Of a stretch of DNA of 43,088 bases, positions 1-43,088 are shown piece after piece (within the stretch, counting starts at the first letter, position 1; each line of letters starts with the position of its first letter). The stretch lies in assembly GCA_011524805.1 (NCBI GenBank), contig WTJO01000113.1, positions 2,497 to 45,584 on the forward strand. Reading direction: 5' to 3'. Both the position numbers and the translations under genes were made by a program. The notes under the pieces were generated by a model, which did not search any database, had not been told where the DNA came from, and saw only the letters and a program-made list of their open reading frames with translations. The stretch is from Alphaproteobacteria bacterium. GTDB taxonomy: Bacteria > Pseudomonadota > Alphaproteobacteria > Puniceispirillales > Puniceispirillaceae.

Positions 1-164
1 TCAGTCTGCTGGCCTTTGTAGCAAGCGTGGCCGTACATATGATGATCACCACACAAGATAGCGCCAGCCAGTCACAGATAGCGGCACGCGATTCAGTAAT
101 GCGAGACAGTCTGGCAGAAACACGTACCATCTCGCTTGATGACTGGGCACAAATCTGTTTTTAA
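1..164 (+). CDS. 3' end of an unidentified CDS entering from upstream of the window (partial)
   Basis: Frame 3 is open from the window edge to TAA at 162-164 (...RTISLDDWAQICF*). It has no recognisable motif. The competing minus-strand 64-aa ORF 46..240 looks non-protein-like. Confidence 0.2.
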   Translation, partial: SLLAFVASVAVHMMITTQDSASQSQIAARDSVMRDSLAETRTISLDDWAQICF

Positions 165-245
165 GATTTCCCTTTGGCGGCAAGCTGTATATGCTAGTCT
201 GGCCGGAAAATAGTAAGCCTTTGCACAACAGAGATATCATATCCT

Positions 246-1385
246 ATGAATCATCAGCCAGATATACTCATCATCGGACAGGGATTTGCCGGTCTTGGCG
301 CGGCCATCATCTGTGCGAATCATGGCTATCAGGTCACGGTCATTGGCCGTCCAGCACGGGCAAAGGGCGCGCTTCAGCTTGCCCAGAATAGCGCAAGTGC
401 GCTTGGTGGGCTTAGCGTGCCAAAGCTGGGGGCAGATATTCTTGAGCTTGGCAGCCGGCTTGATTCTATCTGTCTGTCACGGCTGGAAGCTGGCACCAGC
501 CTGTGCGAGCTGGTACATCCTCAAGAAAGCTATTATGCTGCTGTCAGCAGACAGCATCTAATGGATTTGCTGATCCGCTATTGCGATAATAACAGCCTTA
601 TCAGCAGATATGACAGTCAGGTCACCGCCGCAATTGTAAGCTATCAGCGCGGGGCTGCCCAGATTGTCTGTGATGATAACCAGCTATTTGAAGCCCCTGT
701 CATTATTGGTGCAGATGGCGCTTCTGGTATCTCTCGCAAACTGGCAAGCGCGGCGATGCACGATGCCCAGACATCATGGCAAACAGGCTATACAGCGATG
801 AGAGCAGAATTTCCTACCAGCAAACTACCTGCCTATTTCTCAGAAAATCATACCAAATTACTGCTGGGTAGATATTGTCATCTTGTCAGCTATCCATTTC
901 ATGCACAGCAGAAAATCAATCTTGTCTTCTGTGCTGACACAGCTTCATTACAGTCGGGGCTGATGACACAGACATTACAGAAAAACCCTGCGCTTGACTG
1001 TCTGAACTCGCCAGATATTCACTGGCAACCTAGCCTGCTTCTGCCGCCCCATGCACAGCCATTATGGCGGTATCAGCGACTTACCCTGATAGGTGATGCT
1101 GCCCATTCAATGCCGCCTCATCTGGCACAGGGTGCAGGTCAGAGTTTTGAAGATATAGCCATGCTGGATCGCATGCTATCTATCCACCCGCTAGATATTG
1201 CTTTGAACGAGATGGCAGCACAGCGCTCCAGAATTGCTGCCAGAATTGCCCATAAGGCAGGTGTGACAGGCAAGGTCATGCGGCTAGGCGGCATGGCCGG
1301 CAGGCTTAGAGATAGCGTGCTGGATATTGCCGGCAGGCAGTTGCTTCAGGAATGGATGGCCGATGTATGGACCGCCCGTAATTAG
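246..1385 (+). CDS. FAD-dependent monooxygenase (UbiH/salicylate-hydroxylase-type flavoprotein)
   Basis: ATG start. N-terminal dinucleotide fold DILIIGQGFAGLGAA. C-terminal flavoprotein-hydroxylase motif LIGDAAHSMPPHLAQGAGQSFED. Confidence 0.85.
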   Translation: MNHQPDILIIGQGFAGLGAAIICANHGYQVTVIGRPARAKGALQLAQNSASALGGLSVPKLGADILELGSRLDSICLSRLEAGTSLCELVHPQESYYAAVSRQHLMDLLIRYCDNNSLISRYDSQVTAAIVSYQRGAAQIVCDDNQLFEAPVIIGADGASGISRKLASAAMHDAQTSWQTGYTAMRAEFPTSKLPAYFSENHTKLLLGRYCHLVSYPFHAQQKINLVFCADTASLQSGLMTQTLQKNPALDCLNSPDIHWQPSLLLPPHAQPLWRYQRLTLIGDAAHSMPPHLAQGAGQSFEDIAMLDRMLSIHPLDIALNEMAAQRSRIAARIAHKAGVTGKVMRLGGMAGRLRDSVLDIAGRQLLQEWMADVWTARN

Positions 1386-1473
1386 CAGCGCAACATACAT
1401 CCATTTGCCGTGTGGGCGCGTAAAATCTAACAATACTTGTATCCATAATACCCACACATAAGGCTGTGCATAA

Positions 1474-2055
1474 ATGCTCCTTCGATTTCGGATATTCATG
1501 CTCGCCTGTCTAGGAATGATAACCATGACAGCCCAGAATAGTATCGCATTAGCATCTGAGTTTGCTGATACTGCCTATCAGTTTAGCTTTACGTCTATTG
1601 ATGGCCAGCCTTTACCACTTTCCGATTTTCAGGGGCAGGTCGTGCTGGTGGTTAATACCGCGTCACGATGCGGATTTACACCTCAATATGATGGTTTGCA
1701 GGCGCTCTATGATAAATATCGCGAACAGGGGCTGGTAGTGCTTGGCGTACCGTCTGGTGATTTTGGCGAACAGGAACTGGCAGATGAAGCCGAGATAAAA
1801 CGTTTCTGCGAGGTGAATTTCAACATTGATTTTCCAATGACAGAAAAAAACCATGTTAAAGGCGATAATGCGCATCCCTTTTATCAATGGTCTGCCGAAA
1901 CAGCAGGTTTTATGGCGCGCCCACGATGGAATTTTCATAAATATCTGGTTGGCAGAGACGGGCAGATAGATAGCTGGTTTTCATCTGTCACCTCCCCGCA
2001 ATCAGAAAAGATGGAAACTGCCATCTTGAGAGCGCTTGCCCAGCCTGCGGGCTGA
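1474..2055 (+). CDS. glutathione peroxidase (BtuE-like, Cys-type) with an N-terminal signal-like segment
   Basis: VVLVVNTASRCGFTPQYDGLQALYDKY...GVPSGDFGEQE matches the GPx/BtuE active-site region. The catalytic residue is a TGC Cys codon at 1669-1671. The N-terminus is hydrophobic (MLLRFRIFMLACLGMITMTA). Confidence 0.9.
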   Translation: MLLRFRIFMLACLGMITMTAQNSIALASEFADTAYQFSFTSIDGQPLPLSDFQGQVVLVVNTASRCGFTPQYDGLQALYDKYREQGLVVLGVPSGDFGEQELADEAEIKRFCEVNFNIDFPMTEKNHVKGDNAHPFYQWSAETAGFMARPRWNFHKYLVGRDGQIDSWFSSVTSPQSEKMETAILRALAQPAG

Positions 2056-2152
2056 TATCCCCAAATATCCATATCTGGCTATCCTGCCATCATCGCCTGT
2101 TATTGGCTTCAGGTGCCTGCTTGTGCTATAAGCACACAAAAACGCCGGATAG

Positions 2153-3145
2153 ATGAAAGATATGTCACAAATGCCAGAGGCCAGTCAGACAAATAGATTT
2201 GTTGTGGCCGCATTATATAAATTCGTGGTGATAGAAGACTGTGCTGCCCTGCAGGCAGAATTACAACAGCTATGCAACACCCATGGCATTATGGGCACAC
2301 TGCTGGTGGCCACAGAAGGTTTGAATGGCACAATTTCAGGGCTTCCGAATGCAATTAAAGCTGTTACCGGATGGCTTCGTGCGCACCCCGATTTTTCCGA
2401 TATTGATATTAAATATGCCGCCCATGAGAATATGCCGTTCCACCGCATGAAAGTGCGGCTGAAGTCTGAAATTGTTACCATGGGCAAGGCAGATATTCTG
2501 CCGTCCGAACAGGCAGGCACCTATGTTGAACCCAAAGACTGGAATGCGCTTATCACTGACCCTGATGTGCTGGTTGTCGATACCCGCAATGATTATGAAA
2601 TCGCAATTGGCCAGTTCACAGGTGCTGAAAATCCGCATACTGCCAGCTTTCGACAGTTTCCTGATTATGCAAAAGCACTTGCCGAGCTGCCAGAAGATAA
2701 GCGGCCGCAAAAAATTGCCATGTATTGCACAGGCGGGATACGGTGCGAGAAATCAACCTCTCTGATGAAGCAGATGGGCTTTGACGATGTCTATCATCTG
2801 AAGGGCGGGATTCTGAGATATCTTGAAGAGATAGATGCAAAAGATTCGCTGTGGGAAGGTGAATGTTTTGTGTTTGATTCCCGTGTTTCTGTTGATCATG
2901 CATTAAATGCAGGCAGTTATGCGCTGTGCCATGCCTGCAAAATGCCGCTATCAGAAGAAGATATGCGCTCTGAATTCTATCAGCCGGGTATCAGTTGCGG
3001 CTATTGCCATGATAAAACATCACAACAGCAAAAAGACAGATTTGCAGAACGCAAGCGCCAGATAGATCTGGCCGAACAGCGTGGCGAGACCCATATCGGG
3101 CAACATGCACGCATGAAAAAATCTTCTATCAGACGGGCTGGCTGA
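2153..3145 (+). CDS. trhO: rhodanese-domain protein, tRNA uridine(34) hydroxylase TrhO/YceA family (UPF0176)
   Basis: Rhodanese active-site loop YCTGGIRCEKS. The C-terminal Cys-rich tail (CHACK...CGYCH) and ~330-aa length are typical of YceA/TrhO. Confidence 0.85.
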   Translation: MKDMSQMPEASQTNRFVVAALYKFVVIEDCAALQAELQQLCNTHGIMGTLLVATEGLNGTISGLPNAIKAVTGWLRAHPDFSDIDIKYAAHENMPFHRMKVRLKSEIVTMGKADILPSEQAGTYVEPKDWNALITDPDVLVVDTRNDYEIAIGQFTGAENPHTASFRQFPDYAKALAELPEDKRPQKIAMYCTGGIRCEKSTSLMKQMGFDDVYHLKGGILRYLEEIDAKDSLWEGECFVFDSRVSVDHALNAGSYALCHACKMPLSEEDMRSEFYQPGISCGYCHDKTSQQQKDRFAERKRQIDLAEQRGETHIGQHARMKKSSIRRAG

Positions 3146-3150
3146 ACTGC

Positions 3151-3798
3151 CTAGCCTCTTATCGCTGTAATGGCCGCACCATAGCCTTGTGGGTGATTAA
3201 AGATAGCCGAACCTGCTACCAGATTTGTAGCACCTGCGGCAATCACATCAGGGGCGGTTGTTGCGGTGATGCCGCCATCTACCTGAATCTGGATATCTCT
3301 GCCAGAGATCAGCTGGCCTGCCTGCTTAATTTTTGGCAGCATGGTTGGCATAAATGACTGCCCCCCAAAGCCCGGATTAACTGTCATGATCAGAAGCAGG
3401 TCAATTTTATCAAGCACATGTTCAATCTGGCTTATCGGGCTGTGCGGATTAAGTGCTACCCCTGCGCTTAGTCCGAAATCCTTAATCGCGGCCAGCACTC
3501 GGTCAAGATGACGGCAGGCTTCGGCATGCACCGTGATGTTCTGAACCCCTGCGGCAGCAAAATCGCCAAGCAGATGATAGGGCTCTTCGACCATCAGATG
3601 TGCATCAAAATAAGCATCACTGCGTTTACGAAGTGCAGCGATAACAGGCGCTCCAAAAGACAGATTAGGCACAAATTGCCCATCCATGACATCCAGATGT
3701 ATCCAGTCTGCCCCTGCCTTTATCACCGCATCAACCTCGTCACCAAGCGCGGCAAAGTCAGATGCAAGTACGGAAGGCGCAATAATCATCTCAGACAT
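3151..3798 (-). CDS. rpe: ribulose-phosphate 3-epimerase
   Basis: IAPSVLASDFAALGDEV...HLDVMDGQFVPNLSFG...MTVNPGFGGQ are hallmark Rpe motifs. The ORF-track start at 3807 is GTG. The ATG at 3798 is preceded by AGGGAAAG about 9 nt upstream. Confidence 0.93.
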   Translation of the reverse strand: MSEMIIAPSVLASDFAALGDEVDAVIKAGADWIHLDVMDGQFVPNLSFGAPVIAALRKRSDAYFDAHLMVEEPYHLLGDFAAAGVQNITVHAEACRHLDRVLAAIKDFGLSAGVALNPHSPISQIEHVLDKIDLLLIMTVNPGFGGQSFMPTMLPKIKQAGQLISGRDIQIQVDGGITATTAPDVIAAGATNLVAGSAIFNHPQGYGAAITAIRG

Positions 3799-3896
3799 GA
3801 TTGTCACTTTCCCTGATTGTTTGGCCGTATTTAGCTAGCTGTATATCTAGCAGATATGCAGGTATCGCGAAATCGAAAATTGCGGCGCAATATCTG

Positions 3897-5726
3897 CTAG
3901 ACAACATCCTTTGCCTTGAAATAGGGCAGATTATCCTGTGCAGAACATCCCATCACTGTCAGCCGCTCAACAATCTGAAGGGCACGCTGATATTTGCGTT
4001 CCAGCTCTTCTTCGGACGTTTCTTCAAACAGCTCACCACATAGTAATATGCCGTGATTTGACTGAAGGGCACGAACCCGCCTGCCATGCATTAGCCCGTC
4101 CACCAGAATCGCATGCTGGAATTCATCAGATTTTACAATCTGGATTTTTTCCTTCACCAGATAATGCCGGATTGCCGCCTCGCCCTGCAAGGTATGCGCC
4201 CAGAATTCTGAGTCAGAACTGGAAGGCTGGCCACTTACCAGCTCAAAGGCTTTACAAAAAGCAAGGAAAATAAGCTCGTCTTTTTCTGCGCCTGTCCATG
4301 CAGTTCTGCCAAGGGTGCGCCAGATATCCTTATTCATCTCGTCAAAGACGGCCGGAATACGCTCAAAGAACAGACGGTGAAGCCCGATATCATTTACAGA
4401 ATCTTCCATTCTCTGTTCTTTATGAATATCGATAGCGCTATAGGAGCCACAGACAGGACAGCCAGAATCAGAAAACTTATCTTTAAGATAGATATGAGAG
4501 CATCTCAGCCCCGACTCCAGCTTGTTGTCACATAGATAATAGCTGGTCTGCTCGTCAATCGGCTGTTGTGCTATCCATTCAAACCTGTTTTTGAATCTCA
4601 GATATGAGCCACGATGAGACCACAGGCTCCATTGCAGTTTTTCAACAGGCCCGAAGGTTGACCAGTTTGAGCTGACATCGATTACAACACAGCTATCTTT
4701 ATGTTCGGCAGCGCGCAATCCGCGCCCTACAGACTGACCCCATAACACTTTGGAGAGGGTCGGTCGCATATGCACAATAATATTACAATGCGGATTATCC
4801 CAGCCTTCGGCCAGTACACCAACAGATACCACCGCCTCAACCTTGCCTTCTGCATGGCTAGACAGCATCTGCATACGCTCTTTGATAGGTGTTGTAGCAG
4901 TAATAAGGCAGACAGAAATTCCCAACTCTTCTATTGCCTCGACCGTGGTTTCTGCAACTGTTACATCAGGGCAAAACCATGCCGAGATAGGGGCGGGCTT
5001 TACCTGCTCTCTTTCTTCAAGATAGATGGAACAGGCATGGCTTATCATGGAAGATTTGATAATCGCAGGTGCCAGCTTGGCAACAGGGAAATCACCTGAG
5101 CTAATATCAATCGTGTTCAGCTCAAGATCATGGATAAAATGTGGGCGATAGCGTGGTCTGACCAGAATACCTTCATCAAACAGCTTATCCATATCTGCGC
5201 CGTCAATAATCGCATCAAAGGCAAGGCTAAGCTGGTCACGCTGATCTGCGGTGCGGCGTTCTGGCGAGGCTGTCAGCCCTAGCAGATGGGCATCATCACG
5301 CCCCTTTTCGCTGAAACATTCCAAAATGCGCTTATAGCCTGTGCCATTTGGTGACACGCGATGCGCTTCATCAATAATGATGAGCTTGGCCTGTTCGACA
5401 GCTTCATCCAGAATATCTCTGGCTCTGGTAGACGTAGATAGAAGCACATCATAATTTGCAAAGGCAGGGTCTGAATGATTTAGCTCAAGCTTTTTGACCC
5501 GATGCTCTTTGGCAAGCGCCCGTTCAAGCTGTTCAAGCAGAACCAGCCTGTGACATAACACGATGACCTTTTCACCTTCATAAAATTGTTTGATGATTTC
5601 GCTGGCCAGAACTGTTTTGCCTGCCCCTGTTGGCGCCTTTACAATGAACCGGCGATGCAGGTTCAGAATACTCGGAAATTCGTCAATAATTTCCTGTTGC
5701 CAACGTCTAAGTTTAATTGAGGTCAT
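3897..5726 (-). CDS. superfamily-2 DEAH-box helicase with a post-core Cys4 zinc-ribbon-like element and a ~230-aa uncharacterised C-terminal region (RadD/YejH-like architecture)
   Basis: LRRWQQEII (Q-like), motif I APTGAGKT, motif II IIDEAHRV, motif III LTASP, motif VI QSVGRGLR. These are followed by C-x10-C...CPVCG. ATG start at 5726. Confidence 0.8.
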   Translation of the reverse strand: MTSIKLRRWQQEIIDEFPSILNLHRRFIVKAPTGAGKTVLASEIIKQFYEGEKVIVLCHRLVLLEQLERALAKEHRVKKLELNHSDPAFANYDVLLSTSTRARDILDEAVEQAKLIIIDEAHRVSPNGTGYKRILECFSEKGRDDAHLLGLTASPERRTADQRDQLSLAFDAIIDGADMDKLFDEGILVRPRYRPHFIHDLELNTIDISSGDFPVAKLAPAIIKSSMISHACSIYLEEREQVKPAPISAWFCPDVTVAETTVEAIEELGISVCLITATTPIKERMQMLSSHAEGKVEAVVSVGVLAEGWDNPHCNIIVHMRPTLSKVLWGQSVGRGLRAAEHKDSCVVIDVSSNWSTFGPVEKLQWSLWSHRGSYLRFKNRFEWIAQQPIDEQTSYYLCDNKLESGLRCSHIYLKDKFSDSGCPVCGSYSAIDIHKEQRMEDSVNDIGLHRLFFERIPAVFDEMNKDIWRTLGRTAWTGAEKDELIFLAFCKAFELVSGQPSSSDSEFWAHTLQGEAAIRHYLVKEKIQIVKSDEFQHAILVDGLMHGRRVRALQSNHGILLCGELFEETSEEELERKYQRALQIVERLTVMGCSAQDNLPYFKAKDVV

Positions 5727-5866
5727 ACCAACACTAATTAAAATACCTTTGCAAGAGCGCTAGTATAAACATAATTTTAGAAAATATCTCTAGCCAAATG
5801 CGAAAAAAAGCGCATTTTTCCGGAAATTTTAGCAAATTTGCCCCAAAAACAGCCTGTTTGGCAGCT

Positions 5867-6871
5867 CTAAAGAAGCGAATATATTGTCTCGATGAGGGCA
5901 GTATTAATCTGGCGTGGCCCTGTATCTAGCCTGTTTTTATGACGGCGCTCACCTGCCAGCCTGATTCCGTCCAGCCCCTTCATCTCGGTAAAAAAGCCTG
6001 CAACATGCGCTTTCCAGTCACCTGACGAGATTAGTTCGGGGCTGATAGCAATCACCAGCTCTCCTCCTTTGGCAGGGCCGCCATCATTATTATCCTCTCT
6101 GCCAGCCTCAACAGAAAAATTATCCCCTGTCACACCGGCACATAATAATTCTACCATGGTGGCAATGGCTGAGCCTTTATAGCCACCAAATGGCAGCAAT
6201 ACCCCCTTCAATACCTCATTTGGGTCTGTTGAGGGATTGCCAGCCGCATCAAGGCCAGTATCTGCTGGCAGTTCATGGCCGTCTCTGGCGGCAATCTGCA
6301 CATCTCCTTTTGCCAGCCGCGAGGTCGCCATATCAAACACATAAGGTGATGACCCCGGATTAGGAAAGGCAAAGGAAAGCGGGTTTGTGCCGAAAAAGGC
6401 CTGCTTTGCCCCGAACGGCGCAACAGAGGGTTTGAAGGCTGTACAGGCAAGCCCCACCAGCCCCTGTTCGGCAAGATATTCTGTTTCAGGCCATAAGGCG
6501 GCAAAGTGAAAGCTGTTCACAATGCTCATCACCGCGATACCTGTTTTGTGGGCAGCCTCGGCCAGCTGTGGCAGGCCAGCCTGCAATGCCAGCGGCGCAT
6601 AGCCCATCTGGCCATCCACCTTCAGCACAGATGGCAATGTCTGCGCGATCTTGGGATTAGCATCTGCTGTTACCTTGCCAGATTTAATTGAACCTACATA
6701 GCCCGGAATCCTGAACAGCCCGTGAGAGGTTGACCCGTCCCGTTCCGCCCGCATCACCGTATCTGCGATAGCCGCCGCATTGGCCTCATCACATCCGGCC
6801 GCACGCATCACCTTATGGGCAAGCTTGTAAATTTCATCTAGCGACATATCTGTCAAATTCTGAACACTCAT
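5867..6871 (-). CDS. Ldh2-family (malate/L-lactate dehydrogenase type 2) NAD(P)H-dependent oxidoreductase
   Basis: GSTSHGLFRIPGYV and overall similarity to the Ldh_2 family (AllD, ComC, DpkA, YiaK relatives). ATG with AAGAGAGAAAG upstream. Confidence 0.85.
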   Translation of the reverse strand: MSVQNLTDMSLDEIYKLAHKVMRAAGCDEANAAAIADTVMRAERDGSTSHGLFRIPGYVGSIKSGKVTADANPKIAQTLPSVLKVDGQMGYAPLALQAGLPQLAEAAHKTGIAVMSIVNSFHFAALWPETEYLAEQGLVGLACTAFKPSVAPFGAKQAFFGTNPLSFAFPNPGSSPYVFDMATSRLAKGDVQIAARDGHELPADTGLDAAGNPSTDPNEVLKGVLLPFGGYKGSAIATMVELLCAGVTGDNFSVEAGREDNNDGGPAKGGELVIAISPELISSGDWKAHVAGFFTEMKGLDGIRLAGERRHKNRLDTGPRQINTALIETIYSLL

Positions 6872-6908
6872 ATCTTTCTCTCTTACCTATCTGTTATGCT
6901 GTGCCAAT

Positions 6909-6928
6909 ATATTTTACCGGTAAAATAT
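6909..6928. promoter_or_regulatory. perfect 20-bp palindrome ATATTTTACCGGTAAAATAT upstream of the Ldh2-family gene (candidate operator)
   Basis: Ten of ten arm positions are complementary, checked base by base. It lies 38-57 nt upstream of the ATG at 6871 and contains a TAAAAT -10-like hexamer on the coding strand. Confidence 0.4.
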
Positions 6929-7005
6929 TTTTTATATTTCTCATGCTGGGCTATCTTTGGGGCGCTGTCCATAGGCTGGTGCAGAAATATAAGCTACGCT
7001 AGCTT

Positions 7006-7680
7006 TCAGTCATTATCTGTCAGACCTGCGCCTGCACCTGACAACCGTGACGCATCGCTCTCGGGCACGTAAGAGCGGAATGCAAATTCTGATAGACGCG
7101 CCCAGCCTGTATCATCAATGTCTACAGCACCTGTTTCGGTCACCAGCTTCTGCTGGCCGCCGGCTTTCATCTCAATCCGGTATTCTGTGATATTGCTCTG
7201 CTCACCACTGGCAGGCATCGCTATCAGCATCTCATCAGCGTGCATCTGGCACGCATCAAAAGACAGCGTTATCTGCCCGTGATGCTGGCTTTCTGTCCAG
7301 ATAAGCTGGCCAAGCAGGATAGAAGGCATATAGGCGGTAGTCAGAATGACTATATGCGGCTCGGCACCCCCGTCAGATGAGATGGCAAGCCAGTCACATA
7401 TCATCGCTCCAAATACCAGCATTTCATGCGGGGCGGCGGTTAGCCGTAATTCTGTGCCGTCTATTGTGATGCGCTGGCTATCTGCTGGCACGGGGCGCGC
7501 CGAATCATATGCCTGATAGTGCGCAAGATACGCTGCAAGCTGGGTGGCGGCGCGTGGCTGGTGGTGGCTGGCAATGACCATTGCCCAGCCTGTATCATCT
7601 GCAACATCATGGCTGAACCCGCATCCAAGCAGAGCTTTGCGCGTCATATGAAACAGCTCGTTCAGCGAACAGCGTATCAT
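7006..7680 (-). CDS. uncharacterised 224-aa protein (resembles the DUF3726 family from memory; unverified)
   Basis: Uninterrupted ORF with an ATG at 7680 overlapping the upstream stop (ATGA). N-terminal SLNELFHMTRKALLGCG and C-terminal SGAGAGLTDND. No catalytic motif recognised. Confidence 0.7.
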   Translation of the reverse strand: MIRCSLNELFHMTRKALLGCGFSHDVADDTGWAMVIASHHQPRAATQLAAYLAHYQAYDSARPVPADSQRITIDGTELRLTAAPHEMLVFGAMICDWLAISSDGGAEPHIVILTTAYMPSILLGQLIWTESQHHGQITLSFDACQMHADEMLIAMPASGEQSNITEYRIEMKAGGQQKLVTETGAVDIDDTGWARLSEFAFRSYVPESDASRLSGAGAGLTDND

Positions 7681-9407
7681 TCTGGCTCCGTGATATGCCC
7701 CTGCGGTGGTGGCGGGCTAGTCGCGAACAGCCAGTCATCATCACAGCCTGCAGCAATATCAGCAGGTATCGGTGCCCCCTGGAACAGCGTTACACGTGTC
7801 CATCTATCTGATTTCGGATCGAATTTGCTGGCACCAAAAAACGATAATTTACATCGCAGTAAATCAATCGGCCGACAGCTATCTGCCACCAGATTATCCC
7901 TAATCTCGCCATAGGCAAAGCGCGATACTGTCTGGATACGCCTGATGATATGGCGGTTATGCGGATAGGCCAGCATGAAATGGGCAAGGCGCATGTCGCC
8001 ATCTACAGCCCGCATATCGGCGCGCAATTGCCGGATATAGCGCACAATATGAAATGGCATTTCCTTATCTGCGCCTTCTTCTTCAAACCGCAAGCCAAGG
8101 CGCGGTTCCAGCTTTTCTGCAGATACATACCAGAATTGTGCTTCATGTTCCGGCATCGACAGATCAATATCACATGCCCAGCGATAGTCACGTTCAACCA
8201 GTTCGGCCAGTTCGGACACGCGCATAGATGTATCCAGCCTTGGCTCAAAATCGTTTGACAGGCAATGGGACAGGCCATCTACCTCATCAGCGCATATCTC
8301 AATCAGCAATGAGACCATCAACTCCTGCATATCTTCTGAACAGCCAGAAATGCGCTGAAAGGCATCTTCTAGCGGATAGCGTTCTGCAAGTGGCGTTTTG
8401 TTTAGTCCGGCCAGAAAATCGTCAAATTCGGTGCGCAATATTCCGGTGCGGCGTGTTTGATCCTCATCCTCTACCTGCCATTCTGACAAATGTATTTTTG
8501 TACGCCTCAGAAGATCAGCAAAAATCTGATGTTGTGTGTCTGTTAATGTTTCTTGTGTACGGCATCTCATCAGGGCTGTTTCACGGACAATCATCCAGCT
8601 ATGCACAAGACAGGGGTGATTCACCAAAAATGGCGCCATACCAAGCCCTGTCGAATTGCCAATCCCAAGATAGCGCCGATAGCCAGCATCAAGCGCTACC
8701 GCCTGAGCAGATTGCTGGGTGGCACACCATTCAGCCAGCAGAACAGAATATTCCCGAATCATAAATACAGCCAGCATTTCAATCTGGAACGGCGGTTGAA
8801 ACACATCATGGCCAGCTATTACGCTTCTATCGGCGATACCGAATTTGCCATTGCCATACACCGCAGTGGTGCGCATCAGATAACCTGTGTTGACCAGCAT
8901 TTCATGATCTGGCTGTCTGCCATCGGCAAGCGCCTGAACCACATGGGCAAATAGTCTGACAGATTTATTTGCGCGTGACAGACACAAAATCCTGTCATGA
9001 TATCTACCTGCTTCCTGAGTTGATACATGACCTGCCAGCCTGTCAATCTCCTGCTGGTCGGGCACACCGTCAAACAGACAGAAGCTTGCATCCCATTTAG
9101 TAGCGATCACCCTGTCGGTGCGATCTTCTGCATCAAGGGCACGGCTATAGGCAATAAGCGATATATCCATACCGCCAATCTGGATGGTCAGCACCATATG
9201 CCCATAGCCATCTTTATCTAGCGACTGGCTGGAAATACGTAATTCAGACCGTTCGGCGCATAATCTGCGCATCAGGATACGCATAAAACTTAATCTGTGC
9301 GGAAAAAATGACCCCAGACGTGACAGCCGCATAACCTGCCCGGCTGGCCGAATAGATATAGCCTGTTCGGCGGCTTGCTGGGCGGGTTGTGGTGTAGTGA
9401 TTGTCAT
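7677..9407 (-). CDS. uncharacterised 576-aa soluble protein, no recognisable domain
   Basis: Long uninterrupted ORF. The ATG at 9407 has GAGAGACG upstream, 31 nt after the M19-like gene stop. Its stop overlaps the next start. No P-loop, Rossmann motif, Cys cluster, signal peptide or TM segment seen. Confidence 0.8.
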   Translation of the reverse strand: MTITTPQPAQQAAEQAISIRPAGQVMRLSRLGSFFPHRLSFMRILMRRLCAERSELRISSQSLDKDGYGHMVLTIQIGGMDISLIAYSRALDAEDRTDRVIATKWDASFCLFDGVPDQQEIDRLAGHVSTQEAGRYHDRILCLSRANKSVRLFAHVVQALADGRQPDHEMLVNTGYLMRTTAVYGNGKFGIADRSVIAGHDVFQPPFQIEMLAVFMIREYSVLLAEWCATQQSAQAVALDAGYRRYLGIGNSTGLGMAPFLVNHPCLVHSWMIVRETALMRCRTQETLTDTQHQIFADLLRRTKIHLSEWQVEDEDQTRRTGILRTEFDDFLAGLNKTPLAERYPLEDAFQRISGCSEDMQELMVSLLIEICADEVDGLSHCLSNDFEPRLDTSMRVSELAELVERDYRWACDIDLSMPEHEAQFWYVSAEKLEPRLGLRFEEEGADKEMPFHIVRYIRQLRADMRAVDGDMRLAHFMLAYPHNRHIIRRIQTVSRFAYGEIRDNLVADSCRPIDLLRCKLSFFGASKFDPKSDRWTRVTLFQGAPIPADIAAGCDDDWLFATSPPPPQGHITEPE

Positions 9408-9438
9408 ATCGTCTCTCAGGGCCAGATAGTATTGTTCG

Positions 9439-10434
9439 TCAGGATTTTACCGCAGGCGTGAAATTATGCTCATAAAAACGCAGCCAGTTCAGCCCCATCA
9501 GCCCATTTATCTCATCCTTTGAAAACCCGATATCTGCCAGTCCGGCACCAATATTGGGAAAATCGCGGATAGACCGGAACCAGTCCGGCTGTTCAGGAAA
9601 GCCCGGATTATCAGCGCTTCCTTCGCCAAAATCAAGCTGGCGTGACCAGCGGCCATTGCGCATCCATTCGACCACCTTGTCAGGCTGGTCTGTGCATAAA
9701 TCAGAGCCTATGCCCAGATTTTCTGCCCCATAGCGGCTTGCCGCCTCTGCTATCATCTCGCAGAAACTGGCCAATGTGCAGTCAGACCCTGATTTAAGAT
9801 GATGCGGATATAAAGAGAAGCCCAGCATGCCGCCTCTATCTGTAAGAGCGCGCAATACCGCATCTGATTTATTGCGCCGTGCCGGATGCCACCAGTCAGG
9901 ATTAGCATGGGTGATAGTAATTGGCCGGCTAGATACATCTATTGCTTCCAGAGTCGAACGTTCGGCAGAATGGCTCATATCTATCACCAGCCCCACCCTG
10001 TTCATCTCTGCTACGGCCTGAACACCAAATCTGGTCAGCCCTGTATCATCCTCTTCATAACATCCTGTTGCCAGCAGAGACTGGTTATTATAGGTCAGCT
10101 GCATAAAGCGCGCGCCAAGCTGATAGACAATTTCAATCAGGCCAATATCATCTTCAATCGGCGCACAATTCTGAAAGCCGTAGAAAATTGCTGTCCTGCC
10201 AGTCTCTGCGGCTATTCTTACATCATTGGCTGTCCTGCCATGCATCAGCCTGTCAGGGTGGGCTTCGATATGACGGTTCCAGCTAATCATATTTTCAACT
10301 GTCTGGCGGAAATTTTCATGATAGCAGATGGTTACATGAACCGCACTTAATCCGGCTTCTGCCATTTCATCAAACAGGGCAGGGCTGTAATTTGCATATT
10401 GCAGATTATCAATCAGAATAGGTTTTTCTGTCAT
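9439..10434 (-). CDS. M19 (renal/membrane dipeptidase) family amidohydrolase-fold protein with a degenerate alpha-metal site
   Basis: VYQLGARFMQLTYNNQ, VIDMSHS, ITHAN...RRN and GIGSD align to DPEP1-type blocks. The ORF-track start at 10437 is GTG. The ATG at 10434 follows GAGGCGG. Confidence 0.8.
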   Translation of the reverse strand: MTEKPILIDNLQYANYSPALFDEMAEAGLSAVHVTICYHENFRQTVENMISWNRHIEAHPDRLMHGRTANDVRIAAETGRTAIFYGFQNCAPIEDDIGLIEIVYQLGARFMQLTYNNQSLLATGCYEEDDTGLTRFGVQAVAEMNRVGLVIDMSHSAERSTLEAIDVSSRPITITHANPDWWHPARRNKSDAVLRALTDRGGMLGFSLYPHHLKSGSDCTLASFCEMIAEAASRYGAENLGIGSDLCTDQPDKVVEWMRNGRWSRQLDFGEGSADNPGFPEQPDWFRSIRDFPNIGAGLADIGFSKDEINGLMGLNWLRFYEHNFTPAVKS

Positions 10435-10441
10435 CACCGCC

Positions 10442-11746
10442 TCATTTTATGCCATTACTGCAATAGGTCTCTAGCCAGCCAGCCGCCGATATAACGCTAG
10501 CATCACTGGCTGGCGCACCCACCAGCTGGATACCTAGCGGCAACCCGTCAGGCCCGTTCAGATCAACACCCCCCAGATGCGGCAAGCTAAGGGCTGGCAA
10601 ACCGCACAGGCTGGTGAATTTTGAGCAGGCAGGATTGCCGGTGCCATCTTCAAATAAGGGTGCCTGACCGGTAGCAGACGCCAGCATAAGCATCTTGCCG
10701 CCAGACAACAAAGCTGAAAATCTGTCGATGCCATGCTGTCTGACAGTCATCGCGCTGGCATAATCAGCTTCTGACACCTGCGCACCACGGGCGACTGTCA
10801 GAGCCGTAAATTCGCTCACCTCTGTCTGTTTTCCGGCAATCAGCGGGCCGATATTCTGGGCATATTCATAATCATAAATCACGCTATGTGCCTGCTGTAA
10901 TTCATCTAGAAAGGCACGTAAATCAATTTGCTCTGCATGCCCGCCCAGACGGCTGGCAAGCTGTGAGACGCGTTCGGCCATATAGCCTTCAATATCATCA
11001 GCAAACATCCCATCTACCCATAGAAAATGCGGGCGGGCTGTAGCGCTGTGGTGACAGGCAGCCTCAAGACCAGCATTATCTATCATCACCACATCCCCAA
11101 GGCGGGCAATATCGACAAGATGGCGCGCAAATATGCCGATATGATCTAGCGTCTGGCTGGTCTGCAACACAGCTGTGCGCGAAATCGCCTCAAAGCTGGG
11201 CTTGAAGCCATATACACCGCAATAGGCCGCAGGGCGGATAACAGACCCGCCTGTTTGCGAGCCAATCGCCAGCGCGACCTGACCTGCGGCAACCGCCGCC
11301 GCAGAGCCCGATGATGACCCGCCCGGTGAAAACCGGCTATTATGCGGATTACGTGTTTCACATCTCTGCAGATAGGCAAATTCGGTTGTCCGTGTCTTGC
11401 CCATAATCAGCGCCCCTGCGGCGCGCAACCTCTGTACCAGCTCAGCATCTGTCTGTGGCTGCCTGCCTGCAAATAAGGACGAGCCAAGACAGCAGGGCAT
11501 ATCCACACTATCAATAATATCTTTTAGCCCCACGGGCACCCCGCTAAGCGGCAGGCCAGCCTCAATCTTGCCAGCCTGTGCCAGAGCAGCGTCCGGATCA
11601 TGCCACGCCCATGCATCTATGGCAGAATCTGTTCTGTCGATAGTCGCAAGATGTTCGGCACATATCTGTTTCGGTGTCAGCCTGTCTTCTGAGACAGCCT
11701 GTGCTAAGTCAACTGCGCTATCTATCATACCGTTACCATGCCTCAC
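10442..11746 (-). CDS. amidase-signature (AS) family amidase
   Basis: GGSSSGSAAAVAAGQVALAIGSQTGGSVIRPAAYCGVYGFKPS is the canonical AS block, with the upstream KD catalytic Lys region (GLKDIID). The start is either GTG at 11746 or ATG at 11728. Confidence 0.9.
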   Translation of the reverse strand: MRHGNGMIDSAVDLAQAVSEDRLTPKQICAEHLATIDRTDSAIDAWAWHDPDAALAQAGKIEAGLPLSGVPVGLKDIIDSVDMPCCLGSSLFAGRQPQTDAELVQRLRAAGALIMGKTRTTEFAYLQRCETRNPHNSRFSPGGSSSGSAAAVAAGQVALAIGSQTGGSVIRPAAYCGVYGFKPSFEAISRTAVLQTSQTLDHIGIFARHLVDIARLGDVVMIDNAGLEAACHHSATARPHFLWVDGMFADDIEGYMAERVSQLASRLGGHAEQIDLRAFLDELQQAHSVIYDYEYAQNIGPLIAGKQTEVSEFTALTVARGAQVSEADYASAMTVRQHGIDRFSALLSGGKMLMLASATGQAPLFEDGTGNPACSKFTSLCGLPALSLPHLGGVDLNGPDGLPLGIQLVGAPASDASVISAAGWLETYCSNGIK

Positions 11747-11766
11747 CCGATATTTGCGTGCCGATA

Positions 11767-12876
11767 TTAGAAATTCACAACAGAGCGGATAGATTCTCCC
11801 TGATGCATCAGATCAAATCCCTTATTAATTTCGTCAAGCGAAAGGCTATGGGTAATCATCGGGTCAATTTCGATTTTGCCATCAAGATACCAGTCGACAA
11901 TTTTTGGCACATCTGTTCTGCCTCTTGCACCACCAAAGGCAGTGCCACGCCATGAGCGGCCTGTAACCAGTTGGAAAGGACGTGTGGAGATTTCCTGACC
12001 TGCGCCCGCTACTCCGATAATAATTGATTCGCCCCAGCCCTTATGCGCACATTCAAGTGCGGTGCGCATCACCTCGACATTGCCGATACATTCGAAGGAG
12101 TAATCAGCCCCGCCGCCTGTAAGCTCAACAAGATGGGCTGTCAGATCGCCAGATATATCTGCGGGATTGACAAAATCGGTCATGCCAAACCGCCTGCCCC
12201 ATTCTGCCTTGTCAGGATTCATATCCACCCCGACAATCTGCGATGCGCCAATCATCCGCAGCCCTTGGATCACATTAAGGCCAATACCACCAAGGCCGAA
12301 TACAACCGCATGGCAACCGGGCTCAGCGTTGGCTGTATTGATAACAGCCCCGATACCTGTTGTAACGCCGCAGCCAATATAGCAAATCTTGTCAAAGGGC
12401 GCCGCCTTATTCACCTTGGCAAGCGCTATTTCAGGCAATACCGTGAAATTGGAAAAGGTAGAGGTGCCCATATAGTGATGCACTGGCTTGCCTTCAAATG
12501 AAAATCTGGAGGTACCATCTGGCATCAGCCCCTGACCTTGGGTTGTGCGTATGGCCTGACATAAATTGGTTTTCGGATGCAGACAATAATCACATTCGCG
12601 GCATTCAGGCGTATAGAGCGGAATCACATGATCGCCCTCGGCAACAGAGGTTACACCAGCACCAATCTCGCGCACAATACCGGCACCTTCATGGCCAAGA
12701 ATCGCCGGAAACAGCCCTTCTGGGTCAGCGCCTGAAAGGGTAAATTCATCTGTGTGGCAAATCCCTGTCGCCTTAATCTCAACCAGTACTTCGCCAGCTT
12801 TCGGGCCTTCCAGATCAACTTCGACAATTTCCAGAGGACGTCCGGCTTCAAGCGCAATTGCAGCACGTGATTTCAT
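11767..12876 (-). CDS. adhC: S-(hydroxymethyl)glutathione dehydrogenase / class III alcohol dehydrogenase
   Basis: [68 protein letters not shown] is near-canonical for FrmA/AdhC. The ATG at 12876 has GGGAGAG upstream. The ORF-track start at 12912 is TTG. Confidence 0.95.
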
Positions 12877-12912
12877 GATTTCTCTCCCATATCTGCCCAA
12901 TCTATATCTCAA

Positions 12913-12939
12913 TCAGTATCCTGCCTTACAGGATACTGA
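12913..12939. promoter_or_regulatory. perfect 11-bp-arm inverted repeat TCAGTATCCTG-ccTTa-CAGGATACTGA between cysQ and adhC (operator or hairpin/attenuator)
   Basis: The arms are exact reverse complements with a 5-nt spacer. It lies 37-63 nt upstream of the adhC ATG and downstream of the cysQ stop. Confidence 0.35.
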
Positions 12940-13074
12940 ACGCCATAGCGTATGGCCAGCCTGTCTATCGCCTGCCATCATGGCTATTCAGGGATAGTCT
13001 ACGCCTGTTTTTCAGCCGATGGCTATGATTTTTGAGAAAATATCCTAGAATAACGCATGAGCTGCGCCTGTTAT

Positions 13075-13887
13075 TTAGCTAGATGGAAAGCGGCCATAGG
13101 CAATAAAGGGATTATTCAGCCAGCTAGGCTTGCCATAGCGATGCGGATTGCCTGTCGCATCTGTCACATATCCGCCAGCCCCTCTCAGCACGGCCTCGCC
13201 TGCGGCTGTGTCCCATTCGCATGTGGGGGCAAAGCGCGGATAAATATCTGCCTCACCCATCGCCAAATAGCCAAATTTAACAGATGAGCCAACACTGACA
13301 ACATCTTTTATCTGATACTGTTCAAGAAATGATCTGGTCCGCTCATCCATATGCGAGCGGCTGGCAAGAGCAACAGTCCTGTTATGTGGCCGGCTAGCCA
13401 CAGGCTTGTCTACATCCAGAAGATGGCACTGCTGATTATGCACAAGATAACTGGCTTCATTGGCGACACCAACAAACAGCATGTCACGCATCGGCGCATA
13501 GACAATCCCGCCAGTTGCCTGCCCGTCAAGAACCAGCCCGATATTTACGGTAAAATTGCCTTTACTGTCAGGGCGGATAAATTCCTTTGTGCCATCAAGC
13601 GGGTCAACCAGAAAATAGCGCTGGCTGGATGCTAGCCTATGGCTATCTTCTGCTTCTTCTGAAATCACATCTATTTCGGGGTAGAATTGGGATAGCGCGT
13701 CAAGCAGAATGGCATTTGCCGCCTTATCTGCCTGTGTTACGGGCGAGTGATCTGATTTCTGTTCAACGTCAAAGCCGGCCTGCTTCACCTTCATGATAGC
13801 TTCACCAGCCGCCATAACTGCAGGTATCAGCCTGTTAAGAACCACATCATCAATACTAAGGGTTGCCAGCTGCTCGCTTGCTATCAT
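13075..13887 (-). CDS. cysQ: 3'(2'),5'-bisphosphate nucleotidase (inositol monophosphatase family)
   Basis: DHSPVTQADKAANAILL, VISEE and LVDPLDGTKEF are IMPase/CysQ metal-binding motifs. ~270 aa. Confidence 0.85.
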   Translation of the reverse strand: MIASEQLATLSIDDVVLNRLIPAVMAAGEAIMKVKQAGFDVEQKSDHSPVTQADKAANAILLDALSQFYPEIDVISEEAEDSHRLASSQRYFLVDPLDGTKEFIRPDSKGNFTVNIGLVLDGQATGGIVYAPMRDMLFVGVANEASYLVHNQQCHLLDVDKPVASRPHNRTVALASRSHMDERTRSFLEQYQIKDVVSVGSSVKFGYLAMGEADIYPRFAPTCEWDTAAGEAVLRGAGGYVTDATGNPHRYGKPSWLNNPFIAYGRFPSS

Positions 13888-13979
13888 TATTCTACACCCG
13901 GATACACATCATGTTATTCACTATACAGACCATTATACGGGCGAAGCGTCTGATGATGCGGATTCCAAAAAAACCTAGA

Positions 13980-15476
13980 TTATTTTGCCGTCGGCATTAC
14001 AAATTCGGCGCCTTTGGCGATTGAATCAGGCCATCTCTGCATCACAGATTTCTGCTTTGTGTAGAATTGCACAGCTTCATTACCAAAGGCATGCAAATCA
14101 CCAAACAGGCTCTGCTTCCAGCCACCAAACCCATGCCATGCCATTGGCACCGGAATAGGTACATTCACACCAACCATGCCAACCTGAATCTGGCTTGCAA
14201 ATTCACGTGCCGTATTACCATCAGAGGTAAATACAGACACACCATTGCCATAGCGATGCCTGTTAATAAGCTCAATACCTTCTGCCGAGCTATCAACCCG
14301 AACACAGGACAGCACAGGGCCGAAAATTTCCTCCTGATAGATGGTCATCTCAGGGGTAACGTGGTCAAACAGGCTGCCGCCCATAAAATAGCCCTGATTA
14401 TGGCCGGGGACAGAGAGGCCACGCCCGTCAACAACCAGCTCGGCACCTTCTGATACGCCTGTTTCGATCATGCCACTTATCCGCTCATGCGCTGCAGCAG
14501 TAACAATTGGCCCCATTTCCGCGTCAAGCTCCATGCCGTTTTTCACTTTCAGGGCACGGGCACGTTCTGCTAATTGTGGGACAATCTTGTCACCTGCCTC
14601 GCCAACCAGCACAGCGACCGAAATTGCCATACATCTCTCGCCAGCAGAGCCATAGGCAGAGCCGATAAGCGCATCAACAGCCTTATCCAAATCAGCATCC
14701 GGCATCACCATCATATGGTTCTTTGCCCCGCCAAGTGCCTGAACGCGCTTGCCATAATGTGCGCCCTTCTCATAGATATAATGGGCTATCGGGGTTGAGC
14801 CAACAAACGATACAGCCGAAATATCCGTATTTTCCAGAATCGCATCAACTGCTTCCTTATCTCCCTGAATCACGCTGAACACCCCTTCTGGAAGGCCGGC
14901 TTCCGCCATCAGGTCAGCCATCATCAGCGAGGCGGTCGGGTCTGTCGGACTAGGTTTCAGAATGAAACAGTTGCCAGCGGCAATTGCGAGCGGATACATC
15001 CACATAGGCACCATTACCGGAAAGTTAAATGGCGTGATGCCAGATACAATCCCTAGCGGCTGGCGCATTGTCCAGTTATCTATTCCTGTTGATGCCTGCT
15101 GTGAATATTCGCCTTTCAGCAAGGCAGGGATACCGCAAGCAAATTCGATAACCTCGATGCCACGTTCAACTTCGCCACAGGCATCGGTAAATACTTTGCC
15201 ATGTTCTGAGGTAATTACTTTTGCCAGCTTTTCCTTGTCACGTTTAACAAGCTCAAGAAATTTGAAAATTACGCGCGCGCGACGTACAGGCGGGGTATTT
15301 GCCCATCCCGGAAAAGCAGCTTTAGCTGCGGCAACTGCCGCGTCCACATCAGCACCTGTGCCCAGCACAACCTCTGATGTCTTTTCACCCAGGGCAGGGT
15401 TGAAAATATCCTGTGTTCTGGTAGATGCACCAGCTGTTTTCTGACCGCCAATATAATGCAACACGGTATCTGACAT
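13980..15476 (-). CDS. mmsA: CoA-acylating methylmalonate-semialdehyde dehydrogenase
   Basis: HYIGGQ..., [31 protein letters not shown], ...GERCMA... and the 498-aa length are typical of MmsA within the ALDH superfamily. Confidence 0.93.
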
Positions 15477-15525
15477 ATGAAAGCTCCCTTTATCTGCGCG
15501 AAGTTCGCGTCATTATGCGGAAATT

Positions 15526-15551
15526 ATGGCATATTGAATCATGGCATATTG
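15526..15551. repeat. tandem direct repeat ATGGCATATTG (x2, 15-bp period) in the mmsA/gloA divergent intergenic region
   Basis: Exact 11-mer at 15526-15536 and at 15541-15551. A second pair, GATAATTAtcTGCCA / GATAATTActTGCCA, lies at 15644-15658 and 15663-15677. Confidence 0.5.
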
Positions 15552-15785
15552 TTAGGCATTTCTGCTGACAAGGTCAATCTGATTAACTGGCAGACAAGAA
15601 AATTACCGGCAGACGGGACAGACGCGTTTGTGTCTGACTATGTGATAATTATCTGCCAGCCAGATAATTACTTGCCAATTACGCGCAAATTCCTGCATCA
15701 TTCTGGCGATATGGACAGGCTGGCATGTCTGCAGACAAATTCCATCCGGCTGAGATGTCCGCCCCTTTTTTGGAGTGATAATAGT

Positions 15786-16226
15786 ATGAAATATCTGCAC
15801 ACAATGATCCGCGTTCACGATGTAGATGCAGCGCTTGATTTTTTCTGTAACAAGCTGGGCATGATTGAAACACGCCGCAAGGAAGTGGAAGCAGGCCGGT
15901 TTACGCTGATATTTCTGGCAGCTGATCAGGATGTCGCACAGGCAGAGAATGAACGCGCACCAGAGCTTGAGCTGACCTATAACTGGGATCCGGAAACATA
16001 TACAGGCGGCCGCAATTTCGGGCATCTGGCCTATACAGTCAAAAATATATATGAAACCTGCCAGCATCTGATGGATAACGGGGTGGTGATTAACAGACCG
16101 CCGCGCGATGGCCGTATGGCCTTTGTAAAATCGCCCGATGGCATCTCGCTTGAATTATTGCAGGAAGGTGATGCGCTAGACCCTGCCGAACCATGGGCCT
16201 CTATGGAGAATACCGGCAGCTGGTAG
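15786..16226 (+). CDS. gloA: lactoylglutathione lyase (glyoxalase I, VOC family)
   Basis: [20 protein letters not shown]...ELTYNW...FGHLAY...[11 protein letters not shown] parallels GloA. The ATG at 15786 is preceded by GGAG about 10 nt upstream. The in-frame 103-codon upstream extension looks non-coding. Confidence 0.85.
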
Positions 16227-16248
16227 GAAAGCATCCTATCTGGCTGGC

Positions 16249-17022
16249 TTAGGCTGTCTCGCCACCATCAACAGAGATAGCCTGACCGGTAATCCCGCTG
16301 GCTGGCTCCGAGCATAAAAAATATACTGCCTCTGTCACTTCCGATGCAGCAAATAGCCGTCTTTGTGGCGAGAAGGCTTCCAGCCTTTTTCTGGCTTCGT
16401 CTTCGGACATGCCTGTTTTTTCTGAAATGCCGGCAATAGAGCGTTCAGTCATTTCAGTATCCAGATAGCCCGGACAGACCGCATTCACCGTGATTTGCGT
16501 TTTTGCCAGTTCCTGTGCGGCTGAGCGCACAAGCCCGATAACGCCGTGCTTGCTAGCGCTATAGGCTGAAATATAGGGATAGCCCTTTTTGCCTGTCATA
16601 GACGATATCGCCACCAGCCTGCCCCAGCTCTGATCTGCGGCCTTTAATCTGGCAACCGCTTCTCTTAAGCATAAAAACACGCCTGTCAGATTTACGCTAA
16701 TCATCTGATTCCATAATGCCATGGAGGTCTGATCAATTGCAGCGGAGGCAGCAATCCCTGCATTGGCAATCACGATAGAGGCTGGTACGCCATCTGCCCC
16801 TACCTGATCAAACAGATGGGCAACTTCGGCTTCATCTGAAATATCTGCCGTGACGGCGGTAATCAGGCTGTGTTTGCTTGCTATGTCTGCAAGGGCTGCT
16901 TCGCGTCTGCCACAGATAAATACCTGATGGCCTGCTGCTGCGAATCTCAGCGCCATATCAGCGCCAACGCCGGAGCTGCCACCTGTAATCACTACTTTTT
17001 TCATCTCGGCTGTTTTCATCAT
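16249..17022 (-). CDS. short-chain dehydrogenase/reductase (SDR) family oxidoreductase
   Basis: TGGSSGVG cofactor motif and YSASKHG catalytic motif. ~257 aa. Confidence 0.9.
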   Translation of the reverse strand: MMKTAEMKKVVITGGSSGVGADMALRFAAAGHQVFICGRREAALADIASKHSLITAVTADISDEAEVAHLFDQVGADGVPASIVIANAGIAASAAIDQTSMALWNQMISVNLTGVFLCLREAVARLKAADQSWGRLVAISSMTGKKGYPYISAYSASKHGVIGLVRSAAQELAKTQITVNAVCPGYLDTEMTERSIAGISEKTGMSEDEARKRLEAFSPQRRLFAASEVTEAVYFLCSEPASGITGQAISVDGGETA

Positions 17023-17043
17023 CTTTATCCTGCATATCGCCTA

Positions 17044-17060
17044 TATGATAAAATATCATA
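17044..17060. promoter_or_regulatory. palindrome TATGATA-aaa-TATCATA upstream of the SDR gene
   Basis: Exact 7-bp arms, 22-38 nt upstream of the ATG at 17022. Confidence 0.25.
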
Positions 17061-17079
17061 ATGGCTATAGTCACAAAAT

Positions 17080-17100
17080 CCAGATTATTCCCGCATCTGG
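17080..17100 (-). terminator. weak intrinsic-terminator-like hairpin immediately after the ABC permease stop
   Basis: On the minus-strand RNA the structure is CCAGAU-(9 nt loop)-AUCUGG followed by AUUUUG. The stem is only 6 bp, so this is tentative. Confidence 0.3.
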
Positions 17101-17101
17101 C

Positions 17102-18817
17102 CTATAGTCTGAAAGCAGAAAAACGGCGATAGCGCACTCTTGCCAGCCCCTCGGCAACTATAAAAATTGTCAGCGGCAATAGCATCTGCATAAAGGCCGC
17201 TGCCCCAAGTGTCTGCCTGCCAGCCGCAGAGGCCAGAAGCACAGCTTCTGTTGTCAGTGTCTGGAATCTGCCAAGACCTGCAAAAATTGTTGGCAGATAT
17301 AGCGCTGCACTCACCGCAAAACCAATCGCAAAGGAAATCAGGATGGGCACCCCAAGTATCGGCAGTTTTACACGCCAGAACCGCCCCCATCTATCTGTGC
17401 CAAGCACCATCGCACATTGATCATACCGTATATCAAATTGCCGCCACTGCTCGGACAGGGACAGCATGATATAGGGAAATACAAACAGGCAATGCGCCCA
17501 TAAAATTGAGATAAACACGCCGTCTACCTTGAGCATAATCAGCAAAATCTGAAGCCCGAACAAAAACGCTGTTTGCGGCACCAGTAACGGCAGATAAATC
17601 ATAAATTCACCTGCTGCCGGCACGCTGTTAGGCGCTTTGCTGTGAGGTGAGTGGCCTGAGCCCAGTTCAAGCCAGCAAATCGCCATCACCATTGATAGCG
17701 CAGAGGCCAGCAGTCCCAGCATCAGGCTGTTCATCACCAGCGTTGCAAATAGCCCGCTATTGACCTGCCAACCGCCAAGCCCCCATTTTTGGGGCAGAAA
17801 ATCAGGGAACCGCCAGACATCAGCAAATGCCCATAACAGAGATGATGCCATGCCAGCGATTGCCAGACATACCGGCAACAAACAGATAATCAGCAACCCT
17901 GCCATCAGAAAACGGCGAAACTGTCTCGGACTGCCAAGCCGCCAGCCCTTCCCGACTATCCAGATTACCAGCTTTCCGATCATATGTGAGAGCGCAAACC
18001 AGCCTGCACAGCACAGGATAATCAGACCAAGCTGGCAGATGGCGGCAGCCGAACCGACAAAGCGCTTCATCAGATCAGGATCCTGAAACCAGTGAAAAAT
18101 CATCACGCTGAGAGGCGGCGGCGTGTTCGGTGCCAGAATAATCGCCATATCCACAACCGAAAGCGAAAATACCAGCACAATCAGCACTGATAACCTAAGC
18201 CGGCGTGCGATAAGGGGCTGAATCACAAGAAACCAGCCTGCCAGCCTGCCATAGCCAAGTGCTGCCGAACTTGCCAGATAGCCGCGTACATCAATCTGGC
18301 TGAGGGCGGACAGTCCCATCAGCACAAAAAATGGCAGCTCTTTTGCGATCAGCCCGACAATCAGCATCAGCCCATATTCATCTGGCACAATATTCAGATT
18401 TGGTGGCCTGTCCCAGCCTGTCAGTGCAGGCGATACTGCCCGCACCAGCCAACCGCTAGGCTGTAGCAGAAACATCAGACCAATCGCCACAGTGATATGC
18501 GGCACAGATAATAGGGGCGAGATCAGCCTGAACAGCCAGCGATTTGATTCGGCACCAAACAGGCACGCCAGTAATGTCATCGCCAGAAGATAGGATATGA
18601 TGGTTGCCACAATCCCTGTCCATAGGGACAGGCAGATAGCATGATATATGCCCGGCTGTGCAAATAGCTCAAAAAAAGCATCAGCAGATATTTCGGATCG
18701 CCCTAGAAGCGGAAACACCCCCAAGCCGGGCAGAAAAATACCTGCCAGCCCTGCCAGCACAGGCACTATCAGCACAATCAAAATAGTCAGCCGGACACCA
18801 TTCTGCATTAGCCACAC
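17102..18817 (-). CDS. ABC transporter permease, fused two-domain type (YnjC-like)
   Basis: 571 aa and very hydrophobic, with about 12 predicted TM stretches arranged as two tandem permease halves. The start is GTG at 18817 or ATG at 18808. Confidence 0.85.
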   Translation of the reverse strand: MWLMQNGVRLTILIVLIVPVLAGLAGIFLPGLGVFPLLGRSEISADAFFELFAQPGIYHAICLSLWTGIVATIISYLLAMTLLACLFGAESNRWLFRLISPLLSVPHITVAIGLMFLLQPSGWLVRAVSPALTGWDRPPNLNIVPDEYGLMLIVGLIAKELPFFVLMGLSALSQIDVRGYLASSAALGYGRLAGWFLVIQPLIARRLRLSVLIVLVFSLSVVDMAIILAPNTPPPLSVMIFHWFQDPDLMKRFVGSAAAICQLGLIILCCAGWFALSHMIGKLVIWIVGKGWRLGSPRQFRRFLMAGLLIICLLPVCLAIAGMASSLLWAFADVWRFPDFLPQKWGLGGWQVNSGLFATLVMNSLMLGLLASALSMVMAICWLELGSGHSPHSKAPNSVPAAGEFMIYLPLLVPQTAFLFGLQILLIMLKVDGVFISILWAHCLFVFPYIMLSLSEQWRQFDIRYDQCAMVLGTDRWGRFWRVKLPILGVPILISFAIGFAVSAALYLPTIFAGLGRFQTLTTEAVLLASAAGRQTLGAAAFMQMLLPLTIFIVAEGLARVRYRRFSAFRL

Positions 18818-18881
18818 ATCATCTTGTTATCACCTATAAAGTAATAGGACTGATGGACAGGGCAACTCAAAATGCGGAGCG

Positions 18882-18903
18882 GGCAGGAAGATATTATCCT
18901 GCC
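18882..18903 (-). other. intercistronic stem-loop between the substrate-binding-protein and permease genes
   Basis: GGCAGGA-(8 nt)-TCCTGCC with exact 7-bp arms, within the 133-nt gap between the two genes. Confidence 0.3.
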
Positions 18904-18950
18904 ATCACCCACACCCCTGACTATTTTATAGCTGATAAAACAGTTCAGGC

Positions 18951-20228
18951 CTATTGCGCAAAGCGCGCCTGCCATTTTTGTTCTATCAATGTCATCCAGT
19001 CAGGGTGAGGCTCTGCAAGCGCAGGAGATAATTCAGCCTCTGACAGGCTGGCAACGCCGCGCGGCAGGGCATTGAATTGCTGCTTTTGCTGGTCATTAAA
19101 TTTGGCAAATGACAGCACCGTAGGATCTCCCCAAATCTCGGAATTGGCCTTTCTTAGCTGGGCATCAAATGACAGCAGGAAATCTGCAACCAGCATCGCG
19201 CCTTCTGGCGCCGAGGCATTAAAGGGGATAGCCACAAAATGGATATTGGCAAGCGTGCCCTGTTCATGAATATAGCTTCGCACCGTATCAGGCAGAATCT
19301 GCTGCGAGATCGCATTTGAAAATTCCGCCGGATTGAAGGCAAAGGCGATTGTGACCTCGCCATCACCAAGCAGGCGCACCATCTCGGTATAATTGGCCGG
19401 ATAGGTTTTACCGCCACGCCACAAAGACGGAGTGACCTCGTCAAGCCAGTCAAATAGTGGTGCCAGATGCTGATCAGCATCATCTGAAGGAGGTGTCTGG
19501 AAGCGCGCAATATCGTCAGTTGTTTCAAGCAAAATCTGTTTCAGGAAGCTCGAGCCTGTAAAATCAGGCGGACGTGGATAGCTGAACCGCCCCGGATTTG
19601 CCTTGATCCAGTCTTTTAACGCAGCGGCCGAACGCGGAGGCGATGCCAGATAGGCGCTATCATATCCAAATACAAGCTGAGCCCGTCCCCATGGCGATTC
19701 ACGCCCTTCTGTCGGCAGAGCAAAATCTGTAACCAGCCCGGGCAGTGCTTCAGGGTCTGTAAGCTCAAAAGCAGGCAAATCAAATGCCCATTCATCTGTG
19801 CGCAGCAGCCCTTCACGGCTAAGGGTGGCAAAATTCTCACCATTCACCCAGATCAGATCGACAGACCCGCCTGCTGTTTTGCCAGCTACTTTTTCTGCCA
19901 GAATACGTGATACTGCCTCGGCTGTATCTGTCAGTTTCACATGTTCCAGCGTAATGCCATAACGTGCCTTTACCTGTTCTGCCACCCAGCCAATATAGCT
20001 GTTAATATTGGGACTGCCGCCCCATGCATTGAAATAGACGGTCTGGCCTTTGGCGGCCTGTTCCATCTGCTGGGCTGTGCTGGCTGTGGCGACAGAACTC
20101 CACCCTGTCAGACCGCCTAGCAGACCGGCGAGCATCCATAAAATAGCCAGTGCTGTTCTGCCAGCCTGTTGTGTTCTCTGCCATAGATTTATAGCAGGTG
20201 CCAGCCGCAAAAAAGTGAATGCATTCAT
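18951..20228 (-). CDS. periplasmic ABC transporter substrate-binding protein (YnjB-like)
   Basis: Signal-like N-terminus (ALAILWMLAGLLGGLTGWSSVATA). VYFNAWGGSPNINSYIGW block. The ATG at 20228 is preceded by GAAGGAGAG. The ORF-track start at 20399 adds 57 implausible residues. Confidence 0.8.
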   Translation of the reverse strand: MNAFTFLRLAPAINLWQRTQQAGRTALAILWMLAGLLGGLTGWSSVATASTAQQMEQAAKGQTVYFNAWGGSPNINSYIGWVAEQVKARYGITLEHVKLTDTAEAVSRILAEKVAGKTAGGSVDLIWVNGENFATLSREGLLRTDEWAFDLPAFELTDPEALPGLVTDFALPTEGRESPWGRAQLVFGYDSAYLASPPRSAAALKDWIKANPGRFSYPRPPDFTGSSFLKQILLETTDDIARFQTPPSDDADQHLAPLFDWLDEVTPSLWRGGKTYPANYTEMVRLLGDGEVTIAFAFNPAEFSNAISQQILPDTVRSYIHEQGTLANIHFVAIPFNASAPEGAMLVADFLLSFDAQLRKANSEIWGDPTVLSFAKFNDQQKQQFNALPRGVASLSEAELSPALAEPHPDWMTLIEQKWQARFAQ

Positions 20229-20402
20229 GATAAATCTCTCCTTCAAACGAGCCATGATGGCATTAATGATAGCTCTAGCATAGGACTTATTTCTTAATAT
20301 AGTGTTAATGCTTTGAATTATGGAAGACGGTAATCTGCACTTGTAAAACAGGCCAAAGATGCGCATAAGCAAACAGGGCATATTGCAACAGAAAGGCATA
20401 TC

Positions 20403-21035
20403 ATGCTGTGTATTTCAGATGCCGGACTTCGCTTTGATGAGACAGTGCTGTGTCAACATCTCAGCTTTGAGATTGCGCCCGCGCAGATAGGGCTGTTAAT
20501 GGCGCCAAGCGGGGCTGGCAAATCTACCTTGCTGAAATGGATTGCCGGCATCAAGGTGGCCGGCCTGACAGCGCATGGCTCGATAACGCTTAACGCAGAG
20601 GCGCTTGATGACAGGCGGGCTGAAGAAAGACATATCGGCTTTCTGTTTCAACAGCCACTATTATTTCCCCATCTGAATGTCGCCCAGAATATCAGCTTTG
20701 GGCTGAAGCCGGAAATAGCCGCCACGGACAGGCGTGCCACCATATCCGATATGCTTGCAAAAGCCGATATGGCAGGATTTGAGGCGCGCGATCCCGAAAC
20801 ACTCTCAGGCGGTCAGCAATCACGGGTAGCGCTGTTGCGCGCCGTGCTGGCCAGCCCTCGCGCATTATTGCTAGATGAGCCCTTTTCCAGTCTGGATGAT
20901 GCCCATAGATCAGATATTCTGTCCTTGCTGACAGATTTTATCACCATGCTTGATATTCCTGTCATTCTGGTTAGCCACGACCCCAGAGACGAGCATCTTG
21001 GCGATCTTATTTCGCTAAAACGAATCTCGTTCTAG
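20403..21035 (+). CDS. ABC transporter ATP-binding protein (short, YnjD-like)
   Basis: Walker A APSGAGKST, signature LSGGQQSRV, Walker B LLLDEPFSSLD. 210 aa. Confidence 0.9.
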   Translation: MLCISDAGLRFDETVLCQHLSFEIAPAQIGLLMAPSGAGKSTLLKWIAGIKVAGLTAHGSITLNAEALDDRRAEERHIGFLFQQPLLFPHLNVAQNISFGLKPEIAATDRRATISDMLAKADMAGFEARDPETLSGGQQSRVALLRAVLASPRALLLDEPFSSLDDAHRSDILSLLTDFITMLDIPVILVSHDPRDEHLGDLISLKRISF

Positions 21036-21053
21036 GCCATTTTCACAATCTGG

Positions 21054-23381
21054 CTAATTCCGCAAACTGCCTTTTCCGGCAAGCATATAATTGATTCTAT
21101 CTGCTGTCGGAGCCGTGCGGGCAAGATTGAGAAAGGCGCGGCGTTCACGATCATAGAGAATCTGCTCATCACAAGCTGTATCCTCTGGATTATCTGCAAC
21201 AATGATAGAGGCAATTGCCATGGCAACCACCTTGTCATGCGCAAAGAACTGACCGTTACTGATACCCTCATCCATAAAGTCGGACATTTTTTCAAGCAGG
21301 CTGGTTGAGGCAAGTTGCGGGGCTGGCGGGGCTGGTGGCTGATAGTCCGGAGCAAGCCTGCCAATCATCTCTATTGCGCTGGCAAGCAGCCTGTCCCTGT
21401 TCATCACCGTGCTGTCATGACTGTCTCTGAAATACTGGAAACGGGCGGCAAGCTGCGGAGATGTGCCTGTCGCTGCATAGCCAATTTGCATCCATGTTTT
21501 CCATGCTGCCTCATCCCAGTCAGATGTGGCCTGATACCAGCGTAAATAGCTTTCCTTAACACCGCCGCCAGAGGGCACAACCCCTACACCTGCCTCGACC
21601 AGACCCAGCGTGCAGTTGGTATGCACCACTAGCCTGTCGCAATGCATCAGCACCTCAAACCCGCCCCCTGCGGCAAGGCCGGATGCGGCACCAACCACCG
21701 GCACAGGACAGTATTTTAGCTGTTTTACGGCCTGCTGGAAACGAGCGAGAAAGCTATCCATTTCGATAAATTGCCGTGTTAAGATCAGATGCTGGAAATG
21801 GGTTAGATCAACACCGGCGGAAAAATGCTGGGCATCATTATGAATGATAATCCCTGAGCCGTGATGTTCAGCGGCAAAGCTGACCATCTCCATAGAGGCA
21901 TCGTTTAGCGCATTTGCCTTGCTGTGAAATTCAACCAGCCTGAGATCATTTTCCAGCGCATAGACGCTTGCTGCATCATTACCGGCCAGCTTTCTGGTAT
22001 ATTGGCGCATCATCGAAAAACGCATCGCCCCATCAGGCAAGCTGACAGGCTGATAGCCAGAAGACACAATATCAACCAGCAAACTGTCTGATGTAGCTTT
22101 ATAATAGGGCGAGGTGCGTTCTGTCAGCTGGTGCGGCAATGTCATATCCGCCTCATCTGCCATCTGAGCCAGCCGTTCCAGCCCGATAGCATCAATCAGC
22201 TCAAACGGCCCTCTTAGCCAGTTAAAGCCCAGCTTCATCGCATCATCTATATCCTGAGGTGAGCTGGTAATATCAGGCAGTAACGAGGCCGCATAGCCAA
22301 GGATGCCGACCAGCACTTTTCTGGCAAATTTACCTTCTGCCGAGCTATCATCCAGAATAGGGTCAAGCGGTTCCAGCTGTCTTGCCGCCGCCTCTGCCGA
22401 GGCATGCACAGGCGCTGGTAGTTCTGTCATCACCTCGCGCCAGCTATGGCCATCGCCGCCCTGTTCGATAATCCGCACCTGTCGCGCGCCCGCATCATCA
22501 TCACGATAAAAGCCGCAGCCCGATTTATTGCCAAAATCCCCTGCCGCTATCATCTGACGCATAATTTCAGGGTCATTGCCAACTGCATGAAACGCATCAT
22601 CTGGCGGCAGGATAGATCTCAGCGAACTTGCCACATCACTCATCAAATCAATGCCGATCAGATCATATAAACCGAAAATACCCGTCTTTGGAATCCCGAA
22701 CGGACGGCCAATATAGCTATCTGCAACATCTATCGCTATCTGCGCATCAATAGCATTATGCAGGGCGAATTGCAGGGCAAATACCCCTACCCTGTTGCCC
22801 AGAAATCCGGGCGTATCTGCACAGCGCACAACCCCCTTGCCAAGCACTTCATCATTAAAGCTGGCCAGCCTGTCCATCACCACATCATCTGTGTCCTGCC
22901 CCCGCACCAGCTCAAGCAGGCGCATAAATCGGACAGGATTGAAATAATGGGTGATGGCAAAACGCTGTCTGAATGTCTCCGGCATATCTTCAACCAAAAG
23001 CGATATCGGAATGGTTGAGGTGTTTGAGGTGACGATACAGTCAGTGCCAATGACCTGATGCAGTCTCTTATAAAGCTGTTTTTTGACATCTAGCCGCTCA
23101 ATAACAGCCTCGACAATCCAGTCACAGTGACCAAGCGCATCAAAATCATCTTCAATTGTGCCTGTGCGTATCAATTTGGCGACAGATTTATGCATTAGTT
23201 GCGGCGGGTCGGAAGCCATCAGCCTGTCTACCGCCAGCTCGGCAGGAGATTTTCCGCCTTTATCGCCAGCAGGCAAATCAAGCAACAGCACCGGGTGGCC
23301 GGCATTGGCAATCTGGGCGGCGATACCTGCCCCCATCGTGCCGGCACCTATGACTGCAATTGACGAAAATGAAGATGACAT
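21054..23381 (-). CDS. bifunctional 3-hydroxyacyl-CoA dehydrogenase / enoyl-CoA hydratase (FadN-type domain order)
   Basis: N-terminal NAD fold IAVIGAGTMGAGIAAQIANAGHPV. C-terminal crotonase-like region (...GGGFEVLMHCD...). 775 aa. AAGGA upstream of the ATG at 23381. Confidence 0.9.
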   Translation of the reverse strand: MSSSFSSIAVIGAGTMGAGIAAQIANAGHPVLLLDLPAGDKGGKSPAELAVDRLMASDPPQLMHKSVAKLIRTGTIEDDFDALGHCDWIVEAVIERLDVKKQLYKRLHQVIGTDCIVTSNTSTIPISLLVEDMPETFRQRFAITHYFNPVRFMRLLELVRGQDTDDVVMDRLASFNDEVLGKGVVRCADTPGFLGNRVGVFALQFALHNAIDAQIAIDVADSYIGRPFGIPKTGIFGLYDLIGIDLMSDVASSLRSILPPDDAFHAVGNDPEIMRQMIAAGDFGNKSGCGFYRDDDAGARQVRIIEQGGDGHSWREVMTELPAPVHASAEAAARQLEPLDPILDDSSAEGKFARKVLVGILGYAASLLPDITSSPQDIDDAMKLGFNWLRGPFELIDAIGLERLAQMADEADMTLPHQLTERTSPYYKATSDSLLVDIVSSGYQPVSLPDGAMRFSMMRQYTRKLAGNDAASVYALENDLRLVEFHSKANALNDASMEMVSFAAEHHGSGIIIHNDAQHFSAGVDLTHFQHLILTRQFIEMDSFLARFQQAVKQLKYCPVPVVGAASGLAAGGGFEVLMHCDRLVVHTNCTLGLVEAGVGVVPSGGGVKESYLRWYQATSDWDEAAWKTWMQIGYAATGTSPQLAARFQYFRDSHDSTVMNRDRLLASAIEMIGRLAPDYQPPAPPAPQLASTSLLEKMSDFMDEGISNGQFFAHDKVVAMAIASIIVADNPEDTACDEQILYDRERRAFLNLARTAPTADRINYMLAGKGSLRN

Positions 23382-23427
23382 GACATATCCTTATATTAGG
23401 TAAATGACCTGAAAATGTACGTAGACG

Positions 23428-24231
23428 CTAGTGCGGCAGGAAGGCACGTAATGGAGTATTAACGTCATCAGGATGTTCTGCAGGCAGCATATGGCCTGCC
23501 TTATCCACAATAACCAGCTCGGCATCTGGTATCATGTCTGCCAGCTTCTTGCCAAATTTTACAGGTGTCATTTTATCTGCTCCTGCCAGTATCACCAGCG
23601 TTGGCATGGTAATGTTGGCGGCGGCATCTGCACCTGAGCTATAGTTATTACAGGCTGTTAAATCTACATGCAACGCATCTGTGTGATTGGCGGCCATCAG
23701 CTGCCGGCCAAAGCCAAGATGCGAGAAGCCGGGCTGTGAGTTTTCATGCTTGTGCGCACGCAGCCCATGCCCCCAGCCTGTCATCATCTTAATCGCTGCA
23801 TCCAGCTTATTCTGAGAGGCAGAAACCAGATAGTCATTAACAGGGATAGCCGCCGCACAGCCTATCAGCACCAGCCTGTCAATCCGTTCCGGATGACGGG
23901 CGGCCAGTTCAAGCGCAACCAGCGCGCCCTGCGAATGACCTGCCAGAATAAAATTATCAACCCCTAGTCTGTCAGCAAGGCGCAGAACCCACGCCGCCAT
24001 ATCTTCGATTGACGTCAATGCATCACCTTCGGACAGACCATGTGCCGGAAAATCAGGCGCCACAATATTATAGCCATCATAGGCCAGAAGACGTGTCTGA
24101 AGCACCCATGTCAGATGGCTTTGCCCACTGCCATGCAAAAAGAAAATAAAGGGTCTATCCGGCTGGTGGGCTCTGCCGCCTGTCGCAATATGAATCTGGT
24201 TTCCATCAATAGACTGTTTCACGATGCTCAC
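23428..24231 (-). CDS. alpha/beta-fold hydrolase
   Basis: Oxyanion-region HGSGQS and nucleophile elbow GHSQGA. 267 aa. GTG start at 24231, with an alternative GTG at 24222 after AGGAG. Confidence 0.8.
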   Translation of the reverse strand: MSIVKQSIDGNQIHIATGGRAHQPDRPFIFFLHGSGQSHLTWVLQTRLLAYDGYNIVAPDFPAHGLSEGDALTSIEDMAAWVLRLADRLGVDNFILAGHSQGALVALELAARHPERIDRLVLIGCAAAIPVNDYLVSASQNKLDAAIKMMTGWGHGLRAHKHENSQPGFSHLGFGRQLMAANHTDALHVDLTACNNYSSGADAAANITMPTLVILAGADKMTPVKFGKKLADMIPDAELVIVDKAGHMLPAEHPDDVNTPLRAFLPH

Positions 24232-24260
24232 TCCTGATAAATCATGCCGCTACAGAGAGG

Positions 24261-25568
24261 CTAGGTTGCGGGCGCAGTTGCAAGGCGCGAGGCGGCCTTA
24301 AAGCCAATCTCGAAATCAGCCTTGATATCCTCAATATCTTCAAGCCCGACAGATAATCTGATCATATCATCACTCAACCCACCTGATTTCATCGCCTCGG
24401 CATCAATATGGGAATGGGTGGTGCTGGCAGGGTGGATAACAAGCGTTTTGGCGTCACCCACATTGGCAAGATGAGACGAAAGCTGGACAGATTCAATAAA
24501 GGCACGTCCTGCATCACGTCCGCCTTTCACACCAAAGGTGATGATCGAGCCTGCCCCCTTTGGCAATAGCTGTTTTGCCAGCTCATGATCCGGATGAGAC
24601 GGCAATTCAGGATGGCGCACCCACGCAACCTGTTCATGCTCACTCAGAAAAGCAAGCAGCTTGCGGGTATTTTCCATATGGCGCTGCATCCTTAGCCCCA
24701 GCGTTTCCATACCCTGAATAATATGAAATGCATTTGTTGGCGACAGGCAGGGTCCGAAATTATACATTGCCTCTGCTCTGAATTTCGCAGTAAAGGCCGC
24801 AGGGCCAAATTCTTCATGAAAATTTATCCCATCCATCGAATAATGGGGCTGTGCAATGGTCGGGAATTTATCATTCTGGCCCCAGTCGAACCGTCCGCCA
24901 TCAACGACTGCACCGCCAATCGCTACCCCGTGGCCACCAATCCATTTGGTCAGGGAATGAATAATAATATCTACCCCGTGATGACAGGGCTGCATCAGAA
25001 AGGGCGTATTAAAGGTTGCATCAATCATAAGCGGAATACCGGCTTCATGGGCAATCGCGCTAACCCTGTCCACATCCATAATATCAAGCCCCGGATTGCC
25101 GATAATCTCGCCAAAAATCACCTTGGTATTTGGACGAATAGCCGCCTTCATCGCGTCAGGGTCTGAGGCCGAGACAAAACTGGTCTCAATCCCGAAGCGC
25201 GGCAGCGTATATTTCAGCAGATTGACATTGGCACCGTAAAGCTGGGCAGAGGCAACAATATGATCTCCCTGCGAGCATAGCGTCATCAGTGCAGAGGTAA
25301 GTGCCGCCATACCTGAGGCTGTCGCGGTTGCAGCTACTGCATCTTCCAGTGCGGCCAGACGCTGCTCAAGCACCGCCACAGTCGGGTTTGAAATTCGCGT
25401 ATATAAATGCCCGCCAACTTCCATATTATATAGCGCGGCGGCATGACGTGTATCTTTGAACATATAGGATGTTGTCTGGTGAATAGGCACAGCGCGCGAG
25501 CCATGCGCATCATCTGGCCAGTGCCCTGCATGAAGGCTTAATGTATCAAACCTGTAATCATCACTCAT
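24261..25568 (-). CDS. metY: O-acetylhomoserine aminocarboxypropyltransferase (sulfhydrylase), PLP-dependent
   Basis: FDTLSLHAG..., HSLTKWIGGHG (PLP-Lys) and ...RLSVGLEDIEDI. The ATG at 25568 has AGGAG 10 nt upstream. The ORF-track start at 25574 is TTG. Confidence 0.93.
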   Translation of the reverse strand: MSDDYRFDTLSLHAGHWPDDAHGSRAVPIHQTTSYMFKDTRHAAALYNMEVGGHLYTRISNPTVAVLEQRLAALEDAVAATATASGMAALTSALMTLCSQGDHIVASAQLYGANVNLLKYTLPRFGIETSFVSASDPDAMKAAIRPNTKVIFGEIIGNPGLDIMDVDRVSAIAHEAGIPLMIDATFNTPFLMQPCHHGVDIIIHSLTKWIGGHGVAIGGAVVDGGRFDWGQNDKFPTIAQPHYSMDGINFHEEFGPAAFTAKFRAEAMYNFGPCLSPTNAFHIIQGMETLGLRMQRHMENTRKLLAFLSEHEQVAWVRHPELPSHPDHELAKQLLPKGAGSIITFGVKGGRDAGRAFIESVQLSSHLANVGDAKTLVIHPASTTHSHIDAEAMKSGGLSDDMIRLSVGLEDIEDIKADFEIGFKAASRLATAPAT

Positions 25569-25684
25569 GATCAATCGCTCCTGTCTGTTCTGTTCTCAGA
25601 ACAATTCTGTACCAACCTGTCCTGTATGATGTTGGCAATATATCTCTGTCAATATATCTATTGAATTTCTGTGGTATCTATCGC

Positions 25685-28600
25685 CTATGCGTTCTTTGTC
25701 TGCGCCTGCTTTGCAGGGGGTGTAAACTGGGTCATCAGCCTGTCCAGCGTTTCGTCTGCGCGCGCAAAACTTGCCTCTCTTACCGGGCCGAAGCCGCGAA
25801 TATCCTGTGCAATATCTGCTATCTGGACAGCCAGTTCGTAATTATTGTCATTCAGACCGGCACATAGCTCATTCAGGATATTCTGATAGCGATCGCGCCA
25901 GCGACGTTCGCGCTGTCGTTCGGCTGTATAGCCAAACAGATCAAACATACTGCCCCTGAGCCCTTTCATCTTTGCCAGCACACTCATCACCCCTGCCATC
26001 CAGCTGCCATATTCGCGTTTTAACGGCCTGCCTGTGCGCGGGTCTGTTTTTGAGAATATCGGCGGGGCAAGATGAAAGCGAAGTGAAATATCGCCGTCAA
26101 ACTGGTGCGTAAGCTGTTGTGTGAAGGTTCCATCTGTAAAAAGCCTGGCTACTTCATATTCATCTTTTATGGCCATCAGCTTATACAGCCCTTTTGCAGC
26201 GGCAATGGTAAGACGCTCAGCCTTATCATGATCACATCTCTGGACATTCTGCATGATAGCGCGATAGCTATCTGCATATTCTGTATCCTGATAGGCCACC
26301 AGCCTGTCAAATCTGTCATTGATTATCGCGTTGGCAGAAAGCGGCTGAGCCGGCATAACAGGCTGCTGTGTCTGCTGTGCCAGCCTGTCAGGGTCGGCAA
26401 CATATAGTCTGCCCCATCTGAAAGCCTGTAGGCTCTGTGCAACCGCCACATTATTCAGCTCAATCGCTTTTTCAATTGCCTCTGACCTGAGCGGTATCAG
26501 GCCTTTCTGGAACGCCACCCCCAGCATAATGAGGTTTGATGCAATTGCATCGCCTATCAGCCCCAGGGCAAGCTGGGTAGCATCACAGAAGCTCGCATTT
26601 CCGTCTTTAACACTATGCGACAATCTGGAGATAATCTGTTCTGCGGGAAATTGCTGATCAGGGTCGCGGGTAAATTCGCCTGTCGGCATCTGGTTCAGAT
26701 TGGCAATAATGTGGCCGTCCGGATTCATCAGCTTTAGCTGATATTGTTCAGCCCCGACCAGACTGTCACATCCCAGCATCAGATCAGCCCCGCCCGGACC
26801 AATCCGGATAGCGCTAATATCTTCAGCATTGGGGCCTATGCGGATATGGCTGGTAACTGCACCGCCCTTTTGTGCCAGCCCTGCCATATCGATAATGCCG
26901 CACCCTTTTTTGTCAATATGGGCGGCCATGCCAAGCAAGGCGCCAATCGTCACAACCCCTGTGCCCCCGACCCCTGTCAGCAGGATGCTATGCACCTTAT
27001 CTTCAGGAATTATCTGCTCTGGTTCGACAATTGCAATATCTGATGACAGTCCGACAGGTTCAGGCTTTGCCAATGTGCCACCCGAAACAGTCACAAAGCT
27101 TGGGCAGAAGCCATTCACACAGGAAAAATCCTTGTTACAGGCAGACTGGTCAATCTGGCGTTTGCGCCCAAGCGCTGTTTCAAGAGGCAAGATCGCAACA
27201 CAGTTGGACTGCACCCCGCAATCACCGCACCCTTCGCAGACTTCGGGATTGATGATAACGCGTTTATCAGGGTCTTCCATCAGCCCTCTTTTGCGGCGGC
27301 GGCGCTTTTCGGTAGCACAGGTCTGGTCGTAAATCAGCGCTGTTGTGCCAGCTATTTTTGCCAGTTCGGCCTGTACGCGCTGTAATTCCAGCCTGTGATG
27401 AAAAGTGGTTTCGGCAGGATAATCTGACCTGTTATGCCGGCTCAGATCATCTGTTACCAGTGCCAGACGCTCAATATTCGATGCAGACAGCAGATGGGCG
27501 ATTTGAGGCGGGGTCAGATCACCTTCATGAGTCTGACCGCCGGTCATTGCAACTGCATCATTATATAAAATCTTGTAGGTGATATTCACACCTGAGGCGA
27601 CAGCCGCTCGGATAGCCATCAGTCCTGAATGGTTAAAGGTGCCATCACCCATATTCTGGAAGACATGGTCTCTGCTGGAAAAACAGGCCTCGCCTATCCA
27701 GTTTGCACCCTCGCCACCCATATGGGTATTGCCTTCTACAGACCTGTCCATAAATTGCGCCATCCAGTGACAGCCAATCCCTGCATAGCCGCGTGCGCCG
27801 TCTGGCAGAACGGTCGAGCTATTATGCGGACACCCCGCACAGAAATAGGGTGTCCGTGCCAGCCCCACAGAAGCAAATTCACGGCACTGGGACGCACGCA
27901 AATGCTCTGCACGTGCAGATATATCTGTGGGTATCTTCTGGCCTGCCAGCAAATGATCAATCATGGCCAGCGCTACCTGCACCCCGTCAATTGAGCCTTC
28001 TTCAGGCAATAGCCGTTCGCCATCTGCATCCTTTTTGCCCAGAATAAGCGGACGGGCTGGCAGATTATACAGGATCGATTTAATCTGTTCTTCCATCAGT
28101 CCGCGCTTTTCCTCGACCACAAATAGCCGCTCAAGCGGGCGGGCAAAAGCAGTCAGGCCGGACGGCTCAACAGGCCAGCTCATCCCGACCTTATATAGCG
28201 CCAGCCCCATCTTGTCTGCCTGCGCACCAGAGATGCCCAGATCAGAAAGTGCCTGCAATACATCCATATAGGCCTTGCCAGTTGCCACAATACCGAATCT
28301 TGCTTTTTTGCCGCCTGAATAAATCACTCTGTCAATCTGGTTGGCACGCACATAGCCATGGGCGGCGGCTATCTTATGCTTGTGAAGACGTTCTTCCTGA
28401 CTATGGCGATGATCATTACGTCTGATATTGAGCCCGCCTTCGGGCAAATCGACATCATTTGGCAATTTTGATGAAAATTGTTCCAGACTTAACCGCGCAG
28501 AAGACGAGCTTTCAATATTGTCCTTCACACATTTAAGCCCAACCCACAGACCCGAATAGCGTGACATCGCCCAGCCATGCAGGCCAAATTGCACCATCTC

Positions 28601-29182
28601 TTCGAGATTAACAGGATTCAGCACAGGGATCATCACATCCATCATGGCATATTCTGACTGGTGACATACGGTCGAGCTTTCGCCTGTATGATCATCTCCC
28701 ATCAAGGCCAGCACCCCACCCTTGGGGTCGGTGCCTGCCAGATTGGCATGCCTGAAGACATCCCCTGTGCGGTCGACACCGGGGCCTTTGCCATACCAGA
28801 TAGCAAATACGCCATCATGGGTATTCTCGCCATGCAATGCCGCCTGCTGGGTGCCCCATACGGCGGTCGCGGCAAGATCTTCATTCAAAGCAGGGGTGAA
28901 AACAATCTGGCTATCTGTAAGCGGAGCTGATGCCTGTGCAAATTGCAAATCGATCCCGCCCAGAGGCGAGCCTCTATAGCCGGTGACATAACCTGCGCTA
29001 TTTATACCATGCTGGCGGTCAATTTCTGACTGCATCAGACACATTCTGACCAGTGCCTGTGTGCCATTTACAAACACAACATCTGTATCAAGATTATATT
29101 TGTCAGCAAGACTTACCGCATTCAGCCTGTCACCTGCCAGCCTGTCAGCTATCTCTTTCGAATTATCCTGCGAACCATCCAT
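25685..29182 (-). CDS. indolepyruvate:ferredoxin oxidoreductase family protein (fused alpha/beta, 2-oxoacid:ferredoxin oxidoreductase)
   Basis: 1165 aa. ThDP-binding regions, a ferredoxin-like CEGCGDCGVQSNC cluster and a C-terminal IorB-like domain. Confidence 0.9.
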   Translation of the reverse strand: MDGSQDNSKEIADRLAGDRLNAVSLADKYNLDTDVVFVNGTQALVRMCLMQSEIDRQHGINSAGYVTGYRGSPLGGIDLQFAQASAPLTDSQIVFTPALNEDLAATAVWGTQQAALHGENTHDGVFAIWYGKGPGVDRTGDVFRHANLAGTDPKGGVLALMGDDHTGESSTVCHQSEYAMMDVMIPVLNPVNLEEMVQFGLHGWAMSRYSGLWVGLKCVKDNIESSSSARLSLEQFSSKLPNDVDLPEGGLNIRRNDHRHSQEERLHKHKIAAAHGYVRANQIDRVIYSGGKKARFGIVATGKAYMDVLQALSDLGISGAQADKMGLALYKVGMSWPVEPSGLTAFARPLERLFVVEEKRGLMEEQIKSILYNLPARPLILGKKDADGERLLPEEGSIDGVQVALAMIDHLLAGQKIPTDISARAEHLRASQCREFASVGLARTPYFCAGCPHNSSTVLPDGARGYAGIGCHWMAQFMDRSVEGNTHMGGEGANWIGEACFSSRDHVFQNMGDGTFNHSGLMAIRAAVASGVNITYKILYNDAVAMTGGQTHEGDLTPPQIAHLLSASNIERLALVTDDLSRHNRSDYPAETTFHHRLELQRVQAELAKIAGTTALIYDQTCATEKRRRRKRGLMEDPDKRVIINPEVCEGCGDCGVQSNCVAILPLETALGRKRQIDQSACNKDFSCVNGFCPSFVTVSGGTLAKPEPVGLSSDIAIVEPEQIIPEDKVHSILLTGVGGTGVVTIGALLGMAAHIDKKGCGIIDMAGLAQKGGAVTSHIRIGPNAEDISAIRIGPGGADLMLGCDSLVGAEQYQLKLMNPDGHIIANLNQMPTGEFTRDPDQQFPAEQIISRLSHSVKDGNASFCDATQLALGLIGDAIASNLIMLGVAFQKGLIPLRSEAIEKAIELNNVAVAQSLQAFRWGRLYVADPDRLAQQTQQPVMPAQPLSANAIINDRFDRLVAYQDTEYADSYRAIMQNVQRCDHDKAERLTIAAAKGLYKLMAIKDEYEVARLFTDGTFTQQLTHQFDGDISLRFHLAPPIFSKTDPRTGRPLKREYGSWMAGVMSVLAKMKGLRGSMFDLFGYTAERQRERRWRDRYQNILNELCAGLNDNNYELAVQIADIAQDIRGFGPVREASFARADETLDRLMTQFTPPAKQAQTKNA

Positions 29183-29400
29183 AAACCAGTCTCTATTCTG
29201 ATAACGCTATTATGCCTGCCTGTTATCGTCCAACTGTGGCACAAAATCCCCTGATACCAAAGCCCAAGCGGCCATATATGTCAAAGGCTAACTCTAGCAT
29301 GAAGCTGGTAAAGACAAAATAGTGACATTAACAGTAATTTACCGCATGATACAAAACCATAAGCGAAATTTCACCGAAGCCAGATGCCGGAGACCAGATA

Positions 29401-30189
29401 ATGGATGATATTGTGCTATGTGCCCATCATGGCGCTATTGCCGAAATAACATTGAACAGGCCGGATGCCGGCAATTCACTGTCTCTGGCCATGATTGAAC
29501 AGCTATCACATACACTCTCAGAACTTGAGGCAGACTCTCACACAAAAGTCATCATCATCTCATCAAAAGGCAAGATTTTCTGCGCAGGCCATGATCTCAA
29601 AGAGCTTACCGCTGCCAGAAGCCAGCCAGATAGAGGACAGGCATTTTTCAGCCAGACAATGCAGCAATGCGCACAGCTGATGCAACAAATCGTCAATCAT
29701 AAATTGCCTATCATTGCCTCTGTTCAGGGAATCGCCACCGCCGCCGGATGCCAGCTTGTAGCAAGTTGTGATCTGGCCGTTGCTGGCCGCGCGGCACAAT
29801 TTGCCACGCCGGGCGTGCATATTGGGCTATTCTGCTCAACGCCCATGGTTGCCCTGTCACGAAACATTGCGCCAAAACATGCGATGGAGATGCTGCTTAC
29901 AGGCGAAATGATCTCGGCTGAACAGGCGCAGATATGGGGGCTGGTAAATCACGCTGTTGAGGATATGGCGCTTGCAGATGAAGCAATGGCTATGGCGCAA
30001 AAGATAGCCAGCAAACCTGCCTCTACCGTGGCGATTGGCAAGACAGCCTTTTACCGACAGGCCGAATTATCCCTGCAGGATGCCTATGATTATGCCGCAC
30101 AGGTGATGGTTCATAATATGATGGAGCGGGACGCAGAAGAGGGCATTGCTGCCTTTATCGAAAAGCGCGACGCAAAATGGCATAGCTAG
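29401..30189 (+). CDS. enoyl-CoA hydratase/isomerase (crotonase) family protein
   Basis: FCAGHDLKEL and ...ATAAGCQLVASCDLAVA... are crotonase oxyanion-hole segments. 262 aa. Confidence 0.9.
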   Translation: MDDIVLCAHHGAIAEITLNRPDAGNSLSLAMIEQLSHTLSELEADSHTKVIIISSKGKIFCAGHDLKELTAARSQPDRGQAFFSQTMQQCAQLMQQIVNHKLPIIASVQGIATAAGCQLVASCDLAVAGRAAQFATPGVHIGLFCSTPMVALSRNIAPKHAMEMLLTGEMISAEQAQIWGLVNHAVEDMALADEAMAMAQKIASKPASTVAIGKTAFYRQAELSLQDAYDYAAQVMVHNMMERDAEEGIAAFIEKRDAKWHS

Positions 30190-30224
30190 ACCAGAACCAG
30201 AGGCCACAGATTGAGACCGAAGAT

Positions 30225-31166
30225 ATGACAGATTATGGGCGTCTGCTTGATGACGAGATGAAGGCATTTATTGAGGCGGTTGCCTCAGCAACGCCGCATC
30301 TGCCAGAAGATGCCACAGCAGATGATTATCGTGATGCCTATCTTGAGATGTGCCGCTATTTTGCCTCAGATGTGCCGGAGGGGATGGTCATTTCCGATAG
30401 CGAGATAGCTGGCCGGCCTGTGCAACACTACCAGCCTGCCAGCACTGCCACAGACTGTCTGATAATCTATTTTCATGGCGGCGGCTTTGTGCTTGGCAAT
30501 CTGGAGAGCCACTGGTCAATCTGCGCTGATCTCAGCCATGCAGGCCAGCTTGAGGTGATGGCGGTAGATTATCGCCTGGCGCCCGAACACCGCCACCCTG
30601 CCCAGCATGAAGACTGTCTCGGCGTGACTCGTGCCCTGATAGACAAATACCCCGGCAGACAGTTTATTCTGGCTGGCGATAGCGCCGGTGCGTGGCTGGC
30701 GGCTATGGTAAGCCACAGCCTGAGAGGCGAGACAGAGGCGATTATTGGCCAGCTATTAATCTATCCGACCTTTTCAGGTAATCCGGATACAGGCAGCTAT
30801 ATCACCCACGCACATGCGCCGATGCTGAGCAGGGAAGATGTGATACGGTATGGCCATCTGCTATTTGGCGAAGATGCAGATGAAGACGAAATAACGGGGC
30901 CTCTTTATCAGACAGAATTTTCATCTCTGCCTGCAACCATCATTTTCAGTGCAGAATGTGATCCGCTTCATGATGACGGCCCTGCCTATTGTGACAGGCT
31001 GCTCGGCGCAGGCAATAAGGCTGTCTGCATATCTCAAAAAGGCATGGTACATGGCTATTTACGCGGACGGCATCAGGTTGCCAGCATTGCCGGCGCCTTT
31101 GCCGATATTTGCTTGGCCGCGCGCCAGCTTAGCCAGCAGATATGGCCATTTAAGCCGGAAAACTAG
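30225..31166 (+). CDS. alpha/beta hydrolase fold-3 esterase/lipase (hormone-sensitive-lipase family)
   Basis: HGGGF oxyanion motif ([10 protein letters not shown]) and GDSAGA nucleophile elbow. The C-terminal DPL..D / ...H region is consistent with the catalytic acid and His. Confidence 0.85.
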
Positions 31167-31924
31167 CTTCGTAATTTATAGCCAGTTTTGAAAATCCAGC
31201 CAATAATCATCACACAGATAATGCTGAACAGACCAATGGCCAGAAGCGAGTAATGCACCGCCACATCGGCCGTATCGAAAAATGCCCAGCGAAAACCGGA
31301 GACAAGATACACAACCGGATTAAACAGCGTTACTGTCTGCCAGAAAGGTGGCAACATCGAAATCGAATAGAAACTGCCTCCTAAAAAGACCAGTGGCGTA
31401 ATAATCAGTGACGGCACCAGATTAAGCTGCTCAAAATTGCGTGCCCAGATACCGATGATAAATCCAAGCAGGCTGAACGAAATACAGGTAAGCAGAAGAA
31501 ATGCCATCATCCAGACAGGATGGGCAATTGATACATCAACAAACAAGGTCGCTGTTGCCAGAATAATCAGTCCGATCATCAACGATTTTGTGGCTGCCGC
31601 CCCGACATAGCCAATTACAATTTCCAGATAGGATACAGGCGCAGATAGCGGCTCATATATGGTGCCGATAAATTTCGGGAAATAGATTCCAAAAGATGCA
31701 TTGCTGGTGGATTGCAGCAATACAGTCAGCATAATCAGACCTGGCACAATGAATGAGCCATATTCGACATTGTCAATGGTCTGCATGCGCGAGCCAATAG
31801 CTGTGCCAAACACCACAAAATACAGCACTGTCGACAGCACAGGGGCAATTAGGGACTGGACAAGCGTTCTGAACGTCCTGCTCATCTCGAACACATAAAT
31901 CGCGCGGATAGCATATAGGTTCAT
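31163..31924 (-). CDS. ABC-2 type transporter permease (YadH-like)
   Basis: About 6 TM segments, ~253 aa. The ATG at 31924 overlaps the upstream TGA (TGATG). The ORF-track start at 31927 is TTG. Confidence 0.85.
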
Positions 31925-32874
31925 CAATTCTCTGCCTTTACAAGTGAGACAAAAATATCTTCAAGCGAACTTTGCGAGGTTTCGACATCTTTGAAAGTTA
32001 TACCCGCAGATGATAGCGCGGTTAGCAAAGAGGTTATGCCTGTTCTGTCTGCATTAATATCATATCTATAGTTCAGGCTTAACCCGTCCTCTGACAGGCC
32101 GACATTAAAAGAAGATAGCTCAGATGGTATTTTGTGAAGCGCGCTTTGCAGATAAATTTTCATCTGCTTTTCGCCCATCTGTTTCATCAGCTTATCTGTT
32201 TCTTCTACCAGCAAAATCGTGCCTGCTGAAATTACCGCCACCCTGTCGGCAATTGCCTCTGCTTCTTCAATATAATGAGTGGTAAGCACGATGGTAACGC
32301 CATCCTGTTTCAGCTCTTCTACCACCTGCCACATATCTTTGCGCAACTCGACATCTACCCCGGCAGTCGGCTCGTCAAGAAACAGGATTTTCGGCTCATG
32401 GCTAAGCGCCTTTGCGATTAGCACACGCCGTTTCATGCCCCCTGATAATTCTTTTATCTGATTATCACGCTTATCCCAGAGCGAGAGTTTGCGCAAAATA
32501 CTCTCAATAATCTGGGGGTTCGGGGGATAGCCAAAAAGCCCGCGTGAAAAGCTGACCGTATTGATGACTGTCTCAAACGGTTCAAGCGCAACCTCCTGTG
32601 GCACCAGCCCGACAAGCCGGCGCGATTCACGATAATCATCAACAATATCATATCCGCCAACCCGCACCGTGCCAGTGCTTACAGATACCAGCCCGCAAAT
32701 CGTCGAAATCAATGTTGTCTTGCCAGCCCCGTTCGGTCCCAATAGCGCGATGATTTCACCTGTATCAATATCAAGTGATAAGTCTTTCAGCGCTTCAAAT
32801 CCGCCATCATAAATTTTTGACAGGCCAGATACCGAAATAATTGGGCTCATTATCTTTAATTTCTTTCTGGCCAT
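31924..32874 (-). CDS. ABC transporter ATP-binding protein (YadG-like, with C-terminal extension)
   Basis: Walker [10 protein letters not shown], signature LSGGMKRR, Walker [12 protein letters not shown]. Start at ATG 32874 or ATG 32850, only 15 nt downstream of the pgi stop. Confidence 0.9.
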
Positions 32875-32889
32875 ATTCAGCCACAGGAT

Positions 32890-34398
32890 TTAGTCAAGCG
32901 TCTGCATGAATGACTGTGCCGCCTTACTGAAATGAGATAGCCCTGTGCCTTCGTCAAGCGCGCGTGCCATCTTTTTTCCTAGCTCGACACCAAATTGATC
33001 AAAGCTGTTAATCCCCCAGATAAACCCTGACACGATCGTGATATGCTCGTACAGGGCAAGCAGGCGACCAATCGCAAATGGCGTTGATCTGTCCCATGAT
33101 ACCAGAATTGACGGCCTGTTACCTGCAAAATGCTGATGCGGATTATCTGGATTTTTCTGTCCCAACGCCAGTGCTTCTGCCTGTGCTATCGCATTTATGA
33201 CCAGCTGGCGATGGGCGTCTTTTGAGAGCGCGTCTTCCCCGCGAAGATACGGGGTGCGAGATACCAGAATATCTATCGGGTGGATTTCAGCACCCTGATG
33301 CAGCCATTGAAAAAAACTATGCTGTGCATTGGTGCCCGGCTCGCCCCAGATAAGTGGTGCGGCAGGATGCGATAGGGTCTGGCCATTCATATCAACTGAC
33401 TTGCCATTTGATTCCATCTCAAGCTGTTGTGCCCATGCCGCAAATCTGGCAAGCCGCTGGTCATAGGCCATCAGACCATAGCTGACACGCCCCATAAACT
33501 GGCGATGCCAGATACGTAATAGCCCCATAATGACAGGCAGATTTTGATCAAACGGTGCTGTACGGAAATGACAATCCATATCATATGCCCCTGCCAGCAC
33601 TTCGGCAAAGCGCGCACTACCACACCCAATCATCACAGCCAGCCCGACAGCAGACCATACAGAATAGCGTCCGCCTACCCCGTCTTCAAAGCTGAATATG
33701 CGGTCTTTATCTATGCCCCATCTGTTGGCCATATCAGGCGCGGCCGTCACCGCAACCATGGCCTCGTCAGAACGCATACCATGACGTTCCAGCCAGGATG
33801 TTGCCAGCGTTGCATTGGCGAGTGTTTCCTGTGTGGTAAAGGTTTTGGAGGTGACAATAAATAGCGTCTGCTCTGGTGTGCAACTGGCCAGTACATCATG
33901 AATATGGGCAGGATCAACATTGCCAACAAAATGCAGGCGCGGGCCATCACAGGCAGGGCCAAGAGCCTGAGCCAGCATTGCAGGGCCTAGATCAGACCCG
34001 CCAATCCCGATATTGACAACATCTGTTATCTGTCCTGCATTGCGCAGCTGTTCGGCAAATTCGGCAAGCTGTTTCCAGCCCTCACTCTTGTGCCTGTCAG
34101 GATGGCGTAAGCCCATATGCACTACAGGCCTGTCTTCTGTGCGGTTAATATGTGTGCCGTCAAAAAGCTGTGTGATATTTTCGGCCAGATTGCGCGCCTC
34201 AGCCAGCGCACATAGCATATCAAGACTGTCTGTGCGTATTGGCTGTCTGGTGATATCTACCCATAAATCATCCTGTTTCAGCACCAGCGCATCTCGCCCT
34301 TCGGCATGCATTAATGAGGCCAGATCGGTTGCGGCCATCTGCTGTGCTTCAGCTTCCAGCCGGTCATTTAGCTGTTGTAACTCTGTCTGGCTAGCCAT
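32890..34398 (-). CDS. pgi: glucose-6-phosphate isomerase
   Basis: IGIGGSDLGP, ...TKTFTTQET... and ...GVELGK... are classic PGI blocks. 502 aa. Confidence 0.93.
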   Translation of the reverse strand: MASQTELQQLNDRLEAEAQQMAATDLASLMHAEGRDALVLKQDDLWVDITRQPIRTDSLDMLCALAEARNLAENITQLFDGTHINRTEDRPVVHMGLRHPDRHKSEGWKQLAEFAEQLRNAGQITDVVNIGIGGSDLGPAMLAQALGPACDGPRLHFVGNVDPAHIHDVLASCTPEQTLFIVTSKTFTTQETLANATLATSWLERHGMRSDEAMVAVTAAPDMANRWGIDKDRIFSFEDGVGGRYSVWSAVGLAVMIGCGSARFAEVLAGAYDMDCHFRTAPFDQNLPVIMGLLRIWHRQFMGRVSYGLMAYDQRLARFAAWAQQLEMESNGKSVDMNGQTLSHPAAPLIWGEPGTNAQHSFFQWLHQGAEIHPIDILVSRTPYLRGEDALSKDAHRQLVINAIAQAEALALGQKNPDNPHQHFAGNRPSILVSWDRSTPFAIGRLLALYEHITIVSGFIWGINSFDQFGVELGKKMARALDEGTGLSHFSKAAQSFMQTLD

Positions 34399-34418
34399 GA
34401 TGCATGCTCATTTTTGAT

Positions 34419-35045
34419 TCAGTCCGATCTACGCAGATTGCTTGCCGCCTGCGCCCGTTTTGTGATCTCGGCAAACGCGTGTGATGTGATCAGGTCAGCA
34501 GGCGCCAGCCACGAGCCGCCAACACACACAATATGCGGCAGGCTCAGCCATTCAGCTGCATTTTGCTGGTTAATCCCGCCTGTCGGGCAGAAGCGAAGAT
34601 GCGGCATCGGGCTATGAACAGATTTCAGAAAATCGATACCGCCAGCCGCAGAGGCAGGAAAAAATTTCATCTGATGATAGCCTTTCTCGGCAAGTGCCAT
34701 CATCTCGGACAGGGTTTGTGCGCCATATAGCATCGGCAGACCAGACTTGTTACAGCCATCTATCAGCGCCTCTGTAGAGCCGGGGCTGACGCCAAAGACT
34801 CCGCCTGCATCTTTGACCTGTTGTGCCTGTTCTGCTGAGGTGATTGTGCCTGCCCCTACCAGCATATCGGGACAGCCAGATGCAATCTGTTCTATCGCCG
34901 CAAGAGCTGAGGGGGTACGCAAGGTAATTTCGGCAGTGCGAATACCGCCTGCCAGCAATGCCTCTGCCAGTGGCACGGCATCATCTGCATGTTCAATAAT
35001 TATTACAGGCATCACAGGCCCTGCAGCCAGAATATCTGGAATCAT
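34419..35045 (-). CDS. eda: 2-dehydro-3-deoxy-phosphogluconate (KDPG) / 4-hydroxy-2-oxoglutarate aldolase
   Basis: EITLRTP, GAGTI, the Schiff-base Lys context MKFFPA, and CPTGGI. The ATG overlaps the edd stop (ATGA). Confidence 0.92.
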   Translation of the reverse strand: MIPDILAAGPVMPVIIIEHADDAVPLAEALLAGGIRTAEITLRTPSALAAIEQIASGCPDMLVGAGTITSAEQAQQVKDAGGVFGVSPGSTEALIDGCNKSGLPMLYGAQTLSEMMALAEKGYHQMKFFPASAAGGIDFLKSVHSPMPHLRFCPTGGINQQNAAEWLSLPHIVCVGGSWLAPADLITSHAFAEITKRAQAASNLRRSD

Positions 35046-36883
35046 CTTACCCTCTCTGTGGCAGTGAAATGGGTTGCAGGATTTATGCCTCCGCCCTGTT
35101 CTGCGGTCTGCGCATGCGCCCGCATTCCAAAAAATAGCTCTCTGCCAAATCCGGCCTGTTTTGTAATGATTTCAGCGCCGTTTCTGCTGTCAAGAGACGC
35201 ATCTGTCTCAAGCCTGCCAGCCACCGCATCTAGGGTGATTATATCACCATCACGCAGGCTGGCAATAGCGCCGCCATCTGCTGCTTCCGGCCAAAGATGG
35301 ATAGCGGCAGGCACAGAGCCTGACGCACCTGACATGCGGCCATCTGTGACAAGCGCAACCTGATAGCCCTTATCCTGTAAAATTGACAATAACGGCGTTA
35401 ATGAATGAAGCTCGGGCATGCCGGCGGCTTTCGGACCCTGGCCTCGCAAGACTACCACCACATCTCTGTCTAGCTTGCCATCGTGAAAGGCGGTTTTGAC
35501 CTCTGCTTCTGTATCAAAAATAGCGGCAGGGGCGCTGACAATATGCCGTTCGGGCGCAACAGCAGAAATTTTAATCACCCCCCTGCCAATATTGCCATCC
35601 AGCATTTTCAGACCGCCATTTCTGGCAAAGGGCGCATCAACTGTACTGATAATCTGGCTATCGGCAGACTGGCGAGGGCCTGCACGCCAACCAAGTGTGT
35701 TATCTTCCAGCACAGGCTCAACCAGACTATCTTCAAGACTGTCTGAAAATACACAGCCGGCACTACCATCTAGCAATCCTGCCTCAAGCAGTTGGCGCAT
35801 AACCAGCGAAATACCGCCTGCGGCATGAAACTGGTTCACATCTGCCGACCCGTTCGGATAGACACGCGCCAGCAGCGGGATAATATCGGACAGATCGGCA
35901 AAATCTTCCCATGACAGAATAATGCCTGCCGCGGCCGCCATAGCTGGTAGATGAAGGGTATGGTTTGTTGACCCGCCTGTCGCCAGAAGCCCGATAATGG
36001 CATTCACAAATGATCGCTCGTCAACAAGCTGGTAGAGCGGTTTTGGGGAAGATGCTTTGCGGCTAATCTCTATCATATGCTGCATGGTGGCCGAGATAAG
36101 CGCATGTCGCAAATCGCTATGCGGATGGATAAAGGCAGAAGAAGGCATATGCAGCCCCATAATTTCCATCAGCATCTGGTTTGAATTTGCAGTACCATAA
36201 AAGGTGCAGGTACCCGCACTGTGATAGGCGGCCTTTTCAGCGGCCAGCAATTCATCCCGTCCTACCTCGCCGCGGGCAAAGGCCTTTCTGATTTGTGCCT
36301 TTTGCTGGTTTGGCAGGCCAGATTCCATAGGCCCCGCCGGCAGAAAAATACAAGGCAGATGGCCATGACTTAATGCACCCATCACAAGACCGGGAATAAT
36401 CTTGTCACATACCCCCAGACAAATGACCCCGTCATAGACATTATGAGACAGGCCAATCGCCGTAGACATCGCAATCACATCGCGGCTGAATAGCGATAAT
36501 TCCATTCCCGGCCGGCCTTGTGTCACCCCGTCACACATAGCAGGTACACATCCGGCTACCTGTGATGTTGCGCCATAATTTTTAGCCGCCGCGCGCAATA
36601 ATGCCGGATAATGTTCAAATGGCTGATGGGCTGATAGCATATCATTATAGGCTGAAATAATGCCAATATTGGGCTTCTGGGTTGTACCCACACCCAGAAT
36701 ATCATCCTGAAACTCGCCTGCGGCGGCGGCAACATGCGCCATATTGGAACAGGACACGGAACCTCTGTCTGAATCAGAATCATTTGCCATCTGCGCCATC
36801 TGCGCCAGATAGCCCTGTCTTGTGCTGGCTGATCTGTCTCTTATCCTGTCTGTGATTTCGGCAATAAGGGGATGTAGCGTCAT
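35042..36883 (-). CDS. edd: phosphogluconate dehydratase
   Basis: 613 aa in the IlvD/Edd family (CDGVTQG, ...GVCDKIIPG..., ...TDGRMSGASG...). It sits between zwf and eda. Confidence 0.95.
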   Translation of the reverse strand: MTLHPLIAEITDRIRDRSASTRQGYLAQMAQMANDSDSDRGSVSCSNMAHVAAAAGEFQDDILGVGTTQKPNIGIISAYNDMLSAHQPFEHYPALLRAAAKNYGATSQVAGCVPAMCDGVTQGRPGMELSLFSRDVIAMSTAIGLSHNVYDGVICLGVCDKIIPGLVMGALSHGHLPCIFLPAGPMESGLPNQQKAQIRKAFARGEVGRDELLAAEKAAYHSAGTCTFYGTANSNQMLMEIMGLHMPSSAFIHPHSDLRHALISATMQHMIEISRKASSPKPLYQLVDERSFVNAIIGLLATGGSTNHTLHLPAMAAAAGIILSWEDFADLSDIIPLLARVYPNGSADVNQFHAAGGISLVMRQLLEAGLLDGSAGCVFSDSLEDSLVEPVLEDNTLGWRAGPRQSADSQIISTVDAPFARNGGLKMLDGNIGRGVIKISAVAPERHIVSAPAAIFDTEAEVKTAFHDGKLDRDVVVVLRGQGPKAAGMPELHSLTPLLSILQDKGYQVALVTDGRMSGASGSVPAAIHLWPEAADGGAIASLRDGDIITLDAVAGRLETDASLDSRNGAEIITKQAGFGRELFFGMRAHAQTAEQGGGINPATHFTATERVR

Positions 36884-36934
36884 ACCTGTCTCTTCTGGCC
36901 TGTTATGGTGTCTGTCTGGCTGCCGGCCTGTCTG

Positions 36935-38401
36935 TTACTGTCCGGGATCTTCTGAAGGGTCTATCCAGATAGATCCGTCCTCGCCGCCAAAATGATCAGC
37001 CGGCCCGAATGTACCCTGACGATATAAAGATGGCGCCAACTCCGAGGCGAGCGAAATTACAGGGTCGATAAATGCCCATGCCGCCAGCACTTCATCATGG
37101 CGCATAAACAGGGTCTGGTTGCCTCTGGCTGTATCCATCAGCAGACGTTCATAGGCATCTGGCAGGCGGGCTGAAAATGTATCATTAAATGACAGGTTCA
37201 GCTCGGACGGAAACAGGCGCATACCACCTGGCCCCGGCGCTTTCGAGATTAGCTGGAGCTTGAGGCCTTCTTGTGGCTGAAGCCTGATAACCAGACGGTT
37301 AGGCAGATCATCTTCACCTGCCGGCGCGCCAGCCTTTTTGAAAATATCATGTGGCTTTGGCTTGAAGGTAATAACAATTTCACTTGCTCTCAGACTAAGT
37401 TTTTTACCTGTTCTAATGTAAAATGGTACCCCTGCCCAGCGCCAATTTTCAATACCCATTCGCAAGGCAACATAGGTCTCTGTTTGTGATGAACCATCCA
37501 GCTCATGCTCATAGTCCTGATACTGGCCTGTGACAATATCTTCTTTGGTGAGCGGACGCAGTGCCTGAAGCACACGTAATTTTTCGTCTCTGACCTGATC
37601 GGCCGTGAAATGCGAAGGTGGTTCCATCGCCACCAGACAGACAAGCTGCAAAATATGGTTCTGCACCATATCTCTTAATGCGCCAGCCTTGTCATAATAG
37701 GCCGCCCTGTCACCTACCCCGACCGTCTCGGCCACACTTATCTGGACATGATCAATCGAGTTATTATTCCACTGGCTTTCAAAAATCACATTGGCAAACC
37801 GTAACGCCATCAGGTTCTGGACTGTTTCCTTGCCCAGATAATGATCAATCCGGTAAATCTGATCTTCTGAAAATACCGATTTAAGCTGGCTGTTAATCTG
37901 CTCGGCAGACACATAATCATGGCCAAGCGGCTTTTCTACCACCAGCCTGCTTTGCGGCCAGACAAGATCAAGTTCTGACAGAAGCTGGCAGGCAGACCCG
38001 AATAATGCAGGCGCAACAGCCAGATAGTAGATAGCCGGACGTGCATCATCTTTTTTCTCGGCAATGAAGGCGGCCAGTTCGGTCCCGCCTTTGCCGCTCA
38101 TAATATCAATCGGCATGATGGTAATAAGACGGGCAAAATCTGCCCATAATGATTCATCCATATCATAGGTGCTAAATGCGTCTTCACAAAATGGCCTGAG
38201 CTTGTCCAGAAATGTATCTAGCGGCAGGCTGTTTCTTGCAACAGCAATTAATCTGACCTTGTCAGTAAGCTGTCCATCACAAAACCGCCAGAATAATGCG
38301 GGGAAGATTTTGCGTAACGCCAGATCGCCTGTGCCACCGAAAATTATGTAGTCACTATCAGGCACAAGCGCAGTTTGCGGAATAGACTTTTCCATTAGCA
38401 T
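36935..38401 (-). CDS. zwf: glucose-6-phosphate 1-dehydrogenase
   Basis: IFGGTGDLALRK (NADP fold), RIDHYLGKE (active-site nonapeptide), ...EKPLG.... Confidence 0.95.
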   Translation of the reverse strand: MLMEKSIPQTALVPDSDYIIFGGTGDLALRKIFPALFWRFCDGQLTDKVRLIAVARNSLPLDTFLDKLRPFCEDAFSTYDMDESLWADFARLITIMPIDIMSGKGGTELAAFIAEKKDDARPAIYYLAVAPALFGSACQLLSELDLVWPQSRLVVEKPLGHDYVSAEQINSQLKSVFSEDQIYRIDHYLGKETVQNLMALRFANVIFESQWNNNSIDHVQISVAETVGVGDRAAYYDKAGALRDMVQNHILQLVCLVAMEPPSHFTADQVRDEKLRVLQALRPLTKEDIVTGQYQDYEHELDGSSQTETYVALRMGIENWRWAGVPFYIRTGKKLSLRASEIVITFKPKPHDIFKKAGAPAGEDDLPNRLVIRLQPQEGLKLQLISKAPGPGGMRLFPSELNLSFNDTFSARLPDAYERLLMDTARGNQTLFMRHDEVLAAWAFIDPVISLASELAPSLYRQGTFGPADHFGGEDGSIWIDPSEDPGQ

Positions 38402-38480
38402 GTCACCATCTGATTTTGGAAATAAATAAATTCGATTGATTTATACAACAATCCAGCCCAAATGTCTTGTATAAAACAGA

Positions 38481-38792
38481 TTAAATTGTCACAGGGCTGC
38501 CATGGGCAGTGCTAAGATAGGCGTGACGCCAGCGCGCTATCATCTGGTTAAGCTGCGGCTGGTCAAGATGCTGTTTTGTGCCAAGCAATCTTGTCAGCGC
38601 ATCTATATAGCACTGGTAATATTCATCATCTGTTGCAACCGCAGAGGCCGCCAGTTCAACGCCAAGCGCGTCCGAAAATTCAGACCACTCAAATATCCCT
38701 GCTTCATAAAGGGCAAGACAGAGCGCAAAGGCCTGAGCATGCCACGGGGCTGAAAACTGGCTATCAGCAGGTGGCAGGGCGGGGCTGGTCAT
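38481..38792 (-). CDS. nitrile hydratase accessory (activator/self-subunit-swapping chaperone) protein
   Basis: 103 aa, resembling the N-terminal part of a nitrile hydratase beta subunit (FSAPWHAQAFALCLAL...WSEFSDALG). The ATG overlaps the beta-subunit stop (ATGA). Confidence 0.7.
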   Translation of the reverse strand: MTSPALPPADSQFSAPWHAQAFALCLALYEAGIFEWSEFSDALGVELAASAVATDDEYYQCYIDALTRLLGTKQHLDQPQLNQMIARWRHAYLSTAHGSPVTI

Positions 38793-39505
38793 CGGGCCGC
38801 TGGCTCAAGATAGCTCTGCCATAAATCAAGCCGTATTTCGTCCCTGCTATTTGCGGCAGCAAATAAATCAGATGCCACAAAGCTGACAGTATAGAGCGGT
38901 TCTGGCGCCTCACCTTTGAAATGGGCATGCGAGTCAGGCAGAATATGGCCGCCATGACAGGCTGTAATTATCCCTGATTTCATCGCTGCATAGGCTGGCA
39001 GGCGGGTATGACCACCAGAAATAAGCGCTGTCTCATCAGGGGTTCTGGTGCTGACATGCTGGCCAATCTCAAATTTGGGCGGGCGAGCAAGCGGGCGTGA
39101 TGTCGAACTGCCAGAGCTGATCATCTTTCTGGCTTTCTCGGCTGTCAGGCTGGCTGGCAGGGGCGGGCTATGCTGGCTGGCACTAGCAGAAGCAAGCTCA
39201 TCTGTTGTTACCAGACCGTGGTCAACAAGCAAGTTGGCGAGTGCTGATAGCCATTTATCATAATAGGAAAAGCGCGCATAATCTTCGGGCGGCAGAAGCT
39301 ATCTTGCATGGCGGGAAGCATCCAGATTCCACTTGCCATGTGCTGCCGCTGCAATGGTAACAGCCAGCGCACGCCCATGCCATGTTTCTGAAAATACCGG
39401 CTCATCTGCCTGAACGCTGCCAAAATCATAACGATAGCCTGCCTGCCCGCCCAAATCATGTGGCAAATTCCGGCTTAGCGGATGGGGAGCGGGTGCGCGT
39501 GCCAT
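38789..39505 (-). pseudogene. nthB: nitrile hydratase beta subunit interrupted by a single in-frame TAG (39299-39301); otherwise full length
   Basis: ORFs 39299..39505 and 38789..39232 are in the same frame. My translation across the gap gives ...NLDASRHAR*LLPPEDYARFSYYDKWLSALANLLVDHGLVTTDEL..., collinear with known beta subunits. The C-terminus ...RLDLWQSYLEPA is typical. Confidence 0.85.
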
Positions 39506-39507
39506 AT

Positions 39508-40149
39508 TCAGCCCTTATCCGGCAATGGGGCGGCCGCTATCGCAGTGCCTATCATTGCATCACGCGAGACATACTGTGCGGCATCTTGCCAGGATAGGCC
39601 TGATATCTCGTCAGGCGGCATAGGCAATACAAGGTATCTGATCTCTGCGGTTGAATCCCATACACGCACAGATACATCTTCTGCAAGTTCAAGTCCGAAT
39701 TCTGCCAGCACTGTGCGTGGTTCGGATACTGCCCGGCTACGATAGGCATCTGATTTATACCATGAAGGCGGGATGCCCAGTAGCGGCCATGGATAGCAGC
39801 TACATAAAGTACATACCACCAGATTATGACATTCAGGAGTATTTTCAACGATCACAACATGCTCACCCTGACGGCCAGAAAAGCCCATCTCGGTAATTAC
39901 GGCGTCTGTATTCTCAAATAGCTGTTCCTTGAATGCTATATCTGTCCATGCACGCGCCACCAGTTCGGCTCCGCGATGAGGGCCTATTTTATGGGCGTAG
40001 CTGTCAATAATCTCGTCAATCGCCTCAGCCTGAACCAGCCCCTTATCAAGCAGGATTTGCTCAAGCGCCTTTAGCTTCAGCTCGGGGTCTGAAGGCAATA
40101 GATGGTGGGCATGGTCATCATGGTCATGAGGCATAATTATTTGTGCCAT
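39508..40149 (-). CDS. nthA: nitrile hydratase alpha subunit, cobalt type
   Basis: Metal-binding claw VVCTLCSCYPWP, where Thr in C-T-L-C-S-C indicates Co-type. ...WYKSDAYRSRAV..., ...VWDSTAEIRYLVLP.... His/Asp-rich N-terminus PHDHDDHAHH. Confidence 0.95.
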   Translation of the reverse strand: MAQIIMPHDHDDHAHHLLPSDPELKLKALEQILLDKGLVQAEAIDEIIDSYAHKIGPHRGAELVARAWTDIAFKEQLFENTDAVITEMGFSGRQGEHVVIVENTPECHNLVVCTLCSCYPWPLLGIPPSWYKSDAYRSRAVSEPRTVLAEFGLELAEDVSVRVWDSTAEIRYLVLPMPPDEISGLSWQDAAQYVSRDAMIGTAIAAAPLPDKG

Positions 40150-40263
40150 ATAGACACAGCTTCAGGCAAGCCTGTTCGCGATATTACACCTGCTTGCGGA
40201 TGGATGCTTGTCTGGCCGCACGCATAAGGGTAGGCTTATTCATGCTTATACAGGATAATAGCT

Positions 40264-40488
40264 ATGAAAAAAGATGCTGACACAATCGCCCAATATTATG
40301 AAAAACTGGCAACAGCAGGCGTGCATAATGCCCTGCTTGAGCAAACAAAACAGACCAATCTTGAGTTGACAGAGGCATTATTACGCACGCCAGAGCCTGA
40401 CCGCATTATGAGCATGAATAGTGTCTATCAGCATTATGCCAGCAATGTTCAGGCTGATACCGGGTCTGGTGAAGGGTCAGATAGATGA
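40264..40488 (+). CDS. 74-aa small protein translationally coupled to the downstream amidase (possible GatC/AtzG-like small subunit)
   Basis: The ATG has AGGA 10 nt upstream. Its stop overlaps the amidase start (ATGA at 40485-40488). No motif recognised, so the call rests on position and size. Confidence 0.5.
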   Translation: MKKDADTIAQYYEKLATAGVHNALLEQTKQTNLELTEALLRTPEPDRIMSMNSVYQHYASNVQADTGSGEGSDR

Positions 40489-41900
40489 GCCTGTTTGACG
40501 ATATTCATACCATCACAAACGAGCATGTAAAAGACAGACAATCCGCCCACCGCTATCTAGAAACTGTGTGTGCCGAAATGGATGCTCTGGGACGTGATAT
40601 TCAGGCGGTGCGCCATATTGAAGAAGATTTTGCCCATCAGCAGATTGACCAGCTATTTGATACAGACCCCGGCCAGCGAGGGCCGTTGCATGCGGTGCCA
40701 CTAGCCCATAAGGAACTATATGGCAGAAAGCCTGAAACAGGGGCTGGCTGGCTATATGAGGGTGGGTCTGCTTCCTGTCAGGGAGAAAGAGCCATTGAGA
40801 CTGCCCATGTCATCAAAAAGCTGGATGCTGCCGGCGCGGTAGATTGCGCACGGACTGTGAGCGTTGAATATGCGCTTGGGGTAACAGGCCATAATAATTA
40901 TGCGGGCACGCCGCTTAATCCGTGGAACCATGACTATATTTGTGGCGGCTCATCCTCAGGTTCAGGCGCGGTAGTGGCAGCCGGTATTGTGCCTGTATCG
41001 CTTGGCAGTGATACGGGCGGGTCTATCAGACTGCCTGCGGCGGCGTGCGGGCTGATAGGGATCAAACCTACCCATGGGCTGGTCTCACGTTCAGGCGTAT
41101 TTCCCTTATCTGTCTCGCTTGATACGGTCGGCCCGCTTAGCCGGACAGTGAGAGATTCGGCCATGCTACTGACCCAGATTGCCGGATATGATTCAGAAGA
41201 CCCTCTATCCATCAAGGTGCCAAAAATAGATTATCTGTCCTATCTAGACAGGCCGGTTGACGGCATCAGGCTGGGGCTTGAAACAAAATATTTCCTGTCT
41301 GGCACAGATAGCGATATCGCCGATTTGATAAGTGCCGCCTTTGAAGAGACAGAAGCCTTTGGTGCCAGATTGTCCGAAGCACAGATAGCCGATATTGACA
41401 CGACCAACCCGTTAAATGTGCTGATGATCAGCTCGGAAGCCTGTCACGTCCATATAGACAGGCTGGTTGAACGCCACAACGAGATGAACCCGCAAACCGT
41501 AATGCGGGTACTGACAGGACTAAGCAGCACGCAGGAGATAGAAGACAGGCTGGCGGCAACACGCGCCGGACTGGCCGCCAGAATCATCGAGGACATATTT
41601 GCAGATATTGACGTATTTGTGACGCCTGTCTGGCCATTTGCCCTGCCCACAATTGCAGATAGTGATATAGGGGCAAAACCGGAGGCGGCCGCGCTGATGC
41701 AGCATATCGGGCATAATACCAGACCGGTGAATTTTCTGGGTCTGCCCGCAATTGTCGTACCTATCGGTTTTGATAAGAACGGTCTGCCTGTATCCATGCA
41801 GCTAGTAGGCAAACCCTATTCTGAAGGGGTGCTGATTGCCCTTGCAAGGCAGTGCGAGAAACATTTCAGCTTCTGGGACAATCGCCCGCCCGCAGGCTAG
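40485..41900 (+). CDS. amidase-signature family amidase (GatA/AtzE-like)
   Basis: GGSSSGSGAVVAAGIVPVSLGSDTGGSIRLPAAACGLIGIKPTHG is the canonical AS block, with the upstream AHKELY catalytic Lys context. 471 aa. Confidence 0.9.
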   Translation: MSLFDDIHTITNEHVKDRQSAHRYLETVCAEMDALGRDIQAVRHIEEDFAHQQIDQLFDTDPGQRGPLHAVPLAHKELYGRKPETGAGWLYEGGSASCQGERAIETAHVIKKLDAAGAVDCARTVSVEYALGVTGHNNYAGTPLNPWNHDYICGGSSSGSGAVVAAGIVPVSLGSDTGGSIRLPAAACGLIGIKPTHGLVSRSGVFPLSVSLDTVGPLSRTVRDSAMLLTQIAGYDSEDPLSIKVPKIDYLSYLDRPVDGIRLGLETKYFLSGTDSDIADLISAAFEETEAFGARLSEAQIADIDTTNPLNVLMISSEACHVHIDRLVERHNEMNPQTVMRVLTGLSSTQEIEDRLAATRAGLAARIIEDIFADIDVFVTPVWPFALPTIADSDIGAKPEAAALMQHIGHNTRPVNFLGLPAIVVPIGFDKNGLPVSMQLVGKPYSEGVLIALARQCEKHFSFWDNRPPAG

Positions 41901-41917
41901 CCAGATATTTCATCTAG

Positions 41918-42511
41918 CTATTTTGCTGCTGCGACAAGATTTCTGAGCTTGGCAACCGCAATCTCGTCACTTTCCTGATGAGAGATTGTGCCTGCCAGCC
42001 TGCCCTGACTATTCAAAAGAAAAATGCTTGCGGTATGATCATAGCTTAGACCACCAGAGGCACTATTAACGGCCTTTCGGTAAATACCCCAGTCAGAAAT
42101 CATCTTTGCGACATCTGCCTCACTGCCTGTCAGCCCGATTAAATCTTCACCAAAAAAACCAAGATAACTGGCCAGAATATCAGGCGTATCACGCACCGGA
42201 TCAACGGTAACAAATATAATCTGCAAATCGCCAGCATCCGCGCCAATCTCGTCACGCCATAGTGTCAGCTCGGACAATGTTGTCGGGCAAATATCTGGGC
42301 AATGGGTAAAACCGAAAAACAGGGCTGTCTGCGTGCCGGTGAATATGCGCTCATCTGCCGGCTGGCCTGTCTGTGTTAACAGCGAGAATGGCGCGCCTAT
42401 CGCAAAGCCGGCAGGATCAACTGTTTTTCGTGCCAGAAATTCAGACAGGCCGAACGCGCCGCATAACAGAATGATAAAGCTGGCACCAATAGCAAGTTTA
42501 GTTTTGACCAT
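41918..42511 (-). CDS. SCO1/SenC family copper chaperone / thiol-disulfide oxidoreductase
   Basis: N-terminal membrane anchor, CPDICP (CxxxC) motif and a downstream conserved His region. 197 aa. Confidence 0.9.
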   Translation of the reverse strand: MVKTKLAIGASFIILLCGAFGLSEFLARKTVDPAGFAIGAPFSLLTQTGQPADERIFTGTQTALFFGFTHCPDICPTTLSELTLWRDEIGADAGDLQIIFVTVDPVRDTPDILASYLGFFGEDLIGLTGSEADVAKMISDWGIYRKAVNSASGGLSYDHTASIFLLNSQGRLAGTISHQESDEIAVAKLRNLVAAAK

Positions 42512-42581
42512 GACAATACTTTCTGCAAAAGTCAGAGAAAAACAGCATTATATTTCTTGCCATAAATAAGGTGTCCTGAAG

Positions 42582-43088
42582 ATGAGTACAATGTCTTTTT
42601 CCGATACTGCCCGCCATGACCAATATGATGTGGTGATAATTGGTGGTGCCATGATAGGTTCGTCTATTGCATGGTTTTTGACTTCAAACCCTGATTTTAA
42701 TGGCCGTTTGCTGGTGATTGAGCGTGACCCGTCATATGAATTTGCTTCAACATCACGCACAAATTCATGTGTAAGACAGCAATTTTCAACTGAAATTAAT
42801 ATCAAAATATCTCAATTCACAGCCGATTTTATCACCCGTTTCAAAGACTATATCGGTGGTGATGAAGATGTACCTGAACTGGCATTTGATAAATTCGGCT
42901 ATATGTATCTTGCAGATAATCAGCCCTTTGCAGATTATCTGGTTGACTGCCAGAAGCTGCAATCATCACTTGGGGCAGGCACTGTCATCATGTCACCAGA
43001 CGAGATTCTGGCGGCCTATCCGTTCTATCAGCTAGATGACATTATTCTGGGCAGCCATAATCTGAAGGATGAAGGCTATTTTGAAGGC
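42582..43088 (+). CDS. FAD-dependent oxidoreductase (DAO/sarcosine-oxidase-beta-like), 5' partial, continues past the window end
   Basis: My translation from the ATG at 42582 gives MSTMSFSDTARHDQYDVVIIGGAMIGSSIAWFL...LVIERD.... It has a GxGxxG FAD fold and stays open to the window edge (169 codons). Confidence 0.8.
   Translation, partial: MSTMSFSDTARHDQYDVVIIGGAMIGSSIAWFLTSNPDFNGRLLVIERDPSYEFASTSRTNSCVRQQFSTEINIKISQFTADFITRFKDYIGGDEDVPELAFDKFGYMYLADNQPFADYLVDCQKLQSSLGAGTVIMSPDEILAAYPFYQLDDIILGSHNLKDEGYFEG

Follow-up and report, generated by a model that had tools for sequence, protein, structure and literature searches.

An obligate protein pair of unannotated family and fold, encoded beside an M19-like protein with a remodelled active site: a possible catabolic module for betaine-like or N-methylated compounds

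The window, by which we mean the whole 43,088-nt stretch of Puniceispirillaceae DNA analysed here, carries on its minus strand a string of closely packed genes, two of which, called big and small below, encode proteins that the first-pass annotation could not assign. The features of the string are listed in the order of transcription.

11767..12912, minus strand: S-(hydroxymethyl)glutathione dehydrogenase (class III ADH), TIGR02818 equivalog
10442..11746, minus strand: amidase-signature enzyme, PF01425 E=5.3e-65
9439..10437, minus strand: PA5396-type M19-like amidohydrolase-fold gene, PF01244 E=1.3e-72
7677..9407, minus strand: big, 576 aa, ATG start, from the ORF listing
7677..7680, minus strand: ATGA stop/start overlap of big and small, read from the sequence
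7006..7680, minus strand: small, 224 aa, ATG start, from the ORF listing; divergent DUF3726 protein
7009..7050, minus strand: codons for the near-invariant C-terminal tail of small, SRLSGAGAGLTDND, from the alignment
5867..6871, minus strand: full-length Ldh_2-family oxidoreductase downstream of small, PF02615 E=1.6e-92

The first gene of the string encodes a glutathione-dependent formaldehyde dehydrogenase (class III ADH) that scores 616.6 bits against TIGR02818, for which the equivalog cut-off is 543.95. It is followed by the amidase, M19-like, big and small genes with gaps of only 20, 4, 31 and -4 nt. The layout described at first pass, two minus-strand ORFs sharing an ATGA overlap and beginning 31 nt past the end of the M19-like ORF, was confirmed from the ORFs and the sequence, and the quoted termini of small, N-terminal SLNELFHMTRKALLGCG and C-terminal SGAGAGLTDND, are both present. 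At the junction (...CCAGAATGATACGC) the stop codon of big, TGA, overlaps the start codon of small, ATG, which has a GGAG 7 nt upstream. As read from the sequence, this overlap indicates translational coupling of the two genes. Promoters and terminators were also scanned for operon limits, and terminators in the window occurred at chance level. A 571-aa ORF without a Pfam match (17102..18817), considered as a possible paralogue of big, proved to be a polytopic membrane permease (hhalign, 0.2%) and was set aside.

The two genes were found together in nearly all loci sampled. Small lies within 150 nt downstream of big on the same strand in 74 of 77 loci, and it is present in all 50 loci that offer at least 6 kb on both sides (the long-flank set). 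A junction equivalent to the 4-nt overlap occurs in 43/70 loci, and the spacing is within 25 nt in 61/70. Conversely, four DUF3726 genes that we looked up (L081, L088, L090 and L091) are each preceded by a gene of 550–572 aa without a Pfam match. Natural fusions of big with DUF3726 occur in dozens of clusters and lineages, one of them annotated in Mesorhizobium, and the structural model of such a fusion reaches a pTM of 0.88 despite a disordered linker of 22 residues. These observations establish big and small as an obligate protein pair. They agree with the earlier suggestion of a coupled pair linked to the M19-like gene, which adjoins big on the same strand in 41 of the 50 long-flank loci, and the idea of a multi-subunit protein is supported because the fusions occur naturally.

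Homologues of big fall into at least 8000 clusters at 90% identity and 1674 clusters at 50% identity (E<=1e-3), and the big/small family is present in at least 585 species genomes. The alignment of big contains more than 100 invariant columns, and 29 positions are at least 95% conserved down to 27% identity; the residues conserved across the superfamily are S40, R145, S149, R151, Q165, Y176, R179, R218, N251, W271, E276, W410, W426 and R518. A protein identical to that of the window was found in 181 blocks of public assemblies, with contigs of more than 1 Mb showing the same gene order. Given the homologue clusters, the invariant columns and the identical copies, big and small are real genes and not chance ORFs. 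The first-pass annotation had placed no motif in the 576-aa product, and this was upheld: big matches zero families in Pfam and NCBIfam, sequence and profile searches against the PDB returned nothing, and a screen of 41 members of the family for recurrent weak Pfam matches was negative. An AlphaFold2 model of good quality (pLDDT 84.4, pTM 0.87) has no match to a PDB structure at E<=0.001 in Foldseek, and big therefore belongs, as far as these four resources are concerned, to no family of defined function. It is a member of an unannotated family without a known fold. No Cys/His metal or Fe-S signature is present, and neither a cofactor nor a catalytic motif could be assigned. Two candidate assignments were rejected. 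The segment AVYGNGKF resembles a Walker motif and is without the S/T of a P-loop NTPase, and its K188 is not conserved in the superfamily; weak Foldseek matches to a protein-kinase-like fold are noise (TM ~0.1, rmsd ~20 Å, probability 0.02). Judged from its conserved residues, big is probably the catalytic subunit of the pair.

Small had been likened to DUF3726. Against the Pfam model (PF12525), residues 5–53 of small align to profile positions 2–50 with 13.7 bits (E=0.057), which is below the gathering threshold of 22.1 bits, and its closest relatives, P0121–P0127, likewise have no Pfam entry in the precomputed field. When small was compared with PF12525-bearing proteins by phmmer, matches of E=9.4e-11 (P0128), 8e-9 (P0129) and 1.5e-6 (P0131) were obtained at 98–100% query coverage and 25–31% identity. 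The likeness is thus borne out by end-to-end homology and a common invariant tail, with a sub-threshold HMM score. Small shares with these proteins the N-terminal SxNE...RKA..GxG, the length, the SRxxGAGAGLxDND C-terminus and the slot directly after big; the Pfam model itself spans only ~73 N-terminal residues and is silent on function, on the big partner and on kinship with the Ldh_2 family (PF02615).

This kinship emerged from profile and structure comparisons. Small has no Pfam Ldh_2 match, and hhalign aligns it with Ldh_2 over 40 columns directly and over 139 columns by way of long fusions, which bear a fuller Ldh_2-like domain: small matches the C-terminal domain of the long fusions at 98%, and the latter domain matches Ldh_2 at 80.5%. 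All top Foldseek matches of the fusion model are Ldh_2 enzymes, including DpkA (1wtj), and ~150 residues of the DUF3726 domain superimpose on Ldh_2 structures with a probability of 0.84–1.0 and an rmsd of ~4 Å, at Foldseek E-values that are weak (best 0.026). The Ldh_2 family takes in type-2 malate/lactate dehydrogenases, the imine reductase DpkA, AllD, ComC and YiaK. Relative to these enzymes small retains ~150 of ~330–340 residues, without the SHG motif and the NAD(P)H-binding half, while the invariant tail and an obligate partner, unrelated in fold, are additions. Neither small nor the long fusions conserve the position that aligns with ...RDG..SHG, and outside the tail only four residues (A16, G21, L52 and D96) are invariant in the alignment. 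DUF3726 is thus an Ldh_2-like domain that has been truncated and lacks the catalytic motif, and small itself is probably inactive, as judged from alignments and models.

The same relationship invites a different assignment of roles, in which big and small together form an atypical NAD(P)-dependent dehydrogenase of N-alkyl amino acids (secondary or tertiary amines), DUF3726 providing part of an Ldh_2-type site that big completes, and the M19-like protein hydrolysing the imine or iminium product to an aldehyde for an aldehyde dehydrogenase (ALDH). The Ldh_2 family does include imine reductases and N-methyl-amino-acid dehydrogenases such as DpkA, the long fusions are nearer to complete in this domain, M19 proteins of the PA5396 type also stand beside amine-oxidising flavoenzymes (DgcAB, and an FAD oxidoreductase in Azospirillum), and RidA and ALDH genes recur nearby. 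We consider this reading unlikely: small keeps less than half of an Ldh_2 enzyme of ~340 residues, has no SHG and almost no invariant residues beyond its tail, and a nucleotide-binding motif is found in neither protein. Moreover, a complete Ldh_2 enzyme is often encoded directly next door, so that a second, crippled one is an unlikely catalyst.

The third recurrent gene encodes a protein that is covered by PF01244 over profile positions 30–317 of 319 and that comes closest, among PDB entries, to 2I5G (E=2e-59). M19 enzymes hold a binuclear zinc site formed by an N-terminal HxD, a bridging Glu, two His and a catalytic Asp. At the positions that we take to correspond to these ligands, the HxD is replaced by L12 and Y14 ('IDNLQY'; both at least 97% conserved) and the bridging Glu by Q89 ('GFQN' versus 'GIEG' of GliJ), H156, H177 and D246 are kept (DxSH, xxH and GSD motifs), and H34, H40, C126, H212, H213, C220 and C248 are newly invariant. 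The canonical binuclear site is thus not present, the alpha-metal ligands being lost, and because of this loss a dipeptidase or amide hydrolase activity should not be assumed. The M19-like protein, its active site remodelled in this way, is the third of the core components; it is absent within 6–8 kb of big in 9/50 loci and is also not near the pair at L081.

The first-pass annotation had suggested a DUF3726-like protein beside an M19 homologue in the dimethylglycine-catabolism (dgc) locus of Pseudomonas. The locus does contain a PA5396-type M19, but its partner there is a DUF5943+V4R protein and not DUF3726 (Table S1, PMC12093977), and the Ralstonia dgc operon, read directly, has the same M19 neighbour; a DUF3726 gene in the dgc operons of Pseudomonas, Vibrio and Ralstonia was accordingly discarded. 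The locus serves methylated-amine catabolism, and the two papers on dgc operons that literature searches brought up assign its M19 no role (PMC13492115, PMC12093977). The DUF5943/V4R protein (177 aa) shows no relationship to small (hhalign probability 0.15%). The dgc operon is defined by M19, DUF5943/V4R, DgcA (an OYE-type flavoprotein), DgcB (Fe-S) and ETF, the DgcAB flavo/Fe-S demethylase and ETF following the 177-aa protein, and none of the window ORFs scanned is DgcA- or DgcB-like. The M19-like protein of the window is partnered by big and DUF3726. The two systems have no more than the M19 subtype in common, with loss of HxD and an E-to-Q exchange at the bridging position, and both M19 proteins are placed in methylated-amine catabolic loci.

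A remodelled metal site of this kind might need help. Big and small would then not be an enzyme of the pathway but could assist the M19-like hydrolase in its maturation or activation, for example by delivering metal, aiding assembly or gating, much as accessory proteins do for urease or hydrogenase. No gene neighbours the pair more constantly than M19 (41/50 loci), an unusual cofactor site needing assistance is conceivable because the alpha-metal ligands are replaced and new His and Cys residues are invariant, and the disordered acidic tail of small could reach the mouth of the M19 barrel. Yet the same M19 subtype works without big and small in dgc operons, no M19 is near the pair in the 9/50 loci and at L081, and big exceeds typical accessory factors in size and conservation and has no GTPase/ATPase or metal-binding motifs, which leaves this explanation rather improbable.

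The tail of small is its most conserved part. GAGAGLxDND is near-invariant in the family and invariant in the alignment of small, the C-terminus is DND in ~60/71 loci, and in the big-small fusion model the tail is predicted to be disordered (pLDDT<50) and remains undocked. A flexible, Gly/Ala-rich segment that is acidic at the very C-terminus recalls LysW-type amino-group carriers or C-terminal scaffold peptides, and by this analogy the C-terminal Asp would bind a substrate or intermediate covalently, with ligation or modification by big and hydrolytic release by the M19-like protein. An amide-hydrolase-fold M19 near the pair in 41/50 loci and the extra amidase of the window would be in keeping with such a mechanism. 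LysW-type carriers are zinc-finger proteins of ~55 aa with a C-terminal Glu and an ATP-grasp ligase as partner; small, in contrast, is a 224-aa Ldh_2-like protein, and no ATP-grasp or P-loop was found in big or its neighbours. Neither is an adenylation motif present, and the Lys of AVYGNGKF (K188) varies across the superfamily. Carrier chemistry is furthermore known from biosynthesis, whereas the context here, with transporters and LysR, is catabolic, and distant subfamilies replace the tail or are without one. We regard a carrier mechanism as very unlikely. In a distant S. meliloti paralogue on pSymB the tail is absent and the M19 is kept, which also weakens the proposal that the tail docks on the M19-like protein.

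The description of the locus as an amide-hydrolase operon did not survive comparison with other genomes. Only 8/77 loci have an amidase-signature gene within ~6 genes of big, and it takes the window's position only in the closest relatives (L002–L004 and L096–L100), so of the four genes proposed to co-occur, M19, big and small recur together (41/50 and 74/77 loci) but the amidase does not. The amidase is a lineage-specific addition outside the conserved core and was rejected as a core partner. Next after small, an Ldh_2 gene is found in 17/77 loci according to clustering and in 10/50 according to HMM, and a neighbour annotated as 'Ldh family oxidoreductase' is found in Aminobacter, Mesorhizobium, Phaeobacter and Aliiroseovarius. 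An ALDH accompanies big in 16/50 loci; these ALDHs score best against KGSADH/2,5-dioxovalerate dehydrogenase models, far under the equivalog cut-offs, so no substrate can be assigned from the ALDH subtype, and the attempt to name one in this way was abandoned.

The arrangement that recurs is LysR-ALDH-M19-(BCCT)-big-DUF3726-(Ldh), and near it are genes for BCCT/OpuAC transporters, soxBDAG, DMGDH-like proteins, a Rieske oxygenase with reductase, MttB, RidA and dmdABCD. These catabolic contexts come from Pseudomonas, Phaeobacter, Mesorhizobium, Aminobacter, Vibrio and Aliiroseovarius, and the BCCTs embedded in these operons still have an aromatic box, albeit a modified one. Many Rhodobacteraceae carry the pair or trio amid housekeeping genes (TruA, YcjX/YcjF, TamAB) with no catabolic neighbours. 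Since all contexts were of a metabolic or housekeeping kind, readings as a defence system or mobile element were set aside. Contexts are heterogeneous, with betaine transporters, a polyamine-type transporter, an arginase-family gene and sugar-type genes, and there may therefore be no single substrate. Dedicated LysR or IclR regulators are present at big/small loci. Co-occurrence with transporters and transcription factors, and a V4R ligand-binding-domain protein in the matching slot of dgc operons, might suggest that the pair is a non-catalytic ligand sensor or regulator of the neighbouring catabolic genes or transporter. However, DNA-binding, kinase and signalling domains are found in neither protein, the loci already have their regulators, big is large with dense invariant polar residues, and the pair also sits in the housekeeping contexts without regulated neighbours; a sensor role thus seems hardly credible.

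Taken together, we favour, at a tentative probability of about 45%, a reading in which big, small and the PA5396-type M19 form a three-gene catabolic module for a betaine-like or N-methylated substrate. Big and small would be the two subunits of one protein, fused into a single chain in some lineages, with big as a catalytic subunit of new fold. The invariant Arg, Ser, Asn and Glu of big, with three Trp and one Tyr, would suit a ligand that combines a carboxylate with an onium group. Small would be what remains of the N-terminal half of an Ldh_2 dehydrogenase, catalytically dead and serving as structural partner of big, and its flexible acidic tail (GAGAGLxDND) may dock onto a third protein, for which the M19-like subunit is the most plausible candidate. 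The module would carry out a single step of C-N-bond processing by which an imported small molecule of this class is degraded. An aldehyde arising from that step could pass to the KGSADH-like ALDH, a 2-oxo or imino acid to the Ldh_2 enzyme, and C1 units to the products of the neighbouring sarcosine oxidase or formaldehyde dehydrogenase genes. In the literature we found no published biochemical, genetic or expression characterisation of any member of the family. What would be new is the protein family, the fold and the reaction; the type of system, a LysR-regulated catabolic operon, is ordinary.

The family is hosted by hundreds of marine and soil bacteria, including SAR116/Puniceispirillaceae and the Roseobacter group. 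These two groups dominate the turnover of algal osmolytes (betaines, DMSP and methylamines), compounds that drive marine fluxes of carbon, nitrogen and climate gases. A conserved, unannotated enzyme between betaine-type transporters and genes of sarcosine and formaldehyde oxidation probably represents a missing step or substrate. Once solved, big and small would define a new fold and probably a new kind of chemistry. DUF3726 and thousands of 'hypothetical protein' entries would gain a function, the odd PA5396-type M19 would be accounted for, including the copies in the dimethylglycine operons of Pseudomonas and Vibrio, and it would become clear what is transported by a BCCT subfamily whose binding pocket is altered. 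In a bolder form of the module, which we think improbable, big would perform cofactor-poor C-N cleavage or demethylation of an onium osmolyte that is abundant in the sea and imported by a distinct BCCT subfamily, and the tail of small would be a mobile arm (docking peptide, active-site lid or covalent carrier) that couples the metal-remodelled M19 into a three-component machine. A multi-subunit, cofactor-poor hydrolase is known in the 5-oxoprolinase PxpABC, which has a barrel subunit and two accessory subunits. The window module differs from it in having no sequence or fold relationship and no conserved ATP-binding signature, and the likeness, offered as an analogy, would lie in three genes, a barrel-fold hydrolase-like subunit with two co-translated partners, and small nitrogen-containing metabolites.

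The genes concerned are arranged in the window as follows.

11767..12912, minus strand: Zn-ADH gene, upstream of the amidase gene (gap of 20 nt)
10442..11746, minus strand: amidase-signature gene, upstream of the M19-like gene (gap of 4 nt)
9439..10437, minus strand: M19-like gene
7677..9407, minus strand: ORF of 576 aa (Big), beginning 31 nt after the M19-like gene
7006..7680, minus strand: ORF of 224 aa (Small), related to DUF3726 (PF12525)
5867..6871: Ldh_2-family (PF02615) gene, 134 nt after Small

The TGA stop of Big is overlapped by the ATG of Small in an ATGA junction, and a GGAG lies 7 nt 5' of that ATG. All sequence-level descriptions in the first-pass annotation, namely the ORFs, their ATGA overlap and the 31-nt gap to the M19-like gene, are correct. 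The Zn-ADH is an S-(hydroxymethyl)glutathione dehydrogenase by an equivalog-level NCBIfam assignment. The 576-aa protein occurs in identical form in 181 indexed blocks of public assemblies, among them >1 Mb contigs from reef and lagoon metagenomes, and the gene order there is always that of the window. The order is also kept around an 88%-identical relative, and the locus is syntenic with SAR116/Puniceispirillaceae MAGs (L002-L004), which points to a marine alphaproteobacterium of the SAR116 kind. The amidase, one of the four genes whose co-occurrence the first-pass annotation proposed to test, turned out on comparison with the neighbourhoods of relatives to be a lineage-specific addition in the window. 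A ResIII/DEAD-type helicase of 609 aa (3897..5726, minus strand), always found downstream of the Ldh_2 gene in the closest relatives (L002-L004, L096-L100), probably has no connection with the module. In two assemblies of this lineage from long-read metagenomes (L096 2974..3969; L097 1681..2966 and 6537..7536), M19, amidase or Ldh_2 genes are each broken into two ORFs, most likely reflecting homopolymer frameshift errors and not pseudogenes. Elsewhere in the window, 25685..29182 (minus strand) encodes a 1165-aa POR/TPP/DUF6537 protein resembling indolepyruvate-type 2-oxoacid:ferredoxin oxidoreductase.

Big has no match in Pfam or NCBIfam, a scan of 41 members of its alignment at E<=5 returned scattered noise only, and sequence and profile searches of the PDB were empty. 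Its AlphaFold2 model, built with 41 homologues, is confident (pLDDT 84.4, pTM 0.87), and Foldseek comparison with the PDB gave nothing at E<=0.001 (TM-scores 0.05-0.13). The absence of a recognisable motif, noted at first reading, was thus borne out in every one of these searches. Big nevertheless belongs to a very large family. A word-indexed search with Big yielded at least 8000 candidates, each significant; among 50%-identity representatives, searched exhaustively, 1674 clusters reached E<=1e-3 and 547 reached E<=1e-30. At least 585 Big loci were confirmed in species-representative genomes. The hosts are mainly marine Alphaproteobacteria (SAR116, Rhodobacteraceae, Rhizobiaceae and other Hyphomicrobiales), and also include Vibrio, Pseudomonas, Porticoccaceae, Caballeronia, Roseateles, Acidimicrobiales and Poribacteria; wherever the protein is named, its label is 'hypothetical protein'.

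More than 100 columns are invariant in the alignment of 41 sequences. When the comparison was widened to 110 sequences at 27-49% identity, including a distant Sinorhizobium meliloti paralogue, 29 positions remained at least 95% conserved, the polar and aromatic ones being S40, R145, S149, R151, Q165, Y176, R179, R218, N251, W271, E276, W410, W426 and R518. The 29 include neither Cys nor His, which speaks against a metal or Fe-S site. A P-loop is likewise argued against, because the Walker-like AVYGNGKF has no conserved Lys across the superfamily. Judged from these alignments, the conservation of Big is enzyme-like. A sensor or regulator made of Big and Small appears highly improbable. Another protein of similar length in the window, a 571-aa polytopic membrane protein without Pfam match (17102..18817, minus strand), is unrelated to Big; it adjoins an SBP_bac_8 solute-binding protein gene (18951..20399, minus strand) and probably represents an ABC permease in fused form.

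Big and Small are an obligate pair and are often fused. In 80 genome loci selected solely for the presence of Big, Small follows on the same strand within 150 nt in 74 of the 77 with enough sequence, and is present in all 50 that have 6 kb or more of flank on either side. The spacing is a 4-nt overlap in 43/70 loci and 25 nt or less in 61/70. Every DUF3726 gene looked up is preceded by a gene for 550-572 aa without Pfam matches. Fused proteins of ~770-815 aa occur in dozens of lineages, and that of Mesorhizobium is annotated in RefSeq as 'DUF3726 domain-containing protein'. Although its 22-residue linker is disordered, a fusion model (pLDDT 85.6) reaches a pTM of 0.88, and this implies that the predicted domains meet at a defined interface. 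The multi-subunit arrangement suggested by the first-pass annotation gains support from these fusions, and the separate proteins probably form a complex. The invariant tail (fusion residues 798-809) is predicted to be disordered and so is docked on neither domain.

Small consists of a degenerate Ldh_2-like domain and an acidic tail that is both flexible and conserved. Its score against Pfam DUF3726 is below threshold (13.7 against 22.1 bits), although phmmer aligns it end to end with PF12525-bearing proteins (98-100% coverage, 25-31% identity, E down to 9e-11). Both share an N-terminal SxNE..RKA..GxG motif and a strikingly invariant SRLSGAGAGLxDND, which ends exactly at the carboxy-terminus. 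On this homology we class Small either as a divergent DUF3726 protein or as a subfamily sister to DUF3726, in keeping with its original description as DUF3726-like. The D-N-D ending recurs in ~60 of 71 neighbourhood copies; a covalent carrier mechanism through the terminal Asp is nevertheless very unlikely.

The relation of DUF3726 to the Ldh_2 dehydrogenase fold is supported by three independent lines of evidence. The top Foldseek matches of a natural Big-DUF3726 fusion model are exclusively Ldh_2 enzymes (1vbi, 1x0a, DpkA 1wtj, AllD 1xrh and 4fjs, YiaK 1s20, ComC 2x06), with probabilities of 0.84-1.0 over ~150 residues at ~4 A and weak E-values (best 0.026). By hhalign, Small matches the C-terminal domain of 850-960-aa fusions (98%, E=2e-13) and that domain matches Ldh_2 (80.5%, E=1e-5, 139 columns); directly against Ldh_2, Small reaches only 35%, over its N-terminal 40 residues. 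In one long fusion, weak DUF3726 and Ldh_2 Pfam matches are adjacent. Because the SHG motif of Ldh_2 is not kept in Small and only four residues outside the tail are invariant, Small appears to be an Ldh_2 domain that is truncated and no longer catalytic; an Ldh_2-style amine dehydrogenase composed of Big and Small is an unlikely reading. In a distant subfamily (P0230-P0296, 820-960 aa), the Ldh_2-like C-terminal domain fused to Big is longer and more complete, and many of these proteins end in ...LRPGExxDPLKxF in place of GAGAGLxDND.

The most constant partner of the pair is an M19-like barrel without alpha-metal ligands. In 41 of the 50 long-flank loci an M19 homologue is encoded on the same strand, almost always directly upstream of Big. 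The best PDB match of the M19-like protein is 2I5G, a 325-aa 'amidohydrolase' (E=2e-59) of Pseudomonas aeruginosa. Its length agrees with PA5396 (978 nt, PMC13492115). In this M19 subtype the N-terminal HxD is replaced (IDNLQY in the window; L12 and Y14 at least 97% conserved) and the bridging Glu has become Gln89. The DxSH, xxH and GSD motifs are kept, and H34, H40/E41, C126, H212/H213, C220 and C248 are newly invariant. The site, as read from the alignment, is remodelled yet strongly constrained; the protein is not a canonical dipeptidase, and probably not a dipeptidase at all. That Big and Small serve as an accessory factor for this protein seems quite unlikely.

The first-pass annotation had placed a DUF3726-like gene beside M19 in the Pseudomonas dimethylglycine demethylase (dgc) locus; the M19 subtype is indeed present there, but its partner is a DUF5943/V4R protein. 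The dgc operon comprises PA5396 (putative dipeptidase), PA5397, dgcA and dgcB (PMC13492115), and in Vibrio the order is pepD_hp_dgcAB_fixAB, hp being a 177-aa DUF5943 protein (Table S1, PMC12093977); neither paper describes roles for the first two genes. A Ralstonia megaplasmid (L094 7992..15652) carries glyA2, M19, a 177-aa protein, DgcA-like, DgcB-like and EtfAB genes. The 177-aa protein matches DUF5943 (E=7e-51) and V4R, with no similarity to Small (hhalign 0.15%). Table S1 and the Ralstonia operon thus show DUF5943, not DUF3726, at this position. The dgc-type M19 has the same remodelled site as the window protein ('IIIDGLN', 'GFQN'), whereas the window M19 is partnered by Big and Small. 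Since the sites are alike and the 177-aa protein is unlike Small, what connects the two systems is their M19 subtype and not DUF3726. In Azospirillum (L095) the subtype lies between a TRAP transporter and an FAD oxidoreductase with EutBC, and in general it seems to accompany amine-oxidising pathways.

The module recurs in loci for the uptake and breakdown of betaine-type or N-methylated compounds. Annotated replicons repeatedly show an operon under LysR control with the order ALDH, M19, Big, DUF3726; in some cases a BCCT gene stands between M19 and Big, and in some an Ldh-family oxidoreductase gene comes last. RidA and transporters of the BCCT or OpuAC/ProVWX type follow or flank this operon. 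The surrounding islands hold soxBDAG, DMGDH-like FAD oxidoreductases, Rieske oxygenase and reductase (GbcAB/CntAB-like), MttB-family methyltransferases, MR/MLE epimerases or dmdABCD. Such contexts occur on the Pseudomonas sp. MPC6 plasmid, in Phaeobacter inhibens DSM 17395 and P66, Mesorhizobium, Aminobacter aminovorans, Vibrio campbellii chromosome 2, Aliiroseovarius and several MAG loci. The ALDHs score best, well below cut-offs, against alpha-ketoglutarate-semialdehyde/2,5-dioxovalerate dehydrogenase models. The operon-embedded BCCTs of Vibrio, Phaeobacter and Pseudomonas (L086 7214..8818; L092 8344..9888; L082 3715..5235) share a modified aromatic box (TM4 HWGFLAWAI[V/L], TM8 WWTVFFWGWF[L/M]GYGP), which suggests a common substrate other than glycine betaine. 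V. natriegens BCCTs with altered pockets do not take up glycine betaine (PMC12093977).

From the obligate pair, the degenerate Ldh_2-like Small, the M19-like partner and the betaine-type loci, we infer, with a probability of about 0.45 for the picture as a whole, that the M19-like protein, Big and Small form a heteromeric catabolic enzyme for one C-N-bond-processing step on an imported onium compound or N-methylated osmolyte. Big would be the catalytic subunit and Small a scaffold whose tail may serve as a docking peptide for a third protein. The carbon skeleton would be handled downstream by the ALDH and Ldh_2, and C1 units by sarcosine oxidase or formaldehyde dehydrogenase.

On S. meliloti pSymB (L085 8223..19671), a paralogous trio at 29% identity, in the order Big, Small, M19, neighbours an IclR regulator, a polyamine-type ABC transporter, an aminotransferase, SSADH and RidA; its Small has neither the acidic tail nor a Pfam match. 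Since S. meliloti is genetically tractable, this trio is a good system for a test of function. In many Rhodobacteraceae the pair or trio lies among housekeeping genes. Taken together, the genomic contexts suggest that the substrate may differ from one paralogue to another. In Litoreibacter and relatives (L047, L048, L061, L072, L075, L079), aldolase and sugar-type genes (DeoC/LacD-type aldolase, fucose-isomerase-like, Gfo/Idh/MocA oxidoreductase, aldose-epimerase-like) precede ALDH, M19, Big and Small, a sugar- or sulfosugar-like context at odds with the betaine theme; several loci of this group have a histidinol-dehydrogenase-like gene after Small.
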